Assembly: GCA_964482735.1 (NCBI GenBank)
Contig: CAYZYV010000003.1
Location: 63,097 to 127,096 of the forward strand
Length of the DNA: 64,000 bases
Reading direction: 5' to 3'
From: an uncultured Candidatus Saccharibacteria bacterium
Lineage (GTDB): Bacteria; Patescibacteriota; Minisyncoccia; Phycocordibacterales; UBA9973
Shown here piece by piece: positions 1-64,000 of this stretch. The notes beneath the pieces are model-generated. The model had not been told where the DNA came from and searched no databases. It saw nothing but the letters and a program-made list of their open reading frames with translations. The position numbers and the translations under genes are program-made. Numbering within the stretch: the stretch's first letter is position 1; each line of letters begins with the position of its first letter.

Positions 1-1676
1 CAGAAGTTCACAAAGAAGGAGGCAAATACATTCAAGAATATTCACAAGGTAAGAAAAAATCTCCAGTTAAAAAAGTTGGTACAACAAAAGAACATGGTAC
101 TATCATTTTATTTAGACCAGACGAGGAAATTTTTAAAGAAGTTAAATTTAATATAGATACAGTAATAAATCACTTAAGACAGCAAGCATATTTGGTTAAA
201 GGATTGAGAATAGATATTATAGATGCTCGAGAATGGGATCCTATAACTGGTGGCAAAGAGAAAAAAGATTTAAATGATACTTTTTGGTTTAAGGATTTAG
301 AGCTAGAAGTTCCTTCCACATCTTTTTATTTTGAAGGTGGGCTAATTTCTCTTGTAAGATTTTACAATAAACTCGAAAAGCCTATTCATCCAAGTATCTT
401 TTATGTAGAAAAAGAATTAGATAACGTAGGGGTAGAAGTGGCTTTACAGTATGTTGATGATGTTAATTTTGATATCATTCCTTTTGCTAATAATGTTTAT
501 AACCCAGAAGGCGGTACTCATGTAACCGGATTTAAAACGGCACTAACTAGAGTTTTAAATAACTATGGTAAGAAAAATAATTTGATAAAAGAAGGCGATG
601 GGGGGTTTACAGGAGAAGATGTCTTAGAGGGTCTTACTGCTGTAATATCAGTTAAGTTAAGAGAAATTCAATTTGAAGGACAGACAAAAGCCAAGCTTGG
701 TTCCACAGAAGCTCAGGGTGCCGTTGCCACAGTATTTGGAGATGCTCTTGCTACATTTCTAGAAGAGAATCCAGATGAAGCTAAATCTATCATTAATAAA
801 TCATTGCTTGCTCTTAGAGCTAGAAAAGCAGCTAAGGCGGCGAAGGATTCAGTTCTTCGAAAAGGTGCACTAGAGGGGATGACCTTGCCAGGTAAGCTAG
901 CAGACTGTCAGGTAAAAGATGCGGAAAATGCAGAATTGTTTATTGTGGAGGGGGATTCAGCTGGAGGTACAGCTAAAATGGGAAGAGATAGGAAAACTCA
1001 GGCGATACTACCGCTTAGGGGAAAAATTTTGAATGTTGAAAGAGCTAGGCTGGATAGGATGCTCGGAAGTGAGCAAATTAAAAATCTAGTTATCGCTATG
1101 GGTACATCTATAGGAGAAACTTTTGATATTACTAAAATGCGATATCATAAAATAATTATTGCAACAGATGCCGATGTGGATGGAGCTCACATTTCAACCC
1201 TTATTCTAACTTTGATGTATCGTTACTTTAGACCAGTGTTGGATGCTGGATATGTTTATATCGCACAACCACCTCTATTTAAGATCAAAAAAGGTAAAGA
1301 AGTATTTTATGCATATTCAGACGAAGAAAGAGATAGGATCTTGGGTAAAGATGCTCCAAAATTAGAAGAATTATTACAGGAAAGTGAGACGGGTGCAGAT
1401 GAGAACGAAGAGAGCGAGAATGAACAAAATGAAACGAAAGAAGGAGACAAGAAACAATCAAAAATCCACGTTCAAAGATATAAAGGTCTCGGAGAAATGA
1501 ACGCTGAAGAATTGTGGGAGACAACAATGGATCCAAACAATCGTGTCTTAAAACAAGTTTCAATTAAAGACATCGAAATTGCAAACCAAGTATTTGATAC
1601 CTTAATGGGTTCAGAAGTTGCCCCAAGAAAGGCCTTTATTCAGTCTAATGCCAAAATGGCAAACCTCGACATATAA
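1..1676 (+). CDS. gyrB: DNA gyrase subunit B, C-terminal ~555 aa (5' end upstream of window)
   Basis: Open frame continuous from base 3 with no stops. TOPRIM motifs EGDSAGG and ATDADVDGAHI are present, with the GyrB tail ...FIQSNAKMANLDI. An acidic low-complexity insert (ENEESENEQNETKE) lies near the C-terminus. Confidence 0.9.
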   Translation, partial: EVHKEGGKYIQEYSQGKKKSPVKKVGTTKEHGTIILFRPDEEIFKEVKFNIDTVINHLRQQAYLVKGLRIDIIDAREWDPITGGKEKKDLNDTFWFKDLELEVPSTSFYFEGGLISLVRFYNKLEKPIHPSIFYVEKELDNVGVEVALQYVDDVNFDIIPFANNVYNPEGGTHVTGFKTALTRVLNNYGKKNNLIKEGDGGFTGEDVLEGLTAVISVKLREIQFEGQTKAKLGSTEAQGAVATVFGDALATFLEENPDEAKSIINKSLLALRARKAAKAAKDSVLRKGALEGMTLPGKLADCQVKDAENAELFIVEGDSAGGTAKMGRDRKTQAILPLRGKILNVERARLDRMLGSEQIKNLVIAMGTSIGETFDITKMRYHKIIIATDADVDGAHISTLILTLMYRYFRPVLDAGYVYIAQPPLFKIKKGKEVFYAYSDEERDRILGKDAPKLEELLQESETGADENEESENEQNETKEGDKKQSKIHVQRYKGLGEMNAEELWETTMDPNNRVLKQVSIKDIEIANQVFDTLMGSEVAPRKAFIQSNAKMANLDI

Positions 1677-1686
1677 AAACAATAAA

Positions 1687-1722
1687 ACACTCCCCGAATC
1701 ATTCGGAGAGTGTTTTATTGTT
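1687..1722. terminator. Bidirectional intrinsic terminator between convergent gyrB and thrS
   Basis: 12/13-bp stem acactccccgaat / attcggagagtgt with a 1-nt loop, followed by tttattgtttt. Confidence 0.6.
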
Positions 1723-3459
1723 TTATCCTAATTTTCTTTCTTTAATATCCGATTTTATCTTTTCGATAAAACTTTCTATTGTAATGTTTTCTAGCTTTTC
1801 ATTTCTCCCCTCAACAGTTATGACTTTTGCATCACGTTCTTTATCTCCAACAACAATCATATACGGAATTTTTTGCATTTTTGCATTTCGAATTCTTTTT
1901 CCTAGAGATTCATTGGTGTCATCTAGTTCTATGCGAATATTTTCTTTGTTAATTTTTTCTAAAATTTCTTTTGCATATTCTTTCTGGTGTTCAGAGACAG
2001 GTAAAATTATTACTTGAACAGGGGCAAGCCAAACAGGAAAAGCCCCAGCAAAATGTTCAATCATAACTCCCATAAACCTTTCAAGTGATCCAGATATTGC
2101 CCTGTGAATAACAACAGGTCTTTCGTCTTCACCTTTTTCATTTTTAAAGGAAAGATTAAATCTTTCTGGAAGATTAAAATCACATTGAATTGTTGCTAAT
2201 TGCCACTCGCGTCCGATTGCGTCTTTAAACATAAAGTCTAATTTTGGTCCATAGAAGGCTGCTTCTCCAACTCCGAGCTTGTAATTTAATTCATTTTCTT
2301 TAGCTGCTGTTTCAAGAGCGTCTTCTGCTTTTTGCCAAACTTCGTCACTGCCGAGATATTTACTCTTGTCTTCACCCCTGGTTGAAAATCTTACCCAGTA
2401 ACCATTCATCATTCCCATTGTGTTGTAGAAATCTTTAATAATTTTTACAATCGTTCCGACCTCTTCTCCGATTTGAGAAACTCGACAGAATAGGTGTCCA
2501 TCATCTTGAGTAATCGATCGAACTCGAGTAAGTCCTGAAAGTTGACCAGCTTTTTCATAACGATACACAGTTGCAGGTTCAAAATATCGAATCGGCATAT
2601 CCCTGTAAGAGAATTGATTGTCGGCAAATATTTGCATGTGATGAGGACAGTTCATTGGCTTCATGAAGAATTCTTCATCTCCGCCCTTAACGCGGAATAA
2701 TTCATCTCCAAATTTTGCAGCATGCCCTGATGTTTGATATAAATCTTGTTTCGCTAGGTGAGGGGACCAAATACGAAGATAGCCTTTGTTTTTATGTAAT
2801 TCCCAAAGATAATCCTCGATCTCTTTTCGGATGGTCATCCCTTTTGGTTGAAGAAGGGGAAGGCCAGCACCGACAAGGTCAGATAGGGTAAAGAGTTTTA
2901 ATTCTTTTCCTAGTTTGCGATGGTCTCTTTTTTTGGCTTCTTCTTGTTGAAAGACATATTGATCCAGCTCTTCTTTTGTTTCGAAAGCTAACCCGTAAAC
3001 TCGCGTGAGCATTTTGTTCAACTCATTCCCTCGCCAATATGCACCAGCAATTTTTTCTAATTTAAACGAACCATCTTTGATGTCTTTTACATTTTCAATA
3101 TGCCCTCCTCGGCAAAGGTCAACAAAGTTTCCTGATTGATAAACTGTGATTTCTTCGTTTTTTCCACTTATTTCATTTATGAGTTCCAGCTTATATTCAT
3201 TATCTTTAAAAATTTCTAAAGCTTCTTCTTTTGTTAAAACTCTTTTTTCAAAAGTTGACCAAGTTTTTATGATTTCTTTCATCTTGTTTTCTATTTCTTC
3301 AAGATTAGCATCGGTTATCTTTCCATTGACATCAACATCATAATAAAAACCATGCTCAATAGCTGGCCCAAGGGTTATTTTTGACCCAGGATATAATTCT
3401 AATATTGAAGCCCCCAGAAGGTGAGCTAGAGAATGTCTTATTTTTTCTATTTTTTCCAT
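1723..3459 (-). CDS. thrS: Threonyl-tRNA synthetase (lacks N-terminal TGS domain; begins at N2-like domain)
   Basis: MEKIEKIRHSLAHLLGASILELYP...GFYYD matches the ThrRS N2/editing region. Class II catalytic core and anticodon-binding C-terminus are present. Start set at the internal Met (MEKIEK) because the upstream Mets lie inside the T-box leader. Confidence 0.88.
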   Translation of the reverse strand: MEKIEKIRHSLAHLLGASILELYPGSKITLGPAIEHGFYYDVDVNGKITDANLEEIENKMKEIIKTWSTFEKRVLTKEEALEIFKDNEYKLELINEISGKNEEITVYQSGNFVDLCRGGHIENVKDIKDGSFKLEKIAGAYWRGNELNKMLTRVYGLAFETKEELDQYVFQQEEAKKRDHRKLGKELKLFTLSDLVGAGLPLLQPKGMTIRKEIEDYLWELHKNKGYLRIWSPHLAKQDLYQTSGHAAKFGDELFRVKGGDEEFFMKPMNCPHHMQIFADNQFSYRDMPIRYFEPATVYRYEKAGQLSGLTRVRSITQDDGHLFCRVSQIGEEVGTIVKIIKDFYNTMGMMNGYWVRFSTRGEDKSKYLGSDEVWQKAEDALETAAKENELNYKLGVGEAAFYGPKLDFMFKDAIGREWQLATIQCDFNLPERFNLSFKNEKGEDERPVVIHRAISGSLERFMGVMIEHFAGAFPVWLAPVQVIILPVSEHQKEYAKEILEKINKENIRIELDDTNESLGKRIRNAKMQKIPYMIVVGDKERDAKVITVEGRNEKLENITIESFIEKIKSDIKERKLG

Positions 3460-3574
3460 AATAAATTTGTATATAAAACGAAGCAAATTATTTTATGAAA
3501 AAATGTCTGGCCCCTCGTCCTCCCTCATCCGAGGACTTTTTTCAAAATATAATTTGCGAAGTTTTATTTTAATT

Positions 3575-3790
3575 AGCTAAAATAAAATCGCCCCGACGAA
3601 ATGTGAAAAATTCACTTTCCGTCGGGGCGAGTCTAATCGCGGTTCCACCCAACATTTATAACTTCATTAACATTATAGATTAGCCCCATGAGGTCCAGAT
3701 TATTACCTAGATTATGGTTGGTAGCCATAACAATCTCTATACATAGAATAATACAATGAATGTTTTTAAAACACAAGCACTTTCTACTTC
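3575..3790 (-). promoter_or_regulatory. T-box riboswitch leader of thrS (Thr specifier ACC)
   Basis: The minus strand reads ...aaatgttGGGTGGAACCGCGattagactCGCCCCGACGgaaagtgaatttttcacatttCGTCGGGGCGattttatttt. This is the T-box consensus (GGGUGGNACCGCG) overlapping the 5' arm of a 10-bp terminator hairpin followed by a U-run. A Stem I-like hairpin ttatgg-CUACCAA-ccataa carries an ACC Thr codon, with an AGAGA motif nearby. Confidence 0.65.
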
Positions 3791-3880
3791 GACCACTTAG
3801 AAGCTCAGCTCCTAAGTGAAAAGGGATAAAAATCTGGACAAATACTGGTTTTCTAAATATAGGAGTGATACAATAAAATC

Positions 3881-4714
3881 ATGTTCAAGAAACATCAAAA
3901 TTCCAAAATTAAAGCTTTCACCCCCACACCTACTTTTAGAAAGCAACATAGTTGCGCGTCTACGACGCATTCTGAAAGTGGGTGTAGGGGGTTTACTCTC
4001 ATCGAACTCCTCGTCGTTGTCGCCATCATCGGCATACTCTCCGGAGTAGTCATTGCATCACTAAACAGTGCACGAGAGAAAGGAAAAATCGCAGCCATCA
4101 AGTCTACTCTCAAGAACATGCAATCTCAAGCCGAAATCACATATACTGATACAGGAAGCTATGCTTCACTATACAACTCTTCCACCTACGATTGTATCGG
4201 TCCATTAGCTAACATGGCTTCTAGCCTCACAGACAAAGGAGTAACAGTTAAATGTTATTCTAGAAACGATTCATCCCGTAATGATGTTTACTTAAGATTC
4301 GGCGCTACTGCTATCATCTACGATGCCAACGATTTCAAAGCATGGTCCACAGACCAAAACGGAGTAGTGACTTGGGATCAGAAAGGAGTAAATACTACTG
4401 GTGCTTATGTAGATACAGATGTATATTCAGGTATGACATATTCTGTTTCAACTACTGCGTGTACTACTGCCGGAGGAAGGTTGCCATCTTTGGAACAACT
4501 ATTTACTTTGGCAAGAGCTTATGGATCAGCTTCACTAGCTGCGACTGGTACCACTACCTACAAGCCTACAAGTGCAGGCTTCGTGGCGCACTACTATTGG
4601 TCTTCTACCATCGTCCCGTCTGATGGTTCGCTGGCTTACAGTGTGAGCTTTAGCAGTGGTAACGCCGTCACGCACTCTACTGCGAGCTCCGACTATGTCC
4701 GTTGTGTCCGGTAG
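3881..4714 (+). CDS. Type IV pilin-like protein (N-terminal GFTLIELLVV prepilin motif) fused to a C-terminal DUF1566/Lcl-like domain
   Basis: G|FTLIELLVVVAIIGILSGVVIAS is a class III signal / N-methylation motif. The C-terminus RLPSLEQLFTL...YWSST...AYSVSFSSG...YVRCVR resembles DUF1566. RBS aggagtg lies 13 nt upstream. Confidence 0.7.
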   Translation: MFKKHQNSKIKAFTPTPTFRKQHSCASTTHSESGCRGFTLIELLVVVAIIGILSGVVIASLNSAREKGKIAAIKSTLKNMQSQAEITYTDTGSYASLYNSSTYDCIGPLANMASSLTDKGVTVKCYSRNDSSRNDVYLRFGATAIIYDANDFKAWSTDQNGVVTWDQKGVNTTGAYVDTDVYSGMTYSVSTTACTTAGGRLPSLEQLFTLARAYGSASLAATGTTTYKPTSAGFVAHYYWSSTIVPSDGSLAYSVSFSSGNAVTHSTASSDYVRCVR

Positions 4715-4744
4715 TTAGTTAATAGATAGGGATTGTTTTTCTGG

Positions 4745-4772
4745 TTGCATTTTGGCTTAAAATCAGTATACT
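4745..4772 (+). promoter_or_regulatory. Sigma70-like promoter (TTGCAT-N16-TATACT) for rpmF; only 7 nt to the ATG (leaderless)
   Basis: Hexamers read directly from sequence. Confidence 0.35.
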
Positions 4773-4779
4773 AGTTATT

Positions 4780-4986
4780 ATGGTAATACGAATGAGACAT
4801 ACCCGTGCACATACGGGAAATAGAAGATCACACCATGCCCTAGAAGCAAAGGTCTTTACTACTTGTACAAACTGTGGGGAAAAGAAAGAAACTCACATTG
4901 TTTGCAAGAAATGCGGATTTTACAGAGGACGCAAGGTAATTGATGTGGTTAAGAAAGTAGAGAAAAAACAAGCAAAAAAGAAATAG
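4780..4986 (+). CDS. rpmF: 50S ribosomal protein L32
   Basis: N-terminal ...GNRRSHHAL motif, CxxC...CxxC zinc ribbon (CTNCGEKK...CKKCGFY), basic tail. Confidence 0.8.
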   Translation: MVIRMRHTRAHTGNRRSHHALEAKVFTTCTNCGEKKETHIVCKKCGFYRGRKVIDVVKKVEKKQAKKK

Positions 4987-5045
4987 TCTAAAAACTATTC
5001 TTTTTGATTTATTAGTTCTTTATTGTTTAAAGCTATTTTTATATT

Positions 5046-5951
5046 ATGGCAAACAGGCACCTTTCAAGATCAATTGTTCTTCAGACACTCTTTGAGTGGG
5101 ATTTCGCGGTTTCTAAAGACAGTGACCCAAAAGAGATGCTCGAAAGGAACATTGAAGAATTTGGTCCAGGATTAGATGACAATCAGTTTATGTCTGAACT
5201 CTTTAACGGTGTCATAAAAAAGAAACAAATTATTGATGAAATTATCGAAAAAGCTGCTCCAGATTGGCCAATAGACAAAATATCTGTAGTTGATAGAAAC
5301 GTCCTAAGAATAGGTCTATATGAATTGATATTTGCTGATAGAGGACAGGTTCCTCCTAAGGTTGCTATCAACGAGGCCATAGAGCTTGCTAAAACTTTTG
5401 GTGGAGAAAATTCTAGTAGATTTGTTAACGGAGTCTTGGGTGGTGTTTACAAAGAAATGGGTGAACCCGGAAAAGATGATGTTCATCCAAAGAAGAAAGC
5501 TTTTGAAACAGACCCAGCAAAGTTTCCTATTGAAAAAAAGGCAGGAGCTGTTGTTTATGCTCATCATGAGGATAAATTGTATTTTGCTTTTGTTCATGAT
5601 GTTTTTGGATACTGGACTCTGTCTAAAGGTAGTATAGAAGAAGGCGAAAACGAAGAAGAAGGAGCTATTCGAGAAATCAAAGAAGAAATGGGCCTAGATA
5701 TAAAAATAAAAGAACTTTTAGGACGTAACGAATATATCGCTACTCATCCAGAAAAGGGAAAGATTAGGAAACAGGTAGTATTTTTCTTGGCGGAATCAGA
5801 TTATAGAGAAATAGTCTTAGAGGAGGGAACTGGAGGTTTAGATGATGCTAGATGGTTTACAATAGACGAAATACCAAATTTAAGAATGTATGATAATATG
5901 ATTCCGCTTCTAACCAAGACGATCGATATTCTTAGTAAAGATAATGGGTAA
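5046..5951 (+). CDS. nusB: NusB antitermination factor fused to a C-terminal Nudix hydrolase domain
   Basis: Residues 1-145 align with NusB (VAINEAIELAKTFGGENSSRFVNGVLGGV). Residues ~165-301 carry a Nudix box (GSIEEGENEEEGAIREIKEEMGL). Single uninterrupted ORF. Confidence 0.8.
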   Translation: MANRHLSRSIVLQTLFEWDFAVSKDSDPKEMLERNIEEFGPGLDDNQFMSELFNGVIKKKQIIDEIIEKAAPDWPIDKISVVDRNVLRIGLYELIFADRGQVPPKVAINEAIELAKTFGGENSSRFVNGVLGGVYKEMGEPGKDDVHPKKKAFETDPAKFPIEKKAGAVVYAHHEDKLYFAFVHDVFGYWTLSKGSIEEGENEEEGAIREIKEEMGLDIKIKELLGRNEYIATHPEKGKIRKQVVFFLAESDYREIVLEEGTGGLDDARWFTIDEIPNLRMYDNMIPLLTKTIDILSKDNG

Positions 5952-5956
5952 AAAAC

Positions 5957-6652
5957 ATGATAGATTTCTCTTTGTTTGAAAAAAAAATAAATATACATTT
6001 TAAAAATAAAAAGCTTCTAGAACAAGCTTTTATTCACCGATCATACATAAACGAAAACGGCGGAACCAAACTAGAACACAACGAAAGACTAGAATTTTTA
6101 GGAGATGCAGTTTTGGAACTTATTGTTACTGATTATTTATATAATAAATACGGAGATAAAGATGAAGGTGAGTTAACCGCTTATAGATCATCCCTTGTTA
6201 ATGCTACTATTTGTGGAGAGATTGCTAGTGAGCTAGGAATGAATGAATATCTACTATTGTCAAAAGGTGAAGCAAAAGATATTGGTAAAGCTCGTGGCTA
6301 TATATTGGCAAACACCTATGAAGCTTTTGTGGGTGCTGTTTACTTGGATCAAGGATACGAAACAGCTAAAGATTTTATTTATAAAACAATCCTAAGCAAA
6401 ATAGATACAATAATAGCTAAAAAACTTTGGAGAGATTCAAAGAGTTTGGTTCAAGAAAAAGCTCAAGAATATGTAAACGTTACTCCGTCATACAAAGTCT
6501 TACACGAATCAGGTCCTGATCATGACAAAAGTTTTACAACAGGTATCTATTTTGGAGACATACTAGTAGCAGAAGGAAAAGGTAAGTCAAAACAGGAATC
6601 AGAACAAGATGCTGCACATAAAGCATTAGAAATTAAAGAGTGGTTGGAGTAA
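5957..6652 (+). CDS. rnc: Ribonuclease III
   Basis: RNase III signature ERLEFLGDAVLELIV plus a C-terminal dsRBD. Starts 6 nt after nusB. Confidence 0.9.
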   Translation: MIDFSLFEKKINIHFKNKKLLEQAFIHRSYINENGGTKLEHNERLEFLGDAVLELIVTDYLYNKYGDKDEGELTAYRSSLVNATICGEIASELGMNEYLLLSKGEAKDIGKARGYILANTYEAFVGAVYLDQGYETAKDFIYKTILSKIDTIIAKKLWRDSKSLVQEKAQEYVNVTPSYKVLHESGPDHDKSFTTGIYFGDILVAEGKGKSKQESEQDAAHKALEIKEWLE

Positions 6653-6658
6653 AAGAAA

Positions 6659-8920
6659 ATGACTCTCAAATCAATAGAGCTTATAGGTTTTAAGTCGTTT
6701 GGCAAAAAAAGTGTTGTTAATTTTACGACGCCTGTTACTTGTATAGTGGGTCCCAACGGCTCTGGTAAATCAAACATAGTTGAAGCAATAAGGTTTGTAT
6801 TGGGGGAGCAGTCAATGAAATCTCTTAGAGGTAAAGGTGGAGTAGATTTGATATTTAAGGGTTCAAAACATTTGTCTTCATCTAATCGCGCTCAAGTAAC
6901 AATAACTTTTGATAATAGCGATAAAGTTTTTTCTTTTACAAATAGCGGCCTAGGTGTCTCTCTCGATTATGATGAGATAACTATTGGAAGAGAAGTTTTT
7001 GCTGATGGCTCAAATAAATATACTATAAACAAAACTGAAGTTCGTCTTAAAGATGTTGTCGATTTACTTGCCTCGGTTAACATAGGAAGTTCTGGACACC
7101 ATATAATTTCGCAAGGAGAAGCTGATCGCGTTTTGAATGCGTCAAACAAAGAAAGAAGAGGAATGATAGAAGATGCGCTAGGTCTTCGAGTCTATCAATA
7201 TAGAATTAAGGAAGCAGAAAAGAAGCTCGAGAAAACAATCGAAAATATCAAAGATGTTCAATCGTTGAGAAGAGAAATAGCTCCTCATTTAGCATTCTTA
7301 AAAAAACAAGTTCAAATAATCGAAAAATCTCGAGAAATGAGAGAAGAGCTTAGAGAAATGTACCGCTCTTACTTGTCTATAGAGAATACTTATATTAAAA
7401 AAGAAGACTCTCGTTTGTCTAATTGGTCTGCCGAATTAAACACCAAAAAGATAGAAGTAGAAAATAAATTACAAGAAATAGAAAAACAAAAAGCAGAAAC
7501 TCAAACCGAAAGTTTGTATAGAAAAGAAATCCTAGACAAGGAAGGAGAAATATCCAAAATACGATCTGATAAAAATGAATTTATTAGAAAATTAGGTAGA
7601 ATAGAAGGAATTATAGAGGGAATCGAATCTCATTTCAATAAAAAAACTGAATCTAATACTAGGGTCATTAGTGAAGACGAATGGAAAACTTTTGTGCTTG
7701 ATATTTCTACAAGGATAGATGAAGCTATTAAAATAGAGGATCTTTCTAATGTGAAAGATGTTCTTGTTTCTATCAAAAATAAAATAAAGGATTTCTATAA
7801 AGAGTCTAGCGAAGAAGAGAATAAGGTTATCACAATAGAAGATAATGCAGAATATCGCGAAATGCAGGTTGCAAAGAATGAAATTTTATCTTCAATTGAA
7901 AGTCTTAATAATCAAGAGAAAGAAGTTTTTGAAAAGATTAACGATCTTCGAAGAAAAGAAAAGGAAGAGGAAGACAAATACAGAGACAGTGAAAAAATCC
8001 TTTATGAACTTGTTCATCAAAAAAATGATATTAATTCAAAAATTCAATCATTAGGATACGAACAAGAAAAACTAGAAATTGTTAAAAATGCCTTTAATAT
8101 GGAATTGACAGAGGCAGGCGTTTTGATTGGTAGAGAAATAATATCATTCGCTGAAACAGTTTTTGAAGGAGAAATAAATCGAGACACTCAAGAAGATATC
8201 AGAAGAAAAATAGAAAGAATAAAAATTAAAATAGAGGATGCTGGAAGTGGAAGTGGTAACGAAGTGATGAAAGAGTACGAAGACACATTAGAGAGGGATA
8301 GTTTTCTAGCAAAAGAAATAGACGATTTGAATAAGAGCATGAAGGATTGTAGTATCTTAATCCAAGACTTAAAAGAAAAATTAGATTCTGAATTTAAGAC
8401 GGGTATAGAGAAAATCAATAAACAATTCCAAGAATTTTTTGCTCTAATGTTTGGAGGGGGAGGAGCATTCCTTTCAATTACTATGGAGAATAAAAAGCCA
8501 AAGAAAAATTCTGACACAGAAGTAATGGAAGAGGAAGAGTCAGAAGAAAGCGAAGTTGGTTTTGAAAGAGGTATAGAGATAAATGTCAGCTTGCCACAAA
8601 AGAAAGTTAAAGATTTACACATGTTGTCAGGAGGGGAAAGGTCTTTGACTTCTATTGCTCTCTTGTTCGCTATATCTCAAGTTAATCCTCCACCATTCTT
8701 GGTTTTGGATGAGACAGATGCTGCCTTAGATGAAGCTAATTCAAAGAAGTATGGAAATATGCTAGAAAACCTTTCCAAATATTCAGAACTTATTGTGGTT
8801 ACCCACAATAGAGAAACAATGTCCAGAGCCCAAGTTCTTTACGGAGTAACTATGAGTGCTGAGGGCGCATCTACTCTGTTATCTATACACTTAGAAGAAG
8901 CTGCAAACTACGCTAAATAG
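6659..8920 (+). CDS. smc: SMC-family chromosome segregation ATPase, short (753 aa) with no recognisable hinge domain
   Basis: N-terminal Walker A IVGPNGSGKSNIVEAIRFVLGEQS. C-terminal signature/Walker B LSGGERSLTSIALLFAI...FLVLDETDAALD. Long coiled-coil middle. Conserved rnc-smc synteny. Confidence 0.75.
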   Translation: MTLKSIELIGFKSFGKKSVVNFTTPVTCIVGPNGSGKSNIVEAIRFVLGEQSMKSLRGKGGVDLIFKGSKHLSSSNRAQVTITFDNSDKVFSFTNSGLGVSLDYDEITIGREVFADGSNKYTINKTEVRLKDVVDLLASVNIGSSGHHIISQGEADRVLNASNKERRGMIEDALGLRVYQYRIKEAEKKLEKTIENIKDVQSLRREIAPHLAFLKKQVQIIEKSREMREELREMYRSYLSIENTYIKKEDSRLSNWSAELNTKKIEVENKLQEIEKQKAETQTESLYRKEILDKEGEISKIRSDKNEFIRKLGRIEGIIEGIESHFNKKTESNTRVISEDEWKTFVLDISTRIDEAIKIEDLSNVKDVLVSIKNKIKDFYKESSEEENKVITIEDNAEYREMQVAKNEILSSIESLNNQEKEVFEKINDLRRKEKEEEDKYRDSEKILYELVHQKNDINSKIQSLGYEQEKLEIVKNAFNMELTEAGVLIGREIISFAETVFEGEINRDTQEDIRRKIERIKIKIEDAGSGSGNEVMKEYEDTLERDSFLAKEIDDLNKSMKDCSILIQDLKEKLDSEFKTGIEKINKQFQEFFALMFGGGGAFLSITMENKKPKKNSDTEVMEEEESEESEVGFERGIEINVSLPQKKVKDLHMLSGGERSLTSIALLFAISQVNPPPFLVLDETDAALDEANSKKYGNMLENLSKYSELIVVTHNRETMSRAQVLYGVTMSAEGASTLLSIHLEEAANYAK

Positions 8921-8924
8921 AACA

Positions 8925-8960
8925 CTTGACTTTTATTTCTAATATGATATAATATATTAA
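8925..8960 (+). promoter_or_regulatory. Orphan consensus promoter (TTGACT-N16-TATAAT), followed by a perfect AAGGAGG and then a terminator with no ORF
   Basis: Hexamers and the SD-like sequence read directly. Only a GTG-TAA dicodon follows. Confidence 0.3.
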
Positions 8961-9025
8961 AATAAGTGATTTAAAAAAGGAGGATATTGTGTAAAACCCC
9001 ATTGGTCGTGTTGACTGATGGGTTT

Positions 9026-10651
9026 TTATTTTAAGTATTCAGTAAGGGTTAATCCTGATTCTTTTATTTTTTTAGCTAAATCTTGTCCTACGTAGCGATA
9101 GTGCCAAGGCTCATATTTATATCCTGTTATACTTTCTTTTTCATAGGGGTAACTTAATATAAAGCCATATCTGTAAGCATTGTCTCTTAGCCACAACTCT
9201 TCTTTTGTGTTATCAAACAATATCGTTGCTGAAGCATAATTGATAGATTCTCCAGAGAGATCAACGGTTGTTCCTAATTGGTGTTCAGAGTACCCAGGTT
9301 TAGCAACTGATATCAGTGGATTTTTTAAATCCGAAAGTGCATTATTAAAGATATTTTTTTGATAAGCATAATCTCGAAAAGCAGAAGTTGCTTTGATTTT
9401 TAGATTTTCACTAGACGCATTGTCAATCATTAGATTTAGATATTTTTTTGCTTCTTGTGTTAGACAGGTATTTTTATTGGTAGATAAAATACCAAGTTCT
9501 ACTAAATCCTTTGGAATATAGCTTTTGTCCGGTAATCCAGTTTCCTGACCAATGTTTAGAAACGACATATCGTTGTATTCTTTGCTAGGTTTAGGACATT
9601 TTGAATTCGAAGCTTCCTCCATCTTTGCAAGCTCGTCTTCTTCAAAGAGTCCTGTTATTTGGTATTTTTTATTCTGAACACTAATTAAGTGTTTAATTTC
9701 TTTTATTTCTTTGCCTTCAAAAGTAGCCATCACGACCATTCCTCTCATTGTTTCTTTTGAAAAATATTGATCAAAAATAAAGTTACCTAAAGAATAAAAT
9801 ATTGGTTTATTTTTATAATACTCTACATCTTCTATCACATGAGGATGATGTCCGATTACCATGTCCGCCCCATAGTCTATGGCAAGATGGGCAACTTTTT
9901 CTTGTCTTTTGTTGTGAATTTTTTCATATTCTTCACCAAAGTGAATTGAAACGATTAAAACGTCAACCGATTCTTTGGCTTTAGCAATGATGCTAGAAAA
10001 ATTAGGATCATCTACTAGAAGTATTCCACTTTTATTTTTGCCCGCTTCCATCCATTTAGGACCCACATCTGAAAATCCAAGAAAACCAAAATTAACCCCA
10101 TTTTTGTTTATGATAACGGGTTTTTCTGCTTCTTCTCTAGTAGATCCGGCTCCTACAAAAGCTAAGTCATTCTCCTTTAGTCTTAGAAGCGTGTCGTTAA
10201 AAGCTTTGACATTCCAATCACCAACGTGGTTATTGGCAAATGATAATACTTTAAAACCAAAGTCTTTGATAGCGGGTAAGACCTCGGGATTCATTCGAAA
10301 AGAATATTTACTGCCAACATTGTTACCAACAGTAGATACTGGGCCTTCTAAATTTCCAAAGAGGATATCTGCTTCTTTTAATTGTGAGGCATTTTTGAAT
10401 AGCTCAGAAAAGTTTCCGTTAAAGTTTTTTTCGACAGAGCTTTGAACACCTCGGGTGAGCATGATATCTCCAACAAAATAAATTTTTGTGTGAGGGATAG
10501 CTTCGGTGATGGGGGTTTTTATATCCAATGACTCTACATTATTTGTATCACCACCTTTATTTTTGATAGGGAATAAGACAACAACTAAAAGAGAAATAAC
10601 CAAGGCTACTAAAGAAAAAATTATTTGAATTTTTGATCCTTTGTTTTCCAT
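9026..10651 (-). CDS. Membrane-anchored fusion of a PGA_cap/CapA-family metallophosphatase-like domain and a VanY/LdcB-type (M15B) D-Ala-D-Ala carboxypeptidase
   Basis: N-terminal TM helix; YFVGDIMLTRGV...GNLEGP...ANNHVGDW (CapA/PGA_cap). C-terminal SEHQLGTTVDL and EPWHYRYVG (VanY zinc ligands). Confidence 0.7.
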   Translation of the reverse strand: MENKGSKIQIIFSLVALVISLLVVVLFPIKNKGGDTNNVESLDIKTPITEAIPHTKIYFVGDIMLTRGVQSSVEKNFNGNFSELFKNASQLKEADILFGNLEGPVSTVGNNVGSKYSFRMNPEVLPAIKDFGFKVLSFANNHVGDWNVKAFNDTLLRLKENDLAFVGAGSTREEAEKPVIINKNGVNFGFLGFSDVGPKWMEAGKNKSGILLVDDPNFSSIIAKAKESVDVLIVSIHFGEEYEKIHNKRQEKVAHLAIDYGADMVIGHHPHVIEDVEYYKNKPIFYSLGNFIFDQYFSKETMRGMVVMATFEGKEIKEIKHLISVQNKKYQITGLFEEDELAKMEEASNSKCPKPSKEYNDMSFLNIGQETGLPDKSYIPKDLVELGILSTNKNTCLTQEAKKYLNLMIDNASSENLKIKATSAFRDYAYQKNIFNNALSDLKNPLISVAKPGYSEHQLGTTVDLSGESINYASATILFDNTKEELWLRDNAYRYGFILSYPYEKESITGYKYEPWHYRYVGQDLAKKIKESGLTLTEYLK

Positions 10652-10652
10652 T

Positions 10653-12611
10653 TTAAACTAACTGATAATCTATAGTTTTTCTGTTTTGATCAGTATTTTT
10701 TACTGAGAATTTAATCTTGTCTCCAAGTGTGTATTTTCTATGAGTTCTTTTGCCTATTATACTCATTCCTTTTTTATCGAACACGAAAAAATCAGCTCCC
10801 AATTCTCGAATAGGAATCATGCCTTCGCATCTCGATTCTTTTTCTTCAACGTACAAACCCCATTCGGTGACTCCAGTAATAGTTCCTTCAAACTTTTGTC
10901 CTATACGGCTAGACATATATTCTACCTGCTTATACTTAATAGAATTTCTTTCAGCTTCTTGGGCTTCTTTTTCACGTGCTGAAGATTGTAAACTAATCTT
11001 TTCATATTCTTGCCACTTTTCTTTTGGAATAGATCTCTTTTCTAAGGCTTCAAGTAACAATCTGTGGACTACGACATCCGGATATCTTCTAATAGGGGAT
11101 GTGAAGTGTGTGTAATGTTTAAAACCGAGACCAAAATGCCCGATGTTTTTTGTAGAGTAAATTGCTTTAGACATCGTACGTATTATGGCCGTGTTGACTG
11201 TATCTTTAATAGGACTATTTTCTAGAAGGCTGGCAAGTCTATTTATTTCTTGGGAAGTAATCAATCCGTCTTTAAGATTTATTTTGTAACCAAGTTTTTT
11301 TAAGAAAGAAACAAGGTCTTGAACTTTTTCTTTATTTGGTAAATCGTGAATTCTGTATAAAAACACGCCTGCCTCTTTTTTCATTTTCTTAGAAATAAAT
11401 TCTGCAACCTCTCGGTTAGCCAAAAGCATTAATTCTTCTATCATCTTATTGGAATCTCCTCTTTCTTTGACGTAGACAGAAATAGGCAAGCCTTTATCAT
11501 CTAAAACGAATCTAACCTCATCTTGTTCTAGCGAAATAGCCCCCTCCTCGAATCTTTTTTTGTGTAATTTCTTAGCAATCTGATTTAAGACAACCAACTC
11601 TTCACTAAATTCTCCATTCTTACTTTTGATTACTTCTTCGGCTTCTTCATACGTAAATCTTTTGTCTGAATGAATAATGGTTTTACCAAACCATCTTTTA
11701 ATTACAATTCCATTTTTATCCATTTCAAATAGGGCAGAGAAGGCCAATCTGTCTTCTCCTGGTTTCAAACTACAAATATCGTTTGATAATTCTTCTGGAA
11801 GCATTGGTATGGTTCTATCTACTAAGTAAACAGAGGTTCCTCTTTCTCTAGCTTCTTTATCAAGTACTCCTCCTTTTGTAACAAAATGAGAAACATCTGC
11901 GATGTGAACTCCAATTTCAAAATGACCATTTGGAAGTTTGCTAAAAGAAATAGCATCATCGAAATCTTTTGCATCTACTGGGTCTATTGTGACGGTTGTA
12001 ACACTTCTTAAATCTTTTCTCTTGCTAAGTTCCTTTTCGTTAATTTCTATTTTTGCGACTTTCTTAGCCTCATTAGAAACTATATCTGGAAAGTTATTAT
12101 CAAAACCTTTTTCTAGTGCAATAGCTTGCATCTCAGCTTCATTTTCAAAAGGTTTACCTAGCACCTTTTTAATTTCCCCAACAGGTGGTCGTTCACTATT
12201 TTTCCAATTAGTAATAACTCCAAACACTTTCTGTCCAACGGTAGCCCCGTTTAGCTTATCCTTAGGAATAACTATGTCGACGTAAGTTTTTGTGTCGCTT
12301 GGATTAAGGTAGAAAATCCCATTTTCTTCTTCGAGTATACCGGCATGACCCTTTTTTGCTCTTGATACAATTTCTATAACTTCACCGCTTTGATTTGATT
12401 CAGGTTTTTTAGGGTGCAACAAAACCATTACAGTATCACCATTTAGGGCTGTTCCTAAAAATTCTCTAGCTATCTCTATAATTTCATCAGATTCAGGTAT
12501 TCTGATTATCCCTTCTTTTTTATGAGTTATTATAATGTTACCAAGAAGGGTATTTTTACTGTCTTTTTTTTCTTGTTTTTTCACTTTATGAGTATAACAT
12601 ACAACTTGCAA
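10653..12611 (-). CDS. rnr: Ribonuclease R / RNase II family exoribonuclease
   Basis: RNB catalytic motif TIDPVDAKDFDDAISF, N-terminal cold-shock-like region, C-terminal S1 domain. Exact start is uncertain; the 5' end abuts the divergent rpsP start. Confidence 0.85.
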   Translation of the reverse strand: MQVVCYTHKVKKQEKKDSKNTLLGNIIITHKKEGIIRIPESDEIIEIAREFLGTALNGDTVMVLLHPKKPESNQSGEVIEIVSRAKKGHAGILEEENGIFYLNPSDTKTYVDIVIPKDKLNGATVGQKVFGVITNWKNSERPPVGEIKKVLGKPFENEAEMQAIALEKGFDNNFPDIVSNEAKKVAKIEINEKELSKRKDLRSVTTVTIDPVDAKDFDDAISFSKLPNGHFEIGVHIADVSHFVTKGGVLDKEARERGTSVYLVDRTIPMLPEELSNDICSLKPGEDRLAFSALFEMDKNGIVIKRWFGKTIIHSDKRFTYEEAEEVIKSKNGEFSEELVVLNQIAKKLHKKRFEEGAISLEQDEVRFVLDDKGLPISVYVKERGDSNKMIEELMLLANREVAEFISKKMKKEAGVFLYRIHDLPNKEKVQDLVSFLKKLGYKINLKDGLITSQEINRLASLLENSPIKDTVNTAIIRTMSKAIYSTKNIGHFGLGFKHYTHFTSPIRRYPDVVVHRLLLEALEKRSIPKEKWQEYEKISLQSSAREKEAQEAERNSIKYKQVEYMSSRIGQKFEGTITGVTEWGLYVEEKESRCEGMIPIRELGADFFVFDKKGMSIIGKRTHRKYTLGDKIKFSVKNTDQNRKTIDYQLV

Positions 12612-12644
12612 TATGTAACTTGGTGTGATAATATGATTTCACAT

Positions 12645-12950
12645 ATGTTAAAGATAAGACTACAAAGAACTGGTCGCAAAAATAATGCCGCTTTTCGGGT
12701 GGTTTTGACTGATTCTAAGAATTCTGCTAAAAGTGGAAAATTTAAAGAGATTTTAGGATCTTATGATTTAAAGAAAGGGGAAGTGATATTTAAACAAGAT
12801 AGAATTTCCTACTGGATGTCAAACGGAGCACAAGTTTCAGATACCGTTCATAATTTCTTGGTTAAAGAAAAGATGATAGAAGGTAAAAAGAAAAACGTTT
12901 TACCTAAGAAAGCTCCAACCAAACCCCGCAAAGAATTGAAAAAGGCTTAA
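12645..12950 (+). CDS. rpsP: 30S ribosomal protein S16
   Basis: MLKIRLQRTGRKNNAAFRVVLTDS... matches S16. Start chosen at MLKIRL (alternative ATG at 12633). A TTGCAA...TGATAAT promoter lies immediately upstream (leaderless). Confidence 0.85.
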   Translation: MLKIRLQRTGRKNNAAFRVVLTDSKNSAKSGKFKEILGSYDLKKGEVIFKQDRISYWMSNGAQVSDTVHNFLVKEKMIEGKKKNVLPKKAPTKPRKELKKA

Positions 12951-12961
12951 TTTTCGAACTT

Positions 12962-12988
12962 AAAAGACCCGTATAGTACGGGTCTTTT
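12962..12988 (+). terminator. Intrinsic terminator after rpsP
   Basis: aaaagacccgtatagtacgggtctttt: 7-bp GC-containing stem plus a T-run. Confidence 0.6.
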
Positions 12989-13085
12989 AAGTTGCAACTG
13001 GTTGTCTTAATATGATATAATATACAATAGAGCAGTTTGTAGTCGTACGCTGCGAAAGATTAAGAATAATACTTATTAAGAATAT

Positions 13086-13412
13086 ATGGCAGACGATAAA
13101 GCATTTTTAGAATACATCGTGAAATCATTGGTTGATAATCCAGAGGATGTAAAAATTGACCGAGTGGTAGACGAAATGGGTGTGCTTATAACTATGACAG
13201 TCAATAAGAACGACATGGGAAAGATTATTGGTCGTCAAGGAAATACAGCAAAAGCTATCAGAACTCTACTTCGAGTTATTGGAATGAAAAACAATGCTCG
13301 CGTAAATCTAAAGATTAACGAACCAGAAGGAAGCGAAAAGGAATCTCCTGTAACTCAGAGCGAATCTTCAAAGTCAGTAGAGGATGCTCTAGAAGACCTA
13401 AAAGGAATCTAA
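13086..13412 (+). CDS. KH-domain RNA-binding protein (YlqC/UPF0109-like)
   Basis: KIIGRQGNTAKAIRTLL KH motif. Conserved rpsP-KH-trmD synteny. A TTGCAA-N18-TATAAT promoter lies upstream at ~12994-13024. Confidence 0.75.
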   Translation: MADDKAFLEYIVKSLVDNPEDVKIDRVVDEMGVLITMTVNKNDMGKIIGRQGNTAKAIRTLLRVIGMKNNARVNLKINEPEGSEKESPVTQSESSKSVEDALEDLKGI

Positions 13413-13477
13413 ATAATAAAAATTAAAAGTCCTCCGTTATGGAGGACTTTTAATTTTGTGATAAAATGAAAGGGTAT

Positions 13478-14182
13478 ATGAAATATCACATAATTACATT
13501 ATTTCCGGAGATGTTTGACTCATATTTAAATGAGTCTATTTTGGGGCGGGCGATTAAAAATAAAAAAATATCTGTTTCGTTTACTAACCCCCGAAAATTT
13601 GTTAGTGGAAAATATAAAAAAGTTTGGCCAGATGGAAATGTTTCTTTGCAAATAGATGAAAGGCCCTACGGTGGTGGTCCAGGAATGGTCATGATGGCTG
13701 AACCAGTTATCAAGGCGGTTTTATCTATTACGAAAAAGATTTCTAAGGATAAAAAAACAAGAAAAGTTTTGATAATTAATTTCATGCCAAACGCAAAAAA
13801 GTTTGATACCAAGAAGGCTAAGGGAATATCCAAAAAATACACAGATATAATAATGATTTGTGGACGGTACGAAGGTATTGATTCTAGAGTTAATAAGGTA
13901 ATCAAAAAAGAAGGTTATAAAATAGAAAACATTTCAGTGGGGGACTATGTTTTGACAGGTGGAGAAATTCCAGCAATGATATTGGTAGATTCTATTTCAA
14001 GGCAGATAGAAGGAGTTCTCGGTAATTTTAATTCACGAGAGGAAGAGAGGGTTTCATCTAGTGAAATATATACACGACCGGAAGTTTTAGCTTTTAATGG
14101 AAAAAAATATAAAGTTCCAAAAGTTTTACTTTCCGGTAATCACAAAAATATAGATAGTTGGAAAAGCAAAAATAAAAAATAG
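13478..14182 (+). CDS. trmD: tRNA (guanine37-N1)-methyltransferase
   Basis: MKYHIITLFPEMFDSYL...GRYEGIDSRV (TrmD/SPOUT). Start at the second Met, preceded by gaaaggg. Confidence 0.85.
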   Translation: MKYHIITLFPEMFDSYLNESILGRAIKNKKISVSFTNPRKFVSGKYKKVWPDGNVSLQIDERPYGGGPGMVMMAEPVIKAVLSITKKISKDKKTRKVLIINFMPNAKKFDTKKAKGISKKYTDIIMICGRYEGIDSRVNKVIKKEGYKIENISVGDYVLTGGEIPAMILVDSISRQIEGVLGNFNSREEERVSSSEIYTRPEVLAFNGKKYKVPKVLLSGNHKNIDSWKSKNKK

Positions 14183-14205
14183 CTAAACCGTGTTAAAATA
14201 AAAAA

Positions 14206-14811
14206 GTGAAAAAAGAATTTCTAAAATCTAATAAAGCATTTACCCAGATAGTAGATTTTGATGAAGTTTCGATTACATCGAAACGTTCTAAAGAACCATC
14301 ATCAAAATTCACTACGGGGTTCACCCTAATTGAACTTCTGGTTGTTATTGCTATTATTGGAATACTTTCTTCGGTAGTTATAGCTTCGTTGGGAAGTGCT
14401 AGAGATAAAGGAAATGACACTAAAAGAAAAGCTGATTTACATCAAATACAAAATGCCCTTGAGTTATATTATAGCGAGTGTGGAACTTTTTTGGTTGCTC
14501 CAAGTTGTAATGGAACACCCTATGGTGGAGATTGGAGTGGAATTTTTGGTGGTTGGTTTAATGTTAATTATGGGACTGGAGCGGTATCTCAAGGATTAAT
14601 CACTTTAGGTTTGGTTGGTGGTGAAATTAAAGAACCATCCAATGTTGCAAATAAAAGATATATGATATCTTTAAATAAGGATCACTATACAATTTGGGCG
14701 ACACTTTCATCCCCGTCTTCACAAGATTTAAGTACTCTTAATAAATGCTACTTCAGTAATTGGGACAATTATGCAGGGGCCAGCTATCAGAATTATTGCC
14801 TTAGTAACTAA
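14206..14811 (+). CDS. Type IV pilin-like protein (prepilin motif G|FTLIELLVVIAIIGIL) with a long N-terminal leader
   Basis: KFTTGFTLIELLVVIAIIGILSSVVIAS. ~38-aa region precedes the cleavage-site Gly. Confidence 0.7.
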   Translation: MKKEFLKSNKAFTQIVDFDEVSITSKRSKEPSSKFTTGFTLIELLVVIAIIGILSSVVIASLGSARDKGNDTKRKADLHQIQNALELYYSECGTFLVAPSCNGTPYGGDWSGIFGGWFNVNYGTGAVSQGLITLGLVGGEIKEPSNVANKRYMISLNKDHYTIWATLSSPSSQDLSTLNKCYFSNWDNYAGASYQNYCLSN

Positions 14812-14916
14812 AGGTTTTTAACAGATTTGCAAACAATATACAGAAGAGATATAATAATTTCGTGGTAGAGTGTAAATAAAACAATAACGCATACTAGGCT
14901 TTTTAGCTGTAAACGC

Positions 14917-14945
14917 TTGACAAGCCATTGTTTTTTGTATATACT
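14917..14945 (+). promoter_or_regulatory. Consensus sigma70 promoter TTGACA-N17-TATACT upstream of rpoB (leader ~150 nt)
   Basis: Hexamers read directly. Confidence 0.4.
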
Positions 14946-15101
14946 CCTTTTTAGATTGAAAAAGATTGAGTTATGGATCAATCCTCATTTATTAGACAAA
15001 ATAGGCTCTTGTGTTAAAAAATAACATTGCCATTAATTATCAATAAGTTAAAGCAATAGGGTTTTGACCGACCTTAGTGTTTTTTTGTTATAAATTTTTA
15101 T

Positions 15102-18100
15102 ATGAAAAAAACTGCGATAAGAGAGAAGAAGTATTTTAGTCGATATAAAAAACCATTGATTCCGTTGCCCAATCTAATAGAAAACCAATTGATGTCTTTT
15201 AATTGGTTAGTTGAACAGGGGCTCAAAGAGGTTTTTAAAGAATTTTCACCTATAAATGATTATTCTGAGAAAAAGTTTCAACTTGATTTTACATCATTTG
15301 TTTTGTCTGAGCCAAAATTTGATGAGGAGTATGCAAAAATAAATAAATTAACTTATGAAGGTAATTTAAAGGCAAGAGTAAAACTTCTTAACAAAACTAT
15401 TGGTACAACAAAAGAGCAAGAAATTTTTATGGCAGACGTTCCAATGATGACTCGTCATGGAACTTTCATAATTAACGGAGTAGAAAGAGTTATCGTTCCA
15501 CAACTAACTCGATCTTTTGGAGTTTTCTTTACAGAATTAGAAATAAAAGCCAAAAGGTTATTTGGAGCAAAAATAATTCCTGCACGAGGAGTTTGGATTG
15601 AAATAGAATCAGATAACGATGGAGCAATCTATGTGAGAGTTGATAAAAAGAGAAAATTCTCAGTCGCTTCTCTTTTGAGAGTTTTGGGACTTGAAAAAGA
15701 CGAAGATATCTTAAAGGCTTTTGAAGGCAATGAAGAGGCAGTTAAGACAATAAAAATTTCTATTGAAAAAGATCCAGCAAAATCAGCGCTCGAATCTTAT
15801 ATTGAAATATATAAGAGACTAAGAGATGGAGATTTAGCTACACCAGAAAATGCTAGAGATTTCATTACATCATTATTCTCACCAGAAAGATACGACATTT
15901 CTCCGGTTGGAAGATTTAGATTTAATAAGCGTTTCGGTATGGGGATGACAGACAAAGAATTGGAATTAAGAACGATAACTAACGCAGACATCGTGGCTAT
16001 GATTAAGAATATAGTTCTATTGAACGGAGATCCAAATGCAAAAGCTGATGATATTGACCACTTGGGACAAAGAAGAGTTCGTTTCGTAGGTGAAATGCTT
16101 CAGCAAAAGTTTAGAGTTGGTATGACTCAAATCAAGAGAAACATTCAAGACAAAATGTCTGTTATAGATGTTGGTACAACAATGCCTATCCAGGTTATCA
16201 ACCAAAGACCATTACAGGCTAGAGTGAAAGAATTTTTTACTGCAAACCAGCTTTCACAATTCATGAACCAAGAAAACGTGGTTGCAGAAGTAGAACACTT
16301 GAGAACTTTATCCGCACTTGGTCCTGGAGGTTTAACAAGAGAAAGAGCTGGCTTGGAAGTTCGAGACGTGCACACTTCTCACTATGGTAGAGTTTGTCCT
16401 ATTCACACACCTGAAGGTCCAAACATTGGATTGATAGTTCACTTGGCTACTTATGCGAGAATCAATGAATTTGGAATAATAGAAACTCCATATGTTAAAG
16501 TAAAGAATGGAAAAATTACAAACGAAGTTGTTTACCTAAATGCTCTAGAAGAAGAAAAGAGTAACATTGCTCATGCCGGAGTAGCTTATGATGACAATGG
16601 AAATATAATCAAAGATAAGGTAGAAGCTAGAATAAAAACAAAACCAGGTATTATTCCTAGAGAAGAAGTTGAATATATAGATGTAGCTACAACTCAAGCT
16701 TTCTCATTGGCGACTTCGATGATTCCTTTCTTGGAACATAACGATGCACACAGAGCACTCATGGGAAGTAACATGCAGAAACAAGCATTACCTTGTGTAA
16801 ACCCAGAAGCCCCATTAGTTGCCACAGGAATAGAAGAAAGAGTCAGTCGTGATTCAGGAAGATTAATAATCTCAGAAGTGAACGGAGAGGTTGTTTTTGT
16901 GGATGCAAAAAAGATAACAGTTAAAGATGATAAAGGAAAAGATCATAATTATCCGTTAGTTATTTTCTCAAGAACAAACAATTTCTCAGTATTTCACCAA
17001 AGACCATCTGTTTCATTGGGGGATAAGGTTAAAAAGGGAGACGTGCTTGCAGATACAAGTACTACTGTTGGAGGGCAAACAGCTTTGGGGCAAAATGTTC
17101 TTGTTGGATTTATGTCTTGGGCAGGTGCTAACTATGAGGACGCCATAATTCTTTCAGAAAGATTGGTTAAAGATAGTAAATTTACAAGTATATATGTCAC
17201 AGAATTCGTATGTAATGTTCGTGATACAAAACTTGGACCAGAAATAACTACTAGAGATATTCCAAACGTTGGAGAAAATAAATTAAAAGATTTGGATGAA
17301 GACGGAATAATTGTTGTCGGAGCAGAAGTTAAAGAAAACGATATCTTGGTTGGTAAGATTACACCAAAAGGGGAAACAGAACTTACTCCAGAAGAAAGAT
17401 TGTTGAGATCTATTTTCACCGAAAAAGCTCGAGACGTTAAAGATACTTCTCTTAGACTAGAACATGGTAAAAGAGGAAGAGTTATAGGAGTAAAGATATT
17501 CTCTAGAGATCAAGGTCACAACCTAGAATCAGGAATAATAAAGAGGATCGTTGTTGAAATTGCTCAATTAAGAAATATCTCAGTTGGAGACAAACTATCA
17601 GGACGCCACGGTAACAAAGGTGTTATCTCTTTGATATTGCCAGAAGAAGATATGCCTTACATGGCAGATGGTACACCACTGGATGTTATCTTGACACCAC
17701 TTGGAGTTCCTTCACGTATGAACCTAGGACAGATTTTGGAAATGCACTTGGGATATGCAGCTAACACTCTAGGATACCAAGCTATCGTTCCTCCATTCAC
17801 TTCCGCAACAGTTCCAGAAATTAAAGAAGAATTAGTAAAAGCAGGATTACCAGAAAGTGGAAAAGTAACATTATTTGATGGAAGAACAGGAGATGCTTTT
17901 GACCAAGACATTGCAATTGGTTATATGTACCTATTGAAACTTCACCACATGGTTGAAGATAAATTACACATGCGTTCTATCGGACCATACTCTTTGATTA
18001 CTCAACAACCACTAGGAGGAAAAGCACAAGGCGGAGGACAGAGATTCGGAGAAATGGAGGTCTGGGCACTCGAAGGACATGGAGCTGCTTATACACTAAG

Positions 18101-18281
18101 AGAAATGTTAACTATTAAGTCTGATGATATTATGGGTCGTTCACAGGCTTTTGACTCAATAATTAAAGGAAATCCTATTGGTGAGCCAAACATCCCAGCA
18201 TCCTTTAATGTTTTGTTAAATTATTTGAGAGGTTTAGCATTAGATGTAGAGCTTAAGAAATCTACGGAAAATAAAGATTAA
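15102..18281 (+). CDS. rpoB: DNA-directed RNA polymerase subunit beta (compact, 1059 aa)
   Basis: Full-length collinear match to the RpoB core, e.g. GRHGNKGV, GGQRFGEMEVWALE, the rifampicin-region motifs. Confidence 0.95.
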   Translation: MKKTAIREKKYFSRYKKPLIPLPNLIENQLMSFNWLVEQGLKEVFKEFSPINDYSEKKFQLDFTSFVLSEPKFDEEYAKINKLTYEGNLKARVKLLNKTIGTTKEQEIFMADVPMMTRHGTFIINGVERVIVPQLTRSFGVFFTELEIKAKRLFGAKIIPARGVWIEIESDNDGAIYVRVDKKRKFSVASLLRVLGLEKDEDILKAFEGNEEAVKTIKISIEKDPAKSALESYIEIYKRLRDGDLATPENARDFITSLFSPERYDISPVGRFRFNKRFGMGMTDKELELRTITNADIVAMIKNIVLLNGDPNAKADDIDHLGQRRVRFVGEMLQQKFRVGMTQIKRNIQDKMSVIDVGTTMPIQVINQRPLQARVKEFFTANQLSQFMNQENVVAEVEHLRTLSALGPGGLTRERAGLEVRDVHTSHYGRVCPIHTPEGPNIGLIVHLATYARINEFGIIETPYVKVKNGKITNEVVYLNALEEEKSNIAHAGVAYDDNGNIIKDKVEARIKTKPGIIPREEVEYIDVATTQAFSLATSMIPFLEHNDAHRALMGSNMQKQALPCVNPEAPLVATGIEERVSRDSGRLIISEVNGEVVFVDAKKITVKDDKGKDHNYPLVIFSRTNNFSVFHQRPSVSLGDKVKKGDVLADTSTTVGGQTALGQNVLVGFMSWAGANYEDAIILSERLVKDSKFTSIYVTEFVCNVRDTKLGPEITTRDIPNVGENKLKDLDEDGIIVVGAEVKENDILVGKITPKGETELTPEERLLRSIFTEKARDVKDTSLRLEHGKRGRVIGVKIFSRDQGHNLESGIIKRIVVEIAQLRNISVGDKLSGRHGNKGVISLILPEEDMPYMADGTPLDVILTPLGVPSRMNLGQILEMHLGYAANTLGYQAIVPPFTSATVPEIKEELVKAGLPESGKVTLFDGRTGDAFDQDIAIGYMYLLKLHHMVEDKLHMRSIGPYSLITQQPLGGKAQGGGQRFGEMEVWALEGHGAAYTLREMLTIKSDDIMGRSQAFDSIIKGNPIGEPNIPASFNVLLNYLRGLALDVELKKSTENKD

Positions 18282-18301
18282 TAATTTATTTATTTAAAAT
18301 T

Positions 18302-21300
18302 ATGAAAACTATTGATACAACAAATTTTGATTCAATCTCTCTTAAGCTAGCATCACCAGAAGCCATTCGTGAATGGTCTTATGGAGAGGTTACAAAACCT
18401 GAAACAATTAACTATCGAACAGGAAGATCCGAAAGAAACGGATTGTTCGACGAGAGAATCTTTGGTCCAGAAAAAGACTATGAATGTTACTGTGGTAAAT
18501 ATCGAAGAATTAGATATAAAGATATCGTTTGTGAAAAATGTGGAGTTGAGGTAACTAAATCAATTGTTAGACGAGAGAGAATGGGCCACATTGAATTATC
18601 TTCACCTGTTGCTCATATCTGGTTTTTGAGAGGAGTTCCTTCCAGGATGTCTATTCTTTTAAACATAACAGTTAGCGACCTAGAAAAAGTAATTTATTTT
18701 GCTGGTTATATAATCACTAATGTATACGAAGAAGAAAAAGAAAGCATAATCAAGAATCTTGAAAGTGAATTTAAATCAAAAATAAAAAGCACTAACTCAG
18801 AAGAAGATAAAGAAAAACTAAAAGAACTTTTGCTTAATGCGAAGAAGGAAATAGGAGAAATAGTACCTGGAAAAGTTCTAAATGAAATTGCATATCACCA
18901 TTTTGGACTAAAATATGGTAGTTGTTTTGAGGCTAATATTGGAGCTGAGGCAATTTACTCTTTGTTCAAAAATATGGATCTTGAAAAGGTTAAAGAAGAA
19001 ACAGAAACTCTGATAAAGAAGGCTTCTAGAATAGACAAGGAAAAACTAGAAAAGAGATTATCTTTAATTCGATCTATGATTAGATCTTCTATTAGGCCTG
19101 AGTGGATGTTCTTAACAGCAATTCCTGTTATACCTCCAGCTCTCCGCCCTATGGTGGCACTTGATGGTGGAAGACACGCCACTTCAGACTTGAATGATCT
19201 TTATCGAAGAGTAATCAACAGAAATAATCGTTTGAGAAAATTAAAAGAGATAGGAGCACCTGATGTTATCTTGAGAAACGAGAAAAGAATTCTTCAAGAA
19301 GCTGTTGATGCTTTAATAGATAACTCAATCGCTAAACAAAATGACTCTCAGGCAATTTCTTCTTCTCAAAAGAGGGCGTTGAAATCATTGTCTGATAACT
19401 TAAAGTCAAAACAAGGTTTGTTCAGACAAAATCTTCTTGGTAAACGTGTAGACTATTCTGGACGTTCTGTAATTGTTGTTGGACCAAAACTAAAATTGGA
19501 TCAATGTGGTTTGCCAAAACACATGGCACTAGAATTGTTTAGACCTTTCATTATTTCAAAACTATTAGAAACAGAGTTAGCCTTTAACATAAGAGGAGCT
19601 AACCGTTTGATAGAAGAAGGAATTCCAGAAGTTTGGGCAATATTGGAAGAAGTAATTAAGGGTAAATATGTTCTTTTGAACAGAGCTCCTACCTTGCACA
19701 GACTAGGTATCCAAGCTTTCAAACCTGTTTTAATTGAAGGAAATGCAATTCAAATACACCCACTTATCTGTAAAGGTTTCAACGCTGACTTCGACGGAGA
19801 CCAAATGGCAGTTTATGTTCCTCTTTCAGAAAAAGCACAATGGGAATCTAAAAACTACATGGCTTCCAATAAAAACCTTCTAAACCCACAAGATGGAGCA
19901 CCGATTGCTGTTCCTCGTTTGGATATTGTTCTAGGTTGTTACTGGATGACAAAAACAATGGAAGGAGAAAAAGGAGAAGGTATGTCATTTTCAAGTCCTA
20001 ACCAGGCCATCACTGCTTATGATTTAGGAGCGATTACCTTTAGAGCAAAAATAAAAGTAATTGGAAGTGAAGACAAAATAAAATATCAAGTTTTTGAAGG
20101 TAAACCTTTTGAAACTACAGTAGGACGATTATTCTTTAACAGTGTTCTTCCTGATGATTTTCCTTATATCAACGAAGAGATAACAGCAAAGAGAATCCAA
20201 AACTTAGTTGATGAAGTTGTTGCTAAATATGGAATAGATCGAACTCCTCAAATTCTAGACAAGATTAAAGACTTCGGATACAAATATCTAACTCTTTCTG
20301 GAATCACATGGGGTATTGATAATGTAAAAATATCAAAAGAAAAACCAGACATAGTAGCAAGATACAAAAAAGAAGAAGAAAACATAAGAGAAAAATATGA
20401 AGAGGGATTATTGTCTGAAAGTGAAAAGAGCCAAAAAATAATTGAAGTTTGGGAACAAGCACAAAAGGAATTAGAAAAACTAGCCCCTAAGAGTTTGGAT
20501 ATTAGAAGTTCCACGTACGATTTGATCATTTCAGGAGCAAGAGGTAATAGTTCTCAACTAGCTCAAATGTGCGGAATGAAAGGTATTATTATTAACACCT
20601 CTGGAGAAAGAATCGACTTTCCAATTATCCCATCTTATATTGAAGGATTATCTCCACTTGAATATTTCATTACCACCCACGGTGCTAGAAAAGGTACAGC
20701 CGACACAGCTTTGAACACAGCTAAAGCGGGTTACTTAACTCGTCGTTTGGTAGACGTTGCTCAAGATGTCGTAGTTACCGACGAAGACTGTGGAACAAAG
20801 AAAGGTAAAAGAATCTATTCAGAAGATGGTAATTTTGCAAAACTTATTAATGGAAGAGTTCTACTAGAGGACATCAAAGGATCGGATGGAAAAGTTTTGT
20901 ACAAAAAAGGAGAAATGATTAATAAGGAAGCTTCAAAAATAATCGAAAAAGAAGGAATAAAAGAAGCTTTTGTTAGAACTCCTTTAACTTGTGAGACAAT
21001 CCACGGTGTATGTCAAAAATGTTATGGTTTGGATATGGGGAGAAATACGATGATTGAAAAAGGCCAAGCTGTCGGTATTATTGCGGCTCAAGCTATCGGA
21101 GAACCTGGAACACAGCTTACACTTAGAACTTTCCACTCAGGAGGAGTTGCTACTGTTGACATCACGACAGGTCTTCCAAGAGTTGAGGAAATTTTTGAAA
21201 GAAGAATTCCTAAAAATCCAGCCGTTGTTGCTATGACAGATGGAGAAGTTATAGACATTAAAAGCGATGGAAAAGAAAAAATAATTAAAGTTTTATCTGA

Positions 21301-21940
21301 TTTAAAGGCAGACAATAAAGCAGGAACAAAAGCAGGAAACGAAGTTGAATATATTGTTCCTCCAAGAAGACAACCACTAGTAAAAATTGGGTCAAAAGTT
21401 CTAAAAGGAGATTTGTTAACAGATGGTTCTGCTGATATAAATGAAATTGTGAAATATGGCGGAGCAGAAAAAGCTGAGGAATACATAATAGATGAGGTTA
21501 ACAAGGTTTATGATCTTCAAGGTGTTTCTATTTGTCAAAAACACTTGGAAATTATTATCAGACAAATGTTTTCTAGAAAGAAAATAAAAGAAGCTGGTGA
21601 TACAACATTCTCTCCTGGAGAAATAGTTGAAAACGTAGAACTTATTGACGAAAATTCTCGAGTAGAAAAAGAAGGTGGTAAAAAAGCAGAAGCTGGAACT
21701 ATCGTTTTGGGTATATCAGAAGTTTCTCTAACAACCAAGAGCTGGTTATCAGCCGCTTCATTCCAAAATACAAACAGAGTCTTGATAAATAACGCTGTAA
21801 GAGGAGGAGTAGACAACCTAAGAGGGTTAAAAGAAAATGTTATTGTTGGAGGATTGATTCCAGCAGGTACTGGTTTTGGAATAAAAAGAATAGTTGAAAA
21901 AGAAGAAGTATATGAAGATGGTGAGTCGTTTGAAGAATAA
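18302..21940 (+). CDS. rpoC: DNA-directed RNA polymerase subunit beta'
   Basis: Zn-finger [23 protein letters not shown], catalytic [11 protein letters not shown], trigger-loop/bridge-helix regions. Confidence 0.95.
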
Positions 21941-21957
21941 TTCAAACAAAAATAAAA

Positions 21958-23721
21958 ATGAACGACCTTGTTCAAAAAATTAAAGAAAGACTATCTATAG
22001 TAGACGTCGCTTCTTCTTACCTAAAACTGGAAAAAGCAGGTAAGAACTATAAAGCCAGGTGTCCTTTTCATAATGAAAAAACACCATCCTTTTTCATCTC
22101 TCCAGAAAGAAACTCGTACTACTGTTTTGGCTGTAATGCAAAAGGGGATATCTTTTCCTTCGTAGAACATTTTGAGGGCACTGATTTTATCGGTGCCCTC
22201 AAAGTGTTGGCCGAAAGAGCAGGTTTGCCGTTTAGCTTAAATAACAGCAACGATGAGACTTCTGTTCTTTACAAAATAATGGATGAGGCTACAAAGTTTT
22301 TTGAAGATAATTTATCAAAAAATAAAGAGGCATTAGATTATTTAATTAAAAGAGGTTTGAAAAAAAATTCAATTTCAAACTTTCGTATAGGTTACGCCAA
22401 AGAAGAGTGGGGAAGTTTGAATGATTATTTGCTGAAAAAAGGTTTTAAAACCAAAGACCTTGAATCGGTTGGTCTAATTAAAAAGAGTCAAAGTGGAAAT
22501 CGATATTATGACAGATTTAGAGGGCGAATTATGTTTCCGATTAGTGATTCGTCTGGCAGAGTCATAGCTTTCTCGGGGAGATTCTTTAAAAAGGTAAATG
22601 AAGGTTCGGAGATAGAAGAAGCAAAGTATATAAATAGCCCAGACACACCTCTTTATAACAAATCGAATGTTCTTTATGGTTTGGATAAAGCCAAGAGTAC
22701 TATCCGTAGTCGAGACTATACTATTGTCGTAGAAGGGCAAATGGATCTTATCTTGTCTCATCAGATAGGTTTTACTAATACTGTAGCAGTTTCCGGTACT
22801 GCTTTTACTGACTCAACAAAAAACAATGAAGATAAAATTAATAATCTTGGACTAGTTAAAAGATTATCTTCCAATGTAATTTTTGCCTACGACGGAGACG
22901 ATGCAGGGATAAGGGCAGCTTATAGATCCAGTATGATTGCTTTATCTTTGGATATGCAAGTCAAAATAGCTTTTACTAGAGATGGTAAGGATCCAGCCGA
23001 TACTATTTTAGAGGGTCAAGAAAAGTGGAAGAATATAATAAAAAATTCTACAGACACTATCCATTTTATTTTGAAAGATATTTGTGAAAAAACAGACAAT
23101 AAAGAAAAAAGACGCAACCAGATAGAAGAGAAAATTTTTCCATTTCTAGTAATGATAACTAGCTCAATCAAAAGGTCTAATTATATAAAAGATATATATG
23201 AAAAAACAGGGATTCAAGAGGAGGCTATAATTAGAGATTTTAGAGATTATGAAAAAAAACAAGGGAATAAGGTTATCTTAGAAAACGGGGTAATACAAGA
23301 AAAAGATAAACCAAATTCTAGACAAGATAGTTTAAGCAAGAGATTATTCGCTATTTTGTTTTGGGAAGGGGAAAGCGAAGTAGATAAAGAGGTAATTAAA
23401 AAAACAAAGAATGATTTTATTAAATCGATTGGACAGGAAGAGTTTGAAAAAATGCAAAATCTTTACGAACCATTTTCAGAAAATTTGATCTATGAAGCTG
23501 AAAAATGGTATGAAAATAAGGACAATTTGCTAGATAAGGATATAGAGGAAATTGTTTTAAATCTTGAAGAAGAAATTTTAAATAATCAGTTGTATCTATT
23601 ATTTATAAATATAAAAGAAAAAGAAAAAAGTGGTAAAAAAGAAGAGTTAGAACAAGAACTTATTAATTATCAAAAAATAGTCGAAAAAATAGAAAGTATT
23701 AAAAACCTTCGTATAAAATAA
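21958..23721 (+). CDS. dnaG: DNA primase
   Basis: CHC2 zinc finger [25 protein letters not shown]; TOPRIM EGQMDLI...DGDDAG. Confidence 0.9.
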
Positions 23722-23725
23722 AAAT

Positions 23726-25069
23726 ATGCCAAACAAAAAAACTCAAACTAAAAAATCGAAATCTAAGACAACAAAAAAAGTTACAAAGACTATAAAAAAG
23801 CCTGTAAAAAAACCAGTTGCTAAGAAAAAAATTGTTAAGGTAAAAAAAGTTAAAAAGGTTACACCTAAAAAGGTTGTATTAAAAAAGGTAAAAAAACCAG
23901 TCCTTAAAACAAAAAAAAGTGTTACAAAACAAAAAGCTAAGCCGGCCGTAATTAAAAAGGCCGTTGAGCCAAAAACCAAAATTTCGGCTGACAAGAAGGC
24001 TTTAGAAATGGAAGCCAAATCAAATCTTATAATTGAAAAAGGTAAAAAGAGAGGTTTTATTACTTATGATGAAATAATAAAAATCTTCCCTGATATTGAA
24101 GATAACGTTTTATTCTTAGATGAACTTTATGAGAAATTAACAGTGGCAGGTATCGATGTCTTGGAAGGAGGAAATTTATTAGATATAGATGAAGATTTAA
24201 ATAAGATAGCTCAGAAATACAGCAAGGACTCTCCTTCTTATGATTCTATTCAGATTTATTTAAAAGAAATAGGGCAATATCCTCTTATTCCTGCTAGCGA
24301 AGAAAGAAGCTTGGCTTATAGAATAGAAAAAGGAGATCAAGAAGCAAAAAATTTATTAGCAAGAGCTAACTTAAGATTGGTAGTTGCAATAGCTAAAAAG
24401 TATGTAGGGAGAAGCTCTGATTTAACACTGCTTGATTTAATTCAAGAGGGGAACTTGGGTTTGTTTAAGGCCGTAGAAAAATTCGATTGGTCCAAAGGAT
24501 TTAAATTTTCTACATATGCGACTTGGTGGATTAGACAATCTATCACTAGAGCATTAGCAGATCAATCTAGAACAATCAGAATTCCTGTTCACATGGTGGA
24601 AACAATTTCCAAATATAAACAGGTAGTTAGAAGACTGTCTCAGGATCTAGGAAGAGAACCATTAATAGAAGAAATAGCTTCTGAGATGAACCTTGATATA
24701 GAGAAAATTCATGTCATAGAACAAATTAATCAAGATACTGTTTCTTTGGAACAACCTATTGGAGATGATGATGAAAAGTCTACTCGTGGAGAATTAATTG
24801 CTGATGATAAAATCTTGAGACCAGATCAAGAAACTTCTAGACGAATTTTGTCAGATCAAATAAAAGAAGTCTTAGACACTCTTAATCCAAAAGAAAGAAA
24901 AATACTCGAATTACGCTATGGTTTAAATGATGGAATTCAACATACCCTTGAAGAAGTTGGCCAAGAGTTTGGGGTGACAAGAGAAAGAATAAGACAAATA
25001 GAAGCAAAGGTGCATGAAAAACTAAGAAATAATGATAAGATAATTAGGCTTAGAAATTATTTTGATTAG
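23726..25069 (+). CDS. rpoD: RNA polymerase sigma-70 factor with a lysine-rich (KKV/KKP repeat) N-terminal extension
   Basis: Regions 2-4 present: [36 protein letters not shown]. Conserved dnaG-rpoD synteny. Confidence 0.9.
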
Positions 25070-25080
25070 CATTAAATTAA

Positions 25081-25104
25081 AAAACCCTCGATTGAGGGTT
25101 TTTT
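25081..25104. terminator. Bidirectional terminator between rpoD and the convergent dsbA-like gene
   Basis: aaaaccctcgattgagggtttttt hairpin with flanking A/T runs. Confidence 0.7.
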
Positions 25105-25116
25105 AATTTAATGTTT

Positions 25117-25815
25117 TTATAAACTTTCAGTAAAGGATTTTTGCTCTGCTGGTTTGTTCGAATCAAAAATTAGTTTAGAGTATTTCCAAAAGGCGTCATT
25201 ACCTTTTATTTTAGCTACACATTCACCAACCATAGCTTTAGTCAAAGAGTCTTGTCCTAGTATAGGCATGTGTCTGAATGTCCATGAGACTTGTCCTTCT
25301 GATTCATTAACCACCTGCTCTAAGATAGAGTGAACTTTATTACAATAGCCACACTGATAGTCTGAGTATTCAATAATTTTAATAGGAGCTTTAGGGTTTC
25401 CATAAACGTGATCTCCTTCTTCATTTAACTCGATACCGCCTTCGTATGGTGTAGCTACACTTCCATTAGACATGTCGCTAATTATTTGTTTGAAATGTTC
25501 ATAAGTTTCAGCTCCTCGTACTTCAGTTTTGAGTCCATTGTCTGAAGCTATAACCATATAAGGAGTACCAAAACCTTCTAGATTGGTTGCTTTTGAGACA
25601 CTTGCAACAAACTTATTAGAAAGTTCCTCAGCGTTTAATCCCGTTAAACACTCAGTAATCTTTTCCTTAGAAATACCTAATTGTTGAGAAAGAGTTTTTT
25701 CTTTTTTCTCCACATTAACACCTCCTGATAATATTATTCCCACCATGACTAAAAACCCTGCAACTATAATAGCCATAGGGGTAGTTATTTTTACTTGTTT
25801 TTCTTCTTTTTGCAT
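25117..25815 (-). CDS. Membrane-anchored DsbA-like thiol:disulfide oxidoreductase (CGYC active site), possibly circularly permuted
   Basis: N-terminal TM; APIKIIEYSDYQCGYCNKVH thioredoxin-fold active site. The GTPYMVIASDNG (cis-Pro strand-like) segment lies N-terminal to the CxxC. Confidence 0.65.
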   Translation of the reverse strand: MQKEEKQVKITTPMAIIVAGFLVMVGIILSGGVNVEKKEKTLSQQLGISKEKITECLTGLNAEELSNKFVASVSKATNLEGFGTPYMVIASDNGLKTEVRGAETYEHFKQIISDMSNGSVATPYEGGIELNEEGDHVYGNPKAPIKIIEYSDYQCGYCNKVHSILEQVVNESEGQVSWTFRHMPILGQDSLTKAMVGECVAKIKGNDAFWKYSKLIFDSNKPAEQKSFTESL

Positions 25816-25862
25816 TCCTTAATTTTAACACATATTAAAAATAAAGCTAATTTGTTAGGGCA

Positions 25863-27176
25863 TTGAAAAATAAGCATAAATATGGTATATTTGAATTCGT
25901 AATGAACGGGGTTTATAGCACAATTTTTTATGTTTTTTCCTTTATAGCTGTATATATACAGATATTTTTTTTAGTGACATTTTTAGAAAAAAGAAAAAAG
26001 ATATATAAAAATCCTCCCGTTTTAGAGCTCAAATCTTACCCAACCGTTACTGTAGTTGTGCCTTGTTATAACGAAGCAGCGACAATCGACAAAACTGTTG
26101 CATCCTTATTAGAAATGGATTATCCAAAAGATAAGCTTAAACTCTTTTTGATTGATGATGGTAGTAAGGATAACACATGGGAAATAATAAAAAAATATGA
26201 CAATGGAGAAAACATTTTTTCATTTACCAAGCAAAACGGTGGTAAACACACTGCTCTAAATTTTGCTTTAGAAAAGCAAAATTCTGAATTTTTTGGTTGT
26301 CTAGATTCTGACTCACTAGTTCATCCTCAAGCTTTAAAAAGAATAATGGGATATTTTGAAAGAGATCCTAGAACTATGGCTGTTTGCCCATCGATAATAG
26401 TTTATAACCCAAAAAACTTTATTCAACATGCTCAAAGTATAGAATATGACATGAGTATTTATACAAAAAAGATGCTCGGTTTTATGGGTGGAATACACGT
26501 TACTCCTGGACCGTTTTCTATTTTTAAAACTAAGGTTTTTGACGAACTAGGTCCATATCGAAAAGCTCACAATACTGAAGATCAAGAGATAGCACTTCGA
26601 ATGCAGGAGCATGGTTACAAGATAGATCATTGTCCAGATGCCTATGTATACACAAGTACCCCAAATACTGTTGTGAAGTTGTACAAGCAAAGATTAAGAT
26701 GGATATACGGTTTTATTAAGAATTTAATAGACTATAGACGTTTATTATTTAAAAAGAAATATGGAACAGTTGCACTCTTTACTCTTCCGTCAGGACTTGT
26801 TGGGGTTATAGGGGTTGTCTTTCTTTTTGTAAATGTTACTTGGAATATAATTAGATTTTTCAGGGAGAAAATTATAGAAATTCAAACTGTAGGGTGGGGT
26901 AATCTCTTTAAGTTTGGTGGCTTTAATTTTGATTGGTTTTTCTTTAATACAAAAGCAGTGTTGTTCTTTTCTCTAACAATGTATATACTAATAGTGATAT
27001 CATTGCTGTTGGGTAGAAAGTTGGCTGAAAACAAAACTGGCTTTCCGGTATCAATATTTTATTATTTTATAATTTATAGTGTTGTCGCTCCTTTTTGGAT
27101 GTTGAGGGCTTTATATAATGCCATCATATCTAAGGAATCAAGCTGGACGCTTGAAAGAAGAGTGAAAACAAAATAG
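25863..27176 (+). CDS. Processive family-2 glycosyltransferase (PgaC/IcaA/NodC-like, QxxRW motif), integral membrane
   Basis: VVVPCYNEA...LIDDGSKDNT, D-x-D LDSDS, QRLRW; TM helices at both ends; 437 aa. Confidence 0.75.
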   Translation: MKNKHKYGIFEFVMNGVYSTIFYVFSFIAVYIQIFFLVTFLEKRKKIYKNPPVLELKSYPTVTVVVPCYNEAATIDKTVASLLEMDYPKDKLKLFLIDDGSKDNTWEIIKKYDNGENIFSFTKQNGGKHTALNFALEKQNSEFFGCLDSDSLVHPQALKRIMGYFERDPRTMAVCPSIIVYNPKNFIQHAQSIEYDMSIYTKKMLGFMGGIHVTPGPFSIFKTKVFDELGPYRKAHNTEDQEIALRMQEHGYKIDHCPDAYVYTSTPNTVVKLYKQRLRWIYGFIKNLIDYRRLLFKKKYGTVALFTLPSGLVGVIGVVFLFVNVTWNIIRFFREKIIEIQTVGWGNLFKFGGFNFDWFFFNTKAVLFFSLTMYILIVISLLLGRKLAENKTGFPVSIFYYFIIYSVVAPFWMLRALYNAIISKESSWTLERRVKTK

Positions 27177-27183
27177 TTTTTAT

Positions 27184-27891
27184 ATGGAAAACACAGAACA
27201 TCATCACGAACCAAATGATTGGAAAAAATATACGATAGTCTTATTTATAACGCTTACGATTTTTATATCTGGACTATGGTTTTCAAATCATTTAAATAGC
27301 AAGAAAATAGCTCAGTTGAAATCTATAGAAAGTACGATATCTTTAGACTTGCTTTCTTCTGAAGTGCAGTATTCGTTGCTTGAGGAACAGTCTTGTAAAG
27401 ATATTTCAAACTCAGTTCTATCCAAAGAGTTGAACTCATTAGCAGATAAAATTTCTTACAGTGAAAGTAATATCGGAGTAGACAACACTGATGTAGTTAG
27501 TCTAAAGAAATACTATTCTCTACTAGAGATTAAAGATTATCTTTTAATGAAAAAGATAACAGAGAGATGTGGAGAGAAATCTATTTTTGTTCTCTATTTC
27601 TATAAAAATGACAACTGTGAAGAATGTACTAAACAAGGATATGTATTAACTACCTTAAGAGAAAAATATCCTAACTTACGCGTATATTCTTTTGACTACA
27701 AACTAGATAATCCTGCAATTAAGGCTATGATTTCTATATATAAAGTTCCAGATAATCTCCCAGCCTTGGTTATTAATGGTAAGGTTCATAGTGGATTTAA
27801 GAGTATAGAAGAAATAGAAAAGACCTTTCCTGAACTTGAAAAAAGCGCCAAAGATACATCTTCTAAGGTGAAGACAACAACTAAAAAATAA
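27184..27891 (+). CDS. Membrane-anchored thioredoxin-like protein with a CEEC motif
   Basis: N-terminal TM. YFYKNDNCEECTKQGY...LPALVINGKVHSGF resembles a Trx/Grx fold with a CxxC. Confidence 0.45.
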   Translation: MENTEHHHEPNDWKKYTIVLFITLTIFISGLWFSNHLNSKKIAQLKSIESTISLDLLSSEVQYSLLEEQSCKDISNSVLSKELNSLADKISYSESNIGVDNTDVVSLKKYYSLLEIKDYLLMKKITERCGEKSIFVLYFYKNDNCEECTKQGYVLTTLREKYPNLRVYSFDYKLDNPAIKAMISIYKVPDNLPALVINGKVHSGFKSIEEIEKTFPELEKSAKDTSSKVKTTTKK

Positions 27892-27898
27892 AAAAATG

Positions 27899-27930
27899 AA
27901 AACCCTCAATACTGAGGGTTTTCATTTTTT
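27899..27930 (+). terminator. Intrinsic terminator
   Basis: aaaaccctcaatactgagggttttcatttttt. Confidence 0.65.
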
Positions 27931-27939
27931 ATGTATAGT

Positions 27940-28163
27940 CGCCTTAGAGACTCGAACGTGAGGAAGCCTCTTCGCTTTAGTTATGCTTTGACATAACCTA
28001 TATGTTTAATAATGAACTGCTTAACAGGCTTAAACAGAGAAGCCCTTCACTTTAGTTATGCTTTGACATAACCTATATACTTGTTATTGAGCCGCTTCAG
28101 AGACTCGAAGGTGAGGAAGCACTTCGCTTTAGTTATGCTTTGACATAACCTATATTTTTTTAC
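27940..28163 (-). repeat. Three tandem ~75-bp direct repeats. Each is a ~37-nt copy of the tRNA-Thr 3' half (T-arm plus acceptor 3' strand) joined to a conserved hairpin gttatg-ctttga-cataac
   Basis: The units begin at 27940, 28013 and 28088. The motif cgctttagttatgctttgacataacctata recurs with period 75/77/72 and continues in register into the intact tRNA. Confidence 0.8.
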
Positions 28164-28238
28164 TGAGCCGCTTCTCAGACTCGAACTGAGGACCTTCGCT
28201 TTACAAAAGCGTTGCTCTACCAACTGAGCTAAAGCGGC
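28164..28238 (-). tRNA. tRNA-Thr (anticodon UGU)
   Basis: Cloverleaf folded by hand: acceptor gccgctt/aagcggc, D-arm agctcagttggtagagc, anticodon loop tt-tgt-aa, T-arm ctcag-ttcgagt-ctgag, discriminator U then CA. Confidence 0.85.
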
Positions 28239-28288
28239 ATAATTTTTAATTCGTTTATATATTAACCGAATTAAAAATTTTTTTCAAG

Positions 28289-28681
28289 TTAATCGTCACT
28301 TACTTCCTTTTCTATTCTTTCTTTTATCCTGCGTATTTTAATTTTGGATTCAAGGATTGCTTTGCCTACAAAAGTTTTCTTTGTGCTCTCTTTCTTCTCA
28401 AAGAATTTGTGTATTCTAGGAGAATTTTTTTGAATCCATTTGTTAGTCTTTGCTTTTATTTTGAACCAACATTTAGCTCCGGATAAGATCAACCATTGAA
28501 CTATATGCTTGGTCAAATATAGCATAATCTTTTCAATATGTCGAAAATATAGTTCAGGTGGTAATTTTCTCTGAGCAGAAAACTTATCCTTTTCAGCTTT
28601 GTCTATTTGCCAAGCTCTATAATATAGCATACCAGCTAGAGCCACGGTAGATAGAATGAAGATTACGATTAAAATAGTCAT
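28289..28681 (-). CDS. Hypothetical small membrane protein
   Basis: N-terminal TM; no recognisable domain. Followed by a 13-bp perfect inverted repeat (28241-28279). Confidence 0.4.
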   Translation of the reverse strand: MTILIVIFILSTVALAGMLYYRAWQIDKAEKDKFSAQRKLPPELYFRHIEKIMLYLTKHIVQWLILSGAKCWFKIKAKTNKWIQKNSPRIHKFFEKKESTKKTFVGKAILESKIKIRRIKERIEKEVSDD

Positions 28682-28686
28682 ATTGC

Positions 28687-29469
28687 TTAGTTTATAGCTT
28701 CAGCTATAAAAGAATTTAGTTTAGCGTTATTTGTTTCTAGGAGCTTTTCTACCGTTATTTCGCTATTCTTTATATATGACTGGCTCATTAATGTGATTTC
28801 AGAGAAATAAGTGTTGATTTTACCGTCTAACATTTTTTTCTTTATCTCTTCTGGTTTGTCTGAAGAAGCAACTTCTTTTTCGTATACTTCTATAACTTTC
28901 TTTTTGTCTTCCTCTGTAATATCTTCTTTTTTAATATAAACAGGTTTCATTGCTGCGATATGCATTGCTATATCTCTAGCTAGTTCTTTGCTTCCTCCAG
29001 TAAGAGATACAACAACTGCGTTTTTTGTACTGTGAGCGTAAACGCCGATAACTTCTCCGGTAATTTCCTCAATTTTTCCGAGTTCAATTTTTTCTCCAAC
29101 TTTTTGTACAACCTCACTAATTATTTCAGGAGATTTTGCTTTCATACTTTCGACTCCTTCTGACATTGCCATATCTGCTAATTTGTTAGCAAGATTAATA
29201 AAATCTTCGTTTTTGGCCACAAAGTCAGTTTCAGTTCTAAGGCTAAACAAAAGGGCTTTTCCGTCTGACTCTTTAACTAAAACCAATCCATCCTTAGCAT
29301 TTCTTTCTTCTTTTTTTAGGGCGATACTGCTAGATTTATTCTTAAGAATAATCAAAGCTTTTTCCATGTCTCCCTCTGCTTCTTCTAAGGCATTTTTACA
29401 TTGCATAACAGAAACTCCTGTTCTGTCTCTTAATTCTTTAACTAATTCTGCGGTTATTTGTATAGTCAT
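28687..29469 (-). CDS. tsf: Elongation factor Ts
   Basis: MTIQITAELVKELRDRTGVSVMQCKNALEEAEGDMEKA: UBA-like N-terminus of EF-Ts. Confidence 0.9.
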   Translation of the reverse strand: MTIQITAELVKELRDRTGVSVMQCKNALEEAEGDMEKALIILKNKSSSIALKKEERNAKDGLVLVKESDGKALLFSLRTETDFVAKNEDFINLANKLADMAMSEGVESMKAKSPEIISEVVQKVGEKIELGKIEEITGEVIGVYAHSTKNAVVVSLTGGSKELARDIAMHIAAMKPVYIKKEDITEEDKKKVIEVYEKEVASSDKPEEIKKKMLDGKINTYFSEITLMSQSYIKNSEITVEKLLETNNAKLNSFIAEAIN

Positions 29470-29494
29470 ATTTTTTAAAAATTAACTAATAATT

Positions 29495-30187
29495 CTATTT
29501 TAAACCTTGAGAACCTTTTGTATAAGCTTCTTTAATTTTATTTAAAAAGAAAGTTATACTTGAAACAGAAGCATCGTTAGCTACGATAGGGTAACCAACT
29601 TCTCTTAAGTTGCAGTCAGTATTTAATATAGCAATTACTGGCAATCCCATTTTTTGAGCCTCAGTAACAGCGATTGCTTCTTTTTTAGGATCTATAACAA
29701 CTACAGCATCAGGGGTTTTGGTAATAGAAGTAAGACCTTGGAAATTCTTTGTCATATCTTCCATTTCTTTTGCGATAAGTAACTTTTCTTTTTTTGTATA
29801 TTTATCTAAATCTCCTTTTTCTTTTTGAGATCTTAAATCTAGCAATTTAGTGATTCTTTTTCTAATTTCTGGATAATTAGTTAAAGTTCCACCAACCCAT
29901 CTTTCAGAGATGTATGGCATGTTAAGAGACAATGCTGTCTCTACTATTTGTTGTCTAGCTTCAGGTTTTGTACCGATAAATAAAATAGTTTTACCAGAAG
30001 AAGCTAGCCCTGATATAAATTCAGTTGCTTTATCAAGTAAGATTTCTGTTTTTTCGATATTTATTATATCTACTCCATTTTTAGTAGTGAAGATATAAGG
30101 TAAAACAGAAGGGTGTCGACGACTTTTGGAGTATCCATAGTGTACTCCTGATTGAAACATTTCTTCTACAATATTTTGTGAACTCAT
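29495..30187 (-). CDS. rpsB: 30S ribosomal protein S2
   Basis: VEEMFQSGVHYGYSKSRRHPS...; conserved rpsB-tsf operon. Confidence 0.9.
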   Translation of the reverse strand: MSSQNIVEEMFQSGVHYGYSKSRRHPSVLPYIFTTKNGVDIINIEKTEILLDKATEFISGLASSGKTILFIGTKPEARQQIVETALSLNMPYISERWVGGTLTNYPEIRKRITKLLDLRSQKEKGDLDKYTKKEKLLIAKEMEDMTKNFQGLTSITKTPDAVVVIDPKKEAIAVTEAQKMGLPVIAILNTDCNLREVGYPIVANDASVSSITFFLNKIKEAYTKGSQGLK

Positions 30188-30385
30188 ATTTTATGATTAA
30201 TTAATTACCCTAGTTAAAGGGGTGTTTATAATAGTCCGTTTTGAAGCATTCCAGCTCGCCCCTTCCTAAAAGGGTCGGTTTTATCTCCAAAAAAGAGGGG
30301 ATAAAACATTTACAGCCCGATAAATCGGACCACGGAACTGAGAAATATAATAACAGAAAAACCATTATTTTGCAACCTTGTATTT

Positions 30386-30414
30386 TTGACTAGTCCTGTT
30401 TTTTAAGGTAAGAT
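30386..30414 (+). promoter_or_regulatory. TTGACT-N17-TAAGAT promoter 7 nt upstream of the proS ATG (leaderless)
   Basis: Hexamers read directly. Confidence 0.35.
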
Positions 30415-30421
30415 AGGTTTT

Positions 30422-31867
30422 ATGGAACAATCTAAGTTTGAGAACAAAAAAATTACAACACGAGCCGAAGATTATAGTCTTTGGTATCAAGATGTTATAG
30501 AAGCTGCTGATTTGGCTGAGAGTGCCCCAGTTAAAGGATGTATGATAATAAAGCCAGGAGGTTATGCTCTTTGGGAGAAAACTCAAAAGATTTTAGATGA
30601 AAAATTTAAATCAACGGGTGTTGAAAATGCTTATTTCCCGATGTTGATACCTGAAAAATTATTAAAAAGAGAGGAAGAGCACGTTGAAGGATTCGCACCT
30701 GAAGTTGCAGTTGTTACTCATGCTGGTGGAAAGAAACTTGAGGAACCTCTAATTCTTAGACCAACATCAGAAACAATAATGTATGAAGTCTTTTCTAAGT
30801 GGGTGCGTTCGCATCGAGACTTGCCTTTGTTAATAAATCAATGGGCTAATGTTATAAGATGGGAAATGAGAACCAGACTTTTCTTGAGGACAACTGAATT
30901 CTTGTGGCAAGAAGGTCACACGGTTCATGCTACATATGAGGAAGCAGAGGCGAGAGTTCTGCAAATGCTAGAAATTTATCGAGACTTTGCAGAAAACTAC
31001 ATGGCCATACCTGTAATCCCAGGAAAGAAATCAGAAGCAGAAAAATTCGCTGGCGCTAGTGGAACTTATACCATTGAAGCAATGATGCAAGACGGAAAGG
31101 CATTACAGTTTGCTACTTCACACAACTTAGGACAAAACTTTTCCAAGGTTTTTGACGTTACTTTTCTAGATGATAAAAGTCAAAAACAATATGCTTGGCA
31201 AACAAGTTGGGGTCTATCTACTCGAGTTATTGGAGGATTGATTATGACTCATAGTGATGATAAAGGTTTGGTACTACCACCTAAGATCGCTCCAATTCAA
31301 GTAGTAATAATACCTATAATTCCAAAAGAATGGGATAAACAACTAGTAGACGAAGAGACAAAGACTATCCACGCTAATTTATTGTCAAAAGGCATAAGTG
31401 TCAAAATAGATGATAGAGATTTGAGACCTGGAGAAAAATTCTATGAATGGGAGAAAAAGGGTATCCCTGTTCGAATAGAAATAGGTCCAAAAGACTTAGC
31501 AAATAACAGTGTAGTTATGGCTAGAAGAGATACAGGGGAAAAGAAGTCTGTAAGTTTGCCAGATTTGTCTGAGACGGTAGAAAGTACTTTGGAAATGATA
31601 CAAAACAGTCTTTATGAAAAAGCCAAAAATAGACTCAATGATAATACTGTAAGAGTGGATTCTTGGGAAGATTTCAAGAAAGCTATAGATGATAATAAGT
31701 TTGTTATGGCACATTGGTCTGGCGATCAAGATGTTGAAATGGCGATCAAGGAAGAAACAGGAGCAACAGTACGTTGTTTTCCAATAGGACAAGAATCAGA
31801 AGAAGGAAAATGTGTTAAGTCGGGTAAAAAATCAATAGGACGAGTTTTGTTCGCAAAATCATATTAA
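30422..31867 (+). CDS. proS: Prolyl-tRNA synthetase (short archaeal/eukaryote-like type, ~480 aa)
   Basis: Class II motifs; YSLWYQDVIEAADLAE...MIIKPGGYALWE; no bacterial-type insertion domain. Confidence 0.9.
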   Translation: MEQSKFENKKITTRAEDYSLWYQDVIEAADLAESAPVKGCMIIKPGGYALWEKTQKILDEKFKSTGVENAYFPMLIPEKLLKREEEHVEGFAPEVAVVTHAGGKKLEEPLILRPTSETIMYEVFSKWVRSHRDLPLLINQWANVIRWEMRTRLFLRTTEFLWQEGHTVHATYEEAEARVLQMLEIYRDFAENYMAIPVIPGKKSEAEKFAGASGTYTIEAMMQDGKALQFATSHNLGQNFSKVFDVTFLDDKSQKQYAWQTSWGLSTRVIGGLIMTHSDDKGLVLPPKIAPIQVVIIPIIPKEWDKQLVDEETKTIHANLLSKGISVKIDDRDLRPGEKFYEWEKKGIPVRIEIGPKDLANNSVVMARRDTGEKKSVSLPDLSETVESTLEMIQNSLYEKAKNRLNDNTVRVDSWEDFKKAIDDNKFVMAHWSGDQDVEMAIKEETGATVRCFPIGQESEEGKCVKSGKKSIGRVLFAKSY

Positions 31868-31870
31868 ATT

Positions 31871-32917
31871 ATGTTAAAAAAATTTTACAGAATGTTTTCT
31901 AATGATATCGGAATTGACCTAGGGACAGCAAATACTCTAGTTTATTTGAGAGGTCATGGAATAGTAATAAGTGAACCTTCTGTAGTGGTAGTAAATCAAA
32001 AAACAGGTCAAATCGTGGCTGTAGGGAATGAAGCAAAACAAATGCTAGGACGTACTCCTGGACATATTAGAGCCGTGAGACCAATTGTAGATGGTGTTAT
32101 TTCGGATTTTGAAGTAACAGAAGAAATGATTACTTATCTAATAAATAAAACAGAAAAAATTTCTAAAAAAATTATTCACCCTCGAGTAGTGGTTGGAGTT
32201 CCTACTGGGATTACCAATGTTGAAATCAGAGCGGTAGAAGATGCGGCTAGATCTGCAGGGGCTAGAGAAGTTTATATAGTAGAGGAACCAATGGCTGCAG
32301 CAATTGGGATAAGATTGCCGGTAAAAGAAGCCGTAGGATCAGTGATAGTTGATATTGGAGGAGGAACGACGGATGTTGCTGTAATATCACTTTCTGGAGT
32401 TGTTTGTTCAAAGAATATAAAAGTAGCGGGGGATCTTTTAAACTCTGACATTGCCAATTACATGAAGGACGAGTTTAAACTTCTTATCGGAGAAAGGACA
32501 GCAGAAAACGTAAAAATTGCGATAGGAACAGTAATAGAAAGTGAACCAATGGAAGCTGAAGTTCGGGGTAGAGATTTGGTTACAGGATTGCCTCGACAAG
32601 TTATTGTCACAGATTCTGATATAAGAGAAGCTATCATGCCTTCAATTATGACACTGCTCGATGGAATAAAAGAAGTTCTTGAAACAACACCACCTGAATT
32701 ATTGTCTGATATTATCAATCGAGGTTTGGTATTGTCTGGTGGGGGAGCACTTATAAGAGGATTTGATGTTTTGTTGAGAAATACACTTAAAATACCTGTT
32801 TATTCAGCAGAAGATCCATTAACAGCCGTAGCGAGAGGTGCTGGAATAATTTTAGATGACTTTGATTCGTATAAGGAAGTATTGTTAAACACAGATGATG
32901 CTCAAGTACCAAGATAA
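31871..32917 (+). CDS. mreB: Rod shape-determining actin homologue MreB
   Basis: GIDLGTANTLVY...DIGGGTTDVAVISL actin-fold motifs. Confidence 0.9.
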   Translation: MLKKFYRMFSNDIGIDLGTANTLVYLRGHGIVISEPSVVVVNQKTGQIVAVGNEAKQMLGRTPGHIRAVRPIVDGVISDFEVTEEMITYLINKTEKISKKIIHPRVVVGVPTGITNVEIRAVEDAARSAGAREVYIVEEPMAAAIGIRLPVKEAVGSVIVDIGGGTTDVAVISLSGVVCSKNIKVAGDLLNSDIANYMKDEFKLLIGERTAENVKIAIGTVIESEPMEAEVRGRDLVTGLPRQVIVTDSDIREAIMPSIMTLLDGIKEVLETTPPELLSDIINRGLVLSGGGALIRGFDVLLRNTLKIPVYSAEDPLTAVARGAGIILDDFDSYKEVLLNTDDAQVPR

Positions 32918-33692
32918 AAATAAAATAAGAAAAAATAAAAAATCTATTACCGGTATAATAGTTTTGGTTTTATTTTTCTTAGTTACAGCTTTGGGTGCAT
33001 GGAGTTTTATCCGTGGCCCTATTAATTTTGTTAGTCGTCCGTTTTTAATGATTGGTGACTGGTTTTCTCGTGGTTTTAATAATATAGAATTTTATTTTGA
33101 TTCAAAAAAAGAATTGTCCAATCAAAATGTTTTACTAAATGAAGAAAACTTATCTCTAAAAGCTAAACTAGAAGATTATTCAATTTTGGAAAATGAAAAT
33201 GAAGAATTAAAAAATATCTTAAATAGAACTAAAAAAATAAATAATTATGTGCTTGCTAATATCTTAACTAAACCAAACCGTTCTTTGTACGATTCAGTAA
33301 TTTTGGATATAGGTAAAAAGGATAGTTTAGAGATAGGGGATATGGCCTATGCTTATGGAGAAATTCCAGTAGGAAAAATATCCGAAGTCTATGAAAATTC
33401 ATCTCTCCTAACCTTTTTCTCAAGTCCTGGATTGAAAACAGAAGGTTTTATTAATGAAGTAAACGCAACCATTGAATTGGTGGGTAGAGGGGGAGGTAAT
33501 TTTGAAGCAATAATTCCTGTAGACTTGAGCCTAGAAAAAGACACCATTATTTATTTTCCAGAATACAATTCTCAGGTTTTAGCTAAAATAGTTGAAACAA
33601 TTTCTAATCCTAGTGACCCATTTAAAAAAGTAATTTTAGTATCTCCTGTAAGTTTAGAAAGTTTAAAATGGGTTCAAGTTAAGACGGAGTAG
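32895..33692 (+). CDS. mreC: Rod shape-determining protein MreC (probable)
   Basis: N-terminal TM, coiled-coil, C-terminal beta-rich domain; overlaps mreB by 23 nt. Confidence 0.6.
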   Translation: MMLKYQDKNKIRKNKKSITGIIVLVLFFLVTALGAWSFIRGPINFVSRPFLMIGDWFSRGFNNIEFYFDSKKELSNQNVLLNEENLSLKAKLEDYSILENENEELKNILNRTKKINNYVLANILTKPNRSLYDSVILDIGKKDSLEIGDMAYAYGEIPVGKISEVYENSSLLTFFSSPGLKTEGFINEVNATIELVGRGGGNFEAIIPVDLSLEKDTIIYFPEYNSQVLAKIVETISNPSDPFKKVILVSPVSLESLKWVQVKTE

Positions 33693-33704
33693 TAGAAATA
33701 TATC

Positions 33705-36700
33705 ATGAATTATATAGAACAAATTCAAAAGTATTATAAAGATGAGAATAGTAGTGAGATGTCATACAGGACACCTTTTCAAAATTTTCTAGAAAGTATT
33801 TTTACGAAAGAGGATAAATATTTTGTTCAACATGACCAAAAAGCGATAGATGGTAATAAGCCAGATTTTATTATTTTGAAAAACAATATTCCTGTTTTAT
33901 ATATAGAAGTTAAAAAAGTAGGAGAAGATTTAGATAAAATAGAGAAGTCAAACCAAGCTGATAGATACTTCGGATATGACAACTTGATAATTAGTGATTA
34001 TATAAATTTTCGATTTTATAGATATGGGAAAAGATATGAAGAGGAAATTTCACTTGGTAAACTAAATAAAAATGAAAAAAGTATAGAAGAAGGGAATAAA
34101 GAAGAAGTACTTATTAAAACTATTCTAGATTTTACCAATTCTCATAAAGAGGAGATTAAATCAGGACGACACTTAGCAGAAATAATGGGTGGTAAAGCTC
34201 TTCGTATAAGGGAGAATATTTTTTACATGCTTTCATCTCAGAGTGATAGATTTGAAGAGTTGAATAAAATTAAAGAAGTTGTTAAGGAAAATCTTATTAG
34301 TAATATTTCTGATGAAGATTTTGCTGATATGTATTCTCAAACCCTCGTTTATGGTCTTTTTGCTTCTAGATATAATGACAAAACTGAAGATACTTTTTCT
34401 AGACATGAAGCGATAGATTTAGCACCAAAGACAAACCCATTTCTTAAAAAGTTTTTTGGACATATTGCAGGCGAATCTTTTCCAGACAGGCTTCGCTTTA
34501 TTGTGGATGAGCTTTGCGAGGTTTTTTCTCATGCGGATGTTCATAAACTTCTTACGGATTTCTATGGAAAAGAGAAGGACAATAAGGATCCAATTATTCA
34601 TTTTTACGAAGATTTCTTGAAAGAATATGACAGTAAAAAGAAAATGGATATGGGCGTTTTCTATACCCCGAAGCCAGTTGTGGATTTTATAATTCGTGGA
34701 GTTGATTATATTTTAAAAAATGATTTTAGCTTATCTGATGGTTTGGTAAGCAAAGAGAAAATAAAATTGGAGAAAAAGATAATAGACGAGAAAACTGGTA
34801 AAGATAAAAAAATTGAAGAAGAATATCACAAAGTCCAAATCTTAGATATAGCCACAGGTACAGGGACTTTCTTAAACGAAACAATTTCTTTTATTTATAA
34901 TTCTTTTAAAGAAAAAGGACAGCTTGGCGGGTGGGATAGTTATGTAAATGAACATTTACTTCCACGACTTCACGGTTTTGAAATAATGATGGCTTCCTAT
35001 ACTATCGCTCACTTGAAGCTTGGAATGACTTTAGAAGATACAGGTATAGATACAGATAAACTAAATAAAAGATTAGGGGTTTATCTTACTAATACCCTTG
35101 AAGAAGCGAAAGATTATTCTAACCAAGGGACACTTTTTGGTTTTATGGACTCTATTGCTGAAGAAGCAAAAAGTGCTTCAAAGATAAAGAAAGAATATCC
35201 AATAATGTGTGTGATAGGCAATCCTCCTTATTCTATTTCTTCACAGAACAAAGGTGAATGGATTTTAAAATTGATAGATGATTATAAAAAAGATTTAAAT
35301 GAAAAGAAAATAAATATAGATGATGATTATATAAAGTTTATTCGTTTTGGACAATATATGGTAGATAAAAATGGAGGAGGAATTCTTGCATATATTTCTA
35401 ATAATTCTTTTATTTCTGGTGTTACTCACAGGAAGATGCGTGAATCTTTATTAAAATCTTTTGATAAAATTTATGTTTTAGATTTACATGGGAATGCTAG
35501 ATTAAAGGAAGTTTGTCCAGATGGAAGCAAAGACCAAAATGTTTTTGATATTATGCAAGGAGTCTCTATAAATATTTTTGTTAAAAGTGAAAATAAAAAA
35601 GAAGGACTTGGAAAAGTTTATCATAGAGATTTATATGGGAATAGAAAAGATAAATTTGAATTTTTATTTAATACAAAATTTGAAGATACAAAATGGAAAG
35701 AATTAGAATACTTTGAGCCTTATTATTTCTTTGTACCCAAAGATTTTGGACTAAAAGATGAATATGATAAAGGATTTAAAATAGATGATTTTTTTATGGA
35801 ATATAATTCTGGAATTCAAACAAAAAGAGATGACTTAGCAATTTCTTTTGAAAAAAAAGAAATGGATATCAAAATTAATGATATTTTAAATTTAAACAGC
35901 CTAGAACTTAAATACAAATACAAATTACCAGAAGATGGGAGAGATTGGAAAATTGATTGGGCAAAAAAGGATTTAAAAATTGACTATCAAATAATAAATA
36001 TTTTATATAGGCCATTTGACATAAGATATGTTGCATACACGAGAAGATCTAAGGGCTTGATTGCATACCCAAGAGAAAAAATAAATCAATATATTGTTAA
36101 TAAAGATAATTTATCATTGTTAACTTGCAGAAATCAAGATTTTAATGATATTTGTTTGATAACAGATAAAATTTCTGATCTTAGGACATATTCTAATCCA
36201 GGGTCGCTTGGAACTGATTATGTTTTTCCTCTTTGTCTTTATAAAAATCAAGAAAAAATTCCAAACTTAAATAAAGAAATTTGGGGGAAAATAAATGAGG
36301 AAGTTGGGGAAACCACACCAGAAAACATTTTGGATTATATTTATGCTGTTTTACATAGCCCCAAATACAGAGAAAAATACAAAGAATTTTTGAAAATTGA
36401 TTTTCCGCGAGTTCCTTATCCAGAAGGCAAAGAAAAATTTTGGAATTTGGTAAAAATTGGCGAGAAATTACGAGGCTTACATTTGATGATAGATAAATCT
36501 ATTAGTGATTTTATCACTACTTATGCTGTGTTGGGTAACAACTTGGTAGATAAAATTTCTTATAAAGATGGAAATGTTTATATAAACAAAGATCAGTATT
36601 TTGGAAATGTTCCCGAAATTGCTTGGAATTTCTACATAGGTGGTTATCAGCCAGCTCAAAAATATCTTAAAGATAGAAAAGGTAGAATTCTCACAAGTGA

Positions 36701-36782
36701 CGAAATAGAACACTATCAGAAAATCATAAAAGTTCTCGTTGAGACGGATAAAATAATGAGGGGAATAGATAAAATAAGATAA
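33705..36782 (+). CDS. MmeI-family Type IIL (IIG) restriction-modification enzyme: PD-ExK endonuclease, gamma-class N6-adenine methyltransferase and target-recognition domain in one polypeptide
   Basis: The N-terminus KPDFIILKNNIPVLYIEVKKVGEDLDKIEKSNQADRYF parallels the MmeI D...EXK nuclease and DLDKA...DYF region. Methyltransferase motif I ILDIATGTGTFL and motif IV VIGNPPYS. 1025 aa. Confidence 0.8.
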   Translation: MNYIEQIQKYYKDENSSEMSYRTPFQNFLESIFTKEDKYFVQHDQKAIDGNKPDFIILKNNIPVLYIEVKKVGEDLDKIEKSNQADRYFGYDNLIISDYINFRFYRYGKRYEEEISLGKLNKNEKSIEEGNKEEVLIKTILDFTNSHKEEIKSGRHLAEIMGGKALRIRENIFYMLSSQSDRFEELNKIKEVVKENLISNISDEDFADMYSQTLVYGLFASRYNDKTEDTFSRHEAIDLAPKTNPFLKKFFGHIAGESFPDRLRFIVDELCEVFSHADVHKLLTDFYGKEKDNKDPIIHFYEDFLKEYDSKKKMDMGVFYTPKPVVDFIIRGVDYILKNDFSLSDGLVSKEKIKLEKKIIDEKTGKDKKIEEEYHKVQILDIATGTGTFLNETISFIYNSFKEKGQLGGWDSYVNEHLLPRLHGFEIMMASYTIAHLKLGMTLEDTGIDTDKLNKRLGVYLTNTLEEAKDYSNQGTLFGFMDSIAEEAKSASKIKKEYPIMCVIGNPPYSISSQNKGEWILKLIDDYKKDLNEKKINIDDDYIKFIRFGQYMVDKNGGGILAYISNNSFISGVTHRKMRESLLKSFDKIYVLDLHGNARLKEVCPDGSKDQNVFDIMQGVSINIFVKSENKKEGLGKVYHRDLYGNRKDKFEFLFNTKFEDTKWKELEYFEPYYFFVPKDFGLKDEYDKGFKIDDFFMEYNSGIQTKRDDLAISFEKKEMDIKINDILNLNSLELKYKYKLPEDGRDWKIDWAKKDLKIDYQIINILYRPFDIRYVAYTRRSKGLIAYPREKINQYIVNKDNLSLLTCRNQDFNDICLITDKISDLRTYSNPGSLGTDYVFPLCLYKNQEKIPNLNKEIWGKINEEVGETTPENILDYIYAVLHSPKYREKYKEFLKIDFPRVPYPEGKEKFWNLVKIGEKLRGLHLMIDKSISDFITTYAVLGNNLVDKISYKDGNVYINKDQYFGNVPEIAWNFYIGGYQPAQKYLKDRKGRILTSDEIEHYQKIIKVLVETDKIMRGIDKIR

Positions 36783-36785
36783 TTT

Positions 36786-37358
36786 ATGGAAGAAAATAAA
36801 CAAAAAATTGTATATGTGTTTATTGATGCTTCAAACCTTTGGCAAGCACAAAAAGTAAAAGGTAGATTATTTGATTTTGAAAAACTTAAATTTTATTTAA
36901 AGAAAAATTTTAATGCATTAGAATTTCAAGTATTTTATTACACAGCTTATCCCAAAGAAGGAACTAGGGAAAACAGTCAAGATGGAAAACATAAATTTTT
37001 TACTTATCTAAAAAAGGGTTTAGGTTTTATTGTTAGAAAAAAAGAATTAAAGAGAATTGTAGAACATAACGAGCAGGGAGACATAATACAAGAAAAAGGA
37101 AATATGGATGTTGAGATGACAATAGATGCAATCCATTTTTGTAAAAAATACGATATTGCTGTTTTGTTTACGGGAGATTCTGACTTTTTAGCATTGGTGA
37201 ATTATATAAGAAATGGAAGTAAGAAAGTTTTTATATTTTCGTCTAAAAACAATGTATCTCAAGAGCTGAGGACTGGAGGAGATGGATATTTTGATGTATT
37301 AGATATAAAAGAAGATATATGGGGGAGAGAACTAAAACATAGAGATGATAAATCTTAA
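36786..37358 (+). CDS. NYN-domain (LabA-like, PIN-fold) nuclease
   Basis: VYVFIDASNLW...AVLFTGDSDFLALVNYIR...KVFIFS matches the NYN/PF01936 pattern. Starts 4 nt after the RM gene stop. Confidence 0.75.
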   Translation: MEENKQKIVYVFIDASNLWQAQKVKGRLFDFEKLKFYLKKNFNALEFQVFYYTAYPKEGTRENSQDGKHKFFTYLKKGLGFIVRKKELKRIVEHNEQGDIIQEKGNMDVEMTIDAIHFCKKYDIAVLFTGDSDFLALVNYIRNGSKKVFIFSSKNNVSQELRTGGDGYFDVLDIKEDIWGRELKHRDDKS

Positions 37359-37493
37359 ATAAAAGTAGCCCTCCTTGCGGAGGGCTACCCTTGGATGTAA
37401 TACCCTTAAAGTTTTATGACTAAAACCCTAAGACAAGTTAAATATAGCATATTTGTAATTTGTGTGCAATACTTATCGTTATGTGTAAAAAAT

Positions 37494-38759
37494 ATGGAAA
37501 AAATTTTTAATTTTAAAATAGAAAAAAAAATAGAAGGGGCTTTAGGGCGGGCTGGTGTTTTATCTACACCGCACGGAGATATACTGACGCCTTCTTTTGT
37601 GGTTGTTGGAACGAAGGCAACCGTTAAGAGTGTTTTGCCTGAAAAATTAATAGAAAATAAAATCCAAGTAGTTCTCGCAAATACTTACCATCTTTATCTT
37701 CAACCTGGAGATGAATTAATAAAAAAAGCTGGTGGGTTACATCAGTTTATGAATTGGCATGGCCCTATGATGACAGATTCTGGAGGGTTTCAAGTTTTTT
37801 CTTTAGGAGTAGCTTATGGTAAAGAATTATCCAAAGTTGTTTCTATTAGTGATCCAAGCTTGCTTATTACAGAGAGATCTTCGGCGGATGACGGAGTTCC
37901 TAAGCTAGCTACAGTTGGTAATGACGGAGTTTCTTTTAGATCTCACATAGATGGTTCTTTGCACTATATTACCCCTGAAAAATCAATAGAAATACAACAT
38001 AATTTAGGGGCCGATATAATGTTTGCTTTTGATGAATGTACTTCACCTGTAGAAAACAATAGGTATCAAGAAGAGGCTTTGTTTCGCACTCATGCATGGG
38101 CAAAGAGGAGCCTAAAAAAGCATTTAGAATTGGAAAATGAAAAGATTTTACAGAGAGAAGGTAATGATATTTCTATGACAAAACAACAAGCCCTTTTTGG
38201 TATTGTTCAAGGTGGAAGGAATGAGGAACTTCGTAAAAAGTCAGCAAAAGAGATATCTGAAATGCAAATAGACGGGAAGGGGTTTGATGGTTTTGGAATA
38301 GGAGGAAGTTTTGCTAAAGAAGATATGTCGACAGCATGTAAATGGGTTAATGAAATTTTACCAGAAGATAAACCAAGGCATTTGCTTGGTATAGGGGAGC
38401 CAGAAGATTTATTTATGGGAGTAGAAAATGGAGTAGATCTTTTTGACTGTGTGGGTCCAACAAGAATAGCTAGAAATGGAAGTTTATTTACACGATTCGG
38501 GAAAATAAATTTGCTAAATGAAAAATATAAAAATGATTTTTCTCCTATTGAAGAGGGTTGTAAATGCAGTACTTGTAAAAATTATACAAAAGCATATTTG
38601 TCACACTTATTTAGATCTAAAGAAATGTTAGGAGCGACGTTAGCTACTATTCATAATGTTTATTTTATAAACAAGCTCGTTCAAGATATGCGAACGTCCA
38701 TATTAGAAAATAGATTTACTGAGTTTAAAAATAGTTTTTTAAAAGATTATCAGAAATAA
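37494..38759 (+). CDS. tgt: Queuine tRNA-ribosyltransferase
   Basis: GDILTPSFVVVGTKA, MTDSGGFQVFSLG, zinc site CKCSTCKNYTKAYLSHL. Start at MEKIFNF (alternative upstream ATG at 37416). Confidence 0.85.
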   Translation: MEKIFNFKIEKKIEGALGRAGVLSTPHGDILTPSFVVVGTKATVKSVLPEKLIENKIQVVLANTYHLYLQPGDELIKKAGGLHQFMNWHGPMMTDSGGFQVFSLGVAYGKELSKVVSISDPSLLITERSSADDGVPKLATVGNDGVSFRSHIDGSLHYITPEKSIEIQHNLGADIMFAFDECTSPVENNRYQEEALFRTHAWAKRSLKKHLELENEKILQREGNDISMTKQQALFGIVQGGRNEELRKKSAKEISEMQIDGKGFDGFGIGGSFAKEDMSTACKWVNEILPEDKPRHLLGIGEPEDLFMGVENGVDLFDCVGPTRIARNGSLFTRFGKINLLNEKYKNDFSPIEEGCKCSTCKNYTKAYLSHLFRSKEMLGATLATIHNVYFINKLVQDMRTSILENRFTEFKNSFLKDYQK

Positions 38760-39023
38760 AAAAAGATCGTACACACAGCACGAGGCGTACGATCCTGGGG
38801 AACTTGGGTGGGCCTGCGCTTATAACTGGCCCTATTTTGTAAAACATACAGTAGTTTTGTAAAAAGGAAAACCTCAAGGAAATAAAGAACATTCAGCACC
38901 TATAACTACTTAAGAACAAATTCAAAACTACTGTAGTTTGTTGATATAATTATAGCAAATTAAGTTTAAAAAGTCAAATAGAAAATGAAAGCAAAAATTA
39001 CCCTTATATGCTAAGATATTATT

Positions 39024-39080
39024 AGTTTTATGTCCAAAAACATTTTCAAACTTAAGAGTTCATACTCTCCGGCTGGAGAC
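39024..39080 (+). repeat. Duplicated copy of the uvrB 5' end (RBS region plus the first 17 codons)
   Basis: tagttttATGTCCAAAAACATTTTCAAACTTAAGAGTTCATACTCTCCGGCTGGAGAC differs from 39150-39207 by two substitutions, tat/tac and gat/gac, both synonymous. Confidence 0.85.
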
Positions 39081-39156
39081 CCCAGAAGTAAAACAAAAAA
39101 TCGGATGCATTTTTTGTTTACTACGGGGCGGGAAGTGGTAGTATAGTTTTATCTTT
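39081..39156 (+). mobile_element. Miniature imperfect-palindrome element (copy 1), immediately upstream of the uvrB ATG
   Basis: CCCCAGAAGTAAAACAAAAAAT-cggatgc-ATTTTTTGTTTACTACGGGG (20-bp stem) followed by the tail cgggaagtggtagtatagttttatcttt. Confidence 0.6.
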
Positions 39157-41316
39157 ATGTCCAAAAACATTTTCAAACTTAAGAGTTCATATTCTCCGGC
39201 TGGAGATCAGCCGAAAGCTATTTCAGAGTTACTCAGTGGTCTAAATAGGGGGATGGAAAAGCAAACTTTATTAGGGGCAACAGGAACAGGTAAGACTTTT
39301 ACCGTAGCAAATGTAATAGAAAAATGGAATAAACCAGTTTTGGTCATTGCACACAACAAAACTCTTGCAGCCCAACTCGCTCAAGAATTTAAAGAATTTT
39401 TTCCAGATGCAGCAGTTCACTATTTCGTTTCCTATTATGATTATTATCAACCGGAGGCGTATATGCCAATATCAGATACATATATAGAGAAAGATGCCCA
39501 GATTAATAAAGAGATAGATCGTTTAAGACATGCCACAACCCAATCTCTCTTAACAAGAAAAGATGTGATTATTGTGGCTTCTGTGTCTTGTATTTACGGG
39601 CTTGGTTCTCCTTCGGAATATGAGAAGGTAAATTTAAGATTAGAAAAAGGAATGACTTTGGATCGATTAGGATTAATGCGAAAGCTTATTGAGATTCATT
39701 TTGAAAGAACTAATGCAGATTTAAATCCAGGTTCTTTTAGATCTATTGGTTCAAAAGTAGAGATAATGCCTGTTTCAGATAATTTTATTTTTCAAGTTGA
39801 ATTTTCTGGTAATAAAATTTCAAAAATATCAAAAGTGGACCCTGTTTCTTCAAAAGTTTTGGATGAACCAGAAAACATTTTTGTCTTTCCAGCAAAGCAT
39901 TTTATAACAGAGAAAAAACAAGTTGAGATTGCTATTAAAGACATTAAAAAAGAGTTAAATGATCAGGTTAAAAAATTTGAAAAAAAAGGAAAACTTTTAG
40001 AGGCTGAAAGAATAAAAAGGCGTACTAACTACGACTTGGCAATGATTAGAGAAGTAGGTTATTGTAATGGAATTGAAAACTATTCTCGGCATTTGTCTGG
40101 CAAGAAAGAAGGAGAACCTCCTGAGACACTCCTTTCCTATTTCAAAGAAGATTTTTTAACTGTAATAGATGAATCACATGTTAGTTTACCTCAGCTTCAA
40201 GGTATGTATAGGGGTGACGCTTCGAGAAAAAATACCTTGGTGGAATATGGTTTTAGGTTACCATCTGCTAAAGATAATCGGCCTCTAAAATATCCTGAAT
40301 TTGAAGAAAGGGTTGGCCAGGTAATATATGTATCTGCTACTCCAAGCGACGAAGAAAAGAAATCGAGTGGTCAAATAGTAGAGCAAATCATTCGCCCAAC
40401 AGGCCTTGTGGATCCAGAGGTTATCGTAAGACCTGTGAGTGCAGGTAAAGATTTTTCAGCCAAATCATCAGTAGATGATCGCTCGACTCATTTGAGTACA
40501 AATGAGTCGAGGGGACAAATACAAGATTTTATCTTAGAGGCAGAAGAAACAATTAAAAAAGGTTATCGTGTTTTAGCAACTACTCTTACTAAAAAAATGG
40601 CAGAAGACCTGTCTAACTATTTAAAAGAAAAAGGATTAAAAGCCGAATATCTACACAGTGAGATTAAAACAATAGAGAGGATTCAAGTCTTAACCTCATT
40701 TAGAAAAGGTGATATAGACATTTTGGTTGGAGTAAACCTGCTTAGAGAAGGTTTGGATTTGCCAGAAGTGGCATTGATAGGGATATTAGATGCAGATAAA
40801 GAAGGTTTTTTAAGATCGGAAACTTCTTTAATTCAAACCATAGGACGAGCAGCAAGAAATGCCGAGGGGCGAGTGATTCTGTATGCTGATGAAATGACGA
40901 AGTCGCTTAGTAAGGCAATAGAAGAAACAAATCGTCGTAGATCTATCCAGTTGGACTATAATAAGAAAAATAACATTACCCCAAAAACTATAATTAAAAA
41001 TATAAAAGATATCACAGACGATCTCGAAAATAAACACGAAAAAGTTGTAAACGCAGAACTTGGTTTTGATTTAGAGTTATTTAAAAAAGCTTTTGATAAA
41101 AGCAAGTCAAACCTAGATAAAACTGAAACTGAAAGCTTGAGAAATTTAAAAATTTCTGACGAAGAAAGAAGTCTAAAAGTCTTTGAGAAGATTATTAAGA
41201 TAAAAGAGAAGGAAATGAATCGAGCTGTAAAAAATTTAGATTTTGAAACAGCAGCTATTTTGAGAGATGAAATAATCAGTCTAAGGGGTTTATTAGGAGA
41301 AAAAAACAATAAATGA
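39157..41316 (+). CDS. uvrB: Excinuclease ABC subunit B
   Basis: LLGATGTGKTFTVANVIE helicase motif I, beta-hairpin region, C-terminal UVR domain. Confidence 0.9.
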   Translation: MSKNIFKLKSSYSPAGDQPKAISELLSGLNRGMEKQTLLGATGTGKTFTVANVIEKWNKPVLVIAHNKTLAAQLAQEFKEFFPDAAVHYFVSYYDYYQPEAYMPISDTYIEKDAQINKEIDRLRHATTQSLLTRKDVIIVASVSCIYGLGSPSEYEKVNLRLEKGMTLDRLGLMRKLIEIHFERTNADLNPGSFRSIGSKVEIMPVSDNFIFQVEFSGNKISKISKVDPVSSKVLDEPENIFVFPAKHFITEKKQVEIAIKDIKKELNDQVKKFEKKGKLLEAERIKRRTNYDLAMIREVGYCNGIENYSRHLSGKKEGEPPETLLSYFKEDFLTVIDESHVSLPQLQGMYRGDASRKNTLVEYGFRLPSAKDNRPLKYPEFEERVGQVIYVSATPSDEEKKSSGQIVEQIIRPTGLVDPEVIVRPVSAGKDFSAKSSVDDRSTHLSTNESRGQIQDFILEAEETIKKGYRVLATTLTKKMAEDLSNYLKEKGLKAEYLHSEIKTIERIQVLTSFRKGDIDILVGVNLLREGLDLPEVALIGILDADKEGFLRSETSLIQTIGRAARNAEGRVILYADEMTKSLSKAIEETNRRRSIQLDYNKKNNITPKTIIKNIKDITDDLENKHEKVVNAELGFDLELFKKAFDKSKSNLDKTETESLRNLKISDEERSLKVFEKIIKIKEKEMNRAVKNLDFETAAILRDEIISLRGLLGEKNNK

Positions 41317-41328
41317 TATAATAATTTT

Positions 41329-42180
41329 ATGGATAAGGACTATTTTGAAACAACAAAAAAGAGTTTATTTGTAACTCTTTCTTTGGTGGTTTTAGTTGTT
41401 TTGATCGCTTTAATTTTTAGTGGACAAAAAGAAGCAAGAATTCCAAAAGTGATTACCAACAAACCACTTATCTCAGAAGAAGAAAATGTAGTACTAGGGA
41501 CGTTTGAGACCAGATCAATAAAAAAAACCGATAGATATGTTAATTTCGATATAAAATATCCTTATTTCTTTTATGCTAGCCCAGAATTTAATACAGAAAT
41601 TAAAGATTTCTTAGAAACCCAAGCAGATGCTCATAGTGTAAATAGTAAAGAGGCGTGGCTAGCGAGATATAATACAAGAACAGAAGGTGAAAATATATCT
41701 GAATACCCAACAGGCGAGGAAGACAAGTTTTACTTTTTCTCTGATTTTGAGATTGTTCAAAGCAACTCATCTTACATAAGTGTAATTGTTCACTATGGAG
41801 GTTTCAGTGGAGGAGCTCATGGTTATGAGAATAAAGTTTCTTATGCTTACAACCTAATAGATAAAAAAGAAATACAGCTAACTGATTTGTTTATGGGTGA
41901 TCCGGACTATTTGGTTAAAATTTCTGATTATTCTAAGGAGTATTTTAAAACAATACTAGAGAAAAAAGTTAAAGAAAATTTTACCGAAGAAGACGATCCT
42001 CAAGCTGTACAAGATTATGTAAGCAATTCAATGATGATGATAGAAAATGGTACCAAACCATTAGCTGATAATTTTTCTGTCTTTTCATTTACTAAAGACA
42101 AAATAACTGTTTATTTTGGACAATATCAAGTAGGGCCTTATTCAGACGGAATGCAACAAGTCGAAATTTCTAGACAATAA
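41329..42180 (+). CDS. Membrane-anchored DUF3298/DUF4163-family protein (RsiV/PdaC-C-terminal-like)
   Basis: N-terminal TM; YGGFSGGAHGYENKVSYAYNLIDKKEIQLTDLF matches the GGAHP/G hallmark of DUF3298. Confidence 0.5.
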   Translation: MDKDYFETTKKSLFVTLSLVVLVVLIALIFSGQKEARIPKVITNKPLISEEENVVLGTFETRSIKKTDRYVNFDIKYPYFFYASPEFNTEIKDFLETQADAHSVNSKEAWLARYNTRTEGENISEYPTGEEDKFYFFSDFEIVQSNSSYISVIVHYGGFSGGAHGYENKVSYAYNLIDKKEIQLTDLFMGDPDYLVKISDYSKEYFKTILEKKVKENFTEEDDPQAVQDYVSNSMMMIENGTKPLADNFSVFSFTKDKITVYFGQYQVGPYSDGMQQVEISRQ

Positions 42181-42282
42181 TTTTTTACATTGCTAAATAA
42201 TTTTAGTGTGTTATTATTGCTTTACATCTAAATAACTTTATACCCCCAGAGTGTGTCAAAATAAGGGGGATTTTGAATTGAT

Positions 42283-45021
42283 ATGAAAAAAAATGAAGCT
42301 GATAAAATAATAGTAAAAGGAGCTAGAACTCACAATCTAAAAAATATAGATGTGGAAATGCCAAGAAATAAGATGGTGGTTATTACTGGTATGTCTGGTA
42401 GTGGAAAGTCTTCTTTGGCTTTCGATACTATTTTTGCTGAGGGGCAGAGGAGGTATGTTGAATCTTTATCTTCTTATGCTCGTCAGTTTTTAAACCAAAT
42501 GCCTAAACCTGACGTGGATGAGATCTCAGGGCTTTCACCAGCTATTTCTATAGACCAAAAGTCTCGTTCAAACAATCCTCGCTCCACTGTTGCTACGATA
42601 ACAGAAATATATGATTACTTGAGAGTCTTGTATTCTAGAATTGGACATCCTCATTGTCCTATTTGTGGAAATGAAATTAAAAAACTTTCTAATGAAGAGA
42701 TAATTAATTTTATTTTGTCCAAGATAAAAACTTTTGAAAAAAATCCCAATAAGAGAAAAATAGTAGGAGTAGAGTGGGACGAGACGCCTGTGACTATACT
42801 TTCTCCTGTAATAAAAGGAAGAAAAGGCGAATATTATCAATTACTTTATGATTTGTTAAATAAAGGTTTTACTGAAATAAGACTAGATGGAGAAACAAAA
42901 AACTTAAGAGAAAGGATAGAAATGTCAAAAACCAAAGTTCACGATATTGATTTAGTGGTTGATAGATTTCAAGTTCATGAGTTTAAAGATAATCCTGGAG
43001 ATGCTAGAATGAGAATATCAGAAGCTGTAGAGAGGGCCTTAATAGAATCAGAGGGGTTGGTTATTGTTGCTTTTGGAAACATTAATTTAGATAAAAAAAC
43101 AAAAAGGGGTTCAAGATATACATCAGAAAATCTATATGAATTTGACGCTTCTTCTGTTGGAGCACCTTTTTCGAATGAAGAATATTTACTGTCTTCAAAA
43201 TTTTCTTGTCCAAGAGATGGTTTTGCTTTCCCTGAAATAGAACCAAGGTTATTTTCTTTTAATTCACCATATGGAGCTTGCCCGAGCTGTAATGGTCTAG
43301 GAACAAAATATTTTGGAGGAACAGAGGCGTGTGATGACTGTCATGGAAAAAGATTACGTCCCGAGGCTCTAAATGTTTTTATCGGAGAAAAGATAGACAA
43401 TAAAAATCTAGGAGCTAAAAAAATAAAAGAAGAAACATTAGGTTTCAAGTCTATGAATATAGTTGATTTGACAGCTCTCACAATTGATCAAGTTGCTGAC
43501 TTTTTTGTTTCATTAGAGCTAACAGATCAAGAAAAAGAAATATCAAGAGTGGTTATTAAAGAAATAGAATCAAGATTACAATTTTTATTAAACGTAGGTT
43601 TAGATTATTTATCATTAGATCGTCGAGCAGGAACTTTGTCCGGTGGGGAATCTCAAAGAATCCGCCTTGCTAGTCAATTGGGATCTAGACTTGTAGGTTC
43701 TCTATATGTTCTAGACGAACCAACAATAGGATTACACCAAAGGGATAATGATAAACTAATAAAAACTTTAAAGTCTCTAAGAGATTTGGGTAATTCAATA
43801 ATTATAGTTGAGCATGATGAAGATACAATTTATGCTTCTGATTATATCGTGGATATAGGTCCAAAAGCGGGTGTCCATGGTGGGGAAGTCATAGTTGCTG
43901 ATTATTTGGAAAAACTATTGGATGCTCCGAAGAATAACTCAATGTCTCGAACGTTGTCTTATTTGAGAGGAGAAGAAAAAATTCCTATACCAGAGAAGAG
44001 AAGAACTGCAGAAAAGGGTTCTATAAAAATAGTTGGAGGAAAAGTTTTTAATATTAAAAACATGAATGTTGAAATACCTTTGGGCAAAATGGTCTGTGTG
44101 ACAGGAGTATCTGGATCAGGAAAGAGTTCTCTTGTCTATGAAATTCTCCATAGGAATTTACAAGCAAGGTATGAGAGAAAACACCGAAGTGCACAAGTCT
44201 TTAATTGTGCCTCATTTTCTGGTACAGAGTATCTTTCTAGAGAAATACTCATAGATCAGTCTCCTATAGGTAGAACTCCGAGGTCTAACATTGCTACTTA
44301 TACAGGAGCTTTCACTTTTATTCGAGATTTATTTTCTAGTACAAATGAAGCTAAATTAAGAGGGTGGGGAGCAAATCGTTTTTCTTTTAATGTAAAAGGA
44401 GGAAGATGTGAGGCTTGTGAAGGTAATGGAGAAGTCGCTGTAGAAATGCACTTCCTTCCAACGGTTTATGTTAAATGTGACGTTTGCGGTGGAAAAAGAT
44501 TTGATAAAGAGACTTTAACTGTAAAGTATAAAAAGAAAAATATACATGATGTTTTAAATATGACCATAGAAGAAGGGTGTAAGTTTTTTGAGGATATTCC
44601 TAGCGTTCACGATAGGCTAAAAACCTTAATGGATGTGGGTTTGGGTTATGTTAAATTAGGTCAATCAGCCACTACTTTGTCTGGAGGAGAAGCTCAGCGA
44701 GTAAAAATTGCATCTGAACTTTATCGTCCTAACTTAGAAAAAACAATATATCTATTGGACGAACCAACTGTTGGATTACATTATGATGATGTGGCCAAGC
44801 TTCTGGAGGTCCTTAACAAATTGGTAGATAAGGGGAATACAGTTCTTCTGATAGAACACAATATGGATATTATAAAGAGTGCTGACTATCTGATAGACAT
44901 TGGCCCAGAAGGTGGTTTTGGAGGTGGAGAAATAGTTGCCAAAGGTACTCCAGAAGAGGTAGCTAATAATAAAAATTCTTACACTGGAAAATATTTATAC
45001 AAGGTTTTAAGACGAAAATAA
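42283..45021 (+). CDS. uvrA: Excinuclease ABC subunit A
   Basis: Two ABC modules (GMSGSGKSSL, GVSGSGKSSL) and zinc fingers (CPICGNE..., CEACEGNG...CDVCGG). Confidence 0.95.
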   Translation: MKKNEADKIIVKGARTHNLKNIDVEMPRNKMVVITGMSGSGKSSLAFDTIFAEGQRRYVESLSSYARQFLNQMPKPDVDEISGLSPAISIDQKSRSNNPRSTVATITEIYDYLRVLYSRIGHPHCPICGNEIKKLSNEEIINFILSKIKTFEKNPNKRKIVGVEWDETPVTILSPVIKGRKGEYYQLLYDLLNKGFTEIRLDGETKNLRERIEMSKTKVHDIDLVVDRFQVHEFKDNPGDARMRISEAVERALIESEGLVIVAFGNINLDKKTKRGSRYTSENLYEFDASSVGAPFSNEEYLLSSKFSCPRDGFAFPEIEPRLFSFNSPYGACPSCNGLGTKYFGGTEACDDCHGKRLRPEALNVFIGEKIDNKNLGAKKIKEETLGFKSMNIVDLTALTIDQVADFFVSLELTDQEKEISRVVIKEIESRLQFLLNVGLDYLSLDRRAGTLSGGESQRIRLASQLGSRLVGSLYVLDEPTIGLHQRDNDKLIKTLKSLRDLGNSIIIVEHDEDTIYASDYIVDIGPKAGVHGGEVIVADYLEKLLDAPKNNSMSRTLSYLRGEEKIPIPEKRRTAEKGSIKIVGGKVFNIKNMNVEIPLGKMVCVTGVSGSGKSSLVYEILHRNLQARYERKHRSAQVFNCASFSGTEYLSREILIDQSPIGRTPRSNIATYTGAFTFIRDLFSSTNEAKLRGWGANRFSFNVKGGRCEACEGNGEVAVEMHFLPTVYVKCDVCGGKRFDKETLTVKYKKKNIHDVLNMTIEEGCKFFEDIPSVHDRLKTLMDVGLGYVKLGQSATTLSGGEAQRVKIASELYRPNLEKTIYLLDEPTVGLHYDDVAKLLEVLNKLVDKGNTVLLIEHNMDIIKSADYLIDIGPEGGFGGGEIVAKGTPEEVANNKNSYTGKYLYKVLRRK

Positions 45022-45024
45022 AAT

Positions 45025-46305
45025 ATGAAAAAGTCAGATTTAAAAAAGTTTAAATTACCTCAAAAACCAGGTGTTTACTTTTTTACAAAAAGTAACTCTT
45101 CTATGAGTAAATCTTCTATGAAAAAGGAAGATGTTTTGTATATTGGCAAGGCGACTAATTTGTCTGATAGAGTCAAAAGTTATTTCTCAAGTGATTTAAT
45201 CAATACTAGAGGCCCTATGATATTAGACATGGTCACACAGTCCAAGTTCATTAAATATCAAGAAACAGATAGTGTTTTAGAGGCTTTGATATTGGAGGCT
45301 AGCTTAATCAAAAAATATCAACCAAAATACAATACAAAAGAGAAAGACAATAAAAGCTTTAACTATGTTTGTATTACCAATGAAGACATACCAAAAGTTT
45401 TGATTAAAAGGGGAAGAAATTTAAAGATGATCCAAGAAAAAGAGTTGCCTGTTTGTAATAATTTTCCTCACTCTATATACCAAAAAACTTTTGGTCCGTT
45501 TCCGAGTGGAACGCAACTAAAAGAGGCGATGAAAATTATTCGTCGTATTTTTCCATATGTAGATGAACAGTCTATTAAGAAAAATAATTCAGAGTTTTAT
45601 TTACAATTAGGTTTATCTCCTAATATAAAAAACAGAGAAATTGATAAGATTAGTTATCACAAGAATATAAAAAATTTAATCCTGTTTTTTCAAGGTAAGA
45701 AAAAAGATATTATAAAAAATCTTAAAAAAGAGATGATGGTTTTTGCAAAAAATAGAGAATTTGAAAGGGCTAATGAAATAAAAAAGAAGATTTTTGCACT
45801 TAACCACATAAACGATATTGCTTTAATTAAAAGTGATACAGCTGACGAGCATTCATCAAATTACAGGATAGAAGCTTATGATGTGGCACACATGTCCGGT
45901 AAAAATATGGTCGGGGTTATGGTTGTGATAGAGAACCAAGAATTGAACAAAAAAGAATATAAGAAATTTATAATCAAAACAGTAGATACTGTAAATGATC
46001 CTAAGGCTCTAGCTGAAATTTTGGGCAGAAGATTTTCTCATAATGAATGGAGGAAACCAGACTTAATCGTTGTAGACGGTGGAGTGATTCAAGTGAATGC
46101 CGCAAAAAATGTCTTATCAAAATTAAAAATTAAAATACCAGTTGTTTCAGTATTAAAAGATGAAAGACACAAAGCAAAGGCTATTTTAGGAGATAATAAA
46201 ATTATTGAAAAAAATAAGAAAAATATCCTTTTAGCCAATGCTGAATCTCATCGTTTTGCTATAGCTTTTCATAAGAAAAAAAGGGAACAGAAATTCTTGA
46301 TCTAA
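45025..46305 (+). CDS. uvrC: Excinuclease ABC subunit C, short form (426 aa) lacking the C-terminal (HhH)2 domain
   Basis: GIY-YIG (PGVYFF...YIGKATNLSDRVKSYF), UVR-like helix (REFERANEIKKKIFAL), RNase H-like endonuclease region (EAYDVAHMSGK). The protein ends before any HhH motif. Confidence 0.8.
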   Translation: MKKSDLKKFKLPQKPGVYFFTKSNSSMSKSSMKKEDVLYIGKATNLSDRVKSYFSSDLINTRGPMILDMVTQSKFIKYQETDSVLEALILEASLIKKYQPKYNTKEKDNKSFNYVCITNEDIPKVLIKRGRNLKMIQEKELPVCNNFPHSIYQKTFGPFPSGTQLKEAMKIIRRIFPYVDEQSIKKNNSEFYLQLGLSPNIKNREIDKISYHKNIKNLILFFQGKKKDIIKNLKKEMMVFAKNREFERANEIKKKIFALNHINDIALIKSDTADEHSSNYRIEAYDVAHMSGKNMVGVMVVIENQELNKKEYKKFIIKTVDTVNDPKALAEILGRRFSHNEWRKPDLIVVDGGVIQVNAAKNVLSKLKIKIPVVSVLKDERHKAKAILGDNKIIEKNKKNILLANAESHRFAIAFHKKKREQKFLI

Positions 46306-46340
46306 TCCCTTCCTTTAAATAATTATGTTATAATACAGTT

Positions 46341-47336
46341 ATGTTAAGAATTGGCGTATTAAGAGGTGGAGCAGATGAGAGATACAAAGCTTCCATTGAT
46401 AATGGAGCCAATATTTTGGGGTGTTTAAGGGGGGAAACATTGTCTCAAAAATATAAAGCGGTAGATATTTTTATAGACGAGGACGGAATCTGGCATATCA
46501 ACGGTATCCCCGTCACTATGGCTACAGTTAAAGAAAAAGTGGATTTAGTTATAAATGCTTTGCTTGGTAAGTATGCAGAAAACGGAAAAATACAAGAGAG
46601 GTTAGAAGAATATAATATCCCTTACACTAGCTCCGATTCAAAATCTTCATTTGTTTGTCACAATAAAGTATTAACAAAAGAAGAGTTTAAGAAATTAGGA
46701 ATCAAGACCCCAAACTTTATTTATTTTAAGTCATACAAAGAAGGGGAGATAGATAAAAATAGATATGCTACGAACAGAGCTCGATCTGTTTGGGAAAAAA
46801 TGTCTCCACCTTGGATAATAAAGCCGGTCACTAATGGTTCTTCTGTTGGTGTTGTTTTATGTAAAACTTTTAATGACCTCACAGAAGCGATCAAAAAAAT
46901 AGCTGACACGGAAGATGAAGTTCTTGTTGAAGAATACATTCGAGGTAAAGAAGCTACGGTTGGCGTAATAAATAACTTTAGGAGAAAAGAAATATACACA
47001 TTACCACCGGTAGAAATAAGATTAAATCCTGGAGAAAGTATTTTTGGCTATAAAGAAAAAAGAGACAATCTTGCACAAATAATATGCCCGGGTACTTTTT
47101 CGTCTAAAGAAAAAGAAGAGATGGAGAGAATTGCCGCTCTCGTGCACAAATCTTTTGGTCTAACGTTTTATTCAAAAATAGACTTTATTGTTCACCCACA
47201 AAAAGGAATATATGCATTAGAAGTAAATTCACAATCTGAATTTATGGAAAAATCTCAAATACCTGTTGCTCTTGAAGCTGTCGGCTCTAGTTTAGAAGAA
47301 TTTATAGATCATTTAATAAAGGAAGCTATAAAATAA
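46341..47336 (+). CDS. ddl: D-alanine--D-alanine ligase
   Basis: ATP-grasp: MLRIGVLRGG..., IKPVTNGSSVGV, LVEEYIRGKEATVGVI. Confidence 0.85.
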   Translation: MLRIGVLRGGADERYKASIDNGANILGCLRGETLSQKYKAVDIFIDEDGIWHINGIPVTMATVKEKVDLVINALLGKYAENGKIQERLEEYNIPYTSSDSKSSFVCHNKVLTKEEFKKLGIKTPNFIYFKSYKEGEIDKNRYATNRARSVWEKMSPPWIIKPVTNGSSVGVVLCKTFNDLTEAIKKIADTEDEVLVEEYIRGKEATVGVINNFRRKEIYTLPPVEIRLNPGESIFGYKEKRDNLAQIICPGTFSSKEKEEMERIAALVHKSFGLTFYSKIDFIVHPQKGIYALEVNSQSEFMEKSQIPVALEAVGSSLEEFIDHLIKEAIK

Positions 47337-47366
47337 AAAATCCCGCAATTCGCGGGATTTTTTATT
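47334..47366. terminator. Bidirectional terminator between ddl and the convergent channel gene
   Basis: aaaaaatcccgcaattcgcgggatttttt. Confidence 0.7.
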
Positions 47367-47993
47367 TTACTTTTTTCTAAACAAATCAACCACATAGAAC
47401 ATATATTTTGTTCCATTTTTTGAAAGGTTAAATAGAATTGCAACAGTGTAGAAGAATATAGCTATCTTTGTGCTATAGAAAGAAACAGCAATTGCTATAA
47501 GCGCAGAAATAACAGGTACGAGTATGTGAGCCATTGCATGTTCGTTTTCTATTTTTGTGTAGGGCATATTTTCTATTGTATTTGATTTGATCGCATATCT
47601 TCTCATTTTATACAAAGATAAACCTATCATTATAATGTTTAAGGCGAAAAATATCACTGCTGTTTTTGAGTACATGTATTTACCGAGAAGGTGAGAAGAA
47701 AACGGAACTAGCGCAACAAAAAAGAAAAAGAATCCGTTAATGTTTGAGAATGGTATATCTATATTTTTTGCAAAAACTGAGGCGGTTAAGTGGTGGGATC
47801 TCCAGTATGTGAATAATAAAGAAAAACTCAATATATAACTTATAAGAATAGGGTACATCCCCATTAAATAATTTATTAGAGTGTGCTCGTTTATAATGCC
47901 GACATATTCAGGAACTCTAATTTCAAAAATTAAAACGGTCATCACGATTGCGAAGATGCCGTCTGAAAGCTGGTCTAATCTTTGTTGTTTCAT
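47367..47993 (-). CDS. TMEM175/DUF1211-family membrane protein (putative K+ channel)
   Basis: RLDQLSDGIFAIVMTVLIFEI matches the DUF1211 signature (RxxxFSDGVFAIAxTLLVLE). About six TM segments. Start set at MKQQRL (the ORF extends to 48083). Confidence 0.6.
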   Translation of the reverse strand: MKQQRLDQLSDGIFAIVMTVLIFEIRVPEYVGIINEHTLINYLMGMYPILISYILSFSLLFTYWRSHHLTASVFAKNIDIPFSNINGFFFFFVALVPFSSHLLGKYMYSKTAVIFFALNIIMIGLSLYKMRRYAIKSNTIENMPYTKIENEHAMAHILVPVISALIAIAVSFYSTKIAIFFYTVAILFNLSKNGTKYMFYVVDLFRKK

Positions 47994-48134
47994 TTCTATA
48001 TTATAACAATTAAACCACAGAATATCCAAACTTGACAATGTACTAAAACTTGTGTTTTGGTGTTTTTTATGATATAATTGCATAGAAATAGTTAATTCAA
48101 ATTAAATAAACAAACAAAACAAACAAAAACAGAA

Positions 48135-48911
48135 ATGGAAAACAAAGAGAAAGATCTAGAAAAGATCATGGCTGAGAATCAGCAATTAAGAGTGGAAAAT
48201 GTACAGAGTGCCTTTATGCTAAAAAAATTTAAGTCTCTAGCTAGAGTGTTGGGGCACGATCTTAGATCTCCTATCGCGAGTTCTATTACCTGCCTTGAAC
48301 TTTGCCTAGAAATGTTGCGTGAAGAAAATCTAGCAAATAAGGACGTGATGATGTTCTTAACCATGGCAGCAGAGCAAAATCGTAATCTGCTAGGTTTAGT
48401 TGATAACCTTTTAGTTTGGTCAAGAATGCAGATAGACGGAGTTAAGATAAACCAGGAAAAAATAAACTTGAAAAGCACCTTGGCGGATACAATTTCACCA
48501 TATATGTTTTCTTGTTTGTCAAAAGGTATAAATGTCAGATTTAACGTGGATGATGTTTCTATCATAACAGATAAAAGTATTTTTCAGTTTATCGTTAGAA
48601 ATATTTTCACTAACGCGATGAAATTTACCCCTAAAAATGGCGATATTACTATCGTTGCCAAGAAATACAATGATTGTATTAGCGTGGTAATTAAGGACAA
48701 TGGTATAGGTATGTCGCCGGAAAAAATTAGGAAAATTTTTGAAAGCGTCGGGGAAAGCTCTTCTGGCACAGAAGGAGAAAAAGGAACAGGTCTAGGGTTA
48801 TCTATGTGTCAAGAACTAGCCGAAAAATCAGGCTTTTTGATTTCTGTAGAAAGTGAAGGTGAGGGAAAAGGATCGTCTTTTACGATTTCTCTTCCTAAGC
48901 ATAAAAAATAA
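48135..48911 (+). CDS. Cytoplasmic histidine kinase (HisKA + HATPase_c) with no TM/sensor domain and no adjacent response regulator
   Basis: H-box LGHDLRSPIASS; N, G1 and G2 boxes (NAMKFTPKNG, DNGIGM, GTGLGLSM). Confidence 0.7.
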   Translation: MENKEKDLEKIMAENQQLRVENVQSAFMLKKFKSLARVLGHDLRSPIASSITCLELCLEMLREENLANKDVMMFLTMAAEQNRNLLGLVDNLLVWSRMQIDGVKINQEKINLKSTLADTISPYMFSCLSKGINVRFNVDDVSIITDKSIFQFIVRNIFTNAMKFTPKNGDITIVAKKYNDCISVVIKDNGIGMSPEKIRKIFESVGESSSGTEGEKGTGLGLSMCQELAEKSGFLISVESEGEGKGSSFTISLPKHKK

Positions 48912-48931
48912 ACATAATAAAAAATAGAAAG

Positions 48932-48961
48932 AGCCGGCAATTAGCCGGCTTTATTATTTTT
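48932..48961 (+). terminator. Intrinsic terminator
   Basis: agccggcaattagccggct followed by ttattattttt. Confidence 0.65.
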
Positions 48962-48984
48962 GTAGTCAGGGATATTTTGCTCGT

Positions 48985-49125
48985 CGCCACTCGCAAAATT
49001 CCACGACCCTGGCTCGTGATTTTGCTTGCTAGCAAAATTATCACTCCGCCTTCCACAGCTAAAAAACAGCATGCAGATGCTGTTTTTCTTAACGCTTGTG
49101 GACCCTACAGGAGTCTCTCCTTCGA
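48985..49125 (-). repeat. Partial direct copy (unit 1) of the tRNA-Ala 3' end, its trailer, a terminator hairpin and ~100 nt of flank
   Basis: tttcttaacgcttgtggaccctacagga is identical at 49095-49122 and 49353-49380. The flanks ccttccacagctaaaa / ctttccacaagctaaaa are similar. The hairpin sequence differs but stays self-complementary. Confidence 0.75.
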
Positions 49126-49366
49126 CTAAAACCTTTTCGTCAAAAAGTTTTGTCTAGGCACCAGCTCGTCTGTTTTTTGAGACAGTTATGGAATGCTTTG
49201 CATGCTAAAACCATGTGTGTCACAAGTCACTAAATATTTTGCTCCAGGTATTCGCAAAATATGTAAGTGCTCGCGACCCCAGCTCGGCAATTTTTCTGCT
49301 GAAAAATTATGCCTGTGCTTTCCACAAGCTAAAAGCCTCCAGCAGTGGAGGCTTTCTTAACGCTTG

Positions 49367-49439
49367 TGGACCCTACAGGACTCGAACCTGCCACCCCCTC
49401 ATTGCAAATGAGGTGCTCTACCAGATGAGCTAAGGGCCC
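49367..49439 (-). tRNA. tRNA-Ala (anticodon UGC) with G3:U70
   Basis: gggccct/agggtcc acceptor with the G3-U70 identity pair, anticodon stem cctca/tgagg, loop tt-tgc-aa, T-loop ttcgagt. Confidence 0.85.
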
Positions 49440-49610
49440 ATATTCTTTTTTAATCTACTTTGCCTTTAGTTTATACTGTTGCTTCCATGAAGCGCTACAG
49501 ATGAGCTAAGGGCCTATAAAACATAATCTTGAAACACTATTATATTAACTTATTTTAAAAAAATTGCAAGTAAAATTAACTATTTTCCTTTAAAATGATA
49601 CAATGTTGCT

Positions 49611-50978
49611 ATGCCATTAAACAAAGGAAATAAAATACAAACCGTTAAGTATTCTCCTCCTCCTCCAAATCTTCCAATGCTTGGGAAGGTAGATCCTAGC
49701 CAAGCTGTTTTTATTGGAAGAACAAATTATGTAGCAGCCTTGGAAGAAAAGAGGTTTGTTTTTGGTATTAATCAAAACGATAGAAGACGTCATGTTTATA
49801 TTGTAGGTAAATCTGGGGTAGGTAAATCAAAATTAGAAGAAGTAATGATTCGTCAGGATATTGCTTATGGCAGAGGTGTATGTGTTATCGATCCGTACGG
49901 AGAATTAGTAGAAGAGATATTAAATTTTATTCCTAAAAATAGAGTAAATGATGTTTGTATCTTTAATCCTGAAGATGTTAATTTTCCTGCATCCTTTAAT
50001 CCATTTTCAAGGGTAGAACCGACATTCAGACACCAATTTACTCAAAGTATCGTAGAAATTTTACAGAAACAATTTGGAAATGATTGGAGTCCTAGAATAG
50101 AGCATGTGATTCGTTTTTCAGTATTAGCTTTGCTTGATTGTGAAAATTCAAACATGCGAGGGATGATTCGTATTTTGATTGATAAAAAATATCGAGAAAA
50201 GGTTATAGATAATATAAAAGACGACATGGTTCGTCATTTCTGGAAAGAAGAGTTTGAAGAGTGGTCTAAGAAGTTTGATTCTGAAGTAATAATTCCTATC
50301 GTGAACAAGTTGTGGCAATTTCTTTCTAACCCGATGCTTACCAACATATTTGGTCAAAAGGAAAACAAAATAGATTTTGAAAAAATAATGAATAATAAAA
50401 AAATTATTCTTGTTAACTTAGCTAAGGATAAAATCGGAGATGAAAATGCTTCATTCTTGGGTGCCTTGTTTATGACAAAAATTAGACAAGCAGGTATGTC
50501 TCGAGCAAAGTTGAATCCTTCAGAAAAGAATGATTTTTATCTTTATATTGATGAATTTAATAATATAATAACTGATGGTTTTGAAAACATTTTATCTGAG
50601 TCTAGAAAATATGGAATTAATTTAACTATTGCCCATCAATATATCGGTCAATTGTCTCAAAAAATAGAACAAGCAGTTTTAGGTAATATAGGAACTATAA
50701 TTTTGTTTAGGGTTGGGGGAGACGATGCTACCAAGTTGCGATCTGAATTCGCTCCTATTTTTGATGTTAAAGATATGATTAATTTAGGAACAGGAGAGTT
50801 TTACATTAAGATGATAATAAATGGTGAAAGTTATGACCCATTTTCATCAGAAACCTTAGAAGTTTTACCGACACCACACACATCTTTTAGAGAAGAAGTT
50901 TTAGGTTCTTCTAGAAGATTCTATGCTACCACAGAAGAAAACGCTTCTAAAATTATGGCTGAAGATGAATCTTCTTAA
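49611..50978 (+). CDS. Soluble FtsK/HerA-superfamily P-loop ATPase resembling T4SS coupling-protein (VirD4/TraG/TrwB) DNA-binding ATPase domains; paralogue 1
   Basis: Walker A VYIVGKSGVGKS, Walker B LYIDEFNNI, arginine finger and sensor SESRKYGINLTIAHQY. No TM segments. Confidence 0.55.
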   Translation: MPLNKGNKIQTVKYSPPPPNLPMLGKVDPSQAVFIGRTNYVAALEEKRFVFGINQNDRRRHVYIVGKSGVGKSKLEEVMIRQDIAYGRGVCVIDPYGELVEEILNFIPKNRVNDVCIFNPEDVNFPASFNPFSRVEPTFRHQFTQSIVEILQKQFGNDWSPRIEHVIRFSVLALLDCENSNMRGMIRILIDKKYREKVIDNIKDDMVRHFWKEEFEEWSKKFDSEVIIPIVNKLWQFLSNPMLTNIFGQKENKIDFEKIMNNKKIILVNLAKDKIGDENASFLGALFMTKIRQAGMSRAKLNPSEKNDFYLYIDEFNNIITDGFENILSESRKYGINLTIAHQYIGQLSQKIEQAVLGNIGTIILFRVGGDDATKLRSEFAPIFDVKDMINLGTGEFYIKMIINGESYDPFSSETLEVLPTPHTSFREEVLGSSRRFYATTEENASKIMAEDESS

Positions 50979-51026
50979 AATAAAGCTTTTTAGTTTGTTT
51001 TAAATAAGGTATAATAAAAGTAATTT

Positions 51027-53111
51027 ATGGATAACGAAATTCCTAATAATAAAGATATCACTTATTTTGCGAAGACTAATTTTCGTAATACAAATACTGT
51101 TTTTGGAATAAAAAGAAAAGATCGTCGTCAGCACATGTATGTCCTCGGTAAATCTGGTACCGGTAAATCTGTTTTGTTGCATAATTTAATAACTCAAAAC
51201 ATTAAAAATGGAGAGGGCGTTTGTGTAATAGATCCTCACGGAGAACTTGCTGAAGAAATACTAGAATTGATACCAGAAAATCGCATAAAAGATGTTATTT
51301 ATTTTAACCCGGCAGATCCTGATTTTCATATAGGTTTTAACGTTCTACAGATTGATGACCCTAAGCTTAAGCACTTAGTTGCTTCTGGTATTATGGGTAT
51401 TTTTACTAAAATTTGGGCAAATGCTTGGAGCTCTCGTATGGAGTACATTTTAAACAATGCTATTTTGGCCCTCTTAGATACGCCAGGAACTACACTTTTG
51501 GGGATACCTCGTCTTTTAGTCGATAAAGAGTATCGTCAAATGATTATAGGCAATCTAAAAGATCCAATTGTTAAATCTTTTTGGTTGCACGAATACGAGG
51601 AATGGAGAGACCAATTTAGAAATGAAGCGATTGCCCCTATTCAAAATAAAGTTGGACAATTTTTGTCTACTTCTATCATTAGAAATGTGGTTGGTCAATC
51701 AAAATCAACAATTGATATCTTCAAAATAATGAACGAAGGTAAAATCTTTATTGTTAATGTTTCAAAAGGAAGAATAGGGGAAGATAACTCAGCTTTGCTT
51801 GGAGGTATGATTATTACCAAGCTTCAATTGGCAGCTATGGAGAGAGTTCGTATTCCTGAAAACGAGAGAAGAGATTTCTATCTTTATGTTGATGAATTTC
51901 AGAACTTTGCTACTGAATCTTTTGCCAACATTCTTTCTGAAGCGAGAAAGTATCGTTTAAATTTAATTATTGCTCACCAATATATAGCTCAAATAGCAAA
52001 CTCTGAAGGTTCCAAAGTTTCTGATGCAGTTTTTGGTAACGTTGGAACAATGATTATTTTTAGAGTAGGAGCAGAAGATGCCCAGTTTTTGGAAAAAGAA
52101 TTTGAACCAGAATTTACAGCTCAAGACTTGGTTAGCTTACCAAATTACAATATCTATTTGAAATTAATGGTAGATGGTGTAACTAGTCGTCCTTTTTCAG
52201 CAATAACTTTACCACCAATGGTTTCTGTTGATCCTGACAATGATACTAAAGAAAGAATCATAGAGTCCTCAAGGGTCTTGTATGCACGATCACGAACCGA
52301 AGTAGAATCAGAGATAACCAAATGGAGTACCACTCTTCAGACAAACGAAGGTGAAGCTAAATATAAAGTAGAGTGTACAAACTGTAAAAAGCAAACTACT
52401 GTTCCTTTTGAACCAAAGGAAGGAAAACCCGTTTACTGCAAGGAGTGTTTAATAAAAATAAAAAGCGGGGAGTTAAAACCAGAAAAAGGATTTTTTGTAC
52501 CAAAGACCAACAATCAAGAAAATAAAGAAGCTGTAGCTTCTCTCGCTTCTTTAGGTATAGAATTCAAATCAGATATTAATCATAATAACAGAGATAATTT
52601 TTCTAGAAGACAAGAACAAAAAACAAACCCAGATCACAATCAACCAAAAAATAGTCATTCTTTTAATCCAAAAGAAAATCCAAGAAATAATAATGATTTT
52701 GAAAGAAGAAAAAGTTCTGGGCCATCACCACTTCTTCGTGGTTTGTTGGAAAAAATAAAATCAGGACAAGTTTCAGAGATAAAAGAAGAAAAAATAGATC
52801 TAGTAGAAGAGAAAGTAAAAACACCTGAACCTGTTTCTTTAGCTACTCTTAAATCAGATAATCCTAGCGATAAAAACACAATGATTTCAACTAAAGAAAT
52901 TTCAGATGCTCATTTATCGACCTTGAAAGACGCTTTAAGTAAAATCACAGACAAGCAAAACTCATTTGATAACTCAAAAAAAGAGCCAATTCAAAATAAT
53001 ACTGAAGTAAAGGCCGAAGATAATCAAAACGACACCTCTGCCCCTTCGTGGCAAAACAAAAAAACTGTCAAAGAAGTCCCCGAAGAAGTATTGAGAAAAG
53101 TTCTAGAATAA
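51027..53111 (+). CDS. Paralogue 2 of the same ATPase family, with a C-terminal CxxC...CxxC zinc ribbon and a ~230-aa low-complexity (N/K/E-rich) tail
   Basis: MYVLGKSGTGKS, LYVDEFQNF, SEARKYRLNLIIAHQY; ECTNCKKQ...CKEC. Confidence 0.55.
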   Translation: MDNEIPNNKDITYFAKTNFRNTNTVFGIKRKDRRQHMYVLGKSGTGKSVLLHNLITQNIKNGEGVCVIDPHGELAEEILELIPENRIKDVIYFNPADPDFHIGFNVLQIDDPKLKHLVASGIMGIFTKIWANAWSSRMEYILNNAILALLDTPGTTLLGIPRLLVDKEYRQMIIGNLKDPIVKSFWLHEYEEWRDQFRNEAIAPIQNKVGQFLSTSIIRNVVGQSKSTIDIFKIMNEGKIFIVNVSKGRIGEDNSALLGGMIITKLQLAAMERVRIPENERRDFYLYVDEFQNFATESFANILSEARKYRLNLIIAHQYIAQIANSEGSKVSDAVFGNVGTMIIFRVGAEDAQFLEKEFEPEFTAQDLVSLPNYNIYLKLMVDGVTSRPFSAITLPPMVSVDPDNDTKERIIESSRVLYARSRTEVESEITKWSTTLQTNEGEAKYKVECTNCKKQTTVPFEPKEGKPVYCKECLIKIKSGELKPEKGFFVPKTNNQENKEAVASLASLGIEFKSDINHNNRDNFSRRQEQKTNPDHNQPKNSHSFNPKENPRNNNDFERRKSSGPSPLLRGLLEKIKSGQVSEIKEEKIDLVEEKVKTPEPVSLATLKSDNPSDKNTMISTKEISDAHLSTLKDALSKITDKQNSFDNSKKEPIQNNTEVKAEDNQNDTSAPSWQNKKTVKEVPEEVLRKVLE

Positions 53112-53114
53112 TAT

Positions 53115-54545
53115 ATGGGCAAGATTATCAAAAAAACACTTTTTATTCTCCCAATAATAGTGTTTTTTGTTTTTGGAGTAAAAGAAGCTTTTGCTAAGAT
53201 AGTTATAAATGAAATACAAATAGCGCCTACCGTAGATCGTTTTGTTGAGTTATACAATGATTCTGGATCAGAAGTAGATTTGACCGGACACTATCTCCAA
53301 AGGAAGACAAATACAAGCGAAAAATATACTTCTTTTGTTACAAGTACAAAATTGGCTGGTAAGAAAATATCTGCCAATGGATTATTCTTGATATCTAAAG
53401 AATCTCTTGGGTTAGAATCTTTAACTATAACAGAAAATAATTCTATTCAACTAAAAAACAGTAAACAGGAAATTGTTTATAAAATCGGATTAGGGGATTC
53501 TGATGATTGTGGAAATATCTGCATTTCTAATCCCGAAGACGGTAAAAGTGTTCAAAGGGTGAATGATAATGAATGGATAATGGGCAGCCCGACACCGGGA
53601 GACGATAATATAAGAGAAGAGCAGGAAAATAATGGAGAAAGTGAAGAAGAAAGTTCTTCTAGTTATTCAGGAAAAAGTGAAAAAGAAAAAATAGTTTTGA
53701 ACCCTTCAATAGCTACCAAAATAATTTCCCCTAAGGTTGTAGTTGCAGGTGTCCCGTTCGTTATCAATCACAATACTATAGGTTATAAAAACGAGAAGAT
53801 TATACACGATCGTTTTGTTTGGAATTTTGGAGATGGTAATTTTAAAGAAATGGATCCATGTTTACCTTTTAGTTATACTTATCAATATCCTGGAGATTAT
53901 GTCTTAAGCCTGTCTTACTATGAGACAACTTTTAGTGAAATACCTGAGGCGACAGATAGGCTAAATATAAAAGTTATCCCTTCTGGTATAAAAATTTCTT
54001 CGATTGGAGGCATTGAAGATCCTTATGTCGAATTAGAAAACAGTTCCAGTCATGAAATGGTTTTAAACAAATGGTCCATAGTAGGAGATGGACATATATT
54101 TACAATACCTGACGGAACCACTATTTTACCAAATAAAAAAATAAAATTTTCATCAAAAACGACCGGTTTTAAATTAGAAAATTTAATGCATCTAAAAATA
54201 ATTGATACTGAGGGTACTCTATTTGCAACATACCCTAAATTTGAAAATTTTAAAATAAATAAAAATGTTTCTAATTCTAAAAATACTCAATCTCAAGAAA
54301 AAGTCATTGAAAATAAGCAGGGTGTAACTTTTGATAAAGAAGAAAAAGTCGTTAACCTCAACTCTCTTTCTTCTTCTGCTTATAACTCAAATAGACGAGA
54401 CGACAAAATAATCTTTTATTTTGGGCTATTTTTGGTGGTAGCTTTGGGTGTAATGGCTATTATAACTATCAAAAAATCGGATAATGGTAAAAACAGAGAA
54501 CTAGAAGAAGAATTAAGTGCCAAAGATTTCAAAATCACAGAATAA
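53115..54545 (+). CDS. Secreted, C-terminally membrane-anchored surface protein with two lamin-tail (LTD) domains flanking a PKD-like domain
   Basis: Signal peptide. LTD: VINEIQIAPTVDRFVELYNDSGSEVDLTGHYL and a second PYVELENSSSHEMVLNKWSI. PKD: WNFGDGNF...YTYQYPGDYVLSL. C-terminal TM: LFLVVALGVMAIITI. Confidence 0.65.
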   Translation: MGKIIKKTLFILPIIVFFVFGVKEAFAKIVINEIQIAPTVDRFVELYNDSGSEVDLTGHYLQRKTNTSEKYTSFVTSTKLAGKKISANGLFLISKESLGLESLTITENNSIQLKNSKQEIVYKIGLGDSDDCGNICISNPEDGKSVQRVNDNEWIMGSPTPGDDNIREEQENNGESEEESSSSYSGKSEKEKIVLNPSIATKIISPKVVVAGVPFVINHNTIGYKNEKIIHDRFVWNFGDGNFKEMDPCLPFSYTYQYPGDYVLSLSYYETTFSEIPEATDRLNIKVIPSGIKISSIGGIEDPYVELENSSSHEMVLNKWSIVGDGHIFTIPDGTTILPNKKIKFSSKTTGFKLENLMHLKIIDTEGTLFATYPKFENFKINKNVSNSKNTQSQEKVIENKQGVTFDKEEKVVNLNSLSSSAYNSNRRDDKIIFYFGLFLVVALGVMAIITIKKSDNGKNRELEEELSAKDFKITE

Positions 54546-54721
54546 TTTGACTATTAATCGTTTTTGATATATAATATAGGTAAGTTAGATTAATTTAATT
54601 TTGTTGTTATAGAATCTTTTGATTCTATAACATACAATAATATAAATTTTTTAACTTTTAAGAGCACTCTTCGGAGAGCTCGCCCAATAAACGGGGGTCT
54701 GCTTTTGCAGATAGCCGTTTT

Positions 54722-55309
54722 TTATTTATGCTCAATTTTTTCTAAGGCCACTTTTATTTTCTTAAAATCTTTAATCAATGTTTCTCTCATCCCGCCATTG
54801 TATAAAGCGGCTGCTGGATGGTATAAAGGCATGAAAGCTTGTTTACCAAATTCATCTGTGTTTTTTATCAAAAGCTTTCCGTGTATTTCAGATATTTTTT
54901 CAGTAGGGAAGAAACGTGTCATAGAATGTCTTCCTAAAAACACTATTAATTTTGGAGAAATAATTTTAATTTCATTAATTAGCCACTCGTTGCACAATTC
55001 CTTTTCTTCAGGTAGTGGATCGCGGTTATTAGGCGGTCTGTATTTAACTATGTTTGTGATATAAATATCTTCTCTTTTTAATCCTATACTATTAAGCATT
55101 TCAGCTAGGAATTTACCAGCTGCTCCAACAAATGGGACACCTTGTTCATCTTCACTTTTTCCAGGTGCTTCTCCTATAAAGATAATCTGACTATCTGGAT
55201 TTCCTTTGCCAAAAACAGCCCTTGTTGCAGTTTTTCTAAGCTCACATTTACAATTCTCTTGCCAGTACTTATTTAATTCATCCAGTCTCTCTTTTTTTGA
55301 CATAACCAC
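54722..55309 (-). CDS. Uracil-DNA glycosylase, family 4
   Basis: IFIGEAPGKSEDEQGVPFVGAAGKFL motif and an N-terminal Cys cluster. Confidence 0.8.
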   Translation of the reverse strand: MVMSKKERLDELNKYWQENCKCELRKTATRAVFGKGNPDSQIIFIGEAPGKSEDEQGVPFVGAAGKFLAEMLNSIGLKREDIYITNIVKYRPPNNRDPLPEEKELCNEWLINEIKIISPKLIVFLGRHSMTRFFPTEKISEIHGKLLIKNTDEFGKQAFMPLYHPAAALYNGGMRETLIKDFKKIKVALEKIEHK

Positions 55310-55332
55310 ATTGTAACAAAAAATTAAGAATA

Positions 55333-55590
55333 TTGTATAATACCAATATGAAGAAAAACAAAATTATCGAATTAGTGGGGTGGTATGGTGTTGTTGCCAT
55401 CTTGGCAGCCTATATGCTATTGAGTTTTGGATTTATTGCTTCTAACAGTTTAATATACCAAATTTTAAATGGAACAGGAGCTTTGGGAATTGTTTTTGAT
55501 GCCCTAAAAGACAAAAATTATCAGCCTGCTGTGTTGAATACAATCTGGGCACTAGTTGCTATTTTTGCCTTATTTAAAATTTTAATCTAA
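55333..55590 (+). CDS. Hypothetical small two-TM membrane protein
   Basis: Two hydrophobic helices; no recognisable domain. Confidence 0.4.
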   Translation: MYNTNMKKNKIIELVGWYGVVAILAAYMLLSFGFIASNSLIYQILNGTGALGIVFDALKDKNYQPAVLNTIWALVAIFALFKILI

Positions 55591-55620
55591 AAAATAAACA
55601 GTCTAAACTGTTTGTTAATG

Positions 55621-55702
55621 TGCCGGAGAGAGGACTTGAACCTCCATCCCTTTCGAGACGCGATTTTGAGTCGCGCGCGTATACCAATTCCGCCACTCCG
55701 GC
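55621..55702 (-). tRNA. tRNA-Leu (anticodon CAA), type II with a long variable arm
   Basis: Acceptor gccggag/ctccggc, anticodon stem cgcga/tcgcg, loop ct-caa-aa, variable arm tctcgaaagggatg, T-loop ttcaagt. A terminator hairpin lies immediately 3' of it (55575-55620, minus strand). Confidence 0.85.
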
Positions 55703-55784
55703 ATGAGTAAGACTAGTATACCAAATTATCATAAAAAATCCAGGATATTGCATTTTTAACCATTTTATAGTAGTATAACCGTAT

Positions 55785-55943
55785 ATGTCACAAGATAGAC
55801 TTTTCAAATTAGCCTGTACTGAGTGCAAACGCATTAATTACTGGTCAAGCAAGAACAAAAAACTCGTCACTAAAAAGATTGAGCTTAATAAGTATTGCAA
55901 GTGGTGTAAGAAAAATACAAAACATAAAGAAGCTAAAAAATAA
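55785..55943 (+). CDS. rpmG: 50S ribosomal protein L33 (52 aa; below the ORF-track cutoff)
   Basis: Hand translation: [52 protein letters not shown]. CxxC...CxxC zinc ribbon typical of L33. Confidence 0.8.
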
Positions 55944-55970
55944 AACCCCAAATTGGGGTTTTATTTTTTT
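55942..55970 (+). terminator. Intrinsic terminator after rpmG
   Basis: aaaaccccaaattggggttttattttttt. Confidence 0.75.
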
Positions 55971-55981
55971 AGCTATTTTAC

Positions 55982-55998
55982 CTGCGGGCGATGGAGGA
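55982..55998 (-). repeat. 17-bp direct repeat of the tRNA-Trp 3' end (attR-like)
   Basis: ctgcgggcgatggagga is identical at 55982-55998 and 56768-56784. Confidence 0.8.
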
Positions 55999-56246
55999 CC
56001 GTGATTACACTTATCGCCTATTACATAGGCAGGTACTTTTCCACCTCTCTTCACTCGTACGGAAAAGTCTTTCGATTCCTCCACGCACATGAAGCAATTC
56101 ATGTGCTATCGCCCAATATTAAAAACAGCTTACGCTGTTTTTAATCTGCGGAGACACTCGTGTTAGAACCTTTCACTGACAAGCCCTGTAACGTTATTTC
56201 TAATAATTTTATTATATCAAATTGACGTACCTTGTGCGATCTTATT

Positions 56247-56735
56247 TTATTCAATAAAATTTAATATTTTTTCTGGAGACGAAACATTATTATCTACAAA
56301 ATCGTTAATTTTTTGCCAATCCTTAAACAAAAATTTGTTAGGATTTTGAGTTTCGATTTTTAGTGGAATTTCAATATAAGAATCTGCTTGTATTTCTCTA
56401 GGGACTATATAGTTACCTTTTTCTATATCCATATCTTTAGTATTTTCTAAAATTGAAGCATCATAATTTTTCAAATCAGCTAATGGTATTCTAATTGTAA
56501 TTATTGAACCATTTGTTGATCTTGTTTTAATGTAATTCTTTAAATCTTGTATATTATCAGTAAACCAATTTCCTATAATTTCTTTTTTTGAGACTACATT
56601 TTCACGTTTTTCATCATATTCAGTATTCGGGGTATCATAACGATATAAAGAAGTATACTCATTATTATGATAGAGTTGTTTTAATTTTTCTTTTCTTTCA
56701 AATTTATTATTTAACTGTAGGTTTTCTAATGACAT
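56247..56735 (-). CDS. Hypothetical protein (162 aa), the only ORF between tRNA-Trp and its downstream direct repeat
   Basis: No recognisable motifs; not hydrophobic. Confidence 0.4.
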   Translation of the reverse strand: MSLENLQLNNKFERKEKLKQLYHNNEYTSLYRYDTPNTEYDEKRENVVSKKEIIGNWFTDNIQDLKNYIKTRSTNGSIITIRIPLADLKNYDASILENTKDMDIEKGNYIVPREIQADSYIEIPLKIETQNPNKFLFKDWQKINDFVDNNVSSPEKILNFIE

Positions 56736-56768
56736 ATTAATTATCTAATATCTTGTGCTATCACGACT

Positions 56769-56841
56769 CTGCGGGCGATGGAGGAATCGAACCCCCGCCA
56801 AAAGTTTTGGAGACTTTTGTTCTACCACTAAACTAATCGCC
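56769..56841 (-). tRNA. tRNA-Trp (anticodon CCA)
   Basis: Acceptor gggcgat/atcgccc, anticodon stem aaagt/acttt, loop ct-cca-aa, T-loop ttcgatt, discriminator G then CA. Confidence 0.85.
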
Positions 56842-56867
56842 CTTGAATTGCAGTATACTATAAAAAT

Positions 56868-57779
56868 CTATTTTTTCAAAAAGGTTACAATTTCTTTCTC
56901 AGCTCTCTTCAAGTCTGTCTTTTTGGTGGGATTTATCCAGATAGTGTCTTTATCTCTCTTAAACCAAGTATTTTGTCTTTTTGCGAAATGCCATATTTGA
57001 GAAAACAGTTTTTCTACCATTTCTTCTTTACTGATTTTTCCTTGTAAATAAAAAGCTGAATATCTGTATTCGAGTCCAAAGGATTCCATTTTTTTCCAAG
57101 AAACCCCTTCTTTGTGTAGTCTTTCCATTTCTTTTAACATACCCATTTTAATCCTTCTAATGAGCCTTATATAAATTCTTTCTTTTAATTTTTCACTAGG
57201 GAAGCCCAGTCCAATTTTTATTATGTTAAAAGAACTTTCGCTGATACATGGTTTAGGAACTTTCCCAAGTATTTTTGCGATTTCAATAGCTCTAATGACT
57301 CTCACTCTGTTGTTCTTGTCGATGTTATGAGCTCTCTCCTTGTCGAGTTTTAATAGATATTTAAATAAATAATCCGTTGTCTTTGAATTAAGTTGTTCTC
57401 TTAGTTTTTTGTTAGGGGGAACTTCAGGGAATGACGTCCCGTTAATTATAGAGTCTATGTAATATCCTGTACCCCCACAAATTATTGGAATTTTTCCATT
57501 GCTTAAAATATCTTTTATTTTTTTACTAGCCAACTTTTGATAGTCACTAACAGAAAAAGTTTTATTTTTTGGCGAAATTATATCAAGTATATAGTGGGGA
57601 ATACCTCGCATTTCTTTTTTTGTTATTTTCCCAGTGCCTAAATCCATTCCTTTGTACACTTGCCTAGAATCCGCAGAGATAATCTCTCCATTAAACTTCT
57701 TAGCTACATCCACGGCAAAATCACTTTTGCCAGTGGCTGTTTGTCCAAGTATTATGATGATTTTTGGTTTCTTTTCCAT
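56868..57779 (-). CDS. miaA: tRNA dimethylallyltransferase
   Basis: P-loop GQTATGKSDFAVDVAKKFNGEIISADSRQVYKGMDLGTGK. Start set at MEKKPKIIII. Confidence 0.85.
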   Translation of the reverse strand: MEKKPKIIIILGQTATGKSDFAVDVAKKFNGEIISADSRQVYKGMDLGTGKITKKEMRGIPHYILDIISPKNKTFSVSDYQKLASKKIKDILSNGKIPIICGGTGYYIDSIINGTSFPEVPPNKKLREQLNSKTTDYLFKYLLKLDKERAHNIDKNNRVRVIRAIEIAKILGKVPKPCISESSFNIIKIGLGFPSEKLKERIYIRLIRRIKMGMLKEMERLHKEGVSWKKMESFGLEYRYSAFYLQGKISKEEMVEKLFSQIWHFAKRQNTWFKRDKDTIWINPTKKTDLKRAEKEIVTFLKK

Positions 57780-57811
57780 GTCATTATATATTCGCATAAA
57801 AAAGACTTTTT

Positions 57812-57820
57812 TGCTATAAT
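57812..57820 (+). promoter_or_regulatory. Extended -10 (TGcTATAAT) 6 nt upstream of the ATG (leaderless)
   Basis: ttgctataatacaaacATG; the same tgctataataca box precedes leuS at 63619-63627. Confidence 0.35.
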
Positions 57821-57826
57821 ACAAAC

Positions 57827-58519
57827 ATGAAAACACCATTCGTTTTCTTGTCTGGTTTAGTAGTCTTATTGGCAATTATTATTATATACGATAACCCAAT
57901 AACGGGTAGAGAAAAGGGGCAAATTAAACCTTTTATAGATAAAGAGACAACTATTATAGGGGATTTTGTTGAATTAGATTTTTCACAATCTGATTTTGTG
58001 GTTCGCACCGAGAACGGAAAACTTTATCAAATAACAGGAGATAAATTACAAGAAATTATAACCCTTAATAATGTTCAGAGTATTAACAAGATAGAAGTTA
58101 CAGGAAAGTTATTTAGTCGGAAGGTGACAACCTTTGGTGCTAGAGACTCTGCTGAATTTATGATAGATGCAACCTCATACAAAATTCTTGGTTATAAAAA
58201 CAATAAAATCGAAGAACCGTTTGTGCCCAAAATAGTTACAGTACAGGGTTCCCTTATTAGATTACAGCACCCTTTTTGTTGTTTTTCTATTAGACTTGAA
58301 GACGATGGAGATTATGAGATGGAGGAGTATTTATTAGAGGGTGATAAGATACAAGGAATTCTTCTCTCCCTTGATTCTTTTGATAGTATAGATGAAATAA
58401 AAGTTACAGGGTTGTTATCTGAAGAAAAAAGAAGAATTCCTGAGGCTGGTGGTTTTGCTGATTGGAAAACAAAAGTAATTAACGTAACTTCTTTTGAAAT
58501 TATCAGTTATAAAGAATAA
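57827..58519 (+). CDS. Hypothetical membrane-anchored (N-terminal TM) protein
   Basis: N-terminal TM; beta-rich remainder; no motif recognised. Confidence 0.4.
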   Translation: MKTPFVFLSGLVVLLAIIIIYDNPITGREKGQIKPFIDKETTIIGDFVELDFSQSDFVVRTENGKLYQITGDKLQEIITLNNVQSINKIEVTGKLFSRKVTTFGARDSAEFMIDATSYKILGYKNNKIEEPFVPKIVTVQGSLIRLQHPFCCFSIRLEDDGDYEMEEYLLEGDKIQGILLSLDSFDSIDEIKVTGLLSEEKRRIPEAGGFADWKTKVINVTSFEIISYKE

Positions 58520-58587
58520 AGTTGGTTTTAGTTTTACAAAATAACAACATTCTTATACAAAAAATACTATAAGAATTTTTATACATT

Positions 58588-58890
58588 ATGTCATTCAAAT
58601 CATTTATTACGAAAAAAGCACTTCAGATGAAAGGTGTGTCTGCTGATCAAGCTGAAGAAATTGCAAAAAAATTAGAAGAAAATCCAGAAATGGTTGCGAG
58701 TATGAAGTCATTAGAAGACAATAAAGAAGTAAAAGCCTTGTTTGATAAAATTACAAAAGAAATTGAAGAAAAGAAAAAAGGCGGACTTGCAGAACAGTAC
58801 GCAGCGGTTTTAGTTATGGGGAAGTATAAGAATGAAATAATGAAATACAGAGAAGAACTTGAGCCTCTTCTTCGTTTAATGCAGAAATAA
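58588..58890 (+). CDS. Hypothetical small helical protein
   Basis: Charged and helical; no motif recognised. Confidence 0.35.
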   Translation: MSFKSFITKKALQMKGVSADQAEEIAKKLEENPEMVASMKSLEDNKEVKALFDKITKEIEEKKKGGLAEQYAAVLVMGKYKNEIMKYREELEPLLRLMQK

Positions 58891-58898
58891 TTTATCTT

Positions 58899-59426
58899 TT
58901 GTTTATGAAAAATAATTTTAAAAAGAAAATTATAATCGTAAACGACTTGATGCAAAAGAATTATCGGTACGAATTATCTGAACCAGAAGGCAGGAATTTT
59001 GACAAGGATTTCAAACCCGATCTAACTCCTAAACAAATGTTAGCGCTGGGTGTTTTTGGTGGAAAGTATATGACAGATTGTAAAAAAGAATTTCCTAAAG
59101 AATGGTGGGTAAAAACTAAACTTTGTCATGACTTTCATGACCCAAAACTTAATTATTTTGGAGTGAATGCAAGCCAACCACTTAGCGTATGGAGAAAGAA
59201 GGGATGGATTTACAAAGATGATCCAAGGGGTTGGTTCCAGTGGTATTGTAGATATTATATGGGGCGAAGACTAGGCGAAGAAGATAAGAGACAGATAAAA
59301 AGATGGAAAGCCATGAGTAGACACGTTGCTCAAGTTGTCAAAAACTGCCAAGTGGGTGATATTTATTGTCGCAGGGTTCAACGTCAGGCTTTGTTACATT
59401 GGGCGTATGACAGTAGAAAATTTTAA
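58899..59426 (+). CDS. Hypothetical conserved-looking protein (Trp/Cys-rich motifs GWFQWYCRYYMGRR)
   Basis: No family recognised from sequence alone. Confidence 0.35.
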   Translation: MFMKNNFKKKIIIVNDLMQKNYRYELSEPEGRNFDKDFKPDLTPKQMLALGVFGGKYMTDCKKEFPKEWWVKTKLCHDFHDPKLNYFGVNASQPLSVWRKKGWIYKDDPRGWFQWYCRYYMGRRLGEEDKRQIKRWKAMSRHVAQVVKNCQVGDIYCRRVQRQALLHWAYDSRKF

Positions 59427-59464
59427 AAATGATATAATAATTATATTGAAGTGATCGGTTTTGT

Positions 59465-59935
59465 TTGGTTTTTAAGGTTTATTATAAAAATAATTTATTT
59501 AAAAATATGAAAAATTTAAAAAGTTTTAAAGTGTTCTTTATGATAATGTCGTCGGCAGGAGTTTTGTTTTCGGGATATATGAGCGGAGTTAAATTGTTTT
59601 CTGATACTTGTGCTTTTGGTGAGACCTGCCCGTTATTTTTGGGTATGCCAGCGTGTTATATTGGGTTTATTTTATTCCTATCACTCTTCTTGATTTCTTT
59701 AGCTTTTATATTAAACAAAAAAGATGCAAAAACAATTTCCAAAAAGCTACTCCTTATTTCATTACTAGGGGTTATTTATTCTCTAAATTTTGCTATTCCA
59801 GAATTGCCATCGCTTTTCAAAAATGGATTTAGCGCTTATTTACTAGGTTTGCCTACCTGTGTAATGGGAAGCTTATTCTTCATAGCAATCTTTATTGGAG
59901 CAATAATTTTTTACAAGAAAGTTAAAATGCAATAA
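59465..59935 (+). CDS. Small polytopic membrane protein with a loop Cys pair (CAFGETC); possible VKOR/DsbB-like thiol-redox protein
   Basis: 4 TM segments; Cys pair in the first loop; weak inference. Confidence 0.35.
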   Translation: MVFKVYYKNNLFKNMKNLKSFKVFFMIMSSAGVLFSGYMSGVKLFSDTCAFGETCPLFLGMPACYIGFILFLSLFLISLAFILNKKDAKTISKKLLLISLLGVIYSLNFAIPELPSLFKNGFSAYLLGLPTCVMGSLFFIAIFIGAIIFYKKVKMQ

Positions 59936-59960
59936 TGTCTTTCTCAAAATAAAAACCCAC

Positions 59961-60581
59961 TTAGTGGGTTTTTATTTTCTTTGATTTATATATTTTTACA
60001 AAACAATAAGCTATACCAACCAAGGATAATATTATTAAAATTTCTTTATAGTATTTTGTAAATAATTCTTGATTCATGCCAATAAAATATCCCAGACCAG
60101 CTAATATGGTAACCCAAATAAACGAACCCAATGTTGTATATACCAAAAAAGAAGTAAAATTCATTTTACAAAAACCAGCAGGAATTGAAATTAATTGTCT
60201 AATAACCGGGACTAGTCTACCAATAAAAGTAGCTGATTTAGAATTTTTTAGAAAATATTTTTCTGCTCTCTCCATTTTTTCTCTGTTTATAAAAATAAAT
60301 TTAGCATACTTATGTTCTGAAAGTTTATAGACAATGGGTCTACCCAAGTAGTAACCAATTACATAGTTAAAGATTGCTCCAATTAAACTTCCTAACGTTC
60401 CAACTATGATAATAATAAAAATATTCATTTTCCCTAGGCTGGCTAAATAAGCAGCGGGAGGCACTATTATTTCAGAAGGCATAGGAATAAAAGAGCTCTC
60501 TATGGTCATTAGAATCATAACGCCTGTGTACCCAAGGCCTTCGGTGATAGATATAAAAAAGTTAAAAAGACTGGTTAACAT
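59961..60581 (-). CDS. dedA: DedA/SNARE-associated (TVP38/TMEM64) family membrane protein
   Basis: GYTGVMILMTIESSFIPMPSEIIVPPAAYLASLG...GRLVPVIRQLISIPAG. Confidence 0.75.
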   Translation of the reverse strand: MLTSLFNFFISITEGLGYTGVMILMTIESSFIPMPSEIIVPPAAYLASLGKMNIFIIIIVGTLGSLIGAIFNYVIGYYLGRPIVYKLSEHKYAKFIFINREKMERAEKYFLKNSKSATFIGRLVPVIRQLISIPAGFCKMNFTSFLVYTTLGSFIWVTILAGLGYFIGMNQELFTKYYKEILIILSLVGIAYCFVKIYKSKKIKTH

Positions 60582-60682
60582 GATATTAATACTATCTTAA
60601 CTTATACTTTTAATCAAATAATAATATTGGTGCATTTTTAAACAAATTCTGATAATATAACGATTATGAGTTTATTAATCGG

Positions 60683-60791
60683 CCCCAGAAGTAAAAATTT
60701 AAATCGTTTGCACTTAAATTTTACTACGGGGTAAAAGGTGATATTTATTAAGTTTTTTATCAAATTAGATATTTAGTAGACAATTAATGTT
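60683..60791 (+). mobile_element. Miniature palindrome element (copy 2) immediately upstream of the ychF ATG, preceded by a 19-nt duplicate of the ychF start (60664-60682)
   Basis: CCCCAGAAGTAAAAATTTAA-atcgtttgcac-TTAAATTTTACTACGGGG, then the tail taaaaggtgatatttattaagttttttat... The upstream ttATGAGTTTATtAATCGG matches ttATGAGTTTATcAATCGG at 60790-60808. Confidence 0.6.
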
Positions 60792-61904
60792 ATGAGTTTA
60801 TCAATCGGCATTGTAGGGCTTCCAAATGTTGGGAAAAGCACATTATTTAATGCTTTAACAAAAAAGGGGGTTCCTTCAGAAAATTATCCATTTTGTACAA
60901 TTGACCCATCCGTAGGGATTGTGGCTGTTCCTGATGATCGTCTTTGGAAATTGTCTGATTTTTCCAAGTCTGCAAAAACTATCCCAGCGGCAATAGAATT
61001 CGTAGACATTGCCGGTCTAGTTAAAGGTGCTTCAAAAGGGGAAGGGTTGGGAAATAAGTTTCTCGCAAACATCCGTGAAGTTGATGCTATATTGGAGATG
61101 GTAAGAATATTCCCAGTAAAGACAGAGAGGACAAATGAAATAATTCACGTTTATGGAAACGTGGATCCACTTCGAGATATTGAAGTTATAAACTTAGAAC
61201 TAATTCTTGCTGACTTAGAAACGGTGGTAAAAAGAAGAACTAATTTATCTCATGACTTAAAAAGAGGAGTGAAAGATGCCGTGATAGAGGATAAAGCTCT
61301 TGTAAAATTAGAAATTGCTTTTGAAAAAGCTCAAATGGCAAATACTGTTTCTTTTGATGAAAAAGAGATAGAGAAAATAAAAATGTTGAATCTTTTAACA
61401 ATGAAGCCATTTATCTATGGATTGAATAAAAGAGGTGAAGGTGGAAATTTAGATGAAACTGATCCAGAGACTTTCAAAATGGTGACTGACTATATTAAAA
61501 GTACTGGGTCTACTTATGTAATTGTTGATGCAAAAATTGAAGATGAATTAAAAGATTTTGAAGGAGAGGAAAAAGAAATACTTCGAAAAGAAATGGGGGG
61601 AGATGATGATGGTATTAATAGCCTTATTAAAGAAGGGTACAATCTCCTTGGACTAGAGACTTATTTTACGACAGGAGAAGATGAGACACGTGCTTGGACT
61701 ATCAAGAAGGGAAGCACAGCTCCTGTGGCAGGAATGGCTATACATACAGATTTTAGAGATAAATTTATAAGGGCTGAAGTAGTTAATTGGCAAGAATTAT
61801 TAAACGCTGGAAGCTATGCCGAAGCTCGGGCCAAAGGAAAAATCAGAACAGAAGGTAAAGAATATATCGTTAAGGATGGGGATGTAATAGAATTTAAAAT
61901 ATAA
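60792..61904 (+). CDS. ychF: Ribosome-binding ATPase YchF (Obg family, TGS domain)
   Basis: GIVGLPNVGKSTLFNALT, NYPFCTIDP; C-terminal TGS ...YIVKDGDVIEFKI. Confidence 0.9.
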   Translation: MSLSIGIVGLPNVGKSTLFNALTKKGVPSENYPFCTIDPSVGIVAVPDDRLWKLSDFSKSAKTIPAAIEFVDIAGLVKGASKGEGLGNKFLANIREVDAILEMVRIFPVKTERTNEIIHVYGNVDPLRDIEVINLELILADLETVVKRRTNLSHDLKRGVKDAVIEDKALVKLEIAFEKAQMANTVSFDEKEIEKIKMLNLLTMKPFIYGLNKRGEGGNLDETDPETFKMVTDYIKSTGSTYVIVDAKIEDELKDFEGEEKEILRKEMGGDDDGINSLIKEGYNLLGLETYFTTGEDETRAWTIKKGSTAPVAGMAIHTDFRDKFIRAEVVNWQELLNAGSYAEARAKGKIRTEGKEYIVKDGDVIEFKI

Positions 61905-61992
61905 CTTTATTTAGTCGTAATAAAATAAACAATCACTTCTCGTTCCGTAGTAAACTTTAAAAGTATTTTGTTTTTTAAAGTTTTACTACTGG
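61905..61992 (-). mobile_element. Miniature palindrome element (copy 3, inverted orientation) just after the ychF stop. A diverged duplicate of the last 12 ychF codons follows at 61994-62032
   Basis: Minus strand: CCAGTAGTAAAACTTTAAAA-aacaaaatac-TTTTAAAGTTTACTACGG, then the tail aacgagaagtgattgtttattttat. The duplicate gttaaagatggagacgtaatagaattcaaaatctaa differs from the real end gttaaggatggggatgtaatagaatttaaaatataa at 5 positions, all synonymous. Confidence 0.6.
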
Positions 61993-62033
61993 GATTGTTA
62001 AAGATGGAGACGTAATAGAATTCAAAATCTAAT

Positions 62034-62438
62034 ATGAGCAAAGGAGAAGAAGGGGTAATATTTGTATTATTCAAAGACAACAAAATATTACTGCAACAAA
62101 GAGATAAAAATTGTAAAAAATTTCCATTCAAATGGTGTATTCCTGGTGGAGGAAGAGAAGAAAATGAAAGTTATGAAAAAACTCTTTTGAGAGAAATTAA
62201 AGAAGAGTTTGATATGGATTTGAATGTAGAACAATGTGAATATATAACAGATTATCCAAATAATGAAATTAGAGTGTATTTGTGTAAAATAAACCCAGAC
62301 CAAATACCAACTTTGAATGAGGGAATGGCAATGAAATGGGGGTCCATTCAAGAAATAAAAAATATGGAATTAGGATTTAATCAAGATAAACTAATTTTAT
62401 TATTAGAAAGTTATTTAGAAAAAACCAATGATTACTAA
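62034..62438 (+). CDS. Nudix hydrolase
   Basis: Nudix box GGGREENESYEKTLLREIKEEFDMD. Confidence 0.7.
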   Translation: MSKGEEGVIFVLFKDNKILLQQRDKNCKKFPFKWCIPGGGREENESYEKTLLREIKEEFDMDLNVEQCEYITDYPNNEIRVYLCKINPDQIPTLNEGMAMKWGSIQEIKNMELGFNQDKLILLLESYLEKTNDY

Positions 62439-63030
62439 TTTACAGAAAGTCTATCCGAATCCTTGGATACGGGCAGAAGAAATATTAAAAAAAGATGGGG
62501 TAGTAGTTTTACCCACAGATACACTGTATGGCATTATTGGTAGTGCTTTATCTAAGAAGGCGGTTGAAATGATATATGAAATAAAAGGACGAGATGAAAA
62601 TAAACCTTTTATTGTTTTAATAAATTCGTTTGAACAGTTGAAAATTTTTGGAATTAAGATAACAAAAGAGCAGACCAAAACTTTTCAGAAGTTTTGGCCT
62701 GGTAAGGTAAGTGTTGTTTTGCCGACTCCCTCAAAAAAGTGGGACTATCTTCATCGGGGAGAAAACACTGTCGCTTTTAGAATGGTGGGACAAAAGAATA
62801 AAAATCTTTTTGATTTAATAAATAAAATTGGCCCCGTCGTAGCCCCTAGCGTAAATAAGCAAGGAGAAAAACCAGCAGAAACGATAAAAGAAGCAAAAAA
62901 TTATTTTGAGAACAATGTTGATTTATATATAAATACGGGGGTAAGAAAATCATTGCCTTCGACAATTGTAAAGTTTGAAAATGATAAAATTATAATTTTA
63001 AGGCAAGGACAAACAAAAATAAAAATCTGA
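62428..63030 (+). CDS. tsaC: L-threonylcarbamoyladenylate synthase (YrdC/TsaC family)
   Basis: VVVLPTDTLYGIIGSA YrdC motif; ~200 aa, YrdC-only form. Confidence 0.75.
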   Translation: MITNLQKVYPNPWIRAEEILKKDGVVVLPTDTLYGIIGSALSKKAVEMIYEIKGRDENKPFIVLINSFEQLKIFGIKITKEQTKTFQKFWPGKVSVVLPTPSKKWDYLHRGENTVAFRMVGQKNKNLFDLINKIGPVVAPSVNKQGEKPAETIKEAKNYFENNVDLYINTGVRKSLPSTIVKFENDKIIILRQGQTKIKI

Positions 63031-63042
63031 TTAATCAGATTT

Positions 63043-63591
63043 TTATTTTTGTTTACTATCTTTAGTTTTTTTGAGATGATTTAAGTGCTGTTGTTTTAAA
63101 TCGATTACTTCTTCTATTAGTTTGCCGAGGGTGTCTTCTATTCTAGCTAGCATTAGGTCATCTTTTTTCTCATCCTCATCTTCTTCTTGGATGTCTTCAA
63201 CATCCTCCTGGATATCATCAACGTCTTTTTGAATATCATCAACATCTTTTTGAATCTCATCGACATCACCCTGAATCTCATCAACGTCTTTTTGAATCTC
63301 ATCAACGTCCTCTTGAATTTCTCCAACATCTTTTGCAACCAAATGAAGTTTTCTTGCCTGACGATTAACACTCATTTGTATAAAAATAGATAGGTAAATG
63401 GCCTCGAGGGAAACTATAGTGGTAAGTACCAAAAGAATATCATCGAGGTCTATCCCGTAAAAATACAAAGCAAAAGCAAATATAAAAAGTGCTGTATGTA
63501 CTAAAAGCGAGTTGGTAGATCCAACCCATCTTGTTGCCTTCGTTGATATTTTTTCTATGGTGTCCCCAGATTTTCTTCTTAATTCCTCCAT
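63043..63591 (-). CDS. DUF1003-like two-TM membrane protein with a C-terminal acidic heptad-repeat region (DVDEIQK x7)
   Basis: LVHTALFIFAFALYFYGIDLDDILLVLTTIVSLEAIYLSIFIQMSVNRQARK (DUF1003-like), then 7 x DVDEIQK-type heptads. Confidence 0.5.
   Translation of the reverse strand: MEELRRKSGDTIEKISTKATRWVGSTNSLLVHTALFIFAFALYFYGIDLDDILLVLTTIVSLEAIYLSIFIQMSVNRQARKLHLVAKDVGEIQEDVDEIQKDVDEIQGDVDEIQKDVDDIQKDVDDIQEDVEDIQEEDEDEKKDDLMLARIEDTLGKLIEEVIDLKQQHLNHLKKTKDSKQK
63190..63336. repeat. Seven tandem 21-bp repeats (coding heptads of the 63043..63591 gene)
   Basis: gatatcatcaacgtctttttg / aatatcatcaacatctttttg / aatctcatcgacatcaccctg ... with period 21. Confidence 0.85.
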
Positions 63592-63678
63592 AACTTATTT
63601 TATTATATACCATATTTCTGCTATAATACAAGAATTCAAGGTTAATTATTTTATTAGAGGTAAAATTACTTATAAAAC

Positions 63679-64000
63679 ATGAAGGAATATAATCATTTAG
63701 AAATTGAAAAGAAGTGGCAGAAGAATTGGGAGAAAAAAGATGTCTATAAGACATTGAATAATACGAATGACAAAAAGATGTATGTTCTGGACATGTTTCC
63801 ATATCCGTCAGGTGCAGGTCTTCATGTGGGCCACCCAAGAGGGTATATAGGGAGTGATGTTTATGCCAGGATGAAAAGGATGGAAGGATTTAATGTGCTT
63901 CATCCTATGGGTTATGATGCTTTCGGTTTGCCAGCAGAGCAATATGCCCTTGAACATAAAATCCACCCCAGGAAGGCTGTAGAAGAAAATGTAAAAACAT
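63679..64000 (+). CDS. leuS: Leucyl-tRNA synthetase, N-terminal 107 codons (continues beyond the window)
   Basis: Hand translation: [17 protein letters not shown]...[18 protein letters not shown]...[11 protein letters not shown] (HIGH-region class I LeuRS). An extended -10 TGCTATAAT lies at 63619-63627. Confidence 0.85.

Follow-up and report, generated by a model that had tools for sequence, protein, structure and literature searches.

Why does the end of ychF occur twice in the window (the whole 64-kb stretch of DNA analysed here), in two versions that encode the same peptide? The last 39 nt of the gene (ATCGTTAAGGATGGGGATGTAATAGAATTTAAAATATAA) are repeated downstream with 6 differences (ATTGTTAAAGATGGAGACGTAATAGAATTCAAAATCTAA), at a start-to-start distance of 128, as established by direct reading and an independent repeat finder. 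The differences (G/A, G/A, T/C, T/C, A/C and C/T) are third-position and synonymous in 6 of 6 cases, and both copies encode IVKDGDVIEFKI followed by a stop codon. A sequence-only reading of the locus had noted wobble-only differences at 5 of 36 nt. This was confirmed, and the preceding Ile codon (ATC/ATT) was found to lie within the repeat, giving 6 in 39. That reading had also proposed that both ends diverged while translated, and that one end came from a different lineage by horizontal acquisition of the intervening element together with a replacement gene end. We found that the duplicated end is real and belongs, as one copy, to a family of hairpin elements of ~126 bases in Patescibacteria that had not been described before.

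Divergence of the two ychF ends

We examined the synonymous split by simulating 6 random substitutions. The probability that all of them are synonymous was 2e-5 under a uniform model and 6.5e-5 under a transition- and AT-biased model. If one copy undergoes neutral decay and the other accepts synonymous changes only, P = 0.0013. The downstream copy has C at the third position in 3 of the 6 differences, the opposite of AT-biased decay. When the ychF ends of relatives (16 ends) were aligned with both versions from the window, the two versions were closest to different relatives. This fits the proposed origin of one end in a different lineage, though the immigrant copy cannot be assigned. Homologues of the intact gene, of 99-77% identity, have YchF Pfam domains.

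Between the two end copies lie a 40-nt spacer and a 49-nt hairpin with a DNA fold z of −4.1, which belongs to a repeated family (covariance model match 65.2 bits, E = 5e-15). The same hairpin was observed between duplicated 5′ ends of ychF (60664-60809) and of uvrB (39030-39206), and the window thus holds three strong family copies (83, 74 and 65 bits; Table 1). The outer copy of the ychF start differs from the real one by a single non-synonymous change, whereas it matches the real start of the relative L046 exactly. The reading frame of the outer uvrB fragment continues into the hairpin, with its stop codon at 39152-39154. The leader of a prepilin-like ORF contains, in frame, a longer hairpin whose ends are similar; with a model score of only 11.7 bits (E = 0.8), its membership in the family is doubtful.

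Table 1. Positions of ychF and of the hairpin-associated features in the window
Feature	Position	Strand	Description and basis
Possible distant relative, longer hairpin	14243..14319	+	Similar ends CCCAGATAGTAGA...TTCACTACGGGG; fold z = −6.7
Outer displaced uvrB 5′ end copy	39030..39079	+	50 coding nt, one synonymous difference (TAC/TAT)
uvrB hairpin	39080..39128	+	Fold z = −3.9; model match 83.4 bits
Arm of uvrB copy	39129..39206	+	Core CGGGAAGTGGTAGTATAG (extended −10-like), real uvrB start, ATG 39157
Outer displaced ychF 5′ end copy	60664..60683	+	TTATGAGTTTATTAATCGGC; repeat finder
ychF 5′ hairpin	60684..60731	+	Fold; model match 73.6 bits
Arm of ychF 5′ copy	60732..60809	+	Variant core, filler, real ychF start
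ychF	60792..61904	+	Intact 370-aa ORF; inverted hairpin-element copies on both sides; ORF list
Inner (functional) ychF 3′ end copy	61866..61904	+	IVKDGDVIEFKI-stop; direct reading, repeat finder
Arm of ychF 3′ element	61905..61944	+	26 nt filler, then AATCACTTCTCGTT; alignment with other copies
ychF 3′ hairpin	61945..61993	− (family orientation)	CCCAGTAGTAAAAC...GTTTACTACGG; invariant outer arms, covarying inner stem
Outer (displaced, untranslated) ychF 3′ end copy	61994..62032	+	Direct reading, ORF list, repeat finder

A family of hairpin elements in Patescibacteria

Outside the window we found about 45 further copies, almost all of them in Patescibacteria genomes from metagenomes, and 39 genome loci and 48 metagenome loci were matched. 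Named genome records carrying the family are nearly all Patescibacteria, and the copies stand at either end, 5′ or 3′, of conserved genes. There are few copies per contig; the RAAC4_OD1_1 assembly gave one strict-pattern match in the one matched long contig (0.69 Mb). Copy number per genome looks low, lower than one might expect of an element that propagates itself.

The hairpin is usually 45-49 nt long (range 27-49 nt, including short variants). Its invariant 13-nt outer arms (CCCCAGAAGTAAA and TTTACTACGGGG) enclose an inner stem that covaries, and the loop, CGAATGC, is conserved. Across 36 copies the hairpin was 91% paired, with 71 double-change cells, a level reached in 0 of 500 shuffles. 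A conserved core, GGCGAGAAGT, lies next to the CTACGG side, and core and arm sit outside the right hairpin arm; in the ychF 3′ copy, AATCACTTCTCGTT is the reverse complement of this core (AACGAGAAGTGATT). Conservation of the core among the metagenome copies is partly by construction, as the search pattern used there included it; the pattern of the genome scan did not. A TGnTAnAAT motif after the core is retained in 5′ copies and degraded in 3′ copies.

Across the whole window no Rfam family reached its gathering score, and around ychF none was matched with E up to 5. The literature yielded no relevant description of such elements in Patescibacteria/CPR, or of a gene-end duplication linked to a hairpin. 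Neither a recombinase nor a transposase or reverse transcriptase was linked to any copy, and a scan of ten less obvious ORFs of the window revealed none of these enzymes and no RNA-guided nuclease. An autonomous partner with the same arms and a transposase was not seen in ~0.7 Mb of loci; this search was noisy because the two hairpin arms resemble each other. Phage records gave no blastn match to the element, and a phage or viral origin was rejected: of the pattern matches in viral contigs (one plus three), the three are not the element, having no hairpin, and the one lacks the left hairpin arm. A conserved peptide running through the hairpin (PRSK...FTTG) was also ruled out, the frame differing between copies (L024, L027, L035). 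Longer YchF homologues (376-412 aa) did not prove to be in-frame read-through of a 5′ element.

Geometry of the proposed insertion unit

The order of parts was constant: displaced gene fragment, hairpin, core, filler and intact gene, with the outer fragment always abutting the CCCAG end of the hairpin. From the hairpin end to the inner junction, 29 of 32 copies measured 77-81 nt (79±2). In the window this distance is 80 nt for both 5′ copies, and the inner end copy and arm of the ychF 3′ copy add up to 79 nt. It depends neither on the length of the repeat (13-73 nt) nor on that of the hairpin (27-49 nt): units of 108, 116 and 126 nt have hairpins of 27, 36 and 45 nt, and the constant part is the non-hairpin part. 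The inner junction sequences have no common motif. Some copies have no outer fragment (L080/L085, L006 and L052). The repeats stop at the gene boundary because relatives share no alignable sequence upstream of ychF, whereas their first 17 coding nt hardly vary.

Codon signature of the repeats

Could the pattern at ychF be shared by other copies? Among 24 distinct repeat pairs from several genes and genomes, 54 differences fell on codon positions 1, 2 and 3 as 7, 8 and 39 (binomial p = 6e-9). Codon differences were synonymous in 31 cases and non-synonymous in 13, where neutral decay expects 33% synonymous (p = 4e-7); many pairs were identical. Switches between serine codon families separate outer from inner copies (AGC/TCC and AGT/TCC in L083, AGT/TCA in L027), and in L022 the two copies encode different, equally uvrB-like N-termini, MSNKVFKLKSEYKPDGD and MPKPVFKLKSDYVPAGD. 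These AGY/TCN switches and the L022 pair exclude decay of a local duplicate as the source. Together with the codon bias, the switches indicate that the copies diverged as working gene ends in different lineages, as had been proposed for ychF.

Inner ychF ends are more alike across lineages than outer ones (4.6 versus 8.2 differences per 39 nt), which decay of the outer copies is also expected to give. At tsaD, a by-eye reading suggested that the outer copies of L083 and L094 are more alike than the inner ones. Crossovers inside the repeat would leave both copies chimeric, and for this reason the foreign copy of ychF cannot be identified as either the outer or the inner one.

Presence, absence and inferred recombination among relatives

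The element was observed at the same ychF junction in six relatives (L040, L046, L050, L061, L078 and L079), and empty sites with a single ychF end were observed in four close ones (L043, L044, L048 and L101). Events can be nested, as at tsaD in L084 and in the third end copy of L040, and L078 and L079 hold tandem 126-nt arrays. These arrays stand at contig ends, so they could be assembly cycles. Compared with the 99%-identical relative L046, the window differs by 3% in the gene body and 4% in the hairpin, and by 14% and 45% in the gene end and the spacer. Divergence rises from 3% to 9-45% in a block that terminates at the hairpin, from which we infer recombination between element-bearing alleles. 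Horizontal acquisition of a replacement end fits both the empty and filled sites and the divergence from L046. The 'element', however, is only ~128 bp, non-autonomous and not a gene-carrying island.

A model for the ychF locus

We consider it probable (about 60%) that the 128-bp stretch reaching from the ychF junction to the downstream copy is one insertion unit of a family of small, non-autonomous hairpin elements in Patescibacteria. Under this model: 1) a unit comprises the hairpin, the core and an arm, with a non-hairpin part of ~79 nt; 2) the arm ends distally in a duplicate of the terminal 13-73 nt, first or last, of a housekeeping gene; 3) placed directly after the matching resident sequence, the unit would let the gene be rebuilt from the element-borne copy, which at 5′ ends would give it an extended −10 promoter; and 4) the resident end would remain, untranslated, as a fragment abutting the hairpin on its CCCAG side. 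Units would spread between diverged lineages at orthologous sites by recombination, for which the conserved coding sequence would provide homology. A genome's two copies would then be alleles that stem from different lineages, with mostly synonymous differences. The family, its geometry, the length rule, the presence or absence of the element among relatives, the nested and tandem copies and the codon signature are observed; the direction of transfer and this means of spread are inferred.

The length rule suggests, again by inference, a length-measuring copy step by an enzyme as yet unknown, in which the hairpin and ~79 nt of neighbouring DNA are copied and pasted after a match to the distal end. 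Since no mechanism is known that would measure ~79 nt starting at a hairpin, copying and pasting can be offered only as a formal model. It remains a tentative idea, and by our estimate more doubtful than not, that this is a new form of DNA mobility, with a hairpin-binding machine that copies the hairpin and the measured ~79 nt and pastes them after a distal-end match in a naive allele. Were that so, insertion would always be seamless for the target, each new site would be 'learned' from the element's own flank, and a 126-nt element without a gene of its own would perform homology-guided allelic homing.

Alternative explanations

Could the repeats instead be attL and attR of a miniature integrative element? 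A circle of ~126 bp carrying a gene fragment would integrate site-specifically at the junction, and a tyrosine (Xer- or integrase-like) or integron-like recombinase would use the hairpin as its core site. Repeats that span from junction to gene terminus, as in tRNA and dusA islands, and serial copies at one site are in keeping with this. So are a tRNA-Thr in the window followed by three units of hairpin and tRNA 3′ half (75-77 nt), a tRNA-Ala in the window with duplicated 5′ and 3′ parts, and the short hairpin variants of L040 and L050, which resemble 13-5-13 core sites. A circle of constant size would also give a constant unit length; it is the non-hairpin part alone, however, that is constant. 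No integrase adjoins any copy, either in the window or at the ychF loci, and the junctions lack a common motif. It is unclear how circles of the same size would pick up different gene fragments, and double-stranded DNA circles of 126 bp are severely strained. We regard this explanation as unlikely. An integron cassette with an attC site was rejected: the hairpin ends in CCCAG/CTACGG instead of R″/R′ boxes (RYYYAAC ... GTTRRRY), and no IntI was seen. GTTAAAG at the ychF junction agrees with GTTRRRY at 6 of 7 positions and is absent at other junctions.

Much less probable is a palindrome that transposes in the manner of a MITE or REP and makes a long target-site duplication, or a local tandem duplication, followed by decay of one copy without transfer between lineages. 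The element is indeed palindromic, with terminal inverted arms and direct repeats on either side; a fixed stagger would yield a fixed spacing; and in the copies that look youngest the repeats are long, nearly identical and take in non-coding DNA (55 of 55 in L069, about 73 nt in L055). Yet repeat lengths vary from 13 to 73 nt despite the constant spacing. A target-site duplication of 60-80 nt was rejected, as in 9 of 9 cases the filler did not resemble the sequence beyond the outer repeat, even where the coding repeats are 100% identical (L046, L062 and L035), and we know of no transposon whose duplications exceed about 30 bp. Decay of a local duplicate cannot produce the codon-position bias or the serine switches. 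Judged from these sequence comparisons, the explanation is largely refuted.

We give slightly less credence still to selection of the downstream copy for a function of its own, either as translation-initiation context for a NUDIX-like ORF (62034..62438) or as a guide or antisense RNA with the hairpin, serving RNA-guided homing or cleave-and-rescue against unrecoded ychF alleles. The outer stop codon lies 1 nt upstream of the ATG of that ORF, the hairpin always abuts the outer fragment like a scaffold and its guide, and silent-only differences in the functional copy are what a recoded immune allele should have. A role in translation initiation, however, would not preserve codon phase. With the same element strand, the fragment is sense at both 3′ and 5′ ends, leaving no consistent antisense to mRNA, and the many identical pairs would not be immune. 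A CRISPR-like or omega-RNA guide unit was rejected on the variable fragment length (13-73 nt, unlike fixed-length guides), the missing Rfam match and the absence of a linked nuclease gene. A diversity-generating retroelement (TR/VR) was likewise rejected, the ychF differences not being adenine-specific and the ten scanned ORFs containing no reverse transcriptase.

Chimeric contigs joining the ychF ends of two strains by assembly or binning can be practically dismissed: metagenome assemblies are used throughout and tandem arrays lie at contig ends, but the same architecture, hairpin and spacing recur in dozens of independent assemblies from different projects, and L046 and L047, from two projects, reproduce the 5′ structure of the window almost base for base.

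Comparison with known mobile elements

Genomic islands and prophages that integrate into gene ends bring a surrogate for the end (at tRNA or tmRNA 3′ ends, or at the dusA 5′ end, where they add a new promoter); they are kilobases long and encode their own integrase. As in the hairpin element, the terminus is restored by the element's copy, the resident terminus is displaced and kept as a direct repeat from junction to gene boundary, the copies may differ (coming from different hosts), and a promoter is supplied at 5′ ends. The hairpin insert differs in being ~126 bp long without a gene, with the hairpin at one edge and a fixed 79-nt rule. Direct repeats to the terminus and element-borne restoration are thus met, and a linked site-specific recombinase is not. 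Mobile ORFs or homing-endonuclease elements of fungal mitochondria also bring a replacement C-terminus, and in Allomyces atp6 the native end persists as a downstream pseudogene. Shared are the hybrid gene with a foreign end, the native fragment left behind and transfer between lineages at orthologous sites. There, however, an endonuclease ORF explains homing, and there is no hairpin or length rule; the hairpin element has no linked enzyme.

IS200/IS605 elements have TnpA and TnpB genes, an omega RNA and a guide of about 16 nt, and make no direct repeat of the target. Their ends are also hairpin-defined, and a defined length of flank recognises the allelic empty site and restores the element there. 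Unlike them, the hairpin element has a direct repeat of its target, and no ~16-nt guide, TnpA or TnpB was seen. Correia elements are MITEs with outward promoters, and Rickettsia palindromic elements are inserted in frame. Both resemble the hairpin element in being non-autonomous and palindromic, able to supply promoters and tolerated in or at the edge of coding regions; the hairpin in the prepilin-like leader would be like the Rickettsia elements. MITEs make short, fixed target-site duplications (2-10 bp) without copies of the target gene. The hairpin element meets the criterion of terminal inverted repeats and not that of a short fixed duplication, its repeats being 13-73 nt with only the total fixed.

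REPs and REPINs are GTAG-tagged palindromes mobilised by RAYT transposases (PMC3733652). Like the hairpin element, they are small imperfect palindromes whose stem has a conserved GTAG/CTAC at its foot and otherwise varies with compensating changes, and lie near or overlapping gene ends, occasionally inside ORFs (PMC3733652). They differ in being 20-40 nt long, GC-rich and present in hundreds of copies, and the terms 'duplicat' and 'target site' are absent from the text of the REP survey (PMC3733652). The GTAG criterion is met by CCGTAG...CTACGG in all copies of the hairpin element, and its 45-49 nt exceed the usual size range.

Implications

As mobile DNA, the hairpin elements stand out for their small size and for how precisely they are measured out. 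The fragments they leave behind can be mistaken by gene callers for short ORFs or N-terminal extensions. If our reading is right, this is the smallest known element with a replacement gene end, and a homology-guided, seamless 126-nt insertion device would interest genome engineers. The strict 79-nt rule would then point to an enzyme or complex, so far undescribed, that acts on a DNA hairpin and measures length. Restoration of the target gene, the strategy of islands, would also operate at the scale of a MITE, in the reduced genomes of Patescibacteria, where the elements would re-wire promoters at 5′ ends. The codon signature would be direct sequence evidence for frequent recombination between diverged uncultured lineages at housekeeping genes.

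Silent Differences between Two ychF Ends

The end of ychF is repeated at an offset of 128 nt, as seen by direct reading and with a repeat finder, and a 49-nt hairpin (DNA fold z = -4.1) lies between the two copies. A stretch of 40 nt, terminating in AATCACTTCTCGTT, separates the ychF stop codon from the hairpin. The nearest database homologues of the gene are YchF proteins of Patescibacteria metagenomes (99-77% identity). The sequence-only reading had counted five differences between the ends, all synonymous. We found six in 39 nt, since the repeat extends back over one more codon, for Ile; every one occupies a third codon position, each copy encodes IVKDGDVIEFKI-stop, and the claim is borne out. 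Its suspicion that such a split exceeds chance was also confirmed: in simulations, six random substitutions were all silent with P = 2e-5 (6.5e-5 with transition and AT bias), and P was 0.0013 under free decay of one copy with the other limited to silent changes. Half of the differences put a wobble C in the downstream copy, indicating that AT-biased decay is not the cause.

Positions of features in the window or, where a handle (L) is given, in loci fetched from other genomes and metagenomes
Feature	Position	Strand or orientation	Remark
77-nt hairpin	14243-14319		in prepilin-like ORF leader
tRNA-Thr	28165-28238; with units, 27930-28240	minus	
Type ISP restriction-modification enzyme, then NYN-domain protein	33705-37358		enzyme of 1025 aa
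Long-range inverted repeat	38848-38950		67-nt loop; upstream of displaced uvrB start
Duplicated uvrB start	39030-39079 / 39157-39206		one silent difference
Hairpin, uvrB copy	39080-39128		upstream of uvrB
tRNA-Ala	49366-49439	minus	
tRNA-Ala 3' part, duplicated	49085-49126 / 49353-49394		spacing 268
tRNA-Ala 5' part, duplicated	49422-49442 / 49498-49518		spacing 76
Two VirD4/TraG-like ORFs	49611-53111		after tRNA-Ala duplications
Duplicated ychF start	60664-60683 / 60790-60809		around ychF 5' hairpin
Hairpin, ychF 5' copy	60684-60731	opposite to ychF 3' hairpin	just upstream of ychF
ychF	60792..61904	+	from ORF list
Final 39 nt of ychF, repeated	61866-61904 / 61994-62032		
Hairpin, ychF 3' copy	61945-61993		
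Seven tandem 21-nt coding repeats	63161-63349		in DUF948-like gene (minus-strand ORF 63043..63591), downstream of Sua5
L017, class-2 hairpin	5316-5379		
L040, region upstream of ychF	2210-2371		
L040, other small repeat	3590-3650		ychF 3' end
L078, tandem units	1350-1580		ychF 3' end
L079, tandem units	2535-2757		ychF 3' end
L084, two nested elements	4809-5042	oriented minus	tsaD 5' end
L100, other small repeat	3200-3405		ychF 3' end

A Hairpin Family at the Ends of Conserved Genes

With 36 copies of the hairpin as its input, a covariance model matched exactly three copies in the window (65-83 bits); elsewhere in the window nothing exceeded ~20 bits except the reverse strands of these three and ordinary AT-rich terminator hairpins. 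On the element strand all three share one order: displaced gene fragment, CCCAG...hairpin...CTACGG, a GGCGAGAAGT-like core, filler and intact gene. Start-to-start spacings at uvrB, ychF 5' and ychF 3' are 127, 126 and 128 nt, with repeats of ~64, 20 and 39 nt, respectively. Upstream of the displaced uvrB start, an inverted repeat (ACAGTAGTTTTG ... CAAAACTACTGT), followed by TTGATATAAT, looks like the original hairpin-plus-promoter of that gene. A further hairpin, with family-like ends (CCCAGATAGTAGA...TTCACTACGGGG), sits in frame and is flanked by a short repeat of K-(A/G)-F-T codons, in which it resembles the Rickettsia palindromic element. It scored only 11.7 bits, and its membership is doubtful.

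Searching one genome per species with a pattern of the hairpin alone yielded 39 loci, nearly all in Patescibacteria (Nomurabacteria, Paceibacterota, Saccharibacteria, Moranbacteria, Kazan), and a pattern of right arm plus core added 48 from metagenomes. Class 1, the window type, has a 45-nt hairpin with loop CGAATGC and gene-end repeats on both flanks. Its outer arms are invariant, its loop is conserved and its inner stem covaries (91% pairing; 71 double-change cells, a value reached in 0/500 shuffles). Class 2 combines class-1 arms with a hairpin of 64-66 nt and has no repeats; it always immediately adjoins the ATG of a housekeeping gene, with TATAAT ~13 nt upstream. Examples (L017, L008, L020) have diverse neighbours (mreB-, serS-, clpB-, ddl- and fmt-like), and these hairpins are ~85-90% alike between genes and between Saccharibacteria and Nomurabacteria MAGs. 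Targets recurring in several lineages are uvrB 5', ychF 5' and 3', tsaD 5' (MKILAIETSCD), an atpG-like 5' end (MAGTKE), MPPFN 5', MKVISWN 5' and the 3' end ...VATTIIEKRK-stop.

Origin of the Two Copies

Among 24 distinct repeat pairs, differences fall 7/8/39 at codon positions 1/2/3 (p = 6e-9). At the codon level, 31 are silent and 13 are replacements, against an expected silent share of 20% under neutrality or 33% with one copy constrained (p = 4e-7). All six differences are silent at L068, as in the window; serine codons switch between AGY and TCN at L083 (twice) and L027, and the copies at L022 encode two different uvrB-type N-termini. The earlier inference therefore holds that outer and inner copies diverged as working, translated gene ends in different lineages. 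Aligning the window ends to those of relatives gave a partial answer. The two versions do have different nearest relatives: the inner end differs at 5 positions each from L046, L078 and the empty site L043, and the outer end has its nearest match in that of L079 (4 differences). It is undecided which copy is the immigrant. Across lineages inner ends are more alike than outer ends (4.6 vs 8.2 differences), a result that outer-copy decay would equally produce, and crossovers inside the repeat would leave both copies chimeric.

Occupied, Empty and Nested Sites

A single ychF end without hairpin is found at L043, L044/45, L048/49 and L101/102 (94-87% protein identity), and the element occupies the 3' junction AT(T/C/A)|GTTAAAG in L040-42, L046/47, L050, L061, L078 and L079. 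L040 carries a third ychF end, partial and older, further downstream. The order at L084 is fragment 1 (17 nt), hairpin 1, fragment 2 (35 nt), variant hairpin 2 and real gene, indicating repeated strikes on the currently functional start. Whole units of 126 nt stand in tandem at L078 and L079; as both arrays lie at contig ends, they could reflect genuine amplification or cycles in the assembly. Copies without outer fragment also occur (L080/L085, L006, L052). The window and L046 share a 99%-identical protein. Their gene bodies differ by 3%, with divergence rising to 9% over the last 180 nt, 14% at the inner end and 45% in the spacer, against 4% for the hairpin and 8% for the outer copy; this profile marks an exchanged block with the hairpin as its boundary.

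Upstream of ychF, L040 has an ATG remnant, the right arm AATTTTACTACC and a variant core TAAAACC. Because this looks like a decayed 5' element, the 5' insertion may be older than its absence in most relatives would imply. Native ychF upstream regions (window, L040, L043, L044, L048) have TGnTAAnAT ~7-12 nt before the ATG and no Shine-Dalgarno, suggesting that these mRNAs may be leaderless or near-leaderless. L100 and L040 have another small repeat at the 3' end of ychF: the end ATTGAATTCAA(A/G)ATTTAA precedes an inverted copy of itself, a short hairpin (ATCCT...AGGAT) and a further partial end, and the series recurs several times. The L100 reading frame is broken at the family's junction (…EYIV-SY-stop).

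A Length Rule and a Model for Insertion

Repeats were detectable in 32 class-1 copies, and in 29 of these the inner junction lies 77-81 nt (mode 79) from the hairpin's CTACGG end, while repeats range from 13 to 73 nt and hairpins from 27 to 49 nt. Shorter hairpins reduce the spacing (to 108 and 116 nt), indicating that the constant quantity is the non-hairpin part. Other sub-families keep other constant distances (32 and 48 nt). Most repeats end 0-6 nt from a start or stop codon, as expected if donor-recipient homology is confined to coding sequence; ychF upstream regions of relatives cannot be aligned, and the first 17 nt of coding sequence hardly vary. The copies that look youngest have long near-identical repeats extending into non-coding DNA (L069, 55/55; L055, ~73 nt).

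We propose the following: 1) the mobile unit would be the hairpin plus a measured ~79 nt of whatever adjoins its CTACGG side; 2) it would go in directly after sequence matching its distal end, always regenerating the target and leaving the resident end displaced beyond the hairpin; 3) an insertion would survive only where the matching segment extends to the gene terminus; and 4) repeat length would equal that of the homologous part, spacing would stay constant, nested and tandem copies would be permitted, and alleles of different lineages would be brought together as pairs. This formal model fits all observations; no enzyme, intermediate or ruler has been shown.

The main rival is a miniature integrase-type element, to which duplicated tRNA-Thr and tRNA-Ala ends in the window point. 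After tRNA-Thr come three units of 75-77 nt, each a small hairpin (TATAGGTTATGTCAAAGCATAACT) with the tRNA 3' half copied from the anticodon loop on; tRNA-Ala is duplicated nearby in both its 3' and 5' parts. The tRNA-Thr units share with our element the logic of a hairpin and a regenerated gene end, but differ in hairpin and unit length. A long target-site duplication does not account for the length rule, since the filler does not copy the DNA beyond the outer repeat, not even at sites with 100% identity between the coding repeats.

Relation to Known Systems and Spread

In logic the element is akin to gene-end-integrating islands with a surrogate end and to mobile ORFs of mitochondria that supply a new C-terminus; in body it resembles a GTAG-tagged REP or MITE. 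It fails the defining tests of each: there is no fixed short duplication, no recombinase is linked to the element, the hairpin lacks attC boxes, repeat differences include no adenine-specific changes, and the outer fragment has no fixed guide length. It is undescribed in the literature searched, has no match in Rfam and was not found in phage and viral collections. We file it as recombining features of known kinds. That the measured, homology-guided insertion proposed here is a new mode of mobility remains tentative, with a probability of roughly 0.3.

For bacteria presumed to depend on DNA uptake, we infer that the element could plausibly spread through recombination anchored over a long stretch of the gene body and joined over a short one in the fragment. 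The post-core TGnTAnAAT is retained in 5' copies and degraded in 3' copies, suggesting, from motif conservation alone, that the unit may provide a promoter where one is needed.
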